From a virus (lineage: Duplodnaviria; Caudoviricetes), in the IMG/VR virus record IMGVR_UViG_3300002171_000009, positions 1-61,513 of that record: a stretch of 61,513 nucleotides of DNA. One strand, 5' to 3'. The notes beneath the pieces are model-generated. The model worked only from the letters and a program-made list of their open reading frames with translations. It did not search any database and was not told the origin of the DNA. A program made the translations under genes and the position numbers. Below, piece by piece: positions 1 through 61,513 of the stretch. How positions within the stretch are numbered: position 1 is the stretch's first letter; every line of letters starts with the position of its first letter.

Positions 1-462
1 ATGGGTAGCATAAGATCTCCAGCCAAGAGGAACACCCAACAGATTCAGCTCCTCCCATCTCTCCGCGACATTGAGATCAACCCAACACCGCATCCCATGT
101 TCCTGGAAGAGCCGGGATAGGTGCCGCTTCTTGGCGATCTGCCAGAGGGCTCTATAGTAGGGCTGTGCATTAGATGTGCTGAAATTGACTTCTATGAAGC
201 TTGGGGCCTTGCTCTCCCAAACCTTCGCGGGCCTTTCCCAAAGCTTGCGCCAATGGTGGCCATGCTCTACAGCAGTCCCAAGAGCATCAAAACGATTGTC
301 GTCCTCCCAAAAGGTGATTGTGTTTCCTATGAGTTCTTTGGTTCGGGCAACTGATCCCCATTGGCGAGGGTAGTCTAATACATCTCCTTGCATGGATGGG
401 TCGAGATCGGCCACGCCTTCGCTATTGCTGCTCGCGAATAGACAATCTGGAACTTCTGACAT
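1..462 (-). CDS. DUF4417-like protein, 3' truncated by window edge (paralog of 59532..60287)
   Basis: Open frame from ATG at 462 (GGTGA SD) to base 1, absent from the ORF track. MSEVPDCLFASSNSEG..TFWEDDNRF..EVNFST..KRHLSRLFQEHGMRCWVDLNV..LLGVPLGWRSYATH aligns by eye with FPSSNAEG..HFYTDDYRF..EPNFST..KRWISRWAQSYGIEIWVDLAV..LLGVPKGWRAYST. Confidence 0.8.
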   Translation of the reverse strand, partial: MSEVPDCLFASSNSEGVADLDPSMQGDVLDYPRQWGSVARTKELIGNTITFWEDDNRFDALGTAVEHGHHWRKLWERPAKVWESKAPSFIEVNFSTSNAQPYYRALWQIAKKRHLSRLFQEHGMRCWVDLNVAERWEELNLLGVPLGWRSYATH

Positions 463-474
463 GTTTCACCTATT

Positions 475-762
475 TCATGGAGAAAGAGGCCATGCAGTCC
501 ACCTGCATGCCGCTTAAGCCATGATTTGACCTTCTTATGATGTAGTGCCTTGTCACGATGTGACTATCAATATGATCACTGCTATCGATGATACAAATCC
601 GATGCATAATCGTGCTTCGCATAACTGAATCGCATCTTCCCATAATATTCGAATGCCTTCATGAGTCGCTTAACCTTTTTCTTGGGGAATTTATGCGAAT
701 CCTCGAAATATTCGCGCGATAATTGCTCAACAAATTCGTCGAATATCATGCTCTTTCTCCCT
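475..762. repeat. 288-bp imperfect direct repeat, copy A (copy B 61226..61513)
   Basis: Ungapped match at offset 60751; 15 mismatches, 13 of them in 496-547; 662-762 identical. Confidence 0.95.
582..749 (-). CDS. 55-aa hypothetical protein (MIFDEFVEQLSREY...), second copy 61333..61500
   Basis: Manual translation; purine-rich SD upstream; frame conserved in both repeat copies. Confidence 0.55.
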   Translation of the reverse strand: MIFDEFVEQLSREYFEDSHKFPKKKVKRLMKAFEYYGKMRFSYAKHDYASDLYHR

Positions 763-844
763 CGCTATCCTCTCCTTCTCGCGACATATCGGGCAGTACT
801 TTTCGGTCGCGGGCCGCATGTGGCCATTGCAGACGATATATGCA

Positions 845-1150
845 TCAGGCATCTATCTCCTTGAGCATATCTACCTCAAGCGGGGCAAAGTCCGCATAAA
901 ACTCGCTCCAATTAATCGCAGACATATTCAGCTCGCTTAGGTCCTCGGTGCCGTCCACAATGATTTGAGCGGCTTCTTGCATTGGGTCGGGGAAGACGAG
1001 GGGCTTCTCTTCTTCGGCAATAATAGGCCGAACATCGTCTTCTGGAATATCGTCTACAAAACAGAGCGGTGGCTCCTCGTCCACATATTCATCTGCCATG
1101 CATGGGATGACCAGAATTAACAAAACTTGAGCAGCCAGCCAAATGCCCAT
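845..1150 (-). CDS. acidic protein with N-terminal signal peptide/anchor
   Basis: MGIWLAAQVLLILVIPCMA followed by a D/E-rich body; start moved to the ATG after a GGAGG-like SD. Confidence 0.55.
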   Translation of the reverse strand: MGIWLAAQVLLILVIPCMADEYVDEEPPLCFVDDIPEDDVRPIIAEEEKPLVFPDPMQEAAQIIVDGTEDLSELNMSAINWSEFYADFAPLEVDMLKEIDA

Positions 1151-1238
1151 GCTTTCGCCTCCCCTGGATGGAAGAGCGCCCATATCAAGATAGCCGCCAA
1201 AATCATCGCAAACACGCATGTGATGATCGAATCCAACG

Positions 1239-1520
1239 TCATTGATGGACCCCCATTAGGCTTAGGAGAATGGTGAGTATCGATCCAATTATTAGGCTGA
1301 AAAGTATTAGAATGGGCTCTTTATATGCCTGCCACCAGTTCTGTTTGCCGATCTCAAAACTTTCCATGCACGCATCGGCCTTTTCAAGTGCGGTTATCCT
1401 TCCCTCGTGGTCGTGTATCCTGTCGCATAGCGTTTTTATATCCTTGCTCTGGTATCCTTGGCGTTCATAGATCTTGATGAGGTAATCATGATCAGTCAGC
1501 AGGCCGGGGGCGTCGTCCAT
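1239..1520 (-). CDS. holin-like protein (coiled coil plus C-terminal TM, XhlA-like architecture)
   Basis: DHEGRITALEK heptads, then ILILFSLIIGSILTILLSLMG; adjacent to the peptidase. Confidence 0.55.
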   Translation of the reverse strand: MDDAPGLLTDHDYLIKIYERQGYQSKDIKTLCDRIHDHEGRITALEKADACMESFEIGKQNWWQAYKEPILILFSLIIGSILTILLSLMGVHQ

Positions 1521-1526
1521 GATGCC

Positions 1527-2321
1527 TCAGGTGAATGGAGCCTGTAATGTCTCAGCCTGGGTGGTCTCAAGTTGTGGCACTTGTGAGAGTCCAAGGGCGG
1601 CCACCTTTGCGCAGACATAGTTGATCATCTGGGAGCGAGTGCCTGTGGCGGTCAGAGCCTTGCATAGGTAATACGAGAATGCGCCTCGGACCTGCCCATT
1701 GATGATTAGCTCTGCGGAGGTCTGTCCATCTTGGCAACCGGCCCAAAGCACATGGTTGAGGCCCGGAACAAGTACAATGGCCTTAGTCTTTGCTTTGGTC
1801 TTTCTTGCCTTTTTGCCCACAATTGGCGGAAGAGATCGGATCGTAATATTTGAATCTATTTCGCGTGTGCCTGTCCCCGAATGGCAGCAATCCATGAACA
1901 CATCGAGCGTTGCGTCTGCGGGCAGCCTAGCAAAGATCGCTCTCAGATCATCGTCCGAAATGTACTGCGGCCAATCGATGGGGCAAATAACCTCATCCCA
2001 GCCGTCGGCTTCATCACCGGATGCATCCCGGACCTGTGAACCATGACCCGAGAAGAAGAAGATGAATTTGTCGTTGTTTCCTGGAATGGCACAATCCACC
2101 ATTCCATTTAGAGCGGCCAATATCGGTGCTTTGTTGGCATTGAGAAGCGTGTTGCTGGTGAACCCACGCATTTTTAGAACATCGGCCATTGCCTTCGCAT
2201 CATTGAATCCTCTGGTGGCGATAACACCATTGAACACGTTTGCATCGTTGATACATCCGGATAATGGGGCGGTTGAATATGCGTCGTTTCCAACCACGAC
2301 AGCGAGCTTTTGGGGTGGCAT
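1527..2321 (-). CDS. caspase/metacaspase-family peptidase (C14)
   Basis: LSGCINDA, FFFSGHGSQ (catalytic His), DEVICPID, DCCHSGT (catalytic Cys), GAFSY and QVPQL motifs. Confidence 0.92.
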   Translation of the reverse strand: MPPQKLAVVVGNDAYSTAPLSGCINDANVFNGVIATRGFNDAKAMADVLKMRGFTSNTLLNANKAPILAALNGMVDCAIPGNNDKFIFFFSGHGSQVRDASGDEADGWDEVICPIDWPQYISDDDLRAIFARLPADATLDVFMDCCHSGTGTREIDSNITIRSLPPIVGKKARKTKAKTKAIVLVPGLNHVLWAGCQDGQTSAELIINGQVRGAFSYYLCKALTATGTRSQMINYVCAKVAALGLSQVPQLETTQAETLQAPFT

Positions 2322-2353
2322 TTGTATTCTCCTTTATTATTTGCAAAAAATAA

Positions 2354-2554
2354 TTATGTCTGGCTTCCGGTCTGTCCTCTGGACCCGAACCAATATCCGC
2401 CTACGCCAGTGACAAGCGCGATCATGCCAGTCACGATAGTAGACACGATATTGGCATCTCCTCTGATCACGGCCACCAAGAGGATGCTCCAAACCATCAG
2501 AACTATGATGATCGTGGCCCAAAGACCTTCGCCGAATTTGGATAGATCCATCAA
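2354..2554 (-). CDS. two-TM holin-like protein
   Basis: 66 aa with two hydrophobic helices ending GYWFGSRGQ, a typical holin-like YxFGS tail. Confidence 0.65.
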   Translation of the reverse strand: MMDLSKFGEGLWATIIIVLMVWSILLVAVIRGDANIVSTIVTGMIALVTGVGGYWFGSRGQTGSQT

Positions 2555-2922
2555 ATCACTCCTTGGCCACGAATCCCGCCATTAGGAGCGTGATTACCGC
2601 AGACGCAATATGCTCATCTACTTGAAAGCCGCTCTTCTCTTCGGGCTTTTCAGGATCAAATATTTCAATCTGTATCATTCTCATCTATACCACCTCAACC
2701 CATCTCATCGCTATCCACTTCTCGATCATCTCGTCATTCGCCCCATCTATCGTGCTCGATTCCACGATATTGCCCTTGGTCATGCGTTGAGGATCGCTTA
2801 CAGAGCCAAAATTGAAGGACTTGAGAATCTTTAGCTTCATGTGGTTGCCTCGGTGCGTTTCTTGAGTTCTTCCCGGCCTTGCACCATTGCTCGGACCATT
2901 TCGGGCGTAGCTTGGATTTCCT

Positions 2923-3261
2923 TCATGCCGTCTCACCTAATATCGTCGCATTTGTCGCATTACCGACCGAAGAAGGCAACGCAATTTCGCTTGCAGCGAA
3001 CGATACCTGAGTGCTTGTCAGCGTATCATTCATACCCTGTATGGCCTCCCTGGTGCCCGCAAAATATGGTCCCAAATCGCTCATATCTGCCCTGGTGGGC
3101 ATCCAACCCACTATGCCGATGTTTGCCTGATCGATCTTCTGGACGGAGGGCCAGGCGACATGCTGAAGGTCCACGGTGCCCGGTGGGGCTTGATAGGATA
3201 AGTCAACAGAGGCCAATGCCGGCATGATCAAGAGCAGAGCAATAAATATGGATTTCATCAA
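2923..3261 (-). CDS. secreted hypothetical protein
   Basis: Sec-type signal MKSIFIALLLIMPALA. Confidence 0.6.
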   Translation of the reverse strand: MMKSIFIALLLIMPALASVDLSYQAPPGTVDLQHVAWPSVQKIDQANIGIVGWMPTRADMSDLGPYFAGTREAIQGMNDTLTSTQVSFAASEIALPSSVGNATNATILGETA

Positions 3262-3791
3262 AATCGCACTCCCGGACCTTTCAGATACCGCCGCATATTC
3301 CTAATCGCCACCAATGCAATGCCCTGTATCTCGTCCTGTGAAGCGTCGCCCGTTGGATATTTCAGAGCCCATTGCTTCAGCGTCATGAGCGGCCCGCCGT
3401 TGGCATCTCGGATCTTGAAGAAATCCGCGCCATTACCCGCGATTGTGGCGGCCAACGTCTTTCTGTTGATTACCACGCCGAGAATAGTGTCTTCCTTGAT
3501 GAGTTCTGCACGTTTCTTCAGTTTCGTTCCTTCATCCGACTCTGGATCGGCTACCAGCCACGCTTTGGCAAGTGCGACTTCCGGGAACCAGTCTGGGATC
3601 TTGCAATAGCCACCAGTTGGCAGATCATGTCCCGGTCCATCGTACTGGCATAAACCATCCATTGCCTCGTCTTGCATCGTGGCATCGGCGATTGTATTCT
3701 TGTGGCCGCAGGTCGGGCAGGTCCATGTATCTGCCGCGGAGGGCGGCCAATCAAACTCCTGTTTGCAATTTTCGCAAATGTGCTTCGACAT
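3258..3791 (-). CDS. zinc-ribbon protein
   Basis: CENC...CPTC at the N-terminus; start set at MSKHIC after a GGTG SD. Confidence 0.6.
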   Translation of the reverse strand: MSKHICENCKQEFDWPPSAADTWTCPTCGHKNTIADATMQDEAMDGLCQYDGPGHDLPTGGYCKIPDWFPEVALAKAWLVADPESDEGTKLKKRAELIKEDTILGVVINRKTLAATIAGNGADFFKIRDANGGPLMTLKQWALKYPTGDASQDEIQGIALVAIRNMRRYLKGPGVRF

Positions 3792-3925
3792 ATTTACACC
3801 TATTATAACTTGCTTATAATCTTTGCAAATGAATGCTTTGCTTCTTATGATCGGATTGTCTTGATGAAAAAATTTGATGATCTCTAGGATGTCGGATGCG
3901 GAGAGATCGTCAAGCATGAAAACCT

Positions 3926-4309
3926 TCAGTAAAGTACCCCAAACAAGAATACGGTATTTGTTGCCCCGCCAGCGTGCGCCCCTACATCCATTTGGATTAC
4001 CGTTCCTGCTGCATATGATTTCCTCATCACAGGCGTCGAGTTTGGCACTGGTTCCATCCAGGCAGCGTCGTATTCAGCATTTACGCCACTTAATGTCTGT
4101 GTCCCCAAGAAGTCGGTTAATGCGCCAACCTGCCCAATCGTGCATGTAGTTGTGCCCGCATCCGCGCCAGCAACAAGCAACGCGCCATGCAATACGCATC
4201 TTTTTCCAGCCGGGACGGTAAACAATGTCGTCTGCGCATTGGCCGCCAAAGATACCGTCGTAGTGGAAAGAAGAGAAATAGCCTTTTCCTTTAAATTCAC
4301 GAGTGCCAT
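3926..4309 (-). CDS. putative virion structural protein
   Basis: A/G/T/V-rich, beta-type composition, within the late operon. Confidence 0.5.
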   Translation of the reverse strand: MALVNLKEKAISLLSTTTVSLAANAQTTLFTVPAGKRCVLHGALLVAGADAGTTTCTIGQVGALTDFLGTQTLSGVNAEYDAAWMEPVPNSTPVMRKSYAAGTVIQMDVGAHAGGATNTVFLFGVLY

Positions 4310-4462
4310 AATAACCTCATATCAAATCATGTTCAAACGCAACCGCTTCGTTTTCCCAGCCCACTATCTGCCCTTCGCATTGGACTACATAGGCCGAAAA
4401 AACGATGATCTCCGACAGGTCTTGAAGTGTATCGTTAATTGAACCAGGATTTTCTGCCATGT

Positions 4463-5350
4463 CTAAAACTCCAGAATCTTTATGTTCTCTCGGCCCATCA
4501 GCCCCTTATCCGGCCTCCAAGCCAATATCGGATGCTCGATTCCATTAGTTGGATCGAAGAAATCGGTAATATCAAATTTTATGGTGTCGCCAATGGCGAA
4601 AGTGCCCCTTGCACGAATCTGGGTGCTCTTGACAGAGGTCCAAGTGCCATCGGCGGCTTGAACTCCTCGGCTTACTAGCTTGATAGTGCATGGTAGGTTT
4701 GTTTCAGTTGAAGTCTGGATTGCCGCACCGCCGGTGTCAATGCATGTGATCAGGATGCGGCAATCCAAATTTGCTGTTGTGCAAACTGGAAGAGAAGTTA
4801 GATTAGTAGTGGTCGTCTTGGTGGCAGCCTGCGTGAATGTAAGCGTCTCTGAACCGATCACCACGCTACCCGCCACATCCAGACCACTTGAGAAATGAAC
4901 ATGCGGAGTAAAGGCAGTCACAACTCCCGCGCCGGAATCGTCCGGCTTGAGTGCTGCTATTACCCCCGCCGCTATCAGGCTTGCATCCAAGGCAGCCAAA
5001 GCAACGATCTGAGATGCCGTGGTTGTGATCGCACCGCCTGCCCCGGTGGCAAGATTAACAGTGATTGCATCCCCAACAAGAGCAATGCTCAGGGCAGCAT
5101 TTGGCGTCCCGGGATTGACATATTCGATGGATTTGGCCGCCGTCGTGCCTATGGCATCGGTCCATGTAATGTCGTTATCTGAGCCAGTTAAATTCGTGGT
5201 ATAATATGGCCGAGGCGAGATGGCAACCTTGCATCGAAACGTGACAGCGGGCGCAGTTCCGATCAAAGTCAACGTGGCCGCACTCATACCATCATATAGG
5301 GTATGCGGTGACTTGGTTATACGCTTGGCGAGATGGAAAAATCGGCTCAT
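4463..5350 (-). CDS. putative head-closure protein with inserted beta domain
   Basis: Follows the adaptor gene; central DITWT..SIEYV..LSIALVG..TTASQIV segment resembles an insert in the tail tube protein. Confidence 0.5.
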   Translation of the reverse strand: MSRFFHLAKRITKSPHTLYDGMSAATLTLIGTAPAVTFRCKVAISPRPYYTTNLTGSDNDITWTDAIGTTAAKSIEYVNPGTPNAALSIALVGDAITVNLATGAGGAITTTASQIVALAALDASLIAAGVIAALKPDDSGAGVVTAFTPHVHFSSGLDVAGSVVIGSETLTFTQAATKTTTTNLTSLPVCTTANLDCRILITCIDTGGAAIQTSTETNLPCTIKLVSRGVQAADGTWTSVKSTQIRARGTFAIGDTIKFDITDFFDPTNGIEHPILAWRPDKGLMGRENIKILEF

Positions 5351-5733
5351 GCGTAATCGCCGCTGGTATTTGGTTTAATATCCCAAGTCGCGGATACTTC
5401 GTCACCATGAACAAACTTGTCTGGATAGGTCGCCACATCTCGAACGGCTGACACGGCGCTTGAAGACGTGAATTGGCCCCTCTTAGCTTCCGCCTTAAGG
5501 GCATCGCCCCTTGCCTTGAAGAGCATGGCGAGATCTTTGTATTCTCCGAGTCTGGTCACGCATTTATAACAGCATTCGGAGGCCGCGATATAGAGGTTGC
5601 TGTGATTGGTTATTTCGGAATTGATTTCATTATCAGTGAGTATGATGGCATCATTATCCACGTCTCCGACTTTATCTCTGACCCAGGATAGGCTAGATCC
5701 TGCTGGATTTCCATCGTATTGATCGGCAGTCAT
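5347..5733 (-). CDS. head-tail adaptor protein
   Basis: VRDKVGDVD..ILTDNEI motif; size and position downstream of the capsid genes. Confidence 0.65.
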   Translation of the reverse strand: MTADQYDGNPAGSSLSWVRDKVGDVDNDAIILTDNEINSEITNHSNLYIAASECCYKCVTRLGEYKDLAMLFKARGDALKAEAKRGQFTSSSAVSAVRDVATYPDKFVHGDEVSATWDIKPNTSGDYA

Positions 5734-5777
5734 TATTATACCTCAAGTTTATTATTGAAAAATTTATAAGGATTAAA

Positions 5778-6506
5778 TTAATAGAACAACAAAAAATCTA
5801 TGATTTGGTTGAGATTATTATGCGTGTATCCGAAAGTTACGTGAAAAGCCTCGTGGCACTTATAACAAAAAGTGATCCCGTTATCTATATTTGTGCGCAG
5901 ATGTTCAAATTCAGAGAAATTGTATACATGATGAGCACGAAAAACACCACTCTTGCCATTTCCACATTTTACGCACTTATATCCATCTCGTTCAAAAACA
6001 CCTGATCTCCAAGTTTGATATTCCTTTGAATAATACATTTGGTTTCGCTCAGGAGTTATCCCACCTTTCCAATTCCAGTGGCTTTCTTTTGGTTGCCCAG
6101 CATGCCTATTATGAGCTATGATCTTAGCACGCCGTTCTGGCGAGCATGGCTTTATTTTCTTTCCGAGTTTCGCATTAGATATATTAGCACAGTGCTCTGG
6201 CGATTTTGGCAAAGCGGCAGATGGATTTGGTTTTCCCATCTTCATAGAGGATATCAAAGCACAAAATTCTGGAGATCTGCGTTTTCCCTTGTTTGATTGC
6301 GATATTTTCAGGCGCGTTTCTTCAGACAAATGTTTTCCAACTCGGTGAGACCCCATAGGGCGGACTGGGATATTATACCTATGAATCCATTTCCAGATAC
6401 ATTTTTGGGCTACGCCCTGCTCTTTCGCTATCTCGTCAAAAGATTTTTTGTTTATTATATACTGTTCTCTAAGCCAAGCCTCGTCCCGATAGAGCTTTTC
6501 AGCCAC
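5778..6506 (-). CDS. NUMOD3-HNH homing endonuclease
   Basis: HLSEETRLKISQS repeats, NWKGG, CVKCG..AHH..NGITFCYKCH; GTG start after ATAGGAG; low GC. Confidence 0.88.
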   Translation of the reverse strand: MAEKLYRDEAWLREQYIINKKSFDEIAKEQGVAQKCIWKWIHRYNIPVRPMGSHRVGKHLSEETRLKISQSNKGKRRSPEFCALISSMKMGKPNPSAALPKSPEHCANISNAKLGKKIKPCSPERRAKIIAHNRHAGQPKESHWNWKGGITPERNQMYYSKEYQTWRSGVFERDGYKCVKCGNGKSGVFRAHHVYNFSEFEHLRTNIDNGITFCYKCHEAFHVTFGYTHNNLNQIIDFLLFY

Positions 6507-6635
6507 TTTAATACATCTCCTATCATGTATCCTAGAAAGTGTCATGCTGGCAGGCCGTCTAGGGAAACGGCTTTTCGGGGATCAGCCTAGCCAGCGAGTG
6601 TTATTTATCACGATACTATTTATAAGTATCGTGTT
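6507..6635 (-). promoter_or_regulatory. TATA promoter plus structured 5' leader RNA of HNH gene (copy 1)
   Basis: TTATAAATA flanked by the palindrome CACGATAC/GTATCGTG; stems GCTGGC/GCCAGC and GCCGT/ACGGC; homologous to 58018..58150. Confidence 0.75.
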
Positions 6636-6655
6636 CACAGATATAGATTTTGTAT

Positions 6656-7657
6656 CTATGAAGACTTCCTAAACACTAGGATATAATTCACGGCACCTGT
6701 AGATCTTCCAGCACTTGCGGCGGCATACAGATAGACATCTCCACCAGATGCAACAATGCCGTTGGCTCCGACCACCGGCCACATGAAGATGGGAGCGCCA
6801 ACCGTGTTCTGGAATGCATTTGCGATGGTCAAGGTCATATCAGTGGCCATCTTGGTGTTGGCTCCGGCGGCACTTGATATGCTGATCACGTTGGAGGTTG
6901 TGCCATTGGCGACCTGGGACACCACCAGAACCGCAAACAAGAGCTGACCCTTTGCGGCCATCGAGTCTATGACTTTGGTATCGACCGCATCGGCAGAACC
7001 ACTGAAATCAAAAGCCCCGGTCTCGATAAAGATAGCAGACTTCTCATCAGCTACAAGATGGGCGATCTTGATAGCAGCAGAAAGCACACCAGAAGTATTA
7101 CTGATGCCAGTGGTTGCCGCTGTCCCTGCGATTGCGGATACAAAATCCGCAACGGATTCAAGCTTTCCAGGATCGCCTTCGGCGGATTCGTCGATGAATG
7201 GAATGGTATCAGCCGCGGGATCTAAGACCGCATCTCCAAACTCATCTATGTCTAGGCTTAGAACTCCACTGGTAGCAATCAAGCCCTCGCCAGCGACCGC
7301 CGTCATGAGATCGGCCACAGATTCGAGTTTGGTCGGATCTCCTGACGCATCCTCGTCTATGAAGGCTATCGTATCGGCGGCAACATCTAGTGTAGCATCC
7401 CCACATCCATCGATATCGAGAGATAGCTGACCAGATGCGGCAGCAAGTCCAGTTCCGGCAACGCCGGAGACAATATCGGCAATTGCTTCCTTTTTGGTAG
7501 AGCTATCAGTTGCATCCAAAATGGCTACAGAATCGGCGGCAACGTCAACGACCGCGGCGGATAGTTCGGATATGTCTAATGCACCGCCTTCGCTTATGCC
7601 GGTTACAGTGCCGACCGTTCCTATATAGCCCTTGATACTATGCTTATTTGTTGCCAT
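6656..7657 (-). CDS. repeat-containing virion protein (head fibre/decoration candidate)
   Basis: Three ~55-aa acidic repeats (LDI..LDxAADTI.FID....KLESVAD....AG.G...SG); directly after the MCP. Confidence 0.6.
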   Translation of the reverse strand: MATNKHSIKGYIGTVGTVTGISEGGALDISELSAAVVDVAADSVAILDATDSSTKKEAIADIVSGVAGTGLAAASGQLSLDIDGCGDATLDVAADTIAFIDEDASGDPTKLESVADLMTAVAGEGLIATSGVLSLDIDEFGDAVLDPAADTIPFIDESAEGDPGKLESVADFVSAIAGTAATTGISNTSGVLSAAIKIAHLVADEKSAIFIETGAFDFSGSADAVDTKVIDSMAAKGQLLFAVLVVSQVANGTTSNVISISSAAGANTKMATDMTLTIANAFQNTVGAPIFMWPVVGANGIVASGGDVYLYAAASAGRSTGAVNYILVFRKSS

Positions 7658-7747
7658 TCTTACCTTCCTCCTTCATCGGCTTAGGGCGAAAAGATTTTGA
7701 AGGCGGATTTTTCGCCTTCTGAACAACTTTTTTAGCCATGCGAGCCT

Positions 7748-8665
7748 CTACAGGACATAGATCTCAGCCGCGATTTCGTTGCTGTGGAATTCGCAGGGAT
7801 TTACCCACTCGCGGAGCACGACTGGGAAGTTGCCGCCAGTGTCCTTTCCGACTGAGGTGTCAACCCTCAGATCTTCGGAAACCACGAACTCGGTTCCTTC
7901 CATGTCCTGCGCAACCACGTAGACATAGCCAGCGGGCACATAGGCAGAAGTCTTGATGAACTGCTGAGTGTTTGCTGCACCGAACAGGTCAAGGATATCG
8001 TCTATATATCGCTTCCTCATGTCGTCCATCTTGCGAATAGGAGCGAGATCGGCTCTTCTGCCCAGCAGGAACTTGGGGTTGAAGTTATCGCCTATCCTGT
8101 CGCACATCTCCATGATGTCGGTATAGATATCAATATATGAATCGGTGCCAGTCCAGTTTCCGATGCTATCCACCGAAGGCGAAGATGCGGACGTGCCATA
8201 TGCCCGAACCCTTCCGTTGGGATTGGCTTGAGCAGCCGTTACCAACCCGGTAAGCCCGGTCGCTGTATCTCCATTGATCCAGATGTAATCTTCCAGACGG
8301 TGGATGTCTCTGGTGGCGATATCGATCTTTCTGGAGAGCTGCTTGGGGTCCAGGTTAAGGTCTCTTTCGTTGATCCTGACCGTTGCGCCGAACTGATACA
8401 TAACGTGAGAGACTTCTTTGCCCTTCGCGCCGACGATTGGAGGAGTGTCTCCCTTGGCCGTGATGGCCGCTGTAATGACTGTATTTCCCGCCGTCTTCTC
8501 ATAGAAGGTAACGGTATCTGTCTGGATGGTCGGACCTACATTCCGCATGGTGCTGAGATTGCGAGCAACCATGCTATCCCGCTGCTTCTGCTGATAATTG
8601 AGTACTTCACGCTCAAAGGCTTCCGTCAGGTGAGCAGGGATTGAAGATGAATAATTCATGGTCAT
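7748..8665 (-). CDS. major capsid protein (HK97/encapsulin-like fold)
   Basis: 305 aa; EDYIWINGD..GLTGL motif; position after protease and cement genes. Confidence 0.8.
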   Translation of the reverse strand: MTMNYSSSIPAHLTEAFEREVLNYQQKQRDSMVARNLSTMRNVGPTIQTDTVTFYEKTAGNTVITAAITAKGDTPPIVGAKGKEVSHVMYQFGATVRINERDLNLDPKQLSRKIDIATRDIHRLEDYIWINGDTATGLTGLVTAAQANPNGRVRAYGTSASSPSVDSIGNWTGTDSYIDIYTDIMEMCDRIGDNFNPKFLLGRRADLAPIRKMDDMRKRYIDDILDLFGAANTQQFIKTSAYVPAGYVYVVAQDMEGTEFVVSEDLRVDTSVGKDTGGNFPVVLREWVNPCEFHSNEIAAEIYVL

Positions 8666-9367
8666 TTAAATCACCAGGACTTCGCCCTGTCTAATTGCAT
8701 AGATCACATCAGCAGCCACGGTGGTAATCGGTATCTGCACGGTAAGTTGCGTATCGGTTATGGCCGTAACAGCATTCACCTGCGCGTCTGTGCCATTTGC
8801 ATCCGCGATCAGGATGAAATCGCCTACTTGCAAGCCCATCGTCGTAGGACCACCAGAAGTCATAGCAATAGTGGACTCTCCCGCAGTGGGGGTGCTGGAA
8901 GGAGCCGCATAAATGGCGCTTGTGAGAGTCAGATCTTCAAGAAGCTGTGCAATGCTCGTGGTGATGACTCTGGTCTCGCCTACATTTGCGCCTGCTCCAG
9001 ATTCCTCTATGCAGCCTGTGCCGGTTGCAGCGGTGCCGCTCGTATGGTCTGCCACGTCCATGAAGTCCCCGGCGACGGGGCTCGTGTTGGCCGTGGTAAT
9101 CACATTGGCATAGACTCTAGCACCTTTCAAGGCAACCTCGACGGGTTCGCCTATCTCATAGAAGCCATCATAGGTGTGCTCTTCCTCATCGGAGCATGCA
9201 AACCCCAATACGGAATCTTCGTCTTCCAGGACGACGGCCTTGATCCTTCCGAGTGTGCCGGAACGCATGACAGCAGCACCGAAGGGAATTCTGGCTCCGG
9301 CGATGTATGTCTTAGTAGGACCGTCGATATAAACATCCTTGCGGCCCGAATTGGTAAATGTAACCAT
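8666..9367 (-). CDS. capsid decoration/cement protein
   Basis: IPFGAAV..VLGFA..GEPVEVALKG; lies between protease and MCP. Confidence 0.6.
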   Translation of the reverse strand: MVTFTNSGRKDVYIDGPTKTYIAGARIPFGAAVMRSGTLGRIKAVVLEDEDSVLGFACSDEEEHTYDGFYEIGEPVEVALKGARVYANVITTANTSPVAGDFMDVADHTSGTAATGTGCIEESGAGANVGETRVITTSIAQLLEDLTLTSAIYAAPSSTPTAGESTIAMTSGGPTTMGLQVGDFILIADANGTDAQVNAVTAITDTQLTVQIPITTVAADVIYAIRQGEVLVI

Positions 9368-9377
9368 TTAGTTCACC

Positions 9378-10766
9378 TCAATAATTGAATACCTTGGCCT
9401 GTTCGGCGGCAAGATCGAACCCAGACGCGTTAAGCTGCTTTTTGCCCTTGGGGTCTTTCCTTTCTGCTTCGGTAAGCAGTTTGGCAGAATTGGTGATCTT
9501 CCATGCTTCGTACTCGGCGGGGTTAAGGGTCTTGACCTGAGTCCAAAGAGCATCCACTTCGCTTGCGGCGGCGGCATTGAGAGTCTTCTTAAACTCACCC
9601 TTGTTGGCCGCGTCTCTGGCGGTTACCTCATCCGTGGCCTTCTTCTGGAAAGCCTCGTTCAGGATCTTGTGTTCATTGGCAATGCCATCCAGCTTGGTTG
9701 TCAGTTCGGAGATCTTACCAGTCAGGGCGGTGATTGATGCCGCCTGCCCGGTTATGATCTCATTAGCAGCGTTGAGCTGCTTGGTAAAATCGGCCTTTAC
9801 GGCCTCGATGTCTTCTGCCATTTTATTAGCCTCGTTGAGCTTCTTTGGGCACTTTCTCACATTACCATCTGTCAGGACCAGCACGTCATCTGGTGCTTGG
9901 TTCTGAAATGGTCCACAGCCCATCGCCTGGGAGCAGGCTCCCTTAGTACCGTCAAAAAAATTCGCGTATTCTACCACGTTATAGGGACCTTCCTCGATTG
10001 CATCATAATGGATGCCGTCAAAGTCCCCGGTCTCGCTTTTGGTAATCGTAAAGTATCCAGGACTCGCATCTGGAAATTGCTTGTTTTGAATCTTTGCAAC
10101 CTCTTCTGGCTTCAGATCCTTTTTGTAATATCTGGAGATTCCAAAGATGTCTCGCTTATCATCCCTCGGGGTGGCAGATATAGCGTGACCTAGCCACCTG
10201 TCATCGGGCCTCAAGGTATCCGTTTGCAGATGCTTATCTGTAATAGGGACACCAAGGAACCGGGGCGCATTTGCCTTTAGGACTTCGTATTTCTTGAGGG
10301 TAGGAATGCCATTGGTGCCGGTGAATACTCCTTCCTTGGCAAAGACAGTCGGAACATCGAAGTATTCATCTGTCTCTATGATATCGCCATCCTGGTAGGC
10401 AGCGTTAAATGCCTTTACCGGGCTTTCTCCACTCAAAGATAAATCATCAAAAGAGATCTCATCATCCAATACCTTCTTTGCCTTTGCTTGGCCGCCCGCG
10501 CTCGCTCTAGCCCGCTTATGGATCTCCTCTTTGACCTGACCATAAATATGTGGATGGGAGGAGACGAACCGATGGAAGGCAGTTAGGTACTCGATGCTTG
10601 GGCCCGCATTCTCTAGCTTGCCTCCGCCTTCTGCCAGACCCTGTTTGATGCATTTCTCTTTAGCGGCTTTCATTCCTTCGGGCGTGCCATCATGGAGATA
10701 ACAGGCCCCGTTTTCACCCCATTTAAAACCGTTTTTTCCATTCTCGGAACATTCCATAATCGGCAA
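9378..10766 (-). CDS. prohead protease (DUF2213-like) fused to scaffold
   Basis: VPTVFAKEGVF..GVPITDKH..SPGY..GACS..GCG followed by a long coiled-coil C-terminus. Confidence 0.7.
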   Translation of the reverse strand: MPIMECSENGKNGFKWGENGACYLHDGTPEGMKAAKEKCIKQGLAEGGGKLENAGPSIEYLTAFHRFVSSHPHIYGQVKEEIHKRARASAGGQAKAKKVLDDEISFDDLSLSGESPVKAFNAAYQDGDIIETDEYFDVPTVFAKEGVFTGTNGIPTLKKYEVLKANAPRFLGVPITDKHLQTDTLRPDDRWLGHAISATPRDDKRDIFGISRYYKKDLKPEEVAKIQNKQFPDASPGYFTITKSETGDFDGIHYDAIEEGPYNVVEYANFFDGTKGACSQAMGCGPFQNQAPDDVLVLTDGNVRKCPKKLNEANKMAEDIEAVKADFTKQLNAANEIITGQAASITALTGKISELTTKLDGIANEHKILNEAFQKKATDEVTARDAANKGEFKKTLNAAAASEVDALWTQVKTLNPAEYEAWKITNSAKLLTEAERKDPKGKKQLNASGFDLAAEQAKVFNY

Positions 10767-12086
10767 TTATATCATCCCCCCATTCAGACGGCTATGTTCA
10801 TCGATCAATGCATTTATTCCAGCGGCAGCTAGCTCTTCATATCCCGCCTTCTTCCTAGCTTCGTTTATGCTAACGATGCCATTGGCGATATGAGACACCA
10901 AAATGTTATTTTCAGCGACCTTGTCCTCTTGTTTTATCGGCCACCAGTTATAAAATACCCTGGTGCCATCCTCAAAACCATTGTACCCTATGAGAATGGC
11001 TTCATCGAAGTGCTCAAATGGTGCAGCGCAGACTTCTCTCCAGCCCTGTGATAGAATCGTGAATAAGTCTAATGCCGGTTGGCTGCTCTTACTCAAGGTC
11101 TGGCCCATCGTATCAAGAATCTGAGTGGGGACCAAATGAAGCAGAAGTTTCCTCTCGATGTATTGATCTATGGCTTGAGCCGCTTCTGCGCCAGTCGTGG
11201 CTGGATACTCAAGTTTGCCTCCCGGTGGGAGGTTGAACGCGGTTCCTATGGACTGAGACTTGACTACCTCATCCATGAGGTCTTTTATTCCGGACGGAAG
11301 ACCATTAACGATTGAGGTATCCGTATTCTCGGAGAGCCATTTGGCCGCCTCTAAATCGAAGGTAGCAACTGCGTTTGGTACACCAACCCGTTGAACCGAC
11401 AGACCCAAACACTTTCTCACATAATGCCAAAAATCGATAGTTGGCATAATAGAAGCTAGGATGCTTTGGTTGCCCGGCAGCTCCCAGAATATATGTAGCA
11501 GCTCCTCTTCGGGAACTTCCACGGGCTCACCATACAGGCTCTGTGACTGATAGAAGTGCTTTTCGCCGGATGCTCTATCAACTATGATACCCTGCAAGAG
11601 AGGGTCACGCCAAAACTTATTGGAATCAGACGCATTGGCGGGTGCTTTACCAAACGATTCAGCAGGAAGCCTATTGAACGTGTCGGGAATCGTCCAATTG
11701 CCATCTGTCTTCAGAGAATAATTGAAAATGCTGTGTCTAAAACCAATGGTGTCATAATAGGCCCATCGGATTGACTCCAGTGGCTTAACGACCTTATGGG
11801 CCACGCCAAGGCCTTTCTTGGCTTCCTGAAGCTTCGCTTCGGGCCATATTTGCCCATCCGGTGGGATGATTTCTACATCAAAACCGGGGAACGCAGCCAT
11901 CGCTATAGGCACTATGGCCTCTTGGATAGGCGGCACCGAGAAGGCGGATACAATGGATGCAGGATTTATGGCCGTGCTTCTAGCGGTATATGTATTAGCG
12001 GCATATGCGGGTTGAGAAGACACCGCCGGCCTGGTGGAGCCGGCCGCATTGGTTAGCTTCTTGTAAGGGCGATGGATTTTTGTCAT
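10767..12086 (-). CDS. portal protein
   Basis: 439 aa directly after TerL; EELLHI, RVGVP and GIVSINEARKKAGY motifs. Confidence 0.8.
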   Translation of the reverse strand: MTKIHRPYKKLTNAAGSTRPAVSSQPAYAANTYTARSTAINPASIVSAFSVPPIQEAIVPIAMAAFPGFDVEIIPPDGQIWPEAKLQEAKKGLGVAHKVVKPLESIRWAYYDTIGFRHSIFNYSLKTDGNWTIPDTFNRLPAESFGKAPANASDSNKFWRDPLLQGIIVDRASGEKHFYQSQSLYGEPVEVPEEELLHIFWELPGNQSILASIMPTIDFWHYVRKCLGLSVQRVGVPNAVATFDLEAAKWLSENTDTSIVNGLPSGIKDLMDEVVKSQSIGTAFNLPPGGKLEYPATTGAEAAQAIDQYIERKLLLHLVPTQILDTMGQTLSKSSQPALDLFTILSQGWREVCAAPFEHFDEAILIGYNGFEDGTRVFYNWWPIKQEDKVAENNILVSHIANGIVSINEARKKAGYEELAAAGINALIDEHSRLNGGMI

Positions 12087-13669
12087 GCATAAACCGCTTT
12101 GCTGGAGATTTGCATATGGAGTTTCTTCTTAGCGTTCTGTATTCCTTCCAGACACATCTCAATGGCATCTACGCCATCATCATGCGCGTTCTTGTCAGGG
12201 AAGATCCTAAATTGGTTGATCAATTCCCTGTAAACCTTCGCCCAGTCTTCCCTAAAGCACAATTGCCCGTTGTTAAAATGCGCCTCAAGCGATCGAATCC
12301 TGTCATCTTTGTGCTTAGTATGCCAGATAGGGATGTAAGGCACTGCTGTGCCCGCCTTCTGCTGCTCCTGCTTGAGCACGATCTCAAAATTGCTCCTATG
12401 TCCCTTCATCCAGGCAGATTGCGCAATCTCGAGGGAGTTGGCTTCTATCCAGACAGTGCGATAATTATATTGCTGCTGGGCTTCTATGAGCTTGCTTATC
12501 GATTTGCTTTGCACATCTACAGACAGATCGCATTCCCACACCAGCCATCTGCCATCTGGGAGGACGGTAATTGTGACCAAAGCGGCGTAATCGTTGCCGC
12601 CTTTGGAGAGATCGAGAGCGGCATAGAAGGCACATTTGGAGAGATCAACCTTCCCGGGTGCAACCATCAAATCTTCGATTTTTTGTACATTGAATATGGC
12701 ATACTCGTCATTGTGCGGGTCTTGCTGATAGACCGACATCCAATCGTAATGCGATTTCGCCTTTGCAGACAAATAATATTTCTCGGGATATCTTTCGGGC
12801 CACAGCCATTCTCCCGGTTGCCTATGATCGTATTCGTTTGGAGCTATCGCTTCAGCTGGAAACTTCAGAACGGTCCATTGATCATTGTTTGGATCTTCTT
12901 CGGCCTTCTTGAGAAGAGTGCCTGCCAAATCTTCCTCATTCCAGCGCGTGACTGTCAGCAAAAGCCGGGCATTGGCTTGTCCCTCGCCACTCGTTGATTG
13001 CCTAGTCCAGAAATCGCCATCATACCAGGACTGTACTCGCTCTCGGATGGCTTTGGATTCAGCATCATTTCGACCCCGGAATGGATCATCTATTATCCCA
13101 TGTGTCATGGGATTTCCAGAAATACCGCCGCCGATGCCGGTGCATACATAGCTTCCGGTGTGATCCACGATCTCGAAATTATCGGCGTTCTTCAGCCAAG
13201 TATTATTTGCAACTGTGACTATGTTTTTGCCAAACAATTTTGAATCGGGAAAGACCTCACTGTAAGCCTTGGATGTCATGATCCGTTGGACGGATCTATT
13301 CATTTTGCGAGCCAAATGTGAGCCATAGGACGCGGTTATGATTTTGGCTTCGGGATCTTTACCGAAAATCCAGGCCGGGAGATTGCGGCTCACAAGCTCG
13401 CTTTTCCCATGCTGAACAGGCATGAAGAGCATGAGGCGAGTTATGGCATCTTCACCTTGCCCGAAGGCCCACCTTTCCAGATAGGAACAGATTACCTTAT
13501 GATACCAGGCCGGGCGATAGTTAGGTTTTACATAAAGGATGAAATCAAGTAGACTTTGCCTCGCCAGTTCCTGATCGATCTCCTTCAAGCTTGCTTCTAA
13601 TGGATCTAAGCTGCCTAAGTTCGTCGGGTGATAGCTTGGAGAGATCTGGTTTAATGCTGACGTTGACAT
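12083..13669 (-). CDS. terL: terminase large subunit
   Basis: Walker A MPVQHGKSE, IIDDP Walker B, TRWNEEDLAG, YQQDP, nuclease ALDLS and HDDGVDA. Confidence 0.95.
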   Translation of the reverse strand: MSTSALNQISPSYHPTNLGSLDPLEASLKEIDQELARQSLLDFILYVKPNYRPAWYHKVICSYLERWAFGQGEDAITRLMLFMPVQHGKSELVSRNLPAWIFGKDPEAKIITASYGSHLARKMNRSVQRIMTSKAYSEVFPDSKLFGKNIVTVANNTWLKNADNFEIVDHTGSYVCTGIGGGISGNPMTHGIIDDPFRGRNDAESKAIRERVQSWYDGDFWTRQSTSGEGQANARLLLTVTRWNEEDLAGTLLKKAEEDPNNDQWTVLKFPAEAIAPNEYDHRQPGEWLWPERYPEKYYLSAKAKSHYDWMSVYQQDPHNDEYAIFNVQKIEDLMVAPGKVDLSKCAFYAALDLSKGGNDYAALVTITVLPDGRWLVWECDLSVDVQSKSISKLIEAQQQYNYRTVWIEANSLEIAQSAWMKGHRSNFEIVLKQEQQKAGTAVPYIPIWHTKHKDDRIRSLEAHFNNGQLCFREDWAKVYRELINQFRIFPDKNAHDDGVDAIEMCLEGIQNAKKKLHMQISSKAVYA

Positions 13670-14090
13670 CTGCTTGTACTTCCGGTTTCACAAAATTGAT
13701 AATAGTAGATAGCATCCTCTGCAATGCCTGCGAAGCCGCCAATCTGTCCCTCGCCGTCTCGAGCGCAACCGGCTCATCTCCCCCTTCGCTTGCCTTGATG
13801 AGCTTCCTGAGGCTTTCTATCTCATCATCCGTGTATTGCAGGTACTTATTGGCCCACTTGTCAGCATCGTCCAGGATCTTGGAGCGGACAGCCTCAACCT
13901 TTGCCTCATTCTCCTGCTTCGTTTCCGCTCTTATCTCATCAAGAGCCTTTTGGACGGTGACATAGGACACCCGGACCTGGAACTTGGTCCAAATCAAGGT
14001 GGACAATGCGCGCGAGGAGACCGTTCTGTTGTCCGATATATATTGCCTGATCTTCGGAGTGATCTTAGTCTTTGCGCCCATCAAAATCAA
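13545..14090 (-). CDS. terS: terminase small subunit (putative)
   Basis: HTH-like N-terminus, helical body, DLSKLSPDELRQL tail; overlaps the TerL start. Confidence 0.7.
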   Translation of the reverse strand: MILMGAKTKITPKIRQYISDNRTVSSRALSTLIWTKFQVRVSYVTVQKALDEIRAETKQENEAKVEAVRSKILDDADKWANKYLQYTDDEIESLRKLIKASEGGDEPVALETARDRLAASQALQRMLSTIINFVKPEVQADVNVSIKPDLSKLSPDELRQLRSIRSKLEGDRSGTGEAKST

Positions 14091-14139
14091 AACCGATATC
14101 AGTAATTACGATTAACATGTTAAGATTGGTAAGATACTG

Positions 14140-14540
14140 GTAAAATATCGCCCCCTCTCACAGGGCAATGTCCAAGGTAGTCGAGCTTTCCAGATACGTA
14201 AGGTCCGCCGCGTCGTAACTGTGATGCTGTTGGGCTACCAGATCCGCCCTGAAGGACGTCGGCGGCATTACCCGCCCGATCTGGATTTATGCCCTACAAT
14301 CGCTATCATCCAGCACATGATAGAGGTCAGTTGATGACAAGTAAAGCCCGCCCGCCCCCTACTAGCCTTCGTGTGACCTGCAAACAAAACACGCGCATGC
14401 AGACCAATTTCAACCGCCTCTCAAGCGGAACGTTCAGAGCGACTTACCGGGCAAACGAATATGTGATTAGAAGAGGCCGCCCGTGCCTAGCGGACGGTCA
14501 AGGAAACCCGCAAAGATTCCTGCCCTGTAGGGCATTAGTA
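14140..14540 (-). ncRNA. putative structured non-coding RNA
   Basis: TATAAATA about 20 nt upstream; 10-bp long-range stem 14526-14535/14289-14298; many nested hairpins; no credible ORF. Confidence 0.45.
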
Positions 14541-15268
14541 CCTTGTTTTGTTCCTATTTATAGATTACGAGAGCCGAGGAAAGGGAGGAATCAAACCTCG
14601 GCTCAATGGGAGGATTTGATGATTATGAAAGGCAGGCGACTGCTAACCAACCAATGGCGCTTTGCCTGCCATCACACGTTGTCTCGCGCATCACATTTAG
14701 CTCTGAGAGCTTGGTTATGTCTGGTTCGATGGCGAGAGCCTTTCATTGCGTCCTATAGGATGACTATGATATGCGGCACAAGTCGCGGTTTATCGCTGCT
14801 TCTTTCCCATGTCGCTTGATGATTTGTAGGCCGCTCATATCTCCGCTGAAACGTGGCATTTTGCGCATTCTCAGACAGGATCATAGCCCATGTGAGCAGC
14901 CCTAATATAGATTGGCATTATTATCTTTGATATGCACAAGATTGAAATATTCCAGCTCGTCGATATCGTCTAGGCCACGTTCGGACTTGCGTCTCATCCC
15001 AAACATAATCTGTCTATCGCGGGAGTAATCAATTCGGCCCATTCTGGTTTCCCCCATTTAGGCAGGCGTTGCCCGCCATCGGCTACATGTGATATGAGAG
15101 GCGGTTGATCTGGCAGATCGAGGCCAAGATTTCCGGCATGATGCTTTTCGAAATATTGCTCTTCGCTTAGATGTTGCCCAACGAATCTGAGATAGGCGGG
15201 CTTATTCCGATCAGTGGCTTGCGCTTTTATCATGAAACCTCGATATTATCGACTTATGGAGGACAACC

Positions 15269-15706
15269 TTAACCCGGGTTGCCGGCGAAAGTTGCCCGCC
15301 AAGCCCTGCGAGACCGGCGGGGCAAATCAGACTTCGCGGGGGGAGGCGTCCTTTCCCTGATAATCCTCTCACCGGAGCCTCTTATTACGATATCTATAAT
15401 TTCGGGTGAATTTGGAGTATTGAAAACCGACTTGCAAATGGGACAATATGCCTGCCCATCTTCATCAAAATCTATGACGCATTGGCATTTCTTGCAGCCA
15501 TGCCGAACGAATTGCGTGTCATAATCTTCGCCACGATTTAAGTTAGAAAAAGAATTTTTTGCTCGGAGTTCCTTGATTGTCAAAATTCCATGAGGCCCGC
15601 TAAAGACGGGCTCGATCTCACTATCCCATGCTTGACCAGGTTTCCCCACAGTCTCCCTCCGGGTAAAAATTGTTTGGTTCGTGATATCTAGGAGATAGAT
15701 TGGCAT
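15269..15706 (-). CDS. zinc-ribbon protein
   Basis: CKKC...CPIC. Confidence 0.6.
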   Translation of the reverse strand: MPIYLLDITNQTIFTRRETVGKPGQAWDSEIEPVFSGPHGILTIKELRAKNSFSNLNRGEDYDTQFVRHGCKKCQCVIDFDEDGQAYCPICKSVFNTPNSPEIIDIVIRGSGERIIRERTPPPAKSDLPRRSRRAWRATFAGNPG

Positions 15707-15724
15707 GCTCCTATATATATTTAT

Positions 15725-16054
15725 CTACGCATCTCCCACCAATTTCACGCATTTATTCTTTCCCTGCCATTTTCGGCCTTCGATCATCGCACGCGCTTCA
15801 TTTCGATAGCATGTACTTATCTCACGACGGTTGGGAAATGGTTTACAATAGAATCCGGTTTCAAAACGATTAAATGTCCTCCATGCACGCCGCAAATATT
15901 GATTGGTTGTTCCTGCGCGCCCTCCTGCTACTCCATTTGATACTTCAAAACATTTTTTTGTACAATAAACATGCCTATTACCGGGATGCGGTGGGTGATC
16001 CACTTCTTTCCCGCATCCAGCACATCTATATTTTCCAGTAAGCCCAACAAGCAT
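15725..16054 (-). CDS. zinc-finger protein
   Basis: CAGCG...YCTKKC. Confidence 0.55.
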   Translation of the reverse strand: MLVGLTGKYRCAGCGKEVDHPPHPGNRHVYCTKKCFEVSNGVAGGRAGTTNQYLRRAWRTFNRFETGFYCKPFPNRREISTCYRNEARAMIEGRKWQGKNKCVKLVGDA

Positions 16055-16968
16055 GACTCATCCCCCTATTCACTTTCACCCTATCCACCACTCTTGCTTT
16101 ATATAACCGCCTGAGCACCTTCCCAATCACAATTCGATCTTTGTCGGGAAAATATGGCATCAGATCAGATCCGATCATAGCTTGATATCGATTATGTGGC
16201 AGCTTTTCCAAGATGAGTTCTCCGAGTTGCGGAGTGAATGAGATAGTTGCACCTGCCATCAGATCTCGCCTCTCCTAATCTTCCCATGATATTCGGCAAT
16301 CATCGCCTTCAAACCTGCCAGTTGCTCGACTGATAGATTGCCAAAATGTGTATTGGCCTCTTGCTTGTCATTGACATCGATCTGCAGTCTGACTATAGGC
16401 ATGAAAATGCTCCTTGCAACTCAAGTGGCTCACCGTCACATTCAAGCATAGCCGGATATGCGCCTGATTCTAGCTGCCAACATAAGAATGCAGCGGCCTG
16501 GAGTGATGCTTGATCTTCGGACCGCGCATAGGTTGTGCCCACCCATCCACTCATTCACCGATCGCCGCCCATAATAGAATTGCAACCACGCAAATGATGA
16601 ATTCTACAAAGAACCATCCAGCGGTTTGTAATCCGAATTCTGACTGGTATACCAATGCCAGAACAGCAGTAATTATCGCTGCTCCTATACTGACGATTCC
16701 CGCGACCAATGCGGCTTTTGGGAAATCCATGTCAGTCATTTCCATGCACCTGCCTTCTTGAATCTCTGCATTGCTTCCGCTCTTCGTTGTGCCTTTTCCG
16801 CCCGAAGTTCTGCCTTCGATTTGCCAGGTTCTCCCGGATCGCTTACCGGCATTCTGACGGTCATTTGTTCGAGTGCTGTTATTGGACTAGAATGATTTGT
16901 ATCAATGTCTGCCCGATGAGTGCGGCCCATCGCGGTATTGCCCGAATAAAATATACATGGCCCGAGAC

Positions 16969-17763
16969 TCATCCTTTCAGCTCCTTGATCCTTTTCGCGA
17001 CCTCGACGGGCGGCATATTCACATCAGCCCGTCTCAAGCGCTGGGAAATGTCGATATCGAGATCTCCGGCCATGTGCCACTTCATGATATGATCATCAAC
17101 TTTCTTTTTGTCCGGTGAGGCTCTTATGCCGAAATCGATCCTCTGTTCATTGGCGGGACATTTACCAAGTTTGCAAGCAGGCCCTTTGCTCACGTTCTCT
17201 GTGGTGACCTTAGCGACCTTTTCTCCCTGCCCCGAGCAATTACCTTCCGGATTGGTTTTATCAGCCTTCTTGGTCATAGGAGGGGCATCCACGTGGATTC
17301 TAGGATCTACCAGAGAAGCAACTTTCTTGATTGCCTGCTGATATTCTTCCTTCTTCTTCTCCTGTTGCTTCATTCGACCAAGCCACCCGGCTATTTGATG
17401 CCCATTCATGGCAATATCGTGTTCCTTGACCAGATGTTCCTGAATGGTCATCGCGTTCAGGCCCGCATTGATGTAGTCACGAAAGATTGCTTCAAGTTTC
17501 GCAGTTCTCTCTTTCGGTGGTGCTCGGGTTGGTAGGATGGTCTGTGGTTGCACAGAATTGGCAAGGCTCAACGATCGCCCCATGTCTGGTAATCTAATCT
17601 CATCCTCCGGAGAAGTCTTGTCTACGGGCTTCTGGTGAGTTCCTATGTAATCTAGGACATTGGCCGGGGTGGTGTATTGCTTCTCGCCCACGAGATCTTC
17701 GCGGCCTTCATGCCATTTCATGTAGGCGATGAGTTCCTGGATTGTGCCCTCAATGATTTTCAT
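16969..17763 (-). CDS. hypothetical protein, possibly with HTH-like segments
   Basis: 264-aa ORF translationally coupled to its neighbours. Confidence 0.5.
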   Translation of the reverse strand: MKIIEGTIQELIAYMKWHEGREDLVGEKQYTTPANVLDYIGTHQKPVDKTSPEDEIRLPDMGRSLSLANSVQPQTILPTRAPPKERTAKLEAIFRDYINAGLNAMTIQEHLVKEHDIAMNGHQIAGWLGRMKQQEKKKEEYQQAIKKVASLVDPRIHVDAPPMTKKADKTNPEGNCSGQGEKVAKVTTENVSKGPACKLGKCPANEQRIDFGIRASPDKKKVDDHIMKWHMAGDLDIDISQRLRRADVNMPPVEVAKRIKELKG

Positions 17764-17971
17764 GCCAACTCCTCAGGCAACCCATTTATCAAACCGTATA
17801 ATGCCGACAGAAAAACGGTTGCACACATCGCTCCAAAAACTACATCCGCAATTTCCGACGGCATGAGATGCAATGAGACAACTTTGAACATTATCCAAAA
17901 CGCTATCCCAATAACTATAAATAACATAGATATCGCGATTGGATAAAATATTACGGCTTCCAATGTTTTAT

Positions 17972-18247
17972 TCATCTTATGATCTCCCTGAGCAATTCCT
18001 CATCTAACTTCCCGCCCGGAAATAACTGCTCTGCCACATACCAATCATCTCGCGTTATGCCGCCGATTGCGATTCTCTTATGTAGGATCGGGCCTTCCAG
18101 CACGAAAATGTTCTCTGTCCTCAATTCCGCCATGATCTTTGCCGAGGTCATATCAGCCAGCATGTAGGCTTTTCCGCTTGCGACTAGCCATTTGCGCAGT
18201 TCTTCGCAACGTGGACATTGTGGACCTGTCGTAAAAATGGTTATCAA
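17972..18247 (-). CDS. glutaredoxin/NrdH-like protein
   Basis: ITIFTTGPQCPRCEELRKWL (CxxC) and a later GP motif; 91 aa. Confidence 0.75.
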   Translation of the reverse strand: MITIFTTGPQCPRCEELRKWLVASGKAYMLADMTSAKIMAELRTENIFVLEGPILHKRIAIGGITRDDWYVAEQLFPGGKLDEELLREIIR

Positions 18248-18975
18248 ATCAACTGCCTCCTCTCGGTCTTCTCCTGGCCTCTCTTCTCGCTTCTTGAATT
18301 GCTTTCTGTTTCTCTTCCGCGTCCCGAATACGTTTGGAAGGAATTGTATGCAAGTACGCCTTTGTCATTTATCCTCGGCCACCAAGCAAGCTTGACACCG
18401 ATACGCCACTTTCTCGTCGCCTCCCAGATCATCCCCAAATATATTGCAGGCCGGGTTGGTAAACTTGCCAGTGCCATGCAAATCCACATATGCAAGTCCT
18501 TGGCATTGGTCGCAGATCTTAGATTTGCAAGCAATAGATACCATGATGGTTCTGTCCTGCCAACCTGATGCATTTGCATCCTCGATATCCAAGCCCCGGA
18601 GGTTGGCAAACTCCTCTATGGCCTTGACTGCTTGTGATGCGTCATGATGCGCACTTAAGGTAATCTCTTCGTCTCTGCCTGTCAGGTATGCCGCGAAATC
18701 GAATAGGGCACCTGCTATAGATTTATCCATTTTCGTCATTTCAAATCACCGTCACATATTTTGGGCTGATCAGCCAAGGATATTTGGCGTCATCCAAATA
18801 TAGCGTATCTACATTCGCACCGACCACGATGTGCATTCCTTCCGGGCAAAATTCATCATTTGGCCTGACCGATACTTGTTTTCCGATATAGTCTTCTGGT
18901 TTCATGGTTCTACCTTCTGGCGAGAAGAGGTTATCTGCTGCTTCCATCACGCTTTCGGAGAATCCGTATGGCATT

Positions 18976-19230
18976 TCAGATTGCCTCGATTAGCAATGCG
19001 CCGCTTTCTGTCTCAGTGCATCGCACCCTTGCTCCTTTGCATAATCCATGCTGCTTGATCCATTCCACAGGCAGGCTCATGTTCAGGCCGTATTTGCCGC
19101 CGCCTTGATGGATTAAGCTTCTGATCTGATTTTTGATCATGGATTGGTATATGGTTGAATAGGTATTTATATTCATCGGTTGTCGAAGTCTAGGACACAT
19201 TGGCCGACATATTGAGCGACAGGTGGACAT
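18976..19230 (-). CDS. AbrB/SpoVT-type DNA-binding protein (true start probably downstream)
   Basis: GG..MSLPVEWIKQHGLCKGARV....GALLI pattern. Confidence 0.7.
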   Translation of the reverse strand: MSTCRSICRPMCPRLRQPMNINTYSTIYQSMIKNQIRSLIHQGGGKYGLNMSLPVEWIKQHGLCKGARVRCTETESGALLIEAI

Positions 19231-19964
19231 ATTGCGTTTCCTAATCCTCGGAGTCGATTATTGAGGTGTATCCCTCCGGAAATCCCATCATCCATTCTAC
19301 AAACTCTGGTTTGATCTTCGCACCCCTTCCACATTCTAGGTAATCCTGGTATAGTCTTGGTTCCCATTTCAGGGAACTCCCAATCGAGGCCCCACTTTTT
19401 CGAGTCGTTCCACCACTTATCAGAATTTCCGCCGTTTTTGGTGAATATGTACTTACCAGACCAATACTTGCCTCTGGCGTGGGCAACAACGAATACACGT
19501 TCTCTCCGATGAGGGGCACCAACGGAGGAAGCAGATAGCATCTGCCATTCCGCATCATACCCGCTTTCGGCCAACGATCCAAGTACTTCATCGAGCCCCC
19601 TGTTAAGCAACGCTGCCACGTTCTCCACAAGGACGTATCGAGGTCGTACCAGGCGAATGATCCTGAGCATTTCCCACCAGAGGCCGCTTCTCGCGGCGTG
19701 GATACCGGCCCCTTTTCCTGCGCAAGAGATGTCCTGACAGGGGAATCCTCCACAGATAACGTCCACTTGTCCAAGGTCATGTAACTCACTTTCTCCTAAC
19801 TTCGTTATGTCCTCAAAGCATGACACATCTGGCCAATGCTTCGCCAATACCTTCCTGCAAAATGGATCAATTTCACAAAATGCAATAGTTTGAAAGCCTT
19901 TGGTTGCTTCTAAACCAAGTGAAAAGCCTCCTATTCCGCTAAATAGATCTAGGACTTTTAGCAT
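19173..19964 (-). CDS. dcm: C5-cytosine DNA methyltransferase, main chain
   Basis: DLFSGIGG, GGFPCQ, ENV, RERVF and LGNAI motifs; no motif IX in this frame. Confidence 0.93.
   Translation of the reverse strand: MLKVLDLFSGIGGFSLGLEATKGFQTIAFCEIDPFCRKVLAKHWPDVSCFEDITKLGESELHDLGQVDVICGGFPCQDISCAGKGAGIHAARSGLWWEMLRIIRLVRPRYVLVENVAALLNRGLDEVLGSLAESGYDAEWQMLSASSVGAPHRRERVFVVAHARGKYWSGKYIFTKNGGNSDKWWNDSKKWGLDWEFPEMGTKTIPGLPRMWKGCEDQTRVCRMDDGISGGIHLNNRLRGLGNAICPPVAQYVGQCVLDFDNR
19241..19789 (-). CDS. nested alternative-frame polypeptide carrying C5-MTase motif IX
   Basis: Wholly inside dcm in another frame; ends KIKPEFVEWMMGFPEGYT; same layout as the M.EcoHK31I alpha/beta pair. Confidence 0.75.
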   Translation of the reverse strand: MSYMTLDKWTLSVEDSPVRTSLAQEKGPVSTPREAASGGKCSGSFAWYDLDTSLWRTWQRCLTGGSMKYLDRWPKAGMMRNGRCYLLPPLVPLIGENVYSLLPTPEASIGLVSTYSPKTAEILISGGTTRKSGASIGSSLKWEPRLYQDYLECGRGAKIKPEFVEWMMGFPEGYTSIIDSED

Positions 19965-19969
19965 TTTGA

Positions 19970-22900
19970 TTACCTCTGCGTGTACCTACCCGTTGGCAAC
20001 TTCGCATAATTCGCTTCTAACCATGCTTTAACCTGTTCTTCGGGCAAATGCAGCTTTCCGGCTATGATGCGATGATCAACTGACCCATGAATGCCATATT
20101 CTTGACGAGCGGCTATGCGAATGCGTGTTATGTCGCTTGTTGGCGTTTCCATGTCGATTTTGCCCATCGTCTGGTTACTACTGGTTACTGCACGGTTACT
20201 ACACTGGTTACTATATATATCTCTCTCTATCTCTCTACTACTATCGTTTATCTCTTTTTCTTTCTTTGCGGTAACCAGAGTACCCACTTTTTGGGCCGAA
20301 AAATTATTTTCTTTTTTTTCTTTTAAGTTTTCTTCCTTTTCACCGGTTACTCTGGTTATTTGGGTACTCAGCGTCTCCTGTTGCTCTTTTTTAGTAACCA
20401 TTGGAGGGTTACCATCTCCGTTTGGTTGGGTACCTTCTGGAACCGTTGAGTCTGCGAATGCGGGTTTCTCCATTTTGACATACCATCCCCGGACCTTTGC
20501 CCCGTTTAGACTGACTTGGTACTTTTTTCTTTGCGTCCCATCCGGATTCGTCTTGCATATTAGGTATCCGGCTCTGAATAATGCCGTTGTCATGCTCTCT
20601 TCGGTTGGTATTTGGGTGAATATTTTGAGCTTTCCCATTTCTGCCAGAGTCGCGTCTGGCATCAACCACATTCCGTCCGGCATTGATTTTCCGATAGCAA
20701 AGCCTGCTATATGCTTTGTTGACGTTGAATCCATGAATAGTCCCGGGTTGCCCATCATGAGCTGATTCAATCCTCGGATAAACCGCGCCGCCTCCGTCTC
20801 TTCTCTGGTAGCAATGCCCTGTGATATTGCTAGGTTATCAAGAGCTGTGATAAATTTGCCTCTGAAATCTTGGAATACATTCCCCATCGGAGACATTTCA
20901 AGCAATTCCCAAACGGTTTTAAGAAGAGTATAAATGGTTGCCGTCCTGCCAGCGACCGTGTATCCGGCGTCTCTGAATTCTTCCAGTTTCATATTTTGAG
21001 TTTTATCAAATAAATCTCTGTTTATATTAGTAACTGATGTAAGAAACTTGAGCCAATGAAAACCCAATACGGGCATTAACTTAACATTTCTCTGTGCTTC
21101 TCGGAGCAATTTCGCATTGGTGCCTTGCCATTCTATGTCCGGTATTCGTGAGGTGGTGGCGGCATCTTGGGGTCTAACTTCGCCGGTGACAATAGGAGTG
21201 CAAGCGTACTCAAATCCATCTCTCAGGCCATTCTCTTTCGTTCCCTGGTTCTTGGAGTGACCTTCAAGCACGGCATTCATGAGACCCACATATTCAATTG
21301 CATCCCTAGAATCTACTGCCTTTACATTATCATAAATCTGTGGCAACCAACCCGCCAACGCGAATATGATACTCGCTGCATAGGTGGTCGTGTTTGCTTT
21401 TCCGCTCTTTAGGCTTGGTTCATCGGCATAACCAACCCCATAGACCGACATCGATATGCAAGCCATCGAGGTTTTAAAGGCATTTGTCAATCCCCAAAGC
21501 CCCAACCCAAACCGCTCGCTTTTGAACCATCGGGCATAAACCGGAGCACCGAATATGGCCGTGATTAGGATAGGAGCAAATGGATTAACTGCTAACAGTT
21601 TTCTCATTATTTCAATAGCAGCATCGAGATCACCGTCATAGACACACGCCGGGATTTTCGCAGAAAGTCGATATTCGATATTGGGCAGAAAGTCAATGCC
21701 TGGTATCAATGGCACTCCTTCTCTCCAGCATGGTACCTCTATTCTCTGCATAAGTCTTATGTTCTGAGATAGCTTTTGTACCTTCTGATAATCGAGTTTC
21801 CCAACTTCGTTTTTGCCCCCAAAAGCGTTAATTATCGCGGCCTTAAATTTCGCTGGAGTCGCCATATCTTCGGCTGGCAATGTAAAGCAAACCGATCGAT
21901 TGTCGATCGCGCCAACTCCCTTGAAGGTAAATTCCGTTATGCTTCCACAAGTGGTCTCCGTGTCAATCCTCAGAGCGCAATCACTCACCCATGCCAATCC
22001 CTTGAAAGTCTCCCCGGTCTCTTTGTTGGTCCTATTAACCACCTTATGGACGGTATAAATTTGTTTTCCGTCTCCGGTAGGCGGCATTATCCCGACCGTC
22101 CCCACTGGATCATCTTTTGTGACATAATTAAATTTTGGGCCTTCTATTTTAGAGTGTTCTGATAGTTTTTTCTGAAGATGGTAATCTCCGGGCCAAATAC
22201 ATCCTTTGCAATTGTCATCAGGAACACAATAACCAAGCCCCCCGATACCAGTATTGGGATATCCATCCGCCACTTTCTGAAGCGTCTTGCAATTTGGGCA
22301 AGACATTTGCCCAAACCAGAGATCAAATATCCTTGATTCCACATCACACTTTTGCGCAAGTTTTTCCCAAACAACAAAAGCCTTTTCCTCGGTCCACCCC
22401 GATTGATAAAGAAAAGAAGCTAGATCTCCTAGTGCCCGGTGTGGTCCCTTTCCTGGAGCAACTTTCTCTAGGATATTCTTCATGCACGGAGGAAAATAAC
22501 CCTCGCTTAACGGTTCTGGCAATCTCGATATTTTGGTTTTTTGGTTTCCTTTTGCTCGGCTCTTTCTGATTTTTAGCTCTTCTTGCATCATTTCGTCATA
22601 TGGAGATAATGCGTTGGTCAGTGCATCGCTTTCAGCCACATCGAAACTATCATACCAGGTCTTGCACTCTTCGAGAACCGCATCCTTGAGGGGCCACGCA
22701 GCCCGACCATAATCTATTGAGATATTGGCGGGATCTAATGGCACTACAACCAGGGGCAACTTCCTGTGAAGGGAGCAAATGCACTTGAACTTTCTTTTTT
22801 GACCTGTGAGCTTGTCGATCTTTACGATGCCGCGCAGTTCTTTGTGGTCTTGAAAAAAGTCATGCTCGATGTCTTGTAATAAAAGCTTGAATGCTCCCGT

Positions 22901-23458
22901 CCTGATCCTATAATATTCTTCTCGCTCATCTCCTGATAACCCCGAAGGAGACATGCATAAGGCGTGATGCAACAGAACATAAACCCCACCGCCCGACATT
23001 AGGCAATGGATGCTCTTTTCTATGCCCGCTTCCTTCAGCCTCTTGACCAGGTAGCCCGCCAGAGCCTCGACCGCTGCTTTTGTTGCTGGGTTTTGCATAT
23101 TATGAGCTATCGAATCTATGTCCGCCCCGAGGGTATAAGCCACACATTCCCGAAAGGTTCCGAGCGTTGGAACAGCTTCATGCTTGATATCATCCCATAT
23201 TCCGGTCAGGTCTCTAACACTTGGTTCCATCACATCGAGCAGAGCATAAAGAGTGCGATACTTTGAAGTGGTATCTTCATAATCATCTGGCACCCTAAGT
23301 CTCAGTCTATCATCCGGTAATGTGATGTACCACCCATCGTCTCCATTCAGGCAGCGGAATCCGTTACAGTCGATTGGTTTGGAGAACTTTTCTATAATTT
23401 CGCGAACCTTCGGTCTTGCATAATGTTCGCGAGTCATATCGGTGGCGGTGAAATTCAT
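19970..23458 (-). CDS. fused primase (AEP plus PriL-like Fe-S domain) and helicase-like ATPase
   Basis: ADID, SGGGVYV, FPPCMKNIL..H..LASFL..CPNC..C..C, then GLWGLTNAFKTS, IYDN and IVTGE. Confidence 0.8.
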   Translation of the reverse strand: MNFTATDMTREHYARPKVREIIEKFSKPIDCNGFRCLNGDDGWYITLPDDRLRLRVPDDYEDTTSKYRTLYALLDVMEPSVRDLTGIWDDIKHEAVPTLGTFRECVAYTLGADIDSIAHNMQNPATKAAVEALAGYLVKRLKEAGIEKSIHCLMSGGGVYVLLHHALCMSPSGLSGDEREEYYRIRTGAFKLLLQDIEHDFFQDHKELRGIVKIDKLTGQKRKFKCICSLHRKLPLVVVPLDPANISIDYGRAAWPLKDAVLEECKTWYDSFDVAESDALTNALSPYDEMMQEELKIRKSRAKGNQKTKISRLPEPLSEGYFPPCMKNILEKVAPGKGPHRALGDLASFLYQSGWTEEKAFVVWEKLAQKCDVESRIFDLWFGQMSCPNCKTLQKVADGYPNTGIGGLGYCVPDDNCKGCIWPGDYHLQKKLSEHSKIEGPKFNYVTKDDPVGTVGIMPPTGDGKQIYTVHKVVNRTNKETGETFKGLAWVSDCALRIDTETTCGSITEFTFKGVGAIDNRSVCFTLPAEDMATPAKFKAAIINAFGGKNEVGKLDYQKVQKLSQNIRLMQRIEVPCWREGVPLIPGIDFLPNIEYRLSAKIPACVYDGDLDAAIEIMRKLLAVNPFAPILITAIFGAPVYARWFKSERFGLGLWGLTNAFKTSMACISMSVYGVGYADEPSLKSGKANTTTYAASIIFALAGWLPQIYDNVKAVDSRDAIEYVGLMNAVLEGHSKNQGTKENGLRDGFEYACTPIVTGEVRPQDAATTSRIPDIEWQGTNAKLLREAQRNVKLMPVLGFHWLKFLTSVTNINRDLFDKTQNMKLEEFRDAGYTVAGRTATIYTLLKTVWELLEMSPMGNVFQDFRGKFITALDNLAISQGIATREETEAARFIRGLNQLMMGNPGLFMDSTSTKHIAGFAIGKSMPDGMWLMPDATLAEMGKLKIFTQIPTEESMTTALFRAGYLICKTNPDGTQRKKYQVSLNGAKVRGWYVKMEKPAFADSTVPEGTQPNGDGNPPMVTKKEQQETLSTQITRVTGEKEENLKEKKENNFSAQKVGTLVTAKKEKEINDSSREIERDIYSNQCSNRAVTSSNQTMGKIDMETPTSDITRIRIAARQEYGIHGSVDHRIIAGKLHLPEEQVKAWLEANYAKLPTGRYTQR
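20171..20435. repeat. GGTTAC/GTAACC iteron cluster around an AT-rich tract (candidate origin)
   Basis: GGTTAC at 20173, 20183, 20194, 20206, 20345 and 20407; GTAACC at 20271 and 20394; T-rich 20301-20340. Confidence 0.65.
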
Positions 23459-24012
23459 TCGATATTCCGCCCATCATAGTTCTCTGGTTTTTGTGGCTTT
23501 CCTATGCTTACCGCGATTGCGGTATTTTCTTTCGAATATGGAATAACTGCCTGAAGATTCGCGCATCCCATATTTATCATTAAAGCACATTCGGAAAACT
23601 TTATGAACGGCCACGAATGATAAGCTGCATAGTTTTGGGCCTTTGCGAAATCTTCTATTTTATAGAATTCGATGATAGAATCTGTTTTTTCACCTGATCG
23701 ATATGCAATAGAGAATTTTATGCCTTTGATTTCATCAAGCGGTTTTGCCATATCCAGATATCTTGAATGGAAGTCCTCCATGCGTATAGCGAATTTGTCT
23801 CCAGTCTTCGGGTCGGTTTCCTTCATGAAGTTCTTTTTCCATGCTTGGAAATCGTATATCTTCATAATGGGCACCTCTTACAATCGCCTTTGCAACACGG
23901 CGCTCCGGTCAATTCCTCATCACGATCAGTAACGATCTTCCGATCATGCTCTTGGCAATAGCTATAAATAGAATTAGATTCTCTATCATCTTGGTTCAAG
24001 CCAAACACCTCT

Positions 24013-24171
24013 TCAGGCGCTTGATGGCGCAAGCGCCCTCTCTTCATTTTCTGTCAATCCGGTTTTGTTTCTAAGAAATTCATCCCAGGTCAATTTCTCT
24101 TTTTTCCGTTCCTCATTTAGTTTGTCATGCTCCTTTTCATCGAGCGTCCAAAGGACCCTTTTAAAAGACAT
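24013..24171 (-). CDS. small RHH-like regulator
   Basis: MSFKRVLWTLDEKEHDKLNEERKKEKLTWDEFL (manual translation). Confidence 0.55.
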   Translation of the reverse strand: MSFKRVLWTLDEKEHDKLNEERKKEKLTWDEFLRNKTGLTENEERALAPSSA

Positions 24172-24243
24172 GATAAGTACTTAGTAGTACATCTATATCA
24201 ATGCTTTGCCCCATCCAACCGAAAAAAGAATCAAAGATACTGA

Positions 24244-24999
24244 TTATGCTTCCATCACCACAATAACCGTATTCGCCCCCGTCCCACTTTCCTTGAACGA
24301 TCCCTCCGGCAATGGCATGATACGCCCATTGTGCCCATCCACGAATTCCCGAAACTCCCGGCCCAATGCGTCATCTCGGAAGGTAACACCCGCGCTCATG
24401 ACAGAGACCAATTTGCCGCCCGGCTTCAGCATCCCAAAGGCACGAAGCGCATGTTTCACATCTTGCCTTTTTTCGAAATGTGGATTCATGGCGACGCGGT
24501 CGAACCGCATGGCAGTTTCCAGCTTCATGAAATCCGGTTCCGCAAACAAACTTATGGGTGGCATCCCATCGCCCAACAGAACCTTCCTATTGCCCTCTAG
24601 CAGCTCGCAGGCGAAGACTTTGGCTCCTCGATGGTACAATTCTGTGCTGATAGCTCCTTGCCCCGCAGACGGCTCTAGGATGTCTTGGCAGGGCCGGATG
24701 TCTGCCAGATCACACAATTGCATGACAATGGCCTTTGGGGTAGGGAAATAGCCATTCTTGCTCGGTGGTGTCACTTCCCCTGTTAGGATGGCATTGTCTA
24801 GTGCCCCTTCTGGATCGCTTGCAAATATATGTCCCTGCGCTTTCCGGTTCCATTTTCCGCCAATGGCTTCCAGTGCCTTGTTCACATCGACATAGAGTTT
24901 TCTGTCCAATTGGCCGCATGTCAATTTGACGCAACTTCCTTCGATGCTTGCCGTGCTGAGGACGGCCAAGACTTCTTCAGATAATTTAGTGGTTCTCAT
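24244..24999 (-). CDS. SAM-dependent amino (N6-adenine type) methyltransferase
   Basis: YFPTP, ILEPSAGQG, MNPHF (NPPF variant) and FKESGT. Confidence 0.85.
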   Translation of the reverse strand: MRTTKLSEEVLAVLSTASIEGSCVKLTCGQLDRKLYVDVNKALEAIGGKWNRKAQGHIFASDPEGALDNAILTGEVTPPSKNGYFPTPKAIVMQLCDLADIRPCQDILEPSAGQGAISTELYHRGAKVFACELLEGNRKVLLGDGMPPISLFAEPDFMKLETAMRFDRVAMNPHFEKRQDVKHALRAFGMLKPGGKLVSVMSAGVTFRDDALGREFREFVDGHNGRIMPLPEGSFKESGTGANTVIVVMEA

Positions 25000-25079
25000 T
25001 TTTCACATCTCCGAAATATTAAACGGTCCTCTCACTCCCGCGCACCAATATTCCGCACAAGATAGCGCCCTTGGATGGC

Positions 25080-25721
25080 CTATTGCAGCCATGCATCGAG
25101 TCTGGTAGGCAGCGCGGCGAGTCGCTTGCGGGCTATTTCGCAGTATGCCGGATCTTTTTCAATTCCTATGAAATGTCTATTGGTGTTTCGGCACGCAATT
25201 ATGGTTGTGCCCGATCCCAAAAACGGATCAAGAACCGTACCGTTTTCTGGGCACGCTTTAACCAATTCCGTCCAAAGTTCTAACGATTTTGGGCAAGGAT
25301 GATTTCCGACGCCCTTTTGGTTGTTTGTTATTGGTATATTCCAAGCATCTATACCAAGTTTGACATCACCGTAAACCAGAATCGGTTCCCATCCATTAAA
25401 GCCACACAACGGCGAAGGAGAGCATTGATTTGTTTTCGTCCATGAAGCAACCCATTTCGGGCGTTCTATTCGCTCGATGAAATCCAAAAAGTTCTTAGAG
25501 CCCGGCGTGATTAGCACTCCTTTAGAAACCCGTCTCATTTCTTTGAATATGGTCAGAATCCATGAGAAATATTCATCTTTTGACATATTATCATCATGCA
25601 TAGAATATTCAAGACCCGCATTATAGGGCGGGTCAGTCAAACAAATATCAAAATATTTATCAGGAAATTGCTTCATTTCTATAAGGCAGTCCCCGGTGAT
25701 AATTGTATCTAATAAATCCAT
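25080..25721 (-). CDS. beta-class N4/N6 DNA methyltransferase
   Basis: GDCL, TDPPY, HPCPKS, VLDPFLGSGTT and IGIE. Confidence 0.93.
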   Translation of the reverse strand: MDLLDTIITGDCLIEMKQFPDKYFDICLTDPPYNAGLEYSMHDDNMSKDEYFSWILTIFKEMRRVSKGVLITPGSKNFLDFIERIERPKWVASWTKTNQCSPSPLCGFNGWEPILVYGDVKLGIDAWNIPITNNQKGVGNHPCPKSLELWTELVKACPENGTVLDPFLGSGTTIIACRNTNRHFIGIEKDPAYCEIARKRLAALPTRLDAWLQ

Positions 25722-26284
25722 TCAATTATCTCCTCTTCTTTAGGTTCTATTTTATTATGACAACTCCGGCATACGGTGACTAGGTTATCTAACCGGTTCG
25801 TCCCTCCATCTTTAAAAGGAATTATATGATGAACGTCTAACTGCCTGTCAATATCGTTTTGTTTTATTCCGCACTCCTGGCATTGATAATTATCTCGGCT
25901 CATCGCGATTGACCGCTGTCTATTGTATCCGGGGCCGCGATAACATCGATTTCCTCCCACCCAGTTGGGATTTTTGGGTCCTACGCCAATTTCCAATTTT
26001 ATTCTTGTCTCGCTTACCTTTTTAGCAACTTCTGGATTCTTCATCGGATTATTCGTTTTCATCGCATCCGATCTTTGTTTTTTCCATTCATCGGTGTGCG
26101 TTTTCCCTTTAAAGTTACGACATAACACGTTTCCTTTTTTGAATCCGGTTGTCCTACTGCCGTTTGCATATGCAAGTTTCATTGCTTCTGATATCTTCTT
26201 TCCTCTGTCTGATATTGGGGTTCCCTTCGGTCGTGTCATTCTAAGGAGATTGTTTTGATAGTAGATAAACCTTTCTCCAGGCAA
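25709..26284 (-). CDS. HNH endonuclease with NUMOD-like repeats
   Basis: RDNYQCQECG..LDVHHI..GGTNRLDNLVTVCRSCH. Confidence 0.9.
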   Translation of the reverse strand: MPGERFIYYQNNLLRMTRPKGTPISDRGKKISEAMKLAYANGSRTTGFKKGNVLCRNFKGKTHTDEWKKQRSDAMKTNNPMKNPEVAKKVSETRIKLEIGVGPKNPNWVGGNRCYRGPGYNRQRSIAMSRDNYQCQECGIKQNDIDRQLDVHHIIPFKDGGTNRLDNLVTVCRSCHNKIEPKEEEIIEWIY

Positions 26285-26323
26285 TCTCCCTCGATTATCC
26301 TATCCACTTCCATGCTTCATCTC

Positions 26324-26830
26324 CTATGCAACCTCGACTACAAACGGACCCGCGCAACTCGCACTAAACCAAGCCGCACATTCCAATGCCTTGGTGATCA
26401 ACCTCTCCGGCGACAAGCAAGTCTTCTCCATCGCATACATGTAGCCTAATGCATATTTCGCGCCCGCGCCAATCGCCTCATATGACCCGACTTCCAAAAA
26501 CGAAAAATCCTCCCCCACAAAAAACAGCTCGCCCTTGTAACCTATCAAAAGAGTGGAATCCTCGATCTTTCCGCCATGTTCATCTATGCAGGCGCGGAGT
26601 GCCGGGATAAAGACGGCTCCCAAATAGTCGCCAGCAGCCTCATCTGGCAGGACCAGATTGTACTCGATGATGTCGGAGATCCTTTGATTTCCCGCCGTGC
26701 CTATAAGCATATCGCCTTTGCGGAAGATCTTCTTATGGGGCGTTCGGACACGATGCCAACCGTCCAGGGAAAGAGAATCCGATCCCATATAGATATGGCC
26801 ATTGCGGATTAATCCTATCACACATGTCAT
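26324..26830 (-). CDS. Ntn-hydrolase of the proteasome-beta/HslV-like family
   Basis: M-TCVIG (N-terminal Thr), GSDS, KKIF and AIGAGAKYALG. Confidence 0.8.
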   Translation of the reverse strand: MTCVIGLIRNGHIYMGSDSLSLDGWHRVRTPHKKIFRKGDMLIGTAGNQRISDIIEYNLVLPDEAAGDYLGAVFIPALRACIDEHGGKIEDSTLLIGYKGELFFVGEDFSFLEVGSYEAIGAGAKYALGYMYAMEKTCLSPERLITKALECAAWFSASCAGPFVVEVA

Positions 26831-28877
26831 GCGTGCATCGCCTCCCATTCCATCACATCCTCCCTCTTCCTCATCCAGACCCGGAAATGCTCACAGCCCT
26901 CATAACAATCATCAAACTCGCTCACCTTATTTTGATCGAGGCCACAACCATATAGGGTTGTGCAGGCCGCGGAGGTTCGTGCGATGAGGTTCGGGCAGGG
27001 ATTCATAGCCGCCCCATCACGAATTTGCGATAATCCTCAAGCGACACGAAATATTTGTGCTCCGGGCAAAATTTCTCGGTCGCCTCTGTCGTGTCACCGT
27101 CGAATAGCACGCATAGCAGGTTGCAAACCGATATATGGTGCGAGGCCATGCATTCCCAACATGGATTCATGGCCGCTTCCCTCCCTTCAGTCGTTCTTTC
27201 CTGCTCAATTTGGCTGGTCGCCAATCCGGGCACGTGGCCGCATCGCCCATCAGGCTTTGGCAGATTGGTCGCGTGACCCGGTAATAGCAGCGTTCGCAAG
27301 ATTGAAAGGCTGTCATCAGATCACATCTCGCAGGATCGCGATTTCCCTATCAATCACTTTCAATCTCTCCCCATATTGCTCCTTCGCTTCAAGAAGAAGA
27401 GCCAACGTTTCGCTTGGAGAAATCATGGTTGGTTTGATATCTTCATCTCTCTTACAATGCAATGGATGGGTCCTGAGTACCATTTGCCTTCGAGCCTCGA
27501 CCTCTTGAGTTGTGCATCCTGGTGACATCTCAAGCCCTCCTGAGCAATTCATAGCCGATCTGGAAGTTCACCACAGATATCAAATCGGCTACCTTGACAT
27601 TTTCTGGATAGCCAACTGCAATGTATTCGGGTCCTTCGCTAACTTCTATATGGTCACATGGATATAATTCAAGTTCTTGGACCAGTGGAACATGTTTGAA
27701 TTCGAAATCTAGCATCTCAATCCTGCTCCCACTTCTCGCAAAAATAATGTGGACTCACATTACACTGCCACACAGGACAAAAGCCCCATGCGGTAATAGA
27801 TTTGCCACATTGGTACAACTCGCAGCCATGACAGCAATCGGAGCCCCAAGGAATGATGCGGCTTTCCAGACACATTGCATCGAGCACATAGCCCTTTGTG
27901 CGGGCATCATACATTTCTTGGACGGCGATCATGTCAATCATGACCGATCCTCTCCGGATTTCTGGCAATCCATCCACCACAAATCACACAATAGCTGTGA
28001 TGCTTGTTTGGATTGTAGCCAAACGGCGAAATAGTATTGCAGCGAACGCAAAATCTATATGATATCACACGATAATCAATGGACGGAAATTTATTCCGGC
28101 CTGCTCTTCTCTTTGGCTTATCGATTCGGAGAGACGGCACCAAATGGGCGGTCTTTTTTCGACCCCAGACCATGAGATCGGTTAGCGTAAATGCCTCTTT
28201 CAGTTTGCCGATCTTATCACCATCTGCATGGGATTCTTCTAGCAGACTTTGGATGGCTTGTGAACTTCGGCTCATGGACTCTCCTTCCAGCAACAGCAAT
28301 ATTGCCAATCATAGACAATCATCATTCCTTTTATTCTGCAATGATGATAGTATTCGATGTTTCCGCAATTGCCGCAGTTGCATCCGAGTTTGTTATGCAA
28401 CCAGGCGGCCCATTTTACGAGTATCATGTCCTCTCACCTCTTGCTATTGCTTTTGATCTCACGTCGCACCTTGATCTCATCGATCTGTCCGCTCCATATT
28501 TGCCCATACCGGGCAAGAAGCCGCCTGCTGGATGGGCGAAGATGGATGAGGAGAGGTTGTTTCATAGGAGACCTTCCTTGGTAAGCTGCTCTCTGGCTGT
28601 CTTTTCAAGAGAACATCCTTTGCATTCATCGAAATGATCTCTATCCGGGCATGGACGGTCAACATCGACGCAGTTGCCGTCACACTCCTCGAAGTTCTCA
28701 ATTGCCTTGCGCACCAATGCGGCCTCTAGCTTCTCGATGCGCTTGGCGTCATGGTTCTCCTTTCGGATTTGTGCCTTGATGATACCTTCCATTTCGCTAA
28801 CGATATCCGCCGAATCGTCCCATCCTTCGCCCATTAGGCGCTCTATGGTTAGTTGAATATCCTTGCCGCTGACCATC

Positions 28878-29315
28878 CTATCCCATCCCCATCAATTCCT
28901 TATGCTCATATTCCAGGCACATGCGTGCATAATCGATTCTGGCGTCCTGCTCCTCGGCACTTAGCTCGTCCCATGATCGCTTTTCGCCATCATCCGCTCG
29001 CTGGAAGTTAAGCAGGCTTATGGCATGCTCCTTGATAAGCGCGGCCTCAAGTTTCTGAATGCGCTCGCCCTGCTCTTTCGATTTGATGACAATATTTGTA
29101 TCTCCTGCCGTCACCACGTTCAGATGTGTTTCATTATCGGCCAGAAGTCGTTCGATCTCCTTGGCTTGCCATCTGATGGCCTCAATCGCATCCAATATCT
29201 CTTTGCATTTCTCGGCGGCATCGGGCCGGATAGATTTGACTTCTAACAAGCCCCCCAACCAGGATATGCCATTTACGACCCTTTGATCCATTATACGCAC
29301 CCCACGCAAGGCCAT
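28878..29315 (-). CDS. hypothetical coiled-coil protein
   Basis: RIQKLEAAL motif, shared with 28562..28876 (RIEKLEAAL). Confidence 0.5.
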   Translation of the reverse strand: MALRGVRIMDQRVVNGISWLGGLLEVKSIRPDAAEKCKEILDAIEAIRWQAKEIERLLADNETHLNVVTAGDTNIVIKSKEQGERIQKLEAALIKEHAISLLNFQRADDGEKRSWDELSAEEQDARIDYARMCLEYEHKELMGMG

Positions 29316-29760
29316 CCATCAGCCGCATCAAATTCAACCGATGCTTTGTACGGTGGATCGAGGAGAATCTCAACCCTGCCTATCAATATTTCGCAGTTCT
29401 GTTGTTCGATTAACATTTTATATCCTCCATCACATAATACAAGCCATCTTTTCCTTTCTTAGCAGGCTTGCATTCATCGATATCTATGCCCGCACCGAGA
29501 AGGCATTGGCATGGAGCCAAGTCGTCTATTCCACATCCACATTCGGGGCGGGGCAACAAAGACCATCGCAACCCAGAGCGACGATCTGCTTTTCAGGATT
29601 TCACGAATACTTGGCATCAATATCTCCATCCAATTTCTCTTTTTAGTCTATCTATCTCCCTTTGTTTGTCTTGTTCCGCCTCTATATTGTGCAACCTTCG
29701 TAATTCTCGGTCAGTATCCGTCCCCAACAACGACTGTCGTTTTAATTCGCTTTCAAACAT

Positions 29761-30078
29761 TCAAATCGCCTCGATTGATCCATTTTCGAATACTTGGTAT
29801 TCCGTCCCATTGACAACCAGCAAGCTCTTCCCATCAGTCTGGTAGCCGTGGCTCTCTAAAAGAAACATGGCCCAAGACCTCTTATTGGCCACTCCATCAT
29901 GCACAGACTCGATGAACTGCCCCGCCGCCTCTATGCTATGTTCTTGGCTGCCTATCCCTGATGCATTGCCGGATACCTCCATGCTCATGGCATGTGAACA
30001 GGCGAGCAAGGCAGGACAGATGAGAGCCAATATGAAGGCATACCAGGCGAGGAGAAAAGCATTGCGAAGATCGGGCAT
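29761..30078 (-). CDS. secreted/membrane hypothetical protein
   Basis: Hydrophobic N-terminus ending CSHA. Confidence 0.5.
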   Translation of the reverse strand: MPDLRNAFLLAWYAFILALICPALLACSHAMSMEVSGNASGIGSQEHSIEAAGQFIESVHDGVANKRSWAMFLLESHGYQTDGKSLLVVNGTEYQVFENGSIEAI

Positions 30079-30372
30079 TCAGGCCACGTCCTCATATATT
30101 AGATAGCCATCCGCTGCAAACACCCGCAACCATGCACCATCTGCGATCTGTGCATTGGTCAGGTTCGCTTCCTTTTTGGCAACCTCGATCGCTTCTCGAT
30201 CGCTCTCCGCATCGTATTCGCATTCTTCCCCATCTGTCTTATATGAATATTGCATTTTCAAGCACCTCGCAATCTACTCTCCTATTGCACCTATGAGCAT
30301 ATATACTTTTCGGTGCTATAGGTACTTTTAATATCCGAAATGCTTATATACCATTCGATCCTATTACCACTC

Positions 30373-30612
30373 ATGAGCGAAAAGATAACTAAGGTCAGGT
30401 TACCAGAAGAGACAGAGAAAGCATTGGCCGCCTTCATGGCCCGTGAGATGATCTCCACAATGGATAAGAATGTGGTCATCGCCAGGGCACTGGAAGTCTA
30501 TCTATCGGACTATGCGAGGGAGGATGAGGAGCTGGCGGGACTGATCGAGAAGAGGAGCGCAGATAGGAGCAAAAGAGGAGTCGAGGCTTGGAGGAAGGGA
30601 TCGCATGACTGA
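30373..30612 (+). CDS. RHH-like regulator, leaderless
   Basis: ITKVRLPEETEKAL..DKNVVIARALEVYL; CTTATATA at 30343. Confidence 0.7.
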   Translation: MSEKITKVRLPEETEKALAAFMAREMISTMDKNVVIARALEVYLSDYAREDEELAGLIEKRSADRSKRGVEAWRKGSHD

Positions 30613-31195
30613 AGAGAAATGCTGTTCTAAATGTCATAAAACCCAACCACTTGAGAATTTTTGGGTTAGAAAACGCGGGAAGCAATCTGGACGAATATTC
30701 TCTTGGTGCAAAACATGCGTTATAACTTATTCCAGAGATTGGAAACACCGAACAGGGCGACAGCAATCAATGAAAACAAACCGGGATTGCTCTGCTTTTC
30801 TGGGAGTAAACATTGCAGAACGCATTTTATCGCGGTTTTTCGATGATATACAGAGGATGCCCTATAAAAATAAAGGGTTCGACTTCATTTGCGGAAGGGG
30901 ATTTAAGATAGATGTTAAGAGCGGATGCATAACAAGATCTAAACACCGCCAACCATATTGGTTTTTTGGAATAAAGCGCAATAAAATCGCCGATTATTTC
31001 CTCTGTCTGGCATTCGATAGCCGCGAGAATCTGAATCCGCTGCACGTATGGTTAATACCAAACGCTGTTGTGTGTGGGAAAATGAACATTAAAATATCAA
31101 ACACGGTTGAATCGTTGGAAAAATGGAAAATGCATGAACGCTCATTAAACAAAGTTATAACTTGTTGTAATGCCATCAAGGAGCCACATGCATGA
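30605..31195 (+). CDS. Zn-finger plus PD-(D/E)xK endonuclease (homing-type)
   Basis: CSKC...CKTC, then GFDFIC..IDVKS; low GC. Confidence 0.7.
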   Translation: MTEEKCCSKCHKTQPLENFWVRKRGKQSGRIFSWCKTCVITYSRDWKHRTGRQQSMKTNRDCSAFLGVNIAERILSRFFDDIQRMPYKNKGFDFICGRGFKIDVKSGCITRSKHRQPYWFFGIKRNKIADYFLCLAFDSRENLNPLHVWLIPNAVVCGKMNIKISNTVESLEKWKMHERSLNKVITCCNAIKEPHA

Positions 31196-32493
31196 AAGCC
31201 CTAAAAGCCATCATCGAACTCGACGTATCCGCCTATGGGACGGTGCAAGCGGAGAAATTGCTTCGCATATTCAGTTCCTTTTTCAGGGAATGTACGACAT
31301 TCAAGGGAGATATGAGGGGATATATCGTATATGAGGAGGAAGAAGATGAACCAGAGAATTGAAGCAGTATCGAGCTGTGCCCCGGTGTCAAGTGATTTTT
31401 TAGAATACTTGAATTTAAATTCCATAGAAGAAATGTGTATGATAGCGGCTCTAAAGAATTTTGGCTATCAATCCAGGATGATAATCCAGATCGTGGACAA
31501 ATATAAAATCATCTTGACCGAGGCCAAAGAAAGAGATACCCCCGAATGGTTTGCAGAATACAAGAGGTTGATGCATGTCTAAAATTCTATCCGAAGCCCG
31601 CCAACTCTGCGAAGACCTAGAACCCTATCCAGAAGAGATAGGTGAAGATGGCTCAAAGGCCGTTCTCGATCTTAACCGCGAACGGTGGGAAGAAAAGTAT
31701 TCTGGAAGAGCATGGGCGGCTTTCGACATGTTGCCTGAATTGCTGGCATATGCCGAGAAGAGGGAGACGCAGGCGATAGATGAGAAAGTCAAAAGCGACT
31801 ACCCCGGATATGATGCGCTGCCGGAAGAAGATCGCGATGAGAAACGATATATGGGAAAAGACGACGATTTCTATATATTGCATCACCGCGGCAAGCAGTC
31901 ACTTCGGGCAGAAGCCGCAAAGGAACTGGATGCGGACCTTTCATCATGGCATAAGATCACGGAGGAAGAGAAAGAGGCCATCGAGAACACGATTGCGGTT
32001 CTGACCGACTATGAAGTGAATTGCGAGGTTCAGATCGGGGATGTAGCACCTTTGATCGAAGTGCTGGGGGGCCTGCTATGTGTGTAATCAATCGAGATAA
32101 CCAGGTTATCGTAACGGATCGGTCCGAAGAAATTGCTTCGCTGCAAGCGGATTTGTCTACGAAAGATCAAGAGATCAAGCGGCTCCGAGATCTCGGAATG
32201 TCCTCTTTGGATTTCTATATCAAAGCCGCTGAGATGCGCCATAGGAACTTTGATGCTGTATGCGATATGACTTTGGAAGTGATCGATGAATCCGAAAGCC
32301 AGGCCACTCGAATCAAGGATCTTGAGCAGCAATCGGAAGGACAAAAGGCATACATAGGCCGCTTAGAAGCCGCTTATCGTGCAGTCCAAGAACTGAATAC
32401 CAAGCTCATATCGCAGATTGCAGATCAAGAGGAACCGATGGATGAGGAGTTGCGAGAAGATTCGGCGAAGGCGTTGGAAAAATTGAGGAAAGG

Positions 32494-32790
32494 TTAATCT
32501 TTTTTATAATATAATATGAAATCATTTCGCTGAACGATCCTGGCAGCTTCCGCGCGATCCACTTTTAGAACATCCATCCCCATTGGGCAGAACTTAGTAG
32601 GAAAATCATGATCCCTGCATTGCTTTGGCCTATGATCATATATGCTGCATATCTTCATATCATTTTGTGATACCAGATATGGGCATGGCTTATCCTCCGA
32701 ATCTGTCAGAGGGCAAAGTTTTTCACAACACCAGCCACAATTTAGACAGTACATTGCGTCATCAGCTCCTTTGCCCTGCTTATCAAGCAA
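32494..32790 (-). CDS. YkgJ-like cysteine-cluster protein
   Basis: CLNCGWCC..CPYL..CSIYDHRPKQCR..CP. Confidence 0.8.
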   Translation of the reverse strand: MLDKQGKGADDAMYCLNCGWCCEKLCPLTDSEDKPCPYLVSQNDMKICSIYDHRPKQCRDHDFPTKFCPMGMDVLKVDRAEAARIVQRNDFILYYKKD

Positions 32791-33251
32791 TCCGCCTCAC
32801 GCTGCCCCGGATGGACGATATGTATTTGCATCATACCATTCCCTCCATTGCCGGTTCTCCTGCTCCAATCGATGTACTTTGGCTCGCAAGGCTTCCAGCT
32901 ATCACCAATAATTCGCCGTTAACGCAATCTCATAAGTGCAGTGGAATTGCTCGCATACTGTCTTTGCCCATTTTTCCAAGCTTTCTTTCTGCATTTGCAA
33001 TTTCTCCCATGCGATTACCTCGCCATATCCATAAGTCACCGTGTCGAAGAATACGAGATCGCCCTCTTTTGCGGCTATCTGCCATCCTTCATCATAATCC
33101 GATTCCATGATCAATGGTGTATATTCCTCGTCTCCTATCCGAATTTCATCATCTTCAGATGCATCGAAGGCACCTAGGATATCGCGCATGGTCTTTCTGG
33201 ATAGGTCATCAGGTGTCAGTTTGACCATCAGAATAACATTCGGATGAGTGC

Positions 33252-33782
33252 TCATGCAATTACCTTCCTATATATCCCCGGCCCCGACCTCAACTTGCAT
33301 CCCGTCATATGGAACCTATGCGGGCATGGCACATCGCGATTGCCGCACCACTGCGCCCAAGACTCTTCTTGCCAGTATTGGCAGTTCTTCGGGTCAGCGG
33401 GCGGTTGTGCCGGCACATACGGAATGCCCCTCGCCTGGGCAATCGCCTCATCTATGTGGATAGGGTTATAGGGAGGCTCTTCAAATGGTTCGGGGGTGGC
33501 ATGGGGTCTTTCGCCGCTTGCAAGTTCATGGGCCGCTTTCTCTGCGCGATCCTTTGCCTTCTGGTCTTTCTTCCACTGTTGCACTATCGCGATATGGGCA
33601 CAATTGGCTGCGCCACAGTTGCAATCCCAGGCATGTTCACTGTAGATCCTCACATTAGGATCATTGGTTGGGTCAGAATGCCAGCGATCTGTGACATAAT
33701 AGTCTTCCTGGGTGGCATCATTGATGCACCAGTATTTGCGGTAGCCGGTATGACGGCCCTTCTCTTGGACACGCCAGGTCAT
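33252..33782 (-). CDS. SWIM-type zinc-finger protein
   Basis: WDCNC....CAHI. Confidence 0.6.
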   Translation of the reverse strand: MTWRVQEKGRHTGYRKYWCINDATQEDYYVTDRWHSDPTNDPNVRIYSEHAWDCNCGAANCAHIAIVQQWKKDQKAKDRAEKAAHELASGERPHATPEPFEEPPYNPIHIDEAIAQARGIPYVPAQPPADPKNCQYWQEESWAQWCGNRDVPCPHRFHMTGCKLRSGPGIYRKVIA

Positions 33783-33959
33783 TTAGACCGCCTCTTCGAT
33801 CCAATGGGGGACTCCGATTTTCTTTATTTTTGCCATTTCGCTTTCGGCGTGCTCCTTTGTATCATATCTATCCATTGGAAGTCGAAAGACTGTCCCATCG
33901 TGGATTTTCCAAGCTATTTGCCACATGTTCTTTGCACCTCGATACACACACAGGGCAGC

Positions 33960-34023
33960 GTTCCTATTTATACCTTACGGAATGAGCGAAACCCTTATAT
34001 AGTTTTCCTGCATACTACTTGAT
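33960..34023. promoter_or_regulatory. divergent archaeal promoters
   Basis: TATTTATA (33965) and GCGAAACCCTTATATA between divergently oriented gene blocks. Confidence 0.65.
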
Positions 34024-34158
34024 ATGCCAAAAGTCACTATAACAGTGGACAAAGAAACGCTCCGCTGGTTGGGGCAGGAAGTCGAAAAAAAGCGATTTCG
34101 GAATGTCAGCCACGGATTCGAGTTCGCCGTAAATGAACTTGTGAAAAAGGAGAATTGA
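34024..34158 (+). CDS. CopG/RHH regulator, leaderless
   Basis: MPKVTITVDKETLRWLGQEVEKKRFRNVSHGFEFAVNEL (manual translation). Confidence 0.8.
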   Translation: MPKVTITVDKETLRWLGQEVEKKRFRNVSHGFEFAVNELVKKEN

Positions 34159-34338
34159 GAAGATGGGATTTATGTTAGAACCCGCCGGCAAGAATGTGCG
34201 GCTTACGATCACAGGCCACGAGGGATTCAACGTGCGAAGCAATCCAGAAGGTACAATCGTTCTGGAAGGGCCGAAAGATGCATGGCCCGGATTGGCAGAA
34301 TTGCTTGCTGGTGACTTTTTAGATGCAGAGGATTGAAC

Positions 34339-34689
34339 ATGCCAACAAATGCCGAATTGCAACTCGCTTTCCAAAACCTGGAAACCGCGAGAAAGAACCT
34401 ATATGAAGCATCAGAAAAAGAACTTACCGCCCGCGAGAACCTCGAGACCGCCGAATACGAGGCCATCCAGGACGGCAAGATCGATGGCAAGAACGAGCAG
34501 GTCAGGAAGGCACAACTCGCGGAGATCGTGGAAGCGGAGCAATGCGCTCTATATCTCGCGGAGATCGAGAAGAGACGGATGGCATTGGCGTTTGAAATTG
34601 AGTCGATGCGTGTCGATGCGATGAAGTGGCAGATTCGCAACGAAATGGCGGCGGCTGCCTTGGAAGATGCCGGATTGGCGGTGGTCTAA
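34339..34689 (+). CDS. coiled-coil protein
   Basis: Helical, E/A-rich; IDGKNEQVRKAQL. Confidence 0.55.
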   Translation: MPTNAELQLAFQNLETARKNLYEASEKELTARENLETAEYEAIQDGKIDGKNEQVRKAQLAEIVEAEQCALYLAEIEKRRMALAFEIESMRVDAMKWQIRNEMAAAALEDAGLAVV

Positions 34690-35311
34690 TTGGATCGAGA
34701 TGAAGAGATATCCAAGCTGCCTGAGATTGATCCCGACGAGGAAGAGACTTGGGCAGCAGAGCAAGAATATGAGAAAATTAAGAAGGAGAGGAAGTAAATG
34801 GCAAATGCAAATGAGCAATTATTGAAAGTTTTTGCCGAGATTCAGAAAGAAGCCGCCAACGATCGTCATGTCAGCAATTTGACCAATTCCGTAGGTCACC
34901 TGTTCATCAATGGCATGGCCTATGAGGTCACCATATCGCTAGAAAGCGATTATGATGAAATGATCGTCGATCCGTTGAGCAAAGATGTTATTCCATTGGT
35001 GATCTAAATATGCCAATAGCAAAATGCGACTGCGTAAACTCCTTCCAAGATGCCAAATACGGCTCCGGAATGCGGGTACATAATATCATGAAGAATGCGA
35101 AGGCGGATGCCACGTCCAAGATGGGGCGATGCACTGTTTGCTCCACGGAGCGAGTGCTGAAAGGAGATGCATGAATATGGTAAAACTCTATGATCGAACA
35201 ATTGAACTTCTCGAACATATCGTAAAAATGGACGTGGACGAGCCAATTGTGCTCATGAATATAAAAGCGGAGGCAAATGCCATCTTGGAAGCGATTAAAG
35301 AGGCGAGCTAA

Positions 35312-36202
35312 ATGGCTGGAAAAGTGACTAAGAAAGAGATAGCCGATGCAATCACATCCTATTGCGCCAAACATGGCGCGGAAGCAGCATATGATGAGGC
35401 GACAGACAGCTATCATCTAAAAGATCAGAACGACTTAGAATGTGTGTTTGGGCCCGGATTGAAATGCTCATCTGAATCCGTGCTCGATGAACTCAAGGAA
35501 TTGCTTGTCTCGATGAGGATGGATAGCGAGCCTGCGAGAGGCTCTAATTTGCCTGCCAAACGGCCCGGAGGTACAATCAGTCGATCGCAGGGAGAACCTG
35601 CCCAAGGAAGCGCGCTAGAGACCGTCAGACGTACCATAGACTCTAAAGACCAGACCTATAATGCAGGCGGCAACGAAGAAGCCTACGCCGCCGTGAAGAT
35701 CAAGGCATTCGAAGAGATGGGCGGTTCCTACCAAATCATGTCGTCTGAAGTAAAACCAGACATGGCCCGCTACCTGATCAGAGGAACTTTGCCAGACGGC
35801 AGGTTCAACGAGTCTGAATATTCCGTATTCCAAGATCAATGGCAGCGCGATATGGCCTGGGACATGGTAGACAAGCAAATGGAAGCGGGCCGGAACATAT
35901 TGGACTTGGATTGCCCCGCATTAGAAAACGGAATGCCGAACCTGATCAAAGGCGCTATGATGAAAATCAAGAAGGGCGCAAAGAAAGGAGAAGTTGTATC
36001 TGGCTGGATCGATGTTCCGGCTGCCTATCACATCGCTACTACGGTGAACAAGCTGTGGAAATTCCAGCGAGTACAGGCCCAAACAAAGGCAAAAGCAAAG
36101 ATCGCCAAGGAGATGGTAGGAGCGGCATTTGGAATGCTGGACCAGGGCGAACTGGAAGACGAGCAGAGAGAAAGAGACCAGGTCAGCGAGGCGAGAGCAT
36201 GA
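35312..36202 (+). CDS. hypothetical protein, possible single-strand annealing protein
   Basis: Early-region position and AQTKAKAK..G..ELE C-terminus; weak support. Confidence 0.35.
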   Translation: MAGKVTKKEIADAITSYCAKHGAEAAYDEATDSYHLKDQNDLECVFGPGLKCSSESVLDELKELLVSMRMDSEPARGSNLPAKRPGGTISRSQGEPAQGSALETVRRTIDSKDQTYNAGGNEEAYAAVKIKAFEEMGGSYQIMSSEVKPDMARYLIRGTLPDGRFNESEYSVFQDQWQRDMAWDMVDKQMEAGRNILDLDCPALENGMPNLIKGAMMKIKKGAKKGEVVSGWIDVPAAYHIATTVNKLWKFQRVQAQTKAKAKIAKEMVGAAFGMLDQGELEDEQRERDQVSEARA

Positions 36203-37422
36203 ATCCCGCCTCTCCTTTCCAGATCGGTGATGTGGTCAAGATCATCGGCCCCGGAAAAATGGGAGACCCATCACAGATGGGCCAAACGTTCATAATCGAA
36301 CGAATAGACGGAGAATATTATAGCGATAGTCATACAGCTTTCTGGTATCCCGCCAGTTCCTTGCGCAAGGTCGATGAATTGCATGTAGGCGACTATGCAA
36401 AGATCATTTTGCCAGGCAGCAATTGCGGTGAAATCCATCAGGTGATTCGAATTGATGAAAACGAAATCCGCCCATTCAATGGAAAGACCTATCCAATCCA
36501 GTTAGATGACATGTCGTGGTGGCAACGTTCCAGCTTGCGGAAGGTCGGTGGCCCGGAATTGAAGATGGGCGATTGGGTCAAAGTGATAGGGGAACCATGC
36601 CCGATTTACAGAGGATGTCCTGAACATGAACTCAACCGGATATTCCAGATCACTCAGATAGATGAAAGGAACCACGAATGGTTCTCCTGTTTATGTAATC
36701 CGACATATCCCGCATCCTCCCTGCGAAAGCTCACCCCGGAAGAAGTGCGAGCACATTTGCACCCATCGCGTGAATGGAAAGTAGACTTCTATTCAACTGA
36801 TAGCGAGGCCGAATGGCAAGAAAAGAGAATACAGGTACTTGAACACCGGCAAAAAGACGACAGAGCGCAGCTTGCCGCCATCGAGAAACGCCAAGGAGCC
36901 CAACAGAATCGCATGGACGCCATTGAGAAGAAACTGAAAGGATGGCATGATTCACAGGTGTCCGTCAATTCCAAACTTCGGAGACGATGCCATGAAGCCG
37001 AGCAGAGGCTTGCTTTCCTGGAGAAATGGCAGATGGAGCATGATCTGGAGAGGACATCGAGGTTCAGAACAAAGATTGAAAATATATATGAGCAAGCCAA
37101 AACTAGCCCGCGCTCCGTGGCGGAAATTGCTGAAAATACGTGCGCCGAAGTGGCAAGCGGCCATGTGACATTGGACGACATGCTTGCAGATGGCACGATT
37201 GAAGTGCATGATTTCAGGAAGGCGGATGTCAAGACCCAGCGAAAGATCATCCGCCGATTGGAAGAAGAACTTATCGATGGATATGATGGGGCAATCTGCG
37301 AGGAATGCGAAGACGCCGCTGATTCACATGTCGATCTATCCATCGATGATCGCAAAGAAGCCCCTGGCATATGCGATCCGCAAGCTCAGAATGCCAGATA
37401 TGAAAAGCGATCCGAGATTTGA
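36199..37422 (+). CDS. protein with three KOW/SH3-like repeats and a coiled coil
   Basis: xGDxVKII...(Y)PASSLRK three times; start coupled (ATGA) to the upstream gene. Confidence 0.65.
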   Translation: MNPASPFQIGDVVKIIGPGKMGDPSQMGQTFIIERIDGEYYSDSHTAFWYPASSLRKVDELHVGDYAKIILPGSNCGEIHQVIRIDENEIRPFNGKTYPIQLDDMSWWQRSSLRKVGGPELKMGDWVKVIGEPCPIYRGCPEHELNRIFQITQIDERNHEWFSCLCNPTYPASSLRKLTPEEVRAHLHPSREWKVDFYSTDSEAEWQEKRIQVLEHRQKDDRAQLAAIEKRQGAQQNRMDAIEKKLKGWHDSQVSVNSKLRRRCHEAEQRLAFLEKWQMEHDLERTSRFRTKIENIYEQAKTSPRSVAEIAENTCAEVASGHVTLDDMLADGTIEVHDFRKADVKTQRKIIRRLEEELIDGYDGAICEECEDAADSHVDLSIDDRKEAPGICDPQAQNARYEKRSEI

Positions 37423-38591
37423 GCACGCGGTGGCGGATATACTAGAGGAGATGTTGCAATGACTTGGATTCAATCGTATGGCCGGAAATATCACATCCCG
37501 GGCGCGCGTGGGTGGTCATTATGCCGAATGGCAAAACTCATGAAGGAACCGGTCGATAATCCACCAATCGAGAAGAGATGCAAGATATGCATGAAGTTGG
37601 CAGAAGAGGTGGAGAAATGAGCAAATATAGCGAAATGTGGGATAAAGTCGTTTCACCGCGTGCGAAAGAAATCATCGAACGGGCGACTGTTGATCAAGAA
37701 GCCGTCAAGTATTATGTGAGTGGCATGATGTGGGCAGTAGAGCACGATTTGGCAGACGGGCGCGAATGTGGATTAGGCTCCTTGAATTGTTTGCTGCAAG
37801 TAAAGGGAGTCTTCTCTTCGGAGAGTTATTTTTCCGGCGTTCATCCAGATACGCCGAAGGAAGAAATTGACAGAATGCGGCAATTATCCGCACTCATTGG
37901 AAAATTAATCGAGGCGGCATGACTGAATCCCTCACCAATCTCGATGAAGCCTATAGATCGATCGAATCTGGCCGTCATAAGCAAATAAGATCGGTAGAAA
38001 CTGGAAAATGGGAAGTTTTAATCGAGGGCCCCTATCTGGAAAGCATTGTCAAGGAACTGATTGCTGTTCGGGAGAGGATCGCAGAATTGGAAAGCCCACC
38101 AGAACACACAGATTGGGACAACGGTTACATGAGATACCGACTAGGGCAACTTTCCGAGGACGCGATAAAATGGATGATGGCCTATAGAAAAGCGCAGAAC
38201 AGCAACGTTTTGCGAAAAGGAATGAATAATCAACTTATTGCAGAACTCGCGACTGCCATTATCCCGCAAGCCGGGGATGCCACTATCTTGCGGCATACTT
38301 TAGAAGGCGCAGAATTGGCGCAAAAGCTTACGGGACTTGGTTATAAGGAAGAAATCGATTTACTCAGGCGATATTTGACCGCCATCGAAGGGGGCAAGCT
38401 ATGATCAATACCGCCACATCCGAGAAAGTGGGCATGTGGATAAGCAAATATCATGCCGCCAATAACGCATTCTGGCATGTTGCGGCACGATACGATTCGC
38501 AATCCAAAGAAGTTCATGATGCGGAATTGGCTCTGATTGATGTAAGCAATTGTCTGAGGGAAGCATTGAGAAAGTTGATGGAGGGCGAGCC

Positions 38592-38936
38592 ATGATGATT
38601 AAGTTTAGCCATAGATACAATAAAATGCCGCCCGGTTTTGGGCATTCCAAGCTCATCGATGTCATCCCCACGGATCTTGCGGATCTCTCCAATCCATTCC
38701 GGGCCTATGATACCACATTCACCGAGGATGGATGGTCTGATACCTATCCATTGCCCGCCAAAGGAGCCTATATGATCCTAATGTTGCTCACAGAGTCATG
38801 TGAGTATCAAGGAGTGAGGTTGCCAGGGCAACTTTGGACCACAATCAGATCGCAAAAAGGCAAAGGCGGCATAGATAAGCTATCGTATTACAAGAATAAA
38901 ATTGGAGAAATCGCCGAGTGCCGGGTGATTGCATGA
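38592..38936 (+). CDS. hypothetical protein (ASCH/PUA-like?)
   Basis: IKFSHRYNKM..WTTIR..YY...IGE. Confidence 0.35.
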   Translation: MMIKFSHRYNKMPPGFGHSKLIDVIPTDLADLSNPFRAYDTTFTEDGWSDTYPLPAKGAYMILMLLTESCEYQGVRLPGQLWTTIRSQKGKGGIDKLSYYKNKIGEIAECRVIA

Positions 38937-39101
38937 GCGACGAATATTATCTATCTAGAAAAGAGTTCGCTGCAATGCAATCTTTCATGCAGGAACATGC
39001 CGAATCAAATATATTCATACTGAAATATACAGGAACCGGCATAGGTGTGGGTACTGCCATCATCTGTGGGAAATGCCAGAAAGAAGAGGATGTGACAGAT
39101 T

Positions 39102-39884
39102 ATGGCGAGTGGTAAAATCCAAGTCCTCATCGACAACAACGAGAAAGACAGCACCCGCGCCCATGCCCTGATCTTGGCGGCTTCATCAGACACCAGGTTT
39201 GAGACCCCAAAGTTTGCCGAGCTGGATGTAGATGCGCAATTTAGATATAATCGTGGTTGGGGTGAATACGGCGAGCCGAAAGTGGTATTTCGCGATCCCA
39301 TTGATATATATAACGTTGAATTTAAAGAAACTGACGACTACGTTTCGACCGTCTTGGGGAAAGATGCACATGGCTATCTGCAATACCTTGCAATGGCAGA
39401 AGCTGGCAATCTTTCCATGTTCTTGGTCTTGGGTGGCGACCAAGATGTCTCAGATGCAATCTACAATAGCCTGAAGACCCGCTATAAGGGCAAGGAACTA
39501 TCTTTCCAGATAGGAAGCTATGAGAAACGCATCATAGACTTTGAAAGCCAATGTGAGGCCTTGCACTGCCCCGTAGAGCGATGGGAGAAGGCACCATATA
39601 GCAGGCTGCTATCTAGGGTTGCTAAATCTCTTCTCGGAGCAACATTGATAGGCTATGCTCCCAGACCAGATGAAAATGAGCGGGAAATAGTCGCTGCAAG
39701 TTGTTTATTCAATGGCATTGGTCCGAAGATTTTAACAGAGGTATTAAAAGATTATGACCTTTGTTTCGTCCCAAAGAAAGATTATGCGAGGCAACCACGC
39801 GACATGAAGGGGATAGGTCCCAAGCGGGCGGAAATGATCGATAAGAGAATCGTTATGGCTTATGGATTTAGAGGGAGAACATGA
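39102..39884 (+). CDS. ERCC4/XPF-family nuclease with HhH motifs (resolvase candidate)
   Basis: VLIDNNE..DVD..VEFKETDDYVSTV; two GIGPK motifs. Confidence 0.75.
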   Translation: MASGKIQVLIDNNEKDSTRAHALILAASSDTRFETPKFAELDVDAQFRYNRGWGEYGEPKVVFRDPIDIYNVEFKETDDYVSTVLGKDAHGYLQYLAMAEAGNLSMFLVLGGDQDVSDAIYNSLKTRYKGKELSFQIGSYEKRIIDFESQCEALHCPVERWEKAPYSRLLSRVAKSLLGATLIGYAPRPDENEREIVAASCLFNGIGPKILTEVLKDYDLCFVPKKDYARQPRDMKGIGPKRAEMIDKRIVMAYGFRGRT

Positions 39885-40471
39885 ATATGATTCCAAAAAA
39901 GATTATCCTCTCAATCGATTATGAGGGAATGTCATTGATCCAGGTTGAGCAGTTGATTCAGGCCAAAAACCCATTATTGATATTAGCGAAATGTGATGGC
40001 AGAATGATGAATATAGGCATCACAGTGGAGGAACCATGCCAGACGACCTAAAAGACATCATAACCTGCATATGCGGAGAAAACCCACCAATCCAATGATC
40101 GCCGTCAAGACCCCACACGGAATATCTTATACATCCCATACTAGACCAGACGAGAAGATTGTGCAGTCGGACCGCGAATTGTACTGGTGTGATGTGGATT
40201 GCCAGAAGTGTGGGAGAAATTGTGAGAGTGTGATATGCAAATGACGGAAGACTTAGCCACCTGGCTATGATGGAGATATCAAGACGGAAAAGCATCTATA
40301 CTTGATATCAGAGGGGCGAGGTGATTCGCCCACATCTGCATTGCTAGCTGCCTATATCACCATGTTGATTTGATCTGGCCGAATCTTCGTCTGTGCTGCC
40401 AAAGTTCCGCATGTGAGCAAGGCAATCACAATTAGGGGGATATGTTTTCATAAAACCACCTTAAGCCTCTG

Positions 40472-42172
40472 TTAACTTCCGATAGTGCCAAATGTTTTCC
40501 ACGTACCAGGCGTGCCACCCGTCGTGCACACAAAACCGATGTTCCCACCTGCTGTGGGAATCATATTGTAGTAAATTTCCCCTGCAAGGTGACGCCCACT
40601 GGTCGGAGCGCTGGTGGATCTTTGCCAGGAGTTGTCTGCAACTGTAATATTCATCACCCCGGTATTGCCAACTGGAGTTGTCACCGAGCCATAACATATA
40701 TTCTGTCGTATGTATAGAGCTGCCTTTAGCTCTGGCAAGGGTGCCGCTCCGGTAGATATTTCGATGCCATATTGGTTGCCTCGTCCGTTGATCACATTAT
40801 TTTCCAGCGTGATATTGCCCTGCCAATAATATGATGTAGCGAGACCAAATAAAAGTCTAACGGGGGCATATGAAGCATTAAAAGACGTAAGGTGATTCGC
40901 AGATATTATGACATTTTTTGGGTATATTAGGTATACAGGATTTCCATTTGTCGATGTTACGGTGTTTTCCATTATTAGGAGCGATGCTACACTATTAGCG
41001 GCAGAACCGACAATACCACCGAGGTTACTTACAATATTGTTACCGAAAATGTATGACATTTGTGTACGGGGCTGATAATTTCCATGCGCGATGTTTAGTG
41101 TTCCTATCAGATTATTCATTGAAAATTTGGATGAATAACCTATATATGTATTAAGTGTTACGTCGCCTTTAATATCATTATACATGATATTAGTATAACT
41201 AGTATTTGCTAGGGATGGAGAGACCATCATCAGCGAGCCAATTATCGTATTATGTAAAATTTCCGTTTCCGTGGCTATTTCAGATGCGATATTTGGTTCG
41301 ATGTCTATTGCGCCGGACTTGCCGCCAGAAAGTTTGTTATAACGAATCGAATTATGACGCCCAGTAATAACTGCAATAGCAGTGCGATAATTGTTATGTA
41401 TGTCGTTTTCATAAATGCTATTAAAATTCGATCCGCCTGTCAAAGAATAACCAATGAAAACTCCATCCATGATACAATTATAAATTTCACAATCGCGGAT
41501 AGTACAATTAGCAGCCGCCATGAGATTGATTCCTGCTGCCATGACATCCCCATTCTGACCATGACCATTTACAATATAATTGTTTTCACGGTTTCCATCA
41601 ATTGATATACCCTCAATTGTAACATTTTTAACTATAAATTGTTTATTTGAATAATCGATTGCTCGGGCACCACCATCATACCAACTATCTCCACTATATT
41701 TTCTAAAACACCCAAACACATTTGCTGCATATATACCATATGAATCAATCTCTCCGCCACCAAACGACGCATTTAATGCCCCATCAGGCAATTTTATAAA
41801 ACTGTTTCCAGTAATTCCAAAAATTTTAACATCCGACTGTAGTAAAATATTTGCACCGATAAAATGACCGGGGGGAATATAGACAGGCAGTTTTCCATGA
41901 TCTCGCGAGTAATTGATAGTTGCCTGAATAGCATACGTATCGTCGTTATTATCCGCGCCATCGGCTCCAAACTCGGTAATTGCGAAATATGTCCTGTTTG
42001 CCTTATCCCATCCCTGCCCGACCGTCATTGCATCATACATGGCCGAGCCATTAGATATATTCGTCAGGCCGTACCCAAGCATATCGTAATCACTCGGCGT
42101 AACCTGATTGAGCCTGATCGCTCCGGCGCTGCCTATCAGCAGGGCAAAGATTAAGAGAATTGCAAATTTCAT
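40472..42172 (-). CDS. right-handed beta-helix (pectate-lyase-like) tailspike/adhesin with signal peptide
   Basis: FGADG..DDTYAIQATIN..VYIPPG, N/I-rich coils, GFVCTTGGTPGTWKTFG; N-terminus MKFAILLIFALLIGSAGA. Confidence 0.8.
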   Translation of the reverse strand: MKFAILLIFALLIGSAGAIRLNQVTPSDYDMLGYGLTNISNGSAMYDAMTVGQGWDKANRTYFAITEFGADGADNNDDTYAIQATINYSRDHGKLPVYIPPGHFIGANILLQSDVKIFGITGNSFIKLPDGALNASFGGGEIDSYGIYAANVFGCFRKYSGDSWYDGGARAIDYSNKQFIVKNVTIEGISIDGNRENNYIVNGHGQNGDVMAAGINLMAAANCTIRDCEIYNCIMDGVFIGYSLTGGSNFNSIYENDIHNNYRTAIAVITGRHNSIRYNKLSGGKSGAIDIEPNIASEIATETEILHNTIIGSLMMVSPSLANTSYTNIMYNDIKGDVTLNTYIGYSSKFSMNNLIGTLNIAHGNYQPRTQMSYIFGNNIVSNLGGIVGSAANSVASLLIMENTVTSTNGNPVYLIYPKNVIISANHLTSFNASYAPVRLLFGLATSYYWQGNITLENNVINGRGNQYGIEISTGAAPLPELKAALYIRQNICYGSVTTPVGNTGVMNITVADNSWQRSTSAPTSGRHLAGEIYYNMIPTAGGNIGFVCTTGGTPGTWKTFGTIGS

Positions 42173-42181
42173 TTAAATCAC

Positions 42182-42913
42182 CTAATAAGGATATGTAACG
42201 AAGAATTCATCACCAAGCGAACTGTCGGGCGCAAATGTGATGAGAGTCAGGGCGGTTCCGCTGTTGGTAAAATTCGTACCATATCGCATGCGGACACTGC
42301 CATTTATATCGCCGAAGAAAACCTGCACCGGACCAGTGGGAGTATGTGCGAGGGTGAAGCTCTTATTGGTGCCGTTTTGATCGCCCGTAGGAACCTCTTC
42401 AGTGGACATCAGGTCGGTCATGCCGCCAGGATCGCCCTGCGCACCGGTTTCGCCTTTGATGCGAATCGCGGAAGTGTATGTCGATCCTCCGTCTACTGAG
42501 ATCCTGGTATATAGATCACCTTCTATATATGTACTATGCCAATCGGTGCCATTGGCCGAATATTGGTACGAAGGAGTATAGCCCTGTGGTATACCAAAAT
42601 CGAATATAGCATCATTGACCGTGCCCGAATTCGTGACAGTGACAGATTCGCCGGGTGCTAACGTGGTAACCGTGCCGATATCTACCGTTGCCGCCTCGCC
42701 CGCGAACAAGACTGCCGTGCCCCAGGTAGATCCAGAATCGGTCGATATCCTGAGGTATAGGTCGCCTGCTACAAACGAACTATGCCAAGAGCTGCCATTG
42801 GCCGAATATTGGAATTGGGGGGCAGGACCAGTTGCACCAATTGCCCCGCGGACCCCGCCATAAGTGACAGTGATGCTTTTTGCATTGACTGATAATGTTC
42901 GTGAAGAGGTCAT
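42182..42913 (-). CDS. tail fibre-like protein with collagen triplets
   Basis: GAIGATGPA and GETGAQGDPG; two QYSANG..WHS..GDLY.RIS.D.GST repeats. Confidence 0.65.
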   Translation of the reverse strand: MTSSRTLSVNAKSITVTYGGVRGAIGATGPAPQFQYSANGSSWHSSFVAGDLYLRISTDSGSTWGTAVLFAGEAATVDIGTVTTLAPGESVTVTNSGTVNDAIFDFGIPQGYTPSYQYSANGTDWHSTYIEGDLYTRISVDGGSTYTSAIRIKGETGAQGDPGGMTDLMSTEEVPTGDQNGTNKSFTLAHTPTGPVQVFFGDINGSVRMRYGTNFTNSGTALTLITFAPDSSLGDEFFVTYPY

Positions 42914-43236
42914 ACGCTCACATCCTCAATAATTGATAATGTACCATAAACAAGCGTTTCGCGTCGTTTTTCCGTTTCCCATGTGGCCTCGACATCAAAT
43001 ACATATTCACCGAGAGCAAGCGTTTCCATCTTGTCATATCCAATGAAAATAGATACCGTGCCTGCCGTGCCTCCGTTTGTAATGGTTGCATCGCCCTCAT
43101 CAATATCTGGCGTGGTACCAATGGCTATTCGGAAGGTCGCATCGGTGAAATCAACTGGGGTTCCGGATTCGTCTTCAGCCAAAATATCAAGTTGCAACGA
43201 ATCGCCGCGATAATTCTCTATTTCTGCTTCGTCCAT
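42910..43236 (-). CDS. BppU-N-like baseplate protein
   Basis: YRGDS..PVDFTDA..YVFDVE..TLVYG.L.I.EDV. Confidence 0.65.
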   Translation of the reverse strand: MDEAEIENYRGDSLQLDILAEDESGTPVDFTDATFRIAIGTTPDIDEGDATITNGGTAGTVSIFIGYDKMETLALGEYVFDVEATWETEKRRETLVYGTLSIIEDVSV

Positions 43237-43242
43237 GTTACC

Positions 43243-44391
43243 TCACAAGAACAGCCTATATTGATAGAATTCGCCCTCGATATCAACATGCTCGCTGCCC
43301 GTGGAATCGACTGTTGCCACCGCGCTAGATGCTTTTGCGACTTGTGGCACTTCGCCATCATCTATCCAGCGTTCGACCTCGAATTTGATCGAATTTATGC
43401 GCAAATATTTGCCATCGGTGCCCGAATTATTGAGAATTTTCACATAGATGTCCTTCATATATTCGGACTTGGCTAGGACATATTCGGTCGATCCTGACTC
43501 AAAATCATCTTGATTCAAAACCTCGACATAGGAAACATTGTCAGGCGATACCAGGATGGATGCTTCACCAGTTGCCCCCCCAGAATCGAGCGATATATCC
43601 GCCGTCATCTTGACTGGATAGGTCGCCTGGTGCGGACCGGATAGCCTATAGATCGCATAGGCCGCATTTTCGAAGAGCAATGCACCTGATGAATAGGTTA
43701 TTGTACCGCTCTTGCTTACATCTTGGTTGAATTGTGTGATCGATGCAAATGCATCTTCATAGGTCTCTAGGAGCCGATCATCATTGCCTAGCAACTCCCA
43801 AACTTCCTCGGACAGGGCCACATCGCAGATGGTCAGCGAATCGCCGCCGATGTCAAGAGATAGCGTCTGAACCTTCGCGCTATTGTAATGACAAGTGAGT
43901 TGCAGCGACTCAAAAGAGGCTGGAAAATGCCCTTTGCGATTGGATAGATTGGCAGTCTCTGGCAGGGATGTAGCGACCTTTGCCCATCGGCTCGCGCGTT
44001 TGTTATGTGAATAGGGAGAATATAAATAGCAAGTGACCTCATAATCATAGAACTTCCAACCATTGGGGTCGCCCGAGACCTTTGGCGGCTTGCATGAGAC
44101 ACCCCACACATCATAGCACCAGTCGGGAGTTCGCGCGAAGAGTTCTATGTCTGCGTCCTCGTCTTTGTCTGAGATGTAGGCTATGAAGTCATCTGCCTCA
44201 TCTGGATCATTGAACACGACATTGAATTTTATGTTTGTGCCGTCTGGCACGTCCTTGCGGGCCCCGGTCTTTAGGGAGGTCGCACCATCTTGCTTCACCT
44301 TGAAGGTTCCGCCCGATGGCGTAGTATCTCCATAGACTTTCCCGGTTAGGATTTGCGAGCCGAGAGCAAAATAATAAGTATCAGAAGACAT
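43243..44391 (-). CDS. distal tail/baseplate protein
   Basis: Position in the tail module; LYSPY motif. Confidence 0.5.
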   Translation of the reverse strand: MSSDTYYFALGSQILTGKVYGDTTPSGGTFKVKQDGATSLKTGARKDVPDGTNIKFNVVFNDPDEADDFIAYISDKDEDADIELFARTPDWCYDVWGVSCKPPKVSGDPNGWKFYDYEVTCYLYSPYSHNKRASRWAKVATSLPETANLSNRKGHFPASFESLQLTCHYNSAKVQTLSLDIGGDSLTICDVALSEEVWELLGNDDRLLETYEDAFASITQFNQDVSKSGTITYSSGALLFENAAYAIYRLSGPHQATYPVKMTADISLDSGGATGEASILVSPDNVSYVEVLNQDDFESGSTEYVLAKSEYMKDIYVKILNNSGTDGKYLRINSIKFEVERWIDDGEVPQVAKASSAVATVDSTGSEHVDIEGEFYQYRLFL

Positions 44392-44451
44392 GTGGCTCCT
44401 TTACGACAATTACCGAAAGATATTTATTCCAATGATAGACAATGAGCTATT

Positions 44452-44763
44452 ATGCTAAGAGTCGCTATGATTCTATTCGCCCTAATTGCGCCCATTGGAG
44501 CGGTTAATTTTCCGGTCGCCCCATTGGGAATGTGCTATGATGGAATAGAGCATCTGGTAGAGATAGGTGCCTATCCGGGTTCCGAGATAGCATATAACAG
44601 CCAAATGGACAATGGGCAAGGTCACGTTTGGCTCCGGCGGGGCGATAAAATCATAGACTCTTATTGGGGCGAAAAAGATAATTCGTCGCTCCAATGGGTT
44701 CCTGAGGAGACCTTCCAGACGTTTGATGAGTTTGAAAGGTCCCTGAGAATATCGTATCCTTAA
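44452..44763 (+). CDS. secreted minimal transglutaminase/papain-like protein (moron)
   Basis: Signal peptide; GMCYD, GHVWL and IIDS; own TATA at 44421; antisense to the tail operon. Confidence 0.6.
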   Translation: MLRVAMILFALIAPIGAVNFPVAPLGMCYDGIEHLVEIGAYPGSEIAYNSQMDNGQGHVWLRRGDKIIDSYWGEKDNSSLQWVPEETFQTFDEFERSLRISYP

Positions 44764-46433
44764 GGCGATACAAATTGTATGCCCCGGTATTGTTTTACAT
44801 AGGAATCGCTGCCAGTCCATCCAGTCCCATGATAGAGGGTTCTAGTCACCGTGTTATATTGGTCGGATACCGCCGATTTTAAGCAGTGGTCTGTGATATC
44901 CACTGATATATCCCCGCCACCAGATAACTTGATCCTTCCAGGCGGCACGACCAAGTCATTGATTTCAAGTGTAATGAAGCTGGTAGTATCTATTGTGCTG
45001 CCATCAGTATCTTCTTGGAAGCTCTCGGTGTAATATACCCGCAAGCCGCCTGTCGCATAATGAGCAGCCGAGATTGTGAATCCGCCCGCTCCATCTGTCA
45101 AAGCTGAAATGGTAAGCGGAGATTCATAATCCGGTATGGAGCGCCTTAGATATTTCCCAAATGTCGACGACAACGAGAAGATCTGCTTCCCGCATGTCAA
45201 GGTCATCAGGCCATTGCTATAAGCCCATTCCTTAATGCGCAGTGCAAAGTTGCCCACGGATTCATGATAGAGGCCAATCCAGTCGCCTGGCCGTAGAAAG
45301 TAATCGACCTTTGGCGTCACGACCTGAACAGATAGCTCATTGTTGTCTATGATCGACTGTAGAGACCTTTGAACCTCTTCTTGTGTATATCCCGTATTCT
45401 CATATCCCTGGATGAGTTGGATTCCGCGCCAATCCCACCCAGAAACCGCCTGCTGAGCCTCGGCCGGATCGGTCGAATAACTCACGGCGGCCTGCACGTC
45501 TGGGATGTCCTGGTTAGTCAGATAGATCTTTGCATCACCTTCATTGTTTCGATAGGTCCTGATGGGGCTTGTCTCGCTGCTCCTGCCCGGTATTTCCTCC
45601 GCCAGATTAAATCGCAATGTGCCGTCCTGCCAAGGAAGAAACTCCGGCTCCCTGCCCAAATTGGCCACAAACTCATTGATCTTACTGGATGCCTGACCTG
45701 GCAATGAAAAATCAGTTGCAGCGACGTAGGTTCCTATGTCGATTGTGCCTAGTCTAATCCTCGTATCGCACCAATTCAGAGCCATGATCACATAGGCATT
45801 TTCTCTGTACGATCCATCTCCGAGCCTAACATAGAGATCATCGGTCGTGCGATAATAGGTATCATCTGCGGTGGGAATCGCACCCGCGTCTGTGAGTTGG
45901 ACCACTCCATCCAGCCCATCCACAGATCCGGCATTAGGATAAGATGTGCAGCCATGCAGGGGCAATGAGCCAAAACATGATTTCAGGCCGCCATCCGCAA
46001 GTTTACTTACCGTCGCACTATAATAATCGAATGCCCCGCCCGGAATACATCCATTGATCAGAGTCAGCAGACCCGGCACCGTGCTTGGAATGCCTGATGC
46101 GAATACCGAATTCAGCGACGCTGCATGATAAATCATCTGTGGGATGACCCGATAATCGAGCAAATATTCCATGCTTTTGAGATAGAGCTTTTGATAATTG
46201 CCCAAGTCATCCACCTTGGTTATGATTCCATGAAAGATATGGATGCCCCGGACGACAAATACGACTTCGGCAAACCTAGGAGCAGGAGTTCCTTTATCAA
46301 TGTTTATGGTCATCTCATTTGCTTGGATGGGGATCTGAAAATGCCTCGTCAGGTCAAGAAGGCGGGCCTTGAATTTTTTATAATTCGTGCCATCATAAAA
46401 ATAAAAGCCCGAATCATTGACAGATAGCATCAT
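44760..46433 (-). CDS. tail tip/hub protein
   Basis: IFHGII..LKSMEYLLDYR and LRPGDWI; paralog of the upstream gene. Confidence 0.6.
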   Translation of the reverse strand: MMLSVNDSGFYFYDGTNYKKFKARLLDLTRHFQIPIQANEMTINIDKGTPAPRFAEVVFVVRGIHIFHGIITKVDDLGNYQKLYLKSMEYLLDYRVIPQMIYHAASLNSVFASGIPSTVPGLLTLINGCIPGGAFDYYSATVSKLADGGLKSCFGSLPLHGCTSYPNAGSVDGLDGVVQLTDAGAIPTADDTYYRTTDDLYVRLGDGSYRENAYVIMALNWCDTRIRLGTIDIGTYVAATDFSLPGQASSKINEFVANLGREPEFLPWQDGTLRFNLAEEIPGRSSETSPIRTYRNNEGDAKIYLTNQDIPDVQAAVSYSTDPAEAQQAVSGWDWRGIQLIQGYENTGYTQEEVQRSLQSIIDNNELSVQVVTPKVDYFLRPGDWIGLYHESVGNFALRIKEWAYSNGLMTLTCGKQIFSLSSTFGKYLRRSIPDYESPLTISALTDGAGGFTISAAHYATGGLRVYYTESFQEDTDGSTIDTTSFITLEINDLVVPPGRIKLSGGGDISVDITDHCLKSAVSDQYNTVTRTLYHGTGWTGSDSYVKQYRGIQFVSP

Positions 46434-49400
46434 AGAACCTCCTCAAGTGGCAAAAATCGCTTGTATTGGTCGATAGAACCTTTGGCAAGATAGTGATAAT
46501 AGTTGAAATTTGTGCCTAACGCAAGTGCGCCCACCAATTGCACTGCAAGCGTATTTGTAGTATCAGATGTGGGTGATGTGTTGCAGAATTCGGTTATATC
46601 GACTTCCATGGACCCAGAGTCTCCGAGTGCCAAATAGCGCCCCGGTGGAATGGCCTTTCCATTGAGGCTTAGCTTGAGGAACTTATCGAAGCTGCTGACA
46701 TCAAATGTCTGGCAGACATAGATCGCTCCGTGAATATGGTCATAGACAGCTATCCTAGACACTGTATTATAGTCATCAAATGTTTGCGCCGTGGCCGAAA
46801 GGCCGTGACCTATATCCACGGTTGTTGGAGTCGAATTTGCGGTATATGGTCCTTCCCATGATCCGCCATCGAACCTTATAAGGTACTGGATGCTATAATC
46901 TTCGATAGCATGATTCCATTCCTTAGAACCTTTGACCTCGATCTTTGTAATCCCAAATCCAGTATATATGCCACTGACAGAAAGCGTTGCCTCTGTAGTG
47001 ATTGGATCGCCCACAAACGAAGGCCATCGATATAGGCGAATAAATTGCTCGGTTTTAGGGGTGGTCGGCGCGCCAGAATCGACATAAACAGGACTGACAA
47101 GTTCTACATCCCACCCCACTTTTGCCTTGCATGCCCATCGATCTCTTTTCACGTCATCCGCATATATCGTAAATGCCTGACTCTGAGTCAGCCCGGTGAC
47201 AGCCGCTATCTCCTGGCTTCGGATCTTGTTATCCTCCCGTGGTGCTGCCTTGGTATCTCTCCAGATGCCGAATTGCTCATTAACCGAAGATAGTCTCGCG
47301 CCTGCTCGGATGATGGTCCGTTGGTGGCGCGTAGTTATCTGGCGAATTCGGACGGATACGGGTCCATCGTTTTCGGCTTGCACCGATATGTAATCTCCCG
47401 GTCGTAGCAACCATATCTCGTCGCCTGTTATCGTTATGTCATAGATCGTATCATCGGCATCCAGTTTCTCATCTAGGTAATCCTGGAGATCATCGGCGGT
47501 CTGCGTATTGGAAAAGACCTTCGATATCCAGGTTCGGGCCTTTGCCCAATTGCTGGCAACCTTTGGATTATTGCCCAATCCAATCGCCGCATTATAGGGA
47601 GGTTCACTTGGGATGCGCTTGACTATGCGACAGTTGCTTTGGTTATGGACGAATTTGCGCAAAGGATTTTCTGCGGAACCATTCGCAATTTCAACCGCGG
47701 AATCCTGATAGACATTACCGTCCATCTCATAGCGGTATCTAACCTCTTGCCCCATCTTCTTAAAGAAGTCGGAAAATAGCACAGAGGCAACGCCACGCCA
47801 ATCATAGAGGACATTAAGCAGGCGATCCCCGAGATCATTGGTTCCGGGCCGAATGTGGGTATCCATCGCATGATCTACTAGGACGCATGTCGAGCCTTCG
47901 GGCGATTGCGTAGTTAGCGTGCTGCCTGTTATGGAAAATTCACCACGACCGACATTAGCCGGATTGCTGCGCCAATTCAGGCGATATAGACAGCCCTTGG
48001 ATTGTTCAGATGTGAGAACGTGGATTGGAGCAGGATTATAAACCCCCGGATATCCCGGATATAATGCGCCCGCGCCTTTGTCAAATGTATCCTCATTTTG
48101 ATTGCGTGGCAATGAATCATAACTAAACACTGCGTTATCCATCGTAGCGTTCCACGTCGACGGATCTGGTTGCCACGAATTTAGGAAAAAGAATAGACCG
48201 ACGTTTGGATCTTCACAATGAATCCGATGCGAGAATACATCGAATACGTGAACGGTCGTGGCCGCTAGATCTTCCGATCGGTAGGAACGTGGATGATCTT
48301 CGTCCCCTTGGATATAGTACCACACGGGAAAAGTCGGGCAATCATCGGACAACAAATCATCGATATCATAGACCTGCCCATCAAAACCGTTGTTTCTAGG
48401 GAAATAATTTATCCCAGGGAAAATGCGATAATCCAATAAAACTTGCTGAGATTTTGCTGAAATGTTGAATTCGCTTTTGTTCTTATTCTCATCAGCGACC
48501 CACACCAAACCACGCCAGACCATTCGGCCTTGCTCGATTAAACAAAGTTCGGTTCGCTCCGGAATTGGGCTTAAGATAGCAAAGCTGAGATCATCGGCCT
48601 GGATGGGCGATTGTGTGTATTGAGTCAGGATGATAGAGTCTTCGACTGGATTCAAAGCCTGATATTCGATAGTATTTCCTGCTATCTCATTGTAGTATAT
48701 TTCAGCATATAGCTGATAGATTCTGCATGTCCCAAATGAGTTTGTATTCGGGCGGCTTACCTGCAAACCAAAACATATGCCTTGTGCTTCATGATAGGTC
48801 CAAGCCAATCCAGTCGCTGGATTCGTTGCCCATTCTTGGTTATGCTCAATCAGAGCATCGATATTACTACCTATTGAATACTCTGTGCCGTAATAACGAG
48901 TGCCATCTATCAACAGATACGGTTTGATGGTACATCCGGCTTCCCCATCTGCATACCAATTATCATGGAAAACTTCGTAATAATCATACAAAACCTGTTC
49001 GGTGTAGTGATCCCATCCAGCCCACGAAAAATAAACTTTTATCTTATTTATTTGGCTATAGCTAGGAGGAAAACTCGACAAATTGGATGCATAAATCCTG
49101 CTAAGACCTATATCGGTATGATATTTTTCGTCATAGTGGAAAGATGCATCATAGTATAGGACAGCACCATCGTCTGAGTCTTGGAAAGGATTTCCATAGA
49201 TGCGTCTAATATAGGAATTTGAATAATCAGATGTTGGATATATATCTACATAAGAACCATCAGAAAGCCATATTCTTAGTTTTATAGATCGGCATATTCC
49301 AGAATCGCAATCAAGCCATACGCCTGCCTTTATGCTATTTATATCCGACCAATTCCATGCAGCCGAGTAATCTGTGTAAATCCATCGATAGATATCGATG

Positions 49401-49945
49401 CTCGATTCAGTGGTTCCATAAGTTATCGTGCCTGCAAGATTCCGAAATTTGGTTTTTGCACTGCCCTTCACCAGTGCATAGACTGAAATTTTAGTTATTG
49501 TGCCCGCCAAAGCGGGGGTTGTGAAACCGAATAGAGCTTCTGCGTCATTGGATTCTGTATAATAATATCCATAAGGCGCTGGATTGCTCGTAGATCGTGG
49601 TAATGGGTCGATTTCACCTAGTGAGGTTCCAGCATACGCGGCCTCATTATCCCGTCCAAATATGCTATTCGCCGCGATCGCAAATCCACGTTGTAAATAT
49701 ATATACAGTGTGCTCGCATGATCAAGCGATGTGGGAGTTGCCGCCATCAGGGCGGCATTGAACCCATTTGATATCTTTCGCAGATAATCGGCTGTATTAA
49801 GGAATCCGTTGAATGGCAATACTCTATAACCACGATTTCGGAAAGTAAAACTTTCTCGATTATTATATGCTGAGCAAACCAAGACCTTTTCCGGGCCGAG
49901 CGTCATATCCCGGCCCCGAATGATCTTGTAAAGTCCGTCGTTCAT
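46430..49945 (-). CDS. large tail tip/adhesin protein
   Basis: Follows the TMP; VWRGLV..AKSQQVLLDYR and LRPGDYI; NPATGLAWT domain. Confidence 0.65.
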   Translation of the reverse strand: MNDGLYKIIRGRDMTLGPEKVLVCSAYNNRESFTFRNRGYRVLPFNGFLNTADYLRKISNGFNAALMAATPTSLDHASTLYIYLQRGFAIAANSIFGRDNEAAYAGTSLGEIDPLPRSTSNPAPYGYYYTESNDAEALFGFTTPALAGTITKISVYALVKGSAKTKFRNLAGTITYGTTESSIDIYRWIYTDYSAAWNWSDINSIKAGVWLDCDSGICRSIKLRIWLSDGSYVDIYPTSDYSNSYIRRIYGNPFQDSDDGAVLYYDASFHYDEKYHTDIGLSRIYASNLSSFPPSYSQINKIKVYFSWAGWDHYTEQVLYDYYEVFHDNWYADGEAGCTIKPYLLIDGTRYYGTEYSIGSNIDALIEHNQEWATNPATGLAWTYHEAQGICFGLQVSRPNTNSFGTCRIYQLYAEIYYNEIAGNTIEYQALNPVEDSIILTQYTQSPIQADDLSFAILSPIPERTELCLIEQGRMVWRGLVWVADENKNKSEFNISAKSQQVLLDYRIFPGINYFPRNNGFDGQVYDIDDLLSDDCPTFPVWYYIQGDEDHPRSYRSEDLAATTVHVFDVFSHRIHCEDPNVGLFFFLNSWQPDPSTWNATMDNAVFSYDSLPRNQNEDTFDKGAGALYPGYPGVYNPAPIHVLTSEQSKGCLYRLNWRSNPANVGRGEFSITGSTLTTQSPEGSTCVLVDHAMDTHIRPGTNDLGDRLLNVLYDWRGVASVLFSDFFKKMGQEVRYRYEMDGNVYQDSAVEIANGSAENPLRKFVHNQSNCRIVKRIPSEPPYNAAIGLGNNPKVASNWAKARTWISKVFSNTQTADDLQDYLDEKLDADDTIYDITITGDEIWLLRPGDYISVQAENDGPVSVRIRQITTRHQRTIIRAGARLSSVNEQFGIWRDTKAAPREDNKIRSQEIAAVTGLTQSQAFTIYADDVKRDRWACKAKVGWDVELVSPVYVDSGAPTTPKTEQFIRLYRWPSFVGDPITTEATLSVSGIYTGFGITKIEVKGSKEWNHAIEDYSIQYLIRFDGGSWEGPYTANSTPTTVDIGHGLSATAQTFDDYNTVSRIAVYDHIHGAIYVCQTFDVSSFDKFLKLSLNGKAIPPGRYLALGDSGSMEVDITEFCNTSPTSDTTNTLAVQLVGALALGTNFNYYHYLAKGSIDQYKRFLPLEEVL

Positions 49946-52941
49946 ATCTGGTAGTTTGCTAATAGGATTTTCAGTGCATTCGATACCGCATCATAGACTT
50001 GTTGGGAATCCACCTGCACCTGAATGGTGACTGGGATTTTCATCTCGCGAGATTCGTATTGCTTGTAGAATTTCTCCATCTCGGATGATGCCTTGGCTTT
50101 GCTGGTCTCGTCTATGACGAACTTATAGGTGATATTATTGCTGCTGGAAACGCCGGTTATCGCGTCGGTCGGGCTATATTGGCCCGACATGGCTTGATTC
50201 AGCCGTTCACTTGCCGATTGTGCTTGCTGAGTCTGGAGGGCCTTCTGATAGAGATAGGATTCGAATTCCGGGCCACTTGATGCACCTATGTAGCCTTGAT
50301 TGAAGACGCCGCTTGTCGATCCTTCCTGCCAGGCGGCAAACCCCGACATGCCTTCGAATGTGGTTGCGTCCTTGTATTGCTCGGTCTTTGCGGTTGCCTC
50401 GGTAGTATTCTCGGTGAATCGCTCCATCATCTCATTGAGAGTGATCATGCCGTTTTGGTACTCATAGAGGGCGGATAGCTGGTTCACAGAGAATAGATTG
50501 GGTTGCACGGCTGCCAATTGTTCCATAGCAGCGACTTCTTGCAAGGTGGCATCGATGTTCTCTTGCGTGCCGGTCTGATAGAGATCATAGAACGATTTCA
50601 TTTCGGCTGTCAGCGCTGGGCTTGCTATGTTCTTGACGAAATTCTGCCAATTGCCCACGGACCCGAGCTTGGATGGATCAGATAGGACGCCTTTTAGAAT
50701 GTCCGTTGAATTGTCTTCCATCGAGACGCCAAGCAAGCTCATCACGGTTTCGCCCGCTTGGTTGGCAGCCGATTGAATCGCCTCGCCTTGAGAACCCGTT
50801 ATGATGCCATCTGCGATTAGATCCTCGATGCTCCGCGAGAACACGGCCCGGCTCGCTTCGGTATCTAACCCACTCGATAGACCTTCCATTATATTTTCTA
50901 GGCTTTCTGAAAGAGTCTTATCTCCGGTTTCGGCGATACGGTTTGCTGCATTATATAGAGCCCGATCGATTTCATCTGATGTGTTCTCGATTGCATCCGT
51001 ATTTGCATCGCGCCATTTGTCCCAATTTCGCGGAGTGTCAGATACGTCCCACGCACTGTCCAATTTTATCTCGATCGTTTGTTCCCATTTCAAAGCTTCT
51101 TCCGGCATATTGGCTAATTCAAAAATATTTCCCTGAGTACCGCTGATTCCAGCTTCCGCCAAGAGCGCCGTGATTGCATCATCGGTGTTTGGCATTGACC
51201 CAATTACATAGTTCTCTTTTGCTAATTCCACCGAACCGTTCTGACCATCCAGCCACAGCGTATATGTGCCACCCGCTTGAGTCGAATCGAATGTGGCCCG
51301 GAGTGTTTTGCTTGACACGCTGGTCGTGGCCTCGTATGACTGACTGAGATAATCAGCCTTCCCGGAACCGGATAGCACGGGCCCGCCGAGCAATTTCACG
51401 CCCTCTGAGAGCATATATGCAGTTGCCTGACTCACTCCCGCGCTCTGTCGGCTCATCGCGCTTGTCATGGCTTCAGCGAAATCCTCAGCGGCCTTATCAC
51501 CGGCGCGCTCGTATGCTTCCTTTGCCTTGTCGGTTTCCAGTGCTTCGGCGGCGGCGGCCTGCAACTTCTCATTTTCGCTTATCTCCTTCGCCATTTGTTC
51601 AGCGTGCTCTGTGCCGATGCCTGCCCAATCCTTCGCAGCATCTAATCCCATGCCCGCTGCCGTGCCTGTTAGCCCTAGCAATTGACCGGGAAGCGAGTTA
51701 TCCCATGCAGATTTGACCGCTCCACCGATACCGGATGCGGATAATGTCTCGCCGACCTTTATGCCAACTTTCGCAAGATCGTTTGCTACACCAAGCGCAT
51801 CAGACAATGCGGGTATCAGAGTCGTTCCTAACTCGACCGCCGCCATATTGATGGTATTGCTGAACATCTGCCATTCGGAGTTCAGAGTCGAGCTTTGCGC
51901 CTCATAGGTCTTGAGCAGGCTTTGGCCATTCTCCCACTCTTCGTTAGTAAGTCCAAGTGCTTTTGCCAAATTTTCGCCCTGTCCAGCCAATTTTAGGAGA
52001 GCAGGAGCGCCTTCTGTCCCGGCCAATGCGACGGCGGCCTGGAATCGCTCGACTGGATCCGTCATGGCCGCGATTTTGTTTGCTGTTTCGACGAGCGTTC
52101 CGGAGAAATCCTCAGACAAGTTGCTTTTAAGTTCGGCTACTGATGTGCCCATCATTTTTGCCCAATTATCCAGACCGCCTTTCTTGGATGTTTCCGATGT
52201 CGCCATGTTTAAGAATGACTTTAATCCAGTTGCCGCAACCTCCGAATCCATGCCCGCGCTGATCATCACAGTACCAAGGGCCGCGATCTGCGGGATGGTT
52301 TGACCCATCGTGGTATTCAGGAAACTTGCCCGGTTCACGAAATCCAGTACTTGCGATTCAGTGGCGGCAAAGTTATCGCCCATGCTGTTTACGACGTTGC
52401 CAAGGGCTTGCATGTTTTGCTTGGTTACATCGAGATTGAAGGCAGTGAGAATCTTTGCACCAGATGTGGCTGCCTGTTCCGCACTCATCTCAAATCCGAC
52501 GCCCATCTGGATTGCAACTTCTGTGAACCCGGATATTGCATCAGCCGAAACTCCAAGTGATCCCGCCACCTGCGCAACGTTTGCTATCTCACTTGCAGCG
52601 GCTGGCATGTTTGTGGACATGGTTAGCAAGTCACGGGAAAGAGATTGCAAGGCAGGGCCTGATATGCCAGTCGTTTTTGAAACGCCGGACATCGAAGTTT
52701 CCCATGCAGCCGCTGCCTGAACTGAACCAGACAATGCCGTTCCGACCGCGCCCGCGGCGAGGGCAACGGCGGTCATGGGGTTAGCAAGTGTGCCCATGAT
52801 GGTTCCCAGGCCACCCAACTGCGTGCTCATGGTGCCCGTCTGGATGCCGAACCGATTGGCCGTCGAGTTCATTTTTTCGAATGTGCCTAGGTAATTGCTG
52901 GCATCTAGGGTGGCTTGGTAGGCTAGTGTTTCGGCTGACAT
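49942..52941 (-). CDS. tape measure protein (TP901-type)
   Basis: WETSMSGVSKTT..EIANVAQVAGSLG..NFAATESQV..EVAATGLK; 999 aa, Ala-rich. Confidence 0.92.
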   Translation of the reverse strand: MSAETLAYQATLDASNYLGTFEKMNSTANRFGIQTGTMSTQLGGLGTIMGTLANPMTAVALAAGAVGTALSGSVQAAAAWETSMSGVSKTTGISGPALQSLSRDLLTMSTNMPAAASEIANVAQVAGSLGVSADAISGFTEVAIQMGVGFEMSAEQAATSGAKILTAFNLDVTKQNMQALGNVVNSMGDNFAATESQVLDFVNRASFLNTTMGQTIPQIAALGTVMISAGMDSEVAATGLKSFLNMATSETSKKGGLDNWAKMMGTSVAELKSNLSEDFSGTLVETANKIAAMTDPVERFQAAVALAGTEGAPALLKLAGQGENLAKALGLTNEEWENGQSLLKTYEAQSSTLNSEWQMFSNTINMAAVELGTTLIPALSDALGVANDLAKVGIKVGETLSASGIGGAVKSAWDNSLPGQLLGLTGTAAGMGLDAAKDWAGIGTEHAEQMAKEISENEKLQAAAAEALETDKAKEAYERAGDKAAEDFAEAMTSAMSRQSAGVSQATAYMLSEGVKLLGGPVLSGSGKADYLSQSYEATTSVSSKTLRATFDSTQAGGTYTLWLDGQNGSVELAKENYVIGSMPNTDDAITALLAEAGISGTQGNIFELANMPEEALKWEQTIEIKLDSAWDVSDTPRNWDKWRDANTDAIENTSDEIDRALYNAANRIAETGDKTLSESLENIMEGLSSGLDTEASRAVFSRSIEDLIADGIITGSQGEAIQSAANQAGETVMSLLGVSMEDNSTDILKGVLSDPSKLGSVGNWQNFVKNIASPALTAEMKSFYDLYQTGTQENIDATLQEVAAMEQLAAVQPNLFSVNQLSALYEYQNGMITLNEMMERFTENTTEATAKTEQYKDATTFEGMSGFAAWQEGSTSGVFNQGYIGASSGPEFESYLYQKALQTQQAQSASERLNQAMSGQYSPTDAITGVSSSNNITYKFVIDETSKAKASSEMEKFYKQYESREMKIPVTIQVQVDSQQVYDAVSNALKILLANYQI

Positions 52942-52985
52942 GATACCTCAGATAACTATTTATTTCAACGATTCAATGATTAAGT

Positions 52986-53261
52986 ATGACAGAAATCGAC
53001 CCAGAAATCAGGGCAGAACTTATAAAATGCATCGACTCAGGAAATATAGATCAGATAAGAGATATCTTGGATGCGCTTTATGCGGCAGATAACCCAAATA
53101 TCGTAAAGGCCGAATTTACCATCTCCCAAATGAAGGATCTTGAATATGTCAGGGCCGCCATTCATCAGCCAACCATTGGAGCGGTCCTTCGCATGATGGT
53201 TGATAGTTTTGTGCCAGCATTCAAGAAAGGGCAGGCCGAAGCTAAAAGAGCAAAAAGTTAA
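52986..53261 (+). CDS. small antisense gene with C-terminal RHH-like segment
   Basis: Own TATTTATT about 22 nt upstream; VKAEFTISQMKDLE..TIGAVLRMMVD. Confidence 0.55.
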   Translation: MTEIDPEIRAELIKCIDSGNIDQIRDILDALYAADNPNIVKAEFTISQMKDLEYVRAAIHQPTIGAVLRMMVDSFVPAFKKGQAEAKRAKS

Positions 53262-53578
53262 TTTTTACTTTCTTTTTTTGCTTCTTCTGCTTCCGCCCAA
53301 AAATCATCAGGATCTTGGTAGCGTTCCATCCCAGGGTGGTCGCGCTTTTCCTTTTCTTGCTGTTGTCGCTTCTTTTCTTTTTCGATCTCGCGTTTATTAT
53401 ATTCCGAAAGCGACATTATATCAAAGAAAAAGCAATCCTGCGGAGTAAGCTTGAAGTCTGATGAAAAAATTTTGTAGGTTTCCCTTAAGGCTTTACTCGG
53501 CGTCCATCCGCCTGGGAATGCCTTGCACAGAGCCACCGCCGATTGAGCGAGCGCGGTTTCGGACAGTCTCGGATTCAT
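53258..53578 (-). CDS. tail assembly chaperone, downstream (T-like) frame
   Basis: Overlaps the chaperone 3' end and precedes the TMP. Confidence 0.55.
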   Translation of the reverse strand: MNPRLSETALAQSAVALCKAFPGGWTPSKALRETYKIFSSDFKLTPQDCFFFDIMSLSEYNKREIEKEKKRQQQEKEKRDHPGMERYQDPDDFWAEAEEAKKESKN

Positions 53579-54065
53579 CGAGGAAACCGGGAAAGGCTAC
53601 CTCTTGAATGGTGTTCCAGTCAGCCGGATTGATGAGACTTACGGCAATCTTCTTTTGCTTCAGCAATTCCAATACATTAGAATTATTCTTCATCTTGAGA
53701 TCATCCACGACTTCCCACCCATCCGCGAGTGCCCGGTTGATCCTCTTGATGAAGAACCTCCTCTCTCGATCGGGGTCAATCTTGTCTTGCTGAGTCAGGC
53801 GGGCTTCGCCTCTTCCTGCCTCCATGCTCATGGCCATGCCAGATTCATAGATCGGAATGGCGAGCTTTGCGCCGGAGGGCAATGTGAGAGGATAGGTCTT
53901 CTTAGCGGGCTTGAGGGCTTCTGCAAGCGCCTCAATGTTTTCTGGATCTACATAGAGATCGTTGTCTTTTATTTCTTCCATTTCATTCATCTCCCATATC
54001 AGGGAGCCGGGCCGATGGTTTCTCTCCATCTTATCGTTGGTGAGCAAAGCCAACGGTTCGTACAA
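53493..54065 (-). CDS. tail assembly chaperone (G-like; true start probably ~53990)
   Basis: Between tail tube and TMP. Confidence 0.6.
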   Translation of the reverse strand: MYEPLALLTNDKMERNHRPGSLIWEMNEMEEIKDNDLYVDPENIEALAEALKPAKKTYPLTLPSGAKLAIPIYESGMAMSMEAGRGEARLTQQDKIDPDRERRFFIKRINRALADGWEVVDDLKMKNNSNVLELLKQKKIAVSLINPADWNTIQEVAFPGFLDESETVRNRARSIGGGSVQGIPRRMDAE

Positions 54066-54161
54066 GCCCGGCTTACCTGTGGTTTAGTTAAGGTTTGGTG
54101 ATAATTATGCCTTTAAATCTAAGCACAGAAATTATAAATATAGAGGATTAAAAAGCATCCC

Positions 54162-55796
54162 CTAAGCATATGCACTGGTCCTCTCCGAACGCATGGTCAT
54201 GTACGGCTTCGTTCCCGATGGTCCACTTGTGTGCGTCATCTTGATAGTCCCCTCATAGAAGTCCTCGGTATCCTTGAACTGGAAGGGCTCAAGCGCATTA
54301 GTCAAGCTCGTGAAAGACAGCATCCTTTGCCAGTGGGTAAAGATGTAAAAAGTATCCCCCAGTGCCGCGCCCGTCGTGCTGCTGAATGTAATGGATATTC
54401 CAGTTGTGCCGAGGGCCTGCGCGGACCCTGTCACGGATACACCAGTCGTCGGAGTTGCCCCATTCAGAGACCAGGAGAATTTGTCGGGCGATGCGTTAGT
54501 GTCTATCCAGACCTTGATCATCGCAACATCGGAGCCAGTGTAGCTCCCGCTGACAGTTGCAGTCGCGCCGGTTGCGGCAGCCACAAGCGTCATCTTGGAG
54601 AGCGGGCCCGGCACGCCTGTGCCGTTCTGCCCCGTCTTGCGAGCCACGGACACCAGCAGGTTAGCTTCTGTATCGCCTTCTATGGCGCTCTTGATGTCAT
54701 CGGCGGTCGTGTTGGCATCATCCAATGTGACCTCGATATCGACGGAATCAGCGACATCCACCGATAGAGCGGAACCTGTGAGATAGGTTACGGTTGGGAT
54801 GACCCCCGGAGTCTTTGCAGTGAAGGTCAGATCCTTGTTTGACCCCTCTGCGCTGCTATAGGTGGCTAGGTTAGCAACGGCCACTGTTGCGGTGTTATTG
54901 ATATCTGCAATGACATTCAGGCCCGCGGCGATGGATGACCCGAAGCAATACCATTTGAATGCCACAAGCGCGGCATTATCAGCCTCTTCGGTCGCGGTTG
55001 GAGTGACATTGCCCCCCGCACGGCATCTCATCTGCTCCACGCCATCGGTATCTATGATGTCTAGGTCGATTGTTGTGGCCCTCTTGCCCTTGACCACAAT
55101 CAGCGGAGAGCTGGAACCTGCCGGAATGGGTGCGTTCTTTCCAGCCGGGCCATATTTGGCATTCTCCTTGCTGGTGATGGTAATCTTTTTCCAGGTGGAG
55201 CGCACTGCCGCCAATGGTTCACCGTACATGAGCAACGACTGTCCGGCGCTCATGAGGTTGGGCTTTTCTGTAGCGGGGTCGATATATGAAGCACTGCCAA
55301 ACGTGCTTGAATCTCGAACCTCCGCGCCCATGAGGTCGAACGTGAAATCGACTGAATTCTTCTCTCGATCAATTTCGATCTTCATGCTGTCTACGGACAT
55401 CATGCGAGCAGATTTGGGCTTGAGTGTGTCCCAGACCCAAACGGTCATGGTCTTTATGGTGTCGTTGGCCGTGAATACGTGATCATAGGCCGCGGTACCG
55501 CCGAGTTGCGCAGGCGTATCCGTGCCAAAGGTGCCAAGCAAGAGTTCCCCCAGGCCATTGTCATCCACCAGGGCCATCATGGGAATGCTTACCTTGCTGG
55601 TTTCGCCACCTCGCCTAATCATGGCGGGATCTCTGTTGCCACTGATCTGGATTTCGTCATTCTTCTTTTCATTCTGCAATTTAAATTTTCCGCCAGCTAT
55701 AATATATACAGTGGGAGCGGCGGCCAATACTCCAGCGGTCTCGAATGCTATGCCGAGGCGCGAGGATGTTATGGGCTGTGGGCCCGTGGTTGTCAT
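54162..55796 (-). CDS. major tail tube protein with inserted domains
   Basis: RLGIAFET.G..LGELLLGTFG..YDHVFT; long T/G/A-rich insert. Confidence 0.8.
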   Translation of the reverse strand: MTTTGPQPITSSRLGIAFETAGVLAAAPTVYIIAGGKFKLQNEKKNDEIQISGNRDPAMIRRGGETSKVSIPMMALVDDNGLGELLLGTFGTDTPAQLGGTAAYDHVFTANDTIKTMTVWVWDTLKPKSARMMSVDSMKIEIDREKNSVDFTFDLMGAEVRDSSTFGSASYIDPATEKPNLMSAGQSLLMYGEPLAAVRSTWKKITITSKENAKYGPAGKNAPIPAGSSSPLIVVKGKRATTIDLDIIDTDGVEQMRCRAGGNVTPTATEEADNAALVAFKWYCFGSSIAAGLNVIADINNTATVAVANLATYSSAEGSNKDLTFTAKTPGVIPTVTYLTGSALSVDVADSVDIEVTLDDANTTADDIKSAIEGDTEANLLVSVARKTGQNGTGVPGPLSKMTLVAAATGATATVSGSYTGSDVAMIKVWIDTNASPDKFSWSLNGATPTTGVSVTGSAQALGTTGISITFSSTTGAALGDTFYIFTHWQRMLSFTSLTNALEPFQFKDTEDFYEGTIKMTHTSGPSGTKPYMTMRSERTSAYA

Positions 55797-55806
55797 TTTG
55801 TCACCT

Positions 55807-56259
55807 TCAACTATCTAAATATCGTAATCTGCATGTTCCTGTCATCTCTACCCGATCAGGAAAGGCCGGATCATTGACAGGCGTAAACGAGATTTTTCCT
55901 TTCGTCGATACTGAATATGTTATGCCGCCGATTGTTTTAGAAAGTGGTTTCTTCATCACTCTCATGATTTCGTGGACCAGGGCGGCAATTTTGGTATCAT
56001 TTTCTGCAATCGATGTGATCGAGATCTCTATTAGCATGTCATAGTCCGAGATGCCATGATATGCTACACCTGGCAGGTCTTGAGAATTTAGATTCAGATT
56101 GCGGACACCCACGCAGGTTTTTTCAGTGTCGGACAAATAATCATCGGCCAAAGCTCGCCTAAAGCCACTGATGATTTGGCCGTTGCATTTAGCATTTACC
56201 AGGTCGTCGTCACTCAGGCATTGACAGACTAGGCTTATGTAATCTGAGAAATTCGCCAT
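55807..56259 (-). CDS. tail terminator protein
   Basis: 150 aa directly upstream of the tail tube gene. Confidence 0.6.
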   Translation of the reverse strand: MANFSDYISLVCQCLSDDDLVNAKCNGQIISGFRRALADDYLSDTEKTCVGVRNLNLNSQDLPGVAYHGISDYDMLIEISITSIAENDTKIAALVHEIMRVMKKPLSKTIGGITYSVSTKGKISFTPVNDPAFPDRVEMTGTCRLRYLDS

Positions 56260-56307
56260 TTAGCACCACCGAAACATTCATTGCTAAGAAAACTAATTAC
56301 TCATGAG

Positions 56308-56457
56308 ATGAAAAAAATAAATATCGCCTTAGAGGACGAATCTCATAGAATTCTGTATGACTACAAATTGCGACATAAGCATTCCTCTCTTGATGTGGCT
56401 TTGAATGAATTGCTATTGGAATGGGAGAGGAAGAATCAGCTATTTAGGAAGATTTAG
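56308..56457 (+). CDS. small RHH-like protein
   Basis: MKKINIALEDESHRILYDYKLRHKHSSLDVALNELL (manual translation). Confidence 0.65.
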   Translation: MKKINIALEDESHRILYDYKLRHKHSSLDVALNELLLEWERKNQLFRKI

Positions 56458-57184
56458 ATTTCTTCCAAGTCCTCTGATCAGTGAAGCTATAATCCACCCG
56501 ACACCGGCAATTCACCATTTGCGGGTACATCTCACCATTAGAGAACCTCTCGTCAATGCCCACCGTTTCGCCTGTCATGGCCAGATGATCTTTTCTCGGA
56601 TTCGGACCCTGCGAATGCTGCCAGGTCTTTGTGACCGCTCCAACTTCGCGAGCTTCCAAATCGGCACCGCCATTGATTGCTCGGAACTTCTCCGTACGAA
56701 ATATGGTAGAAACGCGACCGGGAGAACATGGATAATCTTGCGCGAATCTCTGGCGAAAGGTCCGCTCATTGAGGCCAAAATGCCGCTGGATTTGTTTTTC
56801 TAGCCTTTTAAGATCGGTCGCGGTGAGAGTTTTTACAAGCTTCAGACCTTCTTCTTTCAGATATTTTTGTGCCACTGGATTCCAATCAAATTCGGAGAAT
56901 GGAATATTAAGCGACTTGGCGACCTCGCGCGCCCCTTGCTTTAGTTCTATCAGATTCTCCTCAGTAAGCACGATCTTCGCGACCTGCCAATTCTTCTCTA
57001 GGGAAGCGGCCTTGAGCTTGTTATAAAGGGGGGTGCCCCTGCCAAATCCGATCTTACCGGCGATCTCTTCCTTCTTGACTAGCGAGGTATCTAGGCTGAA
57101 ATAGCCCGCTCGATGAAGCAATCCTACCACATCAGGACTCCATTCTTGGAGCAACTTGAGGACTGCTTTCTCTTCCGGAGTCAC
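56444..57184 (-). CDS. MuF/SPP1 gp7-like minor head protein
   Basis: IFRTE..KTW..PRKDH..MTGE....F.NG..YP..NCRC. Confidence 0.85.
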   Translation of the reverse strand: MTPEEKAVLKLLQEWSPDVVGLLHRAGYFSLDTSLVKKEEIAGKIGFGRGTPLYNKLKAASLEKNWQVAKIVLTEENLIELKQGAREVAKSLNIPFSEFDWNPVAQKYLKEEGLKLVKTLTATDLKRLEKQIQRHFGLNERTFRQRFAQDYPCSPGRVSTIFRTEKFRAINGGADLEAREVGAVTKTWQHSQGPNPRKDHLAMTGETVGIDERFSNGEMYPQMVNCRCRVDYSFTDQRTWKKSKSS

Positions 57185-58017
57185 ATTCCCGCCATCATAC
57201 TAAATTCGTCAATAGTTAACCAATATGCACTAAGCAGATTAAAGTAATGATATCTATGATGACCGGTTTTTGCATGACATGAATGACACAACGGTATCAA
57301 AGACCATCTTTTTCCACAGCCCTGTCCTTTGTTATAATCGACATGGTGTATGCGAAGTCGCTCTTCATTTTCTTTCGCGCCACATATATAACAGTGTCTA
57401 TTAAATGCATTCCTAATCTCTTCTTTTAATTTCTTATTAAACTTGGGGCAATAGTCATCAAATGACACCCCGCCTTTCCATGCAGCATTCTTTTCTAATC
57501 TACGTGATAATGACATTTTTTGTTTTGTTTCTTCTGAATGCTTATACCCAAGCGCAGATTTATTGCCTTTATGTGCTAATGACTGTTTAGCCCTAGTTTC
57601 TTCAGATTGGATTATACCAGTAACAGCCAACGCGATTTTTTCTCTAGTACTTTCTGAAACTGGGTGACCAATGAGCGCCAATGAACGTTTTCGTTTGGAT
57701 TCTTCTGTTTGTGACTTTCCGCGTCTGGCGTCGGACATTTTTTTACGAGTTTCATCTGATGCGGTCCTGCCCGTATTGGCCTGAATTATTTTCCGCCTCG
57801 TTTCATCTGACCAGTGCGTTCCATATCGAGGATTGCTCTCGCCCGCCATATTGGCATGATTATCGGATATTCTTTTCTTCGTTTCTTCCGAGCGCGTAAT
57901 GCCAGTTAACGCATTCGCGATATTTCGCTTATGCTCTTCAGAAAATGCTTTCCCTTTATGCGAATTTGACATTTTCGCTTTGGTTTCTGCCGATAAACAA
58001 GTGCCTTTTTTAACCAT
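57181..58017 (-). CDS. NUMOD3-HNH homing endonuclease
   Basis: About eight SEETKxKMS repeats, WKGG, CYICG..IHHVDYNK..LCHSCH. Confidence 0.9.
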   Translation of the reverse strand: MVKKGTCLSAETKAKMSNSHKGKAFSEEHKRNIANALTGITRSEETKKRISDNHANMAGESNPRYGTHWSDETRRKIIQANTGRTASDETRKKMSDARRGKSQTEESKRKRSLALIGHPVSESTREKIALAVTGIIQSEETRAKQSLAHKGNKSALGYKHSEETKQKMSLSRRLEKNAAWKGGVSFDDYCPKFNKKLKEEIRNAFNRHCYICGAKENEERLRIHHVDYNKGQGCGKRWSLIPLCHSCHAKTGHHRYHYFNLLSAYWLTIDEFSMMAGM

Positions 58018-58150
58018 TTAAATGCATCTCCTATCATGCTTTCCTAGTAGTTTCTTAAGCTGGCAGGCAGTCTAGGAAAACTGCTCTTCGGGAATGACCC
58101 TAGCCAGCAATATGCAATAGGAGATGCTTGCTTATATAAGTATCGTGTCG
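58018..58150 (-). promoter_or_regulatory. TATA promoter plus structured 5' leader RNA of HNH gene (copy 2)
   Basis: ACACGATACTTATATAAG, then stems GCATCTCCTAT/ATAGGAGATGC, GCTGGC/GCCAGC and GCAGT/ACTGC; loop TTTCCTAG complementary to downstream CTAGGAAA. Confidence 0.78.
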
Positions 58151-58161
58151 CTTGCAATCGA

Positions 58162-58581
58162 TTAGAACCCAGACATAGACGCAAATTCGTCTATATTGCT
58201 TGAAGAAATGTTCTGAGTAACTGAACGACCTCCGAGACCTTCAGTTATAACGTTTTGATAAATATCAGTTAATTGAGGTTGGCATTTGTGCCAGCCTATA
58301 CTTATAGGATGGTCTAACGCCTCTCTAATAAAGTAATATCTTTCTGCCCCGTTGCTTCCCACGACAAGCAACACCTTCGCATCACTTATCCTTTCTACAT
58401 GATAATTGATGCTCTTCTGCCAATGTGAGGTGACTATATGAGGGGGGACCTCGGCTTGCATGGCCTGCTTCGCGACGATGCCCATTTGCTTCGCAGCGGT
58501 CATTTGGGCGGCCTTGACTTTCTCCATATGATGAGCCATGCCTGAGAGAACTTCGCTGAGATTAGTGCATGTGATTGGCAT
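58162..58581 (-). CDS. neck/tail-completion protein (HK97 gp10-like)
   Basis: VPPHIVTSHWQKSI..VVGSN..Y pattern. Confidence 0.55.
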   Translation of the reverse strand: MPITCTNLSEVLSGMAHHMEKVKAAQMTAAKQMGIVAKQAMQAEVPPHIVTSHWQKSINYHVERISDAKVLLVVGSNGAERYYFIREALDHPISIGWHKCQPQLTDIYQNVITEGLGGRSVTQNISSSNIDEFASMSGF

Positions 58582-58657
58582 GGCTCATCACCTGGGGGCC
58601 AAACTTCTGCAAGATGGTGTGGATCTGGCGTTCTGGTAGAGACATGGGGAGGACCTG

Positions 58658-58719
58658 GCGAAAAGTATAAATAGTAATATAGCCACTATAGGTATTGGAG
58701 ATGTACTACAATGCCAACC
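58658..58719 (+). promoter_or_regulatory. repeated promoter/SD/start unit, copy 1
   Basis: 54/62 identical to 60309..60370; BRE-TATA, TATAG-N3-CTATA, ATGCCAACC. Confidence 0.8.
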
Positions 58720-59037
58720 AATGAAGTAATCGATATGATAATGTCTGGAAAGAGATCTGAGAAAGTCGTTGCTGAGGAAGTCGATGATTATCCCGAAAAG
58801 CTTCAGAGGGCAGCAGTTAGCCGCGACGTGCCTGAATGGGTTCGCCGGGCAGCCAATAGGATAATCGAGATCGCCATGAGAAAGAATATCCCAGTTGATC
58901 GCGTGAGCTTTGAGGATGCCGGATTAGGCATCCATGACAATATCGTAGAGGCCGCTATTATCGGCTGTGAATCCGAGCGATTCTACAAGATCGTCTGCAA
59001 CTTCGAAGAAGCGATCAAGAATATGGGGGGGTTTTAA
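58711..59037 (+). CDS. variable small protein of cassette 1
   Basis: MPTNEVIDMIMSG...; TAATG coupling to the next gene. Confidence 0.7.
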   Translation: MPTNEVIDMIMSGKRSEKVVAEEVDDYPEKLQRAAVSRDVPEWVRRAANRIIEIAMRKNIPVDRVSFEDAGLGIHDNIVEAAIIGCESERFYKIVCNFEEAIKNMGGF

Positions 59038-59273
59038 TGCCCGCCCCGTGCAAATACTGGAAGGATCAAGCCGATCAGTTTCATGGAGATTGCCAGCACC
59101 CGGAAGTGAATCCGGGCACTCCATGCATCTTAAATACCGAGGATCATTGCGTCCTCCGGGAGGAGTTCACGACCACGATTCAAGTTTCCTATCGCAATCG
59201 TGATAGGTTGCGGGGTGTGGCCTCGTCCATGAATCTGGCGGTTGAGAAGCTGCTGGACGATGCGGGATATTAG
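59037..59273 (+). CDS. Cys4 plus RHH-like protein, copy 1
   Basis: CKYW..C.HP..C......C, then TTIQVSYRNRDRL..SMNLAVEKLLD. Confidence 0.75.
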   Translation: MPAPCKYWKDQADQFHGDCQHPEVNPGTPCILNTEDHCVLREEFTTTIQVSYRNRDRLRGVASSMNLAVEKLLDDAGY

Positions 59274-59530
59274 CGCATCGCCCCCAGATCATAGTATATT
59301 TTTTCGGATTCTGGCATGAGCGCATTCATTTTTCTTTGAGCTTCTGCAATCTTCGGTCTAAGCGCCGCCTCTTTTGCTGCCTGTTCTGGTGTTCGTCGGA
59401 AATCGCGATTGCCAGCTGTTATGGCTTCGTATTCTTGGAGCAGTCGTCCATGTTCGCTTTTGGCTGTTTCGTACGCATTTCCGCCCCCAGATCGCCCGGA
59501 CCTACCACCACCACCTGAACCTTTACTCAT
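59270..59530 (-). CDS. MSKGSGGGGR-leader protein 1
   Basis: Starts 2 nt after the DUF4417-like stop; helical body. Confidence 0.75.
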   Translation of the reverse strand: MSKGSGGGGRSGRSGGGNAYETAKSEHGRLLQEYEAITAGNRDFRRTPEQAAKEAALRPKIAEAQRKMNALMPESEKIYYDLGAMR

Positions 59531-59531
59531 C

Positions 59532-60287
59532 TTAACACCAATCCAACAAATTTGCTACTTTCGGCTGCTCAATGATCATCTTCTTCCCAAGCCGTCCATT
59601 GCTCACAGACTTGGGCATCTTAGGTTGCCTCTGCTTGGTTCCACCAATATTCCGCAAATATGCTTGCTGATGAGCCGGAGTCCACAGCCACCCACGGGCC
59701 TGGCATTTGGCCTGGGTGTCATGCTCTCCCCCGTAACACCAGAAAAGTATTTCATCTGTTCCAGCATGGTCACAGGCGATGGCGAATTGATCCTCAAGTT
59801 CCTTGAAAGAATAATCGCGAGTGTATATAAATGTCGAATATGCTCGCCAGCCTTTGGGAACTCCAAGGAGGGCGATATCATAGAGATTGTCATTGACTGC
59901 CAGATCCACCCATATCTCTATGCCATAGCTTTGAGCCCACCGGGAAATCCATCTTTTGGCATAAATGTAGCTTTTCGCGATAACCAAGGGCATATCGCCA
60001 TTGGTGCTGAAGTTGGGTTCCGCGATGGCCCGACATCCCGAATTTATTATGGGGCTTGGATCATTCCAGAGGGAATTGAAGCGGTAATCATCGGTATAAA
60101 AATGATAGGTACTGCCTTCAACGCGGGCCTTTCTAGCGATTGCGCCCCATCGATTGACGGGCAGCTCCAGGCCGCGAGGTTGCAATGATGGGAGGAGATC
60201 TGGTATTCCTTCGGCGTTACTACTTGGGAATATCCAGTCACCGATATCCTTTTTACCGATAATTTGGGGGAAGAGTTCGCCGGGCAT
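59532..60287 (-). CDS. DUF4417-like protein
   Basis: HFYTDDYRFNSLW..EPNFST..DMP..IYAKRWISRWAQSYG; ATG after a GGTGAT SD. Confidence 0.7.
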   Translation of the reverse strand: MPGELFPQIIGKKDIGDWIFPSSNAEGIPDLLPSLQPRGLELPVNRWGAIARKARVEGSTYHFYTDDYRFNSLWNDPSPIINSGCRAIAEPNFSTNGDMPLVIAKSYIYAKRWISRWAQSYGIEIWVDLAVNDNLYDIALLGVPKGWRAYSTFIYTRDYSFKELEDQFAIACDHAGTDEILFWCYGGEHDTQAKCQARGWLWTPAHQQAYLRNIGGTKQRQPKMPKSVSNGRLGKKMIIEQPKVANLLDWC

Positions 60288-60308
60288 GAGAGGATCACCG
60301 TAAAGCAA

Positions 60309-60370
60309 GCGAAAGTTATTTATAGTATTATAGCTACTATAGGTATTGGATGTGTACTACAATGCCAACC
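60309..60370 (+). promoter_or_regulatory. repeated promoter/SD/start unit, copy 2
   Basis: See 58658..58719. Confidence 0.8.
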
Positions 60371-60511
60371 GCTGAATTCTGCAAGAAACTCCTGAACGGA
60401 GAAGTGAAATCTCATGCGCCGAAGATCTCGGAAATGAGCGAGATGGAGAAGAAAGTCAACTTCGCCAGAACCAGGCGCGAAGAAACCGCAAACAGCTTCG
60501 GGGAGGAGTGA
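60362..60511 (+). CDS. variable 49-aa protein of cassette 2
   Basis: MPTAEFCKKLLNG... (manual translation). Confidence 0.6.
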   Translation: MPTAEFCKKLLNGEVKSHAPKISEMSEMEKKVNFARTRREETANSFGEE

Positions 60512-60516
60512 TTTCA

Positions 60517-60642
60517 ATGGTTACTGCCGAAATGAAGAAAAATCTGATGAGCAAAGAATGGCGAGATGCCCACATGAAGCCAAAGGAAAACTCAAATCCT
60601 GATTGGATTGAATCTGAGGAAGTTCGCGAGGAGGGCACTTAA
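60517..60642 (+). CDS. variable 41-aa protein of cassette 2
   Basis: MVTAEMKKNLMSK...; GGAG/GTGA SD; TAATG coupling. Confidence 0.6.
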   Translation: MVTAEMKKNLMSKEWRDAHMKPKENSNPDWIESEEVREEGT

Positions 60643-60884
60643 TGCCCGCCCCCTGTAAATATTGGAAAGATCAGGCAGATCAATTTCATGGAGATTGCAA
60701 CCACCCGGAAGTGAATCCGGGTACTCCATGCATCCTGAATACAGAGGATCACTGTATACTCCGAGAGGAGTTCATGACAACGATCCAAGTATCTTACCGC
60801 AATCGGGATAGGCTGCGAGCCGTGGCTTCTTCTATGAATCTGGCAGTGGAAAAGCTGCTAGATTTATTTGATGCCAGCCAATGA
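60642..60884 (+). CDS. Cys4 plus RHH-like protein, copy 2
   Basis: Four substitutions over the first 74 aa relative to copy 1, with many synonymous changes. Confidence 0.75.
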   Translation: MPAPCKYWKDQADQFHGDCNHPEVNPGTPCILNTEDHCILREEFMTTIQVSYRNRDRLRAVASSMNLAVEKLLDLFDASQ

Positions 60885-61208
60885 CTCCCAATGCGTCATT
60901 CCTTTTTTGAAGTCGTTGTAGCTATATCGTTTTCCATAGCTTCCTTGGACAGATACCCCATTCTCTTCTATCATTGCCGTTCCCATCGCGTGAGTTAGTT
61001 TTATTGTACCGCCGCGCAATTGTTCAACGGATACGGCCACACCTTTACGTCCATCGCCATACTCGGACCTAATAGCAGCGGTCATCTGCGAATCTCCCGG
61101 AAGAGGTTGCGATCCAGCCAACGGGCGATCTGATCCGGGCCCATATTTTGGATTTCCGCCGCCTCCGCCTCTTCCCGCTCTCCCGCCCCCTCCGCTTCCT
61201 TTCGACAT
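60864..61208 (-). CDS. MSKGSGGGGR-leader protein 2
   Basis: Same leader, unrelated body; GAGGTTGA SD. Confidence 0.75.
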   Translation of the reverse strand: MSKGSGGGGRAGRGGGGGNPKYGPGSDRPLAGSQPLPGDSQMTAAIRSEYGDGRKGVAVSVEQLRGGTIKLTHAMGTAMIEENGVSVQGSYGKRYSYNDFKKGMTHWESLAGIK

Positions 61209-61225
61209 ATATCAACCTCATATCC

Positions 61226-61513
61226 TCATGGAGAAAGAGGCCATGCGATCCATCCGCACGCCGCTTAATCCATGATCTGACCTTCTTGCTTGGTAGTACC
61301 TTGTCACGATGTGACTATCAATATGATCACTGCTATCGATGATACAAATCCGATGCATAATCGTGCTTCGCATAACTGAATCGCATCTTTCCATAATATT
61401 CGAATGCCTTCCTGAGTCGCTTAACCTTTTTCTTGGGGAATTTATGCGAATCCTCGAAATATTCGCGCGATAATTGCTCAACAAATTCGTCGAATATCAT
61501 GCTCTTTCTCCCT
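61226..61513. repeat. 288-bp imperfect direct repeat, copy B
   Basis: Matches 475..762 up to the last base of the window. Confidence 0.95.

Follow-up and report, generated by a model that had tools for sequence, protein, structure and literature searches.

The window analysed here is the whole stretch of 61,513 nucleotides. It carries two genes of the DUF4417 family (PF14386), both on the minus strand, and a genome-wide search finds the family in exactly these two places. DUF4417-1 occupies 59532..60308 (E 2.2e-24, 86.4 bits), and its true start is probably the ATG at 60287 (residue 8), because homologues begin there. DUF4417-2 lies at 1..462 (E 4.7e-9, 36.4 bits) and consists of the N-terminal 154 residues, the start of the record cutting away the rest. 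Both scores exceed the Pfam gathering cut-off of 28.9 bits and the two proteins are 41% identical, in agreement with a first-pass annotation that had described a DUF4417-like gene and a second, diverged one.

Two small minus-strand ORFs at the same locus share an N-terminal leader. Leader ORF A (59270..59530) encodes 86 residues, beginning MSKGSGGGGRSGRSGGGN and continuing into an orphan body. Leader ORF B (60864..61208) encodes 114 residues, beginning MSKGSGGGGRAGRGGGGGN and continuing into a small alpha-beta5-alpha body. The first-pass annotation had called both, with these boundaries and the N-terminus MSKGSGGGGR, and both are present. Its placement of the pair as flanking DUF4417-1 stands for ORF A, whose ATG lies 1 nt past the DUF4417-1 stop codon (TAA-G-ATG), and fails for ORF B, which three small ORFs, a plus-strand operon at 60350-60884, separate from DUF4417-1. 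The leader codons are ATG AGT AAA GGT TCA GGT GGT GGT GGT AGG in ORF A and ATG TCG AAA GGA AGC GGA GGG GGC GGG AGA in ORF B; eight of the ten differ, and Ser2 and Ser5 each swap between the AGY and TCN families. Over residues 1-12, 11 are identical, and the codons differ at 9 of these 11. The bodies do not align and fall into separate blastp families. The earlier suggestion of selection on the peptide rather than on the DNA is borne out by the serine codon-family switches and by the sharing of one leader between unrelated bodies, which support the leader as a peptide-level feature under selection as a peptide. Among 2,015 start codons in the window (ORFs of at least 40 aa, six frames), only those of ORFs A and B match the pattern ^M[GAS][GRK]..[GS]G.

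ORF A found no relative but itself among 1.84 billion cluster representatives. ORF B has five homologues at 47-71% identity, all of which keep the leader, and their residues upstream of Met42 are conserved, including 25-40; the record's own gene call starts ORF B at Met42 and leaves the leader out. The model of ORF B has pLDDT below 50 at residues 1-19 and 21-26, and its best fold match in the PDB has E 0.18. Neither ORF matches a Pfam or PHROG family at E <0.001, hence neither matches an ADP-ribosyltransferase (PF03496 or Alt-like), and no MuF domain (Phage_Mu_F) was matched in either by Pfam or PHROG.

Repeated elements surround these genes. A 55-aa ORF upstream of leader ORF B (61333..61500, minus strand) has a duplicate immediately upstream of DUF4417-2 (582..749, minus strand), and both copies lie inside a 288-nt repeat (475-762 and 61226-61513, 95% identical). 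A Cys/His-rich ORF of 78 aa (59037..59273, plus strand), with no match in Pfam, PHROG or PDB, is convergent with ORF A and overlaps its stop codon, while an 80-aa paralogue (60642..60884, plus strand) is convergent with ORF B; the pair forms repeat D2, 83% identical. An AT-rich intergenic element (60309..60376) between DUF4417-1 and the plus-strand operon has a second copy at 58658-58725 (repeat D3, 85% identical). Putative TATA-like boxes were read by eye at 60309-60376. Minor variants in the window's samples join repeated units (59009 to 60640, 59158 to 60836, and 60326 back to 58694), from which we conclude that the cassettes turn over by recombination. The window stretch is present in contigs of three DNA runs, and two loose-end sequences of contigs are absent from the window.

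A search with DUF4417-1 found 88 homologues, and residues D73, D74, E97, N99, S101, K118 and R119 are among the invariant polar positions. These would fit an enzyme; a plain adaptor would not need them. The AF2 model of DUF4417-1 (pLDDT 84.7) alternates strands and helices. Foldseek returned no PDB match as good as E 0.001; the best match to a tRNA-guanine transglycosylase (TGT) is weak (E 0.015, TM 0.32-0.37) and other TIM barrels score equally, and in BFVD a phage queuine tRNA-ribosyltransferase matches weakly (E 0.02, TM 0.40). At the level of sequence profiles, kinship with the TGT (PF01702)/DpdA superfamily was rejected after hhalign of a 48-row DUF4417 alignment against five TGT proteins gave a probability of 0.57% over 13 columns. 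A sequence-profile search of the PDB found nothing, a structure search of the ESM Atlas returned DUF4417 clusters only, and a feature search there gave no usable match; we could assign DUF4417 to no catalytic family. The window copies have no ParB domain by Pfam, and against phrog_940 (388 positions, ParB-DUF4417 fusions) only 167-341 are matched; the label "nuclease" is therefore not transferable to them. ParB-DUF4417 fusions are present among the related loci collected here, and looking for longer proteins with DUF4417 fused into them yielded none, which is weak evidence. When DUF4417-1 was co-folded with leader-alignment residues 1-40, the score was 0.01 and the mark 0.32, values that weigh neither way on binding.

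The association of leader and DUF4417 extends well beyond the window. A Gly-rich-start ORF directly follows DUF4417 in all seven of the first relatives inspected. An early criterion, 8 or more Gly among 20 residues, detected the leader in no more than 27 of the 80 loci. Since many leaders cease to be Gly-rich beyond position 7, it gave way to the motif M-[G/A/S]-[G/R/K]-x-x-[G/S]-G, which GGGR/GR repeats often follow. Same-strand starts from -200 to +1500 around DUF4417 were then compared with those elsewhere. In the viral set, the best 80 of 504 IMG/VR relatives (41 clusters at 80% identity), the pattern occurs at 59 of 2,354 zone starts versus 17 of 13,701 elsewhere (odds ratio 20.7, p 1e-34). 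In the prokaryotic genome set, the best 80 of 106 loci, it occurs at 67 of 2,101 versus 15 of 12,652 (odds ratio 27.8), in 52 of the 80 loci. Just past DUF4417, a leader ORF is found at 49 of the 80 viral loci and in 20 of the 41 clusters (26 if Gly-rich starts are also counted), against an expectation of 3.6% per locus. A few related gut-phage lineages supply many of the loci, one cluster alone holding 20 of the 80 viral loci, so that locus counts are not independent and cluster counts are safer. In 11 of the 41 viral clusters no leader-like ORF lies within -2500..+1500, and in one cluster DUF4417 is followed, instead of by a leader ORF, by a 689-aa Amidoligase_2/DAM-like/GNAT-like protein.

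The leader ORF typically starts -7 to +7 nt from the DUF4417 stop, and the motif always stands at the initiator codon, in frame with an ORF of 60-240 aa. The pairing spans DUF4417 proteins only 35-45% identical and is found in Bacteroidales, Bacillota, Leptolyngbyaceae, Chthonomonadales, actinobacteriophages and Methanotrichaceae. Streptococcus phage A25, mycobacteriophage D29 and a Bacteroides phage also carry a leader ORF. In D29 the leader start is hidden upstream of annotated gene 2, and the real starts of D29 gene 2 and A25 gene 23 appear to lie upstream of the annotated ones. The first-pass annotation had mentioned MGGRG-starting ORFs after phage DUF4417 genes and had proposed testing whether M(S/G)xG(S/R)GG N-termini are enriched beside DUF4417 homologues; the odds ratios above establish enrichment of the leader motif used here, and A25 (MGGRGASSG) and D29 (MGGRGSAGSGG) provide examples of the MGGRG start.

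Linkage is equally visible from the cargo side. When an HExxH cargo family was searched with a query without the leader, 71 of the 75 loci that could be assessed had a DUF4417 gene upstream, on the same strand, lying within 100 nt in 59 of the 71, and the N-terminus was leader-like, judged by eye, in 76 of 80. Four of the 75 loci have the leader and no DUF4417 in the visible 2-4 kb upstream. Three of three ADP-ribosyltransferase relatives with the leader lie beside DUF4417; eight relatives without it are parts of larger proteins, with no DUF4417 within 5 kb. The exact pattern MGRN(S)GGG was also tried; 6 of the 21 stretches it retrieved came from a 352-aa family that has no DUF4417, and on its own the DNA pattern is therefore not specific. 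The counts support a strong and specific linkage of the leader to DUF4417 in bacterial and archaeal viruses. We found no description of this pairing in print.

Behind the one leader stand many bodies. The 58 leader ORFs fall into 29 blastp families, 2 of which are false positives, leaving about 27 unrelated bodies; variable cargo, proposed for the window from two ORFs, extends to the related loci. A Pfam scan of 38 leader ORFs identified ADPrib_exo_Tox in three, CdiA_C in one and Peptidase_M90 in one, with Phage_Mu_F absent from all 38. A PHROG scan found Alt-like ADP-ribosyltransferase (phrog_802) in three. Cargo bodies include Alt-like and SopF-like ADP-ribosyltransferases, found in related loci and not in the window, and the HExxH family, which regularly has a small acidic ORF behind it. 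In D29, the body encoded by gene 2 has a match to DUF3626 (E 1.8e-7). One cargo guessed by eye to be JAB-like received no support from Pfam. Domain matches of this kind support the view that some cargos are effector-type enzymes. Genomes with two or three leader ORFs have near-identical leaders on different bodies: of 12 residues, 8.7 agree within a genome (9 pairs, one of them an internal start of the same ORF) versus 6.1 between genomes (895 pairs).

The module usually lies upstream of terminase or portal genes. In 34 clusters the longest downstream ORFs include Terminase_6N (10), Terminase_3 (9), portal (3), MuF (1) and prohead protease (1), and in A25 the order is DUF4417, leader ORF, TerS, TerL, portal, MuF. 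In the window, a MuF-like head morphogenesis gene (56444..57184, minus strand; phrog_2468 E 1.3e-22, phrog_2662 E 8.9e-21) lies downstream of the DUF4417/leader locus. These neighbours agree with the earlier assignment of the locus to a morphogenesis block near MuF. Genes 1-32 of L5 and D29 form the late operon, which begins just before gene 1 (PMC5712189). For the A25-like phage Str01, a published analysis of virions by mass spectrometry names 12 proteins; the leader protein APZ81907, which is the ORF after DUF4417 by the table of PMC8066415, is absent from that list, for which cut-offs were stringent and in which MuF was barely detected.

Judged by its sequence, the window locus belongs to a phage module that is widespread and conserved. 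The module consists of a DUF4417 protein, alone or with a ParB-type N-terminal domain, and one to three small proteins, each with a short, predicted disordered Gly/Arg-rich leader and an interchangeable body, several bodies being recognisable as effector or toxin-type domains; it belongs to the late, head and packaging gene block. The reading we favour, though still tentatively, is that polymorphic phage effectors share the leader as a handling tag, with DUF4417 as the dedicated partner for their loading into the virion or their processing. DUF4417 would recognise the leader as a common tag, and recognition would lead to the loading of variable cargo into the virion or to N-terminal processing for loading. 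The cargo would then act in the next host cell, as do MuF-fused toxins, T4 Alt and the T4 internal proteins. Of the interpretation in the first-pass annotation, in which a DUF4417 enzyme modifies, conjugates or loads cargo through the leader, the leader on variable cargo, the linkage and the late-block setting are supported here, and action of the enzyme on the leader stays a proposal.

Several known systems resemble such a module in part. In phage T4, the internal proteins IPI-III and Alt share a short N-terminal capsid-targeting sequence on otherwise unrelated proteins, encoded at a hypervariable locus, which directs them to the scaffold core and is cleaved by the prohead protease; we know of no DUF4417-like partner in T4. 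The short leader on unrelated bodies and the Alt-like ADP-ribosyltransferase cargo class (phrog_802) are shared with T4, whereas the leader sequence differs and, for the system described here, packaging is a prediction. In type VI secretion, a conserved adaptor or chaperone gene lies immediately upstream of polymorphic effectors that carry a common N-terminal marker; the likeness is one of logic, an analogy between unrelated machineries without homology. Closer in setting are the MuF polymorphic toxins (Zhang et al. 2012; Iyer et al. 2017; Bxa, Apk2), which also join a constant N-terminal part to interchangeable effectors in the head-morphogenesis block, with ADP-ribosyltransferases prominent, and are predicted to ride in the capsid; PMC5512222, PMC3482391 and PMC11699363 regard MuF-fused ADP-ribosyltransferase and other toxin domains as capsid-targeted. 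The leader families have the same arrangement of variable, toxin-type C-termini on a constant N-terminal part in a head block. Unlike in those toxins, a disordered Gly/Arg-rich leader, about 10-25 residues long, forms the constant part in place of a folded MuF domain, which ORFs A and B and the 38 scanned leader ORFs all lack. A separate DUF4417 gene is coupled to the cargo genes, and the window's MuF gene is separate as well. In the phage P1 Dar system (DarA, Hdf, DarB, DdrB), as discussed in PMC5512222, accessory proteins likewise help to load effectors into heads and some components have a ParB-type domain; the P1 proteins are large, however, we found no sequence relation, and the window DUF4417 is without a ParB-type domain. 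The same DUF4417 domain appears in a survey of ParB-CTPase-fold fusions, which reports ParB-CTPase-fold-DUF4417 fusions as enriched in phages and prophages; in its available text DUF4417 is a domain of unknown function and leader-bearing neighbours go unmentioned (bioRxiv 10.1101/2025.10.10.680097).

Other explanations of the locus were weighed against this one. It is conceivable, if unlikely, that DUF4417 is a nucleic-acid-modifying or anti-restriction enzyme and that the leader proteins are separate RGG-like nucleic-acid-binding accessories or effectors, co-located because both act on DNA at packaging or entry. Phage ParB-CTPase folds are fused to DUF4417 or, alternatively, to DNA methyltransferases (bioRxiv 10.1101/2025.10.10.680097), the leader is rich in G and R, an Amidoligase/DAM-like/GNAT-like protein follows DUF4417 in one cluster, and the model is strand-helix and barrel-like, with TGTs and the phage queuine tRNA-ribosyltransferase as best named matches. 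Yet all fold matches are weak and the TGT profile-profile comparison is negative, and no base-modification pathway genes are seen beside the window locus; nor does this account give any reason why ADP-ribosyltransferase and HExxH enzymes should need the same N-terminus, or explain the translational-coupling spacing to DUF4417. Somewhat harder to sustain is the absence of any functional link, with leader ORFs descending from one ancestral small gene beside DUF4417, in a variable island upstream of terminase, that kept its N-terminus while bodies diverged or were replaced, adjacency being inherited synteny. The region between replication and packaging genes is an accessory-gene hot spot, related phages inflate the locus counts, and recombination turns cassettes over in the window's samples. 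Against mere inheritance, the pairing persists at 35-45% DUF4417 identity across distant host groups, body folds with independent histories occur elsewhere without the leader, leader residues survive codon-family switches, and leaders are more alike within a genome than between genomes.

A toxin-immunity or superinfection-exclusion cassette, in which the leader proteins would be toxic to the producing cell or to competitors, with DUF4417 as a general neutraliser or activator, would accommodate the toxin-type cargo domains, the small acidic ORF after the HExxH cargo and the precedent of MuF toxins Bxa and Apk2, whose immunity genes are adjacent (PMC11699363). We regard it as very improbable: a single conserved protein would be unlikely to counter toxins of unrelated chemistry, DUF4417 precedes the cargo whereas immunity genes usually lie downstream, and most bodies, including both in the window, are without a toxin signature. 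Scarcely credible is the idea that translation of the window's two leader ORFs does not begin at the proposed codons and that the run of glycines only reflects a G-rich element in the DNA or RNA. Because (GGN)n can just as well be a DNA motif, synonymous third-position Gly changes do not discriminate; the record's gene call begins ORF B at Met42, and ORF A is an orphan. The switches at Ser2 and Ser5, however, preserve peptide and not DNA, the motif keeps to initiator codons of substantial ORFs, ORF B homologues conserve residues before Met42, and ORF A begins a single nucleotide beyond the DUF4417 stop.

Our preferred reading, of a handling tag with DUF4417 as its partner, also has a stronger form, which we consider quite improbable: DUF4417 may be a new enzyme acting chemically on the leader, by cleavage or by coupling its N-terminus or Arg to phage DNA or a virion protein, so that any leader-bearing protein would be carried into the capsid and injected. 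If true, this would be a general, programmable protein-loading chemistry in viruses that infect bacteria and methanogenic archaea alike. For loading phage particles, a short tag directing proteins to the capsid would be a useful tool. Gene starts corrected by the tag in model phages make the question testable in tractable systems. Should the preferred reading prove right, DUF4417, a domain common in phages, would gain its first testable role, and a short, transferable tag would mark a large, mostly unannotated pool of phage effectors. The module is common to bacterial and archaeal tailed viruses and therefore points to an old, general mechanism.

Leader ORFs A and B lie on the minus strand in a compact locus at the upper end of the window. 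A 55-aa ORF (61500-61333) stands upstream of leader ORF B (114 aa, 61208-60864), and between ORF B and DUF4417-1 (60308-59532) three small plus-strand ORFs form a convergent operon (60350-60884). One base lies between the stop of DUF4417-1 and the ATG of leader ORF A (86 aa, 59530-59270). Beyond are a second convergent pair of plus-strand ORFs (58711-59273), a 139-aa ORF and an HNH homing endonuclease and, further downstream on the minus strand, a MuF-like protein (57184-56444). DUF4417-1 and DUF4417-2, the partial copy at 1-462 (minus), both score above the Pfam cut-off. Of the window's two HNH homing-endonuclease genes (57181-58017 and 5778-6545, minus), both of which have repeated basic motifs, one abuts the MuF-like gene with a 4-base overlap.

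Both ORFs begin MSKGSGGGGR, and the lengths and codons reported for the two leaders in the first-pass annotation are exact: the two use different codons at eight of ten positions, and each serine moves to the other codon family. Because glycine codons would fit a peptide motif or a (GGN)n DNA motif alike, the serine switches are the informative part. The motif sits invariably at an initiator codon; of the window's 2,015 candidate starts, the pattern ^M[GAS][GRK]..[GS]G matches only those of ORFs A and B; and the leader is kept in 5/5 homologues of ORF B (47-71% identity). Judged from sequence, these observations point to a peptide-level motif. The ORF B homologues also conserve residues upstream of Met42, where the record's gene call had started this ORF. 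Neither body matched a Pfam or PHROG family, and ORF A found zero relatives among 1.84 billion cluster representatives. In the ORF B model (pLDDT 71) the disordered leader is predicted to precede a small alpha-beta5-alpha domain, and a structure search with this model gave no match (best E 0.18).

The expectation that such starts should be enriched beside DUF4417 genes is borne out in two sets of loci. All seven of the first IMG/VR relatives have an ORF with a Gly-rich start directly after DUF4417. For the viral set, the best 80 of 504 relatives from a profile scan of IMG/VR, all six frames were scanned, and each ATG, GTG or TTG that opens an ORF of 40 aa or more was scored as inside or outside a same-strand zone around the DUF4417 stop (-200 to +1500). 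The pattern occurs at 59/2,354 starts in the zone versus 17/13,701 elsewhere (odds ratio 20.7, p 1e-34), and several of the 17 are further true leaders upstream of DUF4417. A leader is present in 49 of these 80 loci. When DUF4417 proteins are clustered at 80% identity, 20/41 clusters have one, against 3.6% expected per locus (P 1.6e-18); the count becomes 26/41 when Gly-rich starts missed by the pattern are added and 30/41 in a wider zone, leaving 11/41 with no leader-like ORF even there. The second, independent set, the best 80 of 106 loci from prokaryotic genomes, gives 67/2,101 starts in the zone versus 15/12,652 elsewhere (odds ratio 27.8), with a leader in 52 of the 80 and spacing from the DUF4417 stop mostly -7 to +7 bases. 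It spans Bacteroidales, Bacillota, Leptolyngbyaceae, Chthonomonadales and Methanotrichaceae. One cyanobacterial MAG (Leptolyngbyaceae) has four DUF4417 loci (L140, L144, L158 and L159), each with two ORFs of different lengths that start MGRSSGGGGRS.

The statement that phage DUF4417 genes are followed by ORFs starting MGGRG proved accurate for two well-known phages, in both of which the annotated start leaves out the leader. Streptococcus phage A25 (L094, KT388093) has DUF4417 (A25_22), leader ORF, TerS, TerL, portal and MuF in that order; the leader ORF (1558-1968) opens with MGGRGASSG inside the end of DUF4417, and A25_23 is annotated from 1585, 27 bases too far downstream. In mycobacteriophage D29 (L010, NC_001900), gene 1 is DUF4417, and the gene 2 frame (1063-2097) is open upstream of the annotated start at 1318 to an ATG at 1063. 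Read from there it begins MGGRGSAGSGG, supplies 85 Gly-rich residues before the annotated start and shares 142 bases with the end of gene 1; on this reading of the frame, the annotated gene 2 start is probably wrong. Bacteroides phage Versailles encodes a ParB-DUF4417 protein, then an MGRNSSGTRGG ORF whose body has a HELAH motif, then terminase. Microcystis phage Mic1 has only a weak version of this arrangement, two ORFs further on.

The association was also approached from the cargo. A HExxH cargo body, with its first 30 codons removed, retrieved 180 loci, of which the best 80, most of them from related gut phages, were inspected. Five did not extend far enough to be assessed; 71 of the other 75 have a same-strand DUF4417 upstream, 59 of them within 100 bases, and the remaining four have the leader and no DUF4417 in the 2-4 kb visible. 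By eye, 76/80 have leader-like N-termini. A small acidic ORF (about 75-83 aa) regularly follows the HExxH cargo, ahead of the gene for the small terminase (loci L012, L054, L056, L060, L072 and L085), and may be a cognate inhibitor or immunity protein. An ADP-ribosyltransferase body retrieved 11 loci. The three with a leader, which are the query loci themselves, all have DUF4417; in the eight without one the body belongs to a protein of 242-1,949 aa, and no DUF4417 lies within 5 kb of any. A search with an exact DNA pattern for MGRN(S)GGG gave 21 stretches, five of them small ORFs, and DUF4417 is upstream in all four that could be assessed. A 352-aa family carries the same pattern at six loci with no DUF4417, so this short pattern alone is not specific.

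The bodies behind the leader are diverse. Requiring at least four Gly in the first 15 residues kept 58 of 67 candidate ORFs, whose bodies, with the first 25 residues removed, form 29 blastp families. Two families were judged false positives: one is an alternative reading frame within a ParB gene, the other the Walker-A site of a terminase. With those two and five HExxH near-duplicates set aside, domains were surveyed in 38 of 45 representatives at 90% identity. Pfam identified ADPrib_exo_Tox in three, CdiA_C in one (E 2.9e-6) and Peptidase_M90 in one; PHROG identified phrog_16681 in seven, Alt-like ADP-ribosyltransferase in three and head maturation protease in three. The effector SopF is an ADP-ribosyltransferase. 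The D29 gene 2 body matches DUF3626 (E 1.8e-7), the family to which SopF of Salmonella belongs. Where one genome has two or three leader ORFs, they share nearly the same leader on different bodies: leaders agree at a mean of 8.7/12 residues within genomes (nine pairs, one being an internal start of the same ORF) and at 6.1/12 between genomes (895 pairs).

DUF4417 itself looks like an enzyme with no assignable catalytic family, given its weak fold matches, a negative profile comparison and its conserved polar residues. The AlphaFold model (48 sequences, pLDDT 84.7) alternates strands and helices, and in our reading of its secondary-structure string the invariant or near-invariant polar residues D73, D74, E97, N99, S101, K118, R119, Q126 and D135 fall after strand ends. 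Foldseek against the PDB returned no match below E 0.001. The best named matches are TIM barrels, among which tRNA-guanine transglycosylase recurs weakly (E 0.015, TM 0.32-0.37), and the first named BFVD match, behind three unnamed ones, is a phage queuine tRNA-ribosyltransferase, also weak (E 0.02, TM 0.40). Profile-profile comparison with five such transglycosylases was negative (probability 0.57%), and this identity was rejected at profile level; a sequence-profile search of the PDB gave no matches. The "nuclease" label of phrog_940 belongs to the ParB part of its profile, and this part is absent from both window copies. In one DUF4417 cluster (locus L043) a 689-aa protein (3680-5746) with Amidoligase_2, DAM-like-phage2 and GNAT-phage-like domains stands where the leader ORF would be; this counts against the packaging reading, is compatible with DNA modification as the role of DUF4417, and hints at a connection of DUF4417 with DNA or protein modification. 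In the portions available of the literature, DUF4417 appears only as a domain of unknown function or a table entry.

A role in packaging was weighed against the genomic context and virion data. For each cluster the longest ORF in the 3 kb after DUF4417 was taken, and in 34/41 it reaches at least 200 aa; these ORFs match Terminase_6N (10), Terminase_3 (9, at least one ORF matching both), portal families (3), MuF (1) and prohead protease (1). The late operon of L5 and D29 begins about 230 bases from the left end and comprises genes 1-32, according to the text available of PMC5712189. PMC5512222, PMC3482391 and PMC11699363 regard domains joined to MuF or portal proteins, among them ADP-ribosyltransferases and metallopeptidases, as effectors that the virion delivers. 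Counting against packaging, APZ81907, equated in a table of PMC8066415 with the ORF after DUF4417, is absent from the 12 proteins of the published virion proteome of Str01, an A25-like phage, in a study where MuF lay near the threshold.

The locus varies within the population. Plus-strand units are duplicated around DUF4417-1, at 83% identity (59025-59257 and 60630-60862) and 85% identity (58658-58725 and 60309-60376). The latter, AT-rich pair, read by eye, has TATA-like boxes about 25-30 bases before the plus-strand operon ATGs and looks like an archaeal promoter with nearly leaderless transcripts. The former overlaps duplicated 78/80-aa ORFs (59037-59273 and 60642-60884, plus), each of which converges on a leader ORF. 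Their N-terminal half is rich in Cys and His, their tail resembles a ribbon-helix-helix by eye, and they gave no family or PDB match; the related locus L004 has a similar convergent ORF with the motif TTIQVS. Contigs from two DNA runs, possible source samples, cover 58000-61299 unchanged, at depth 79 in run X1. Minor contigs at depth 4-6 carry joints 59009->60640, 59158->60836 and 60326 back to 58694. Because these joints fall between duplicated units, the minor variants mean loss or gain of the DUF4417-1/leader A cassette. The window is the complete IMG/VR record of 61,513 bases, of linear class and estimated 100% complete by CheckV. A 288-base repeat with 95% identity stands at both of its ends (475-762 and 61226-61513), and each repeat unit holds a copy of the 55-aa ORF; the low-end copy is followed by DUF4417-2 (462-1), cut by the record edge. 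Depth rises to 103-106 over 61186-61421, where contigs break (at about 61299). The two ends probably meet in a repeat that the assembly did not resolve, the record being probably a circular or permuted genome, unclosed across a repeated, variable locus.

The window also encodes a large terminase (12083-13669), a tape measure protein and an HK97-type capsid protein, the last a weak match under the Pfam cut-off. Among the best 80 of 106 prokaryotic genes, the closest DUF4417 relatives are from Candidatus Methanocrinis alkalitolerans (53 and 51% identity) and a Methanotrichaceae MAG, so the host is probably a Methanotrichaceae archaeon. This affinity, together with a 1,162-aa protein with a eukaryotic/archaeal primase large-subunit domain (19970-23458, minus), supports an archaeal host. 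Among its late genes on the minus strand, this putative archaeal virus also encodes a caspase-domain protein (1527-2321; Peptidase_C14, E 2.2e-29).

In the literature as available, neither the leader nor its association with DUF4417 was found described. The first-pass annotation had proposed a recognition tag through which DUF4417 modifies, conjugates or loads variable cargo. We infer the action of DUF4417 on the leader; the proposal is supported to the extent that variable cargo linked to DUF4417 carries a common tag, and the observation made in this one virus is confirmed and generalised beyond it.
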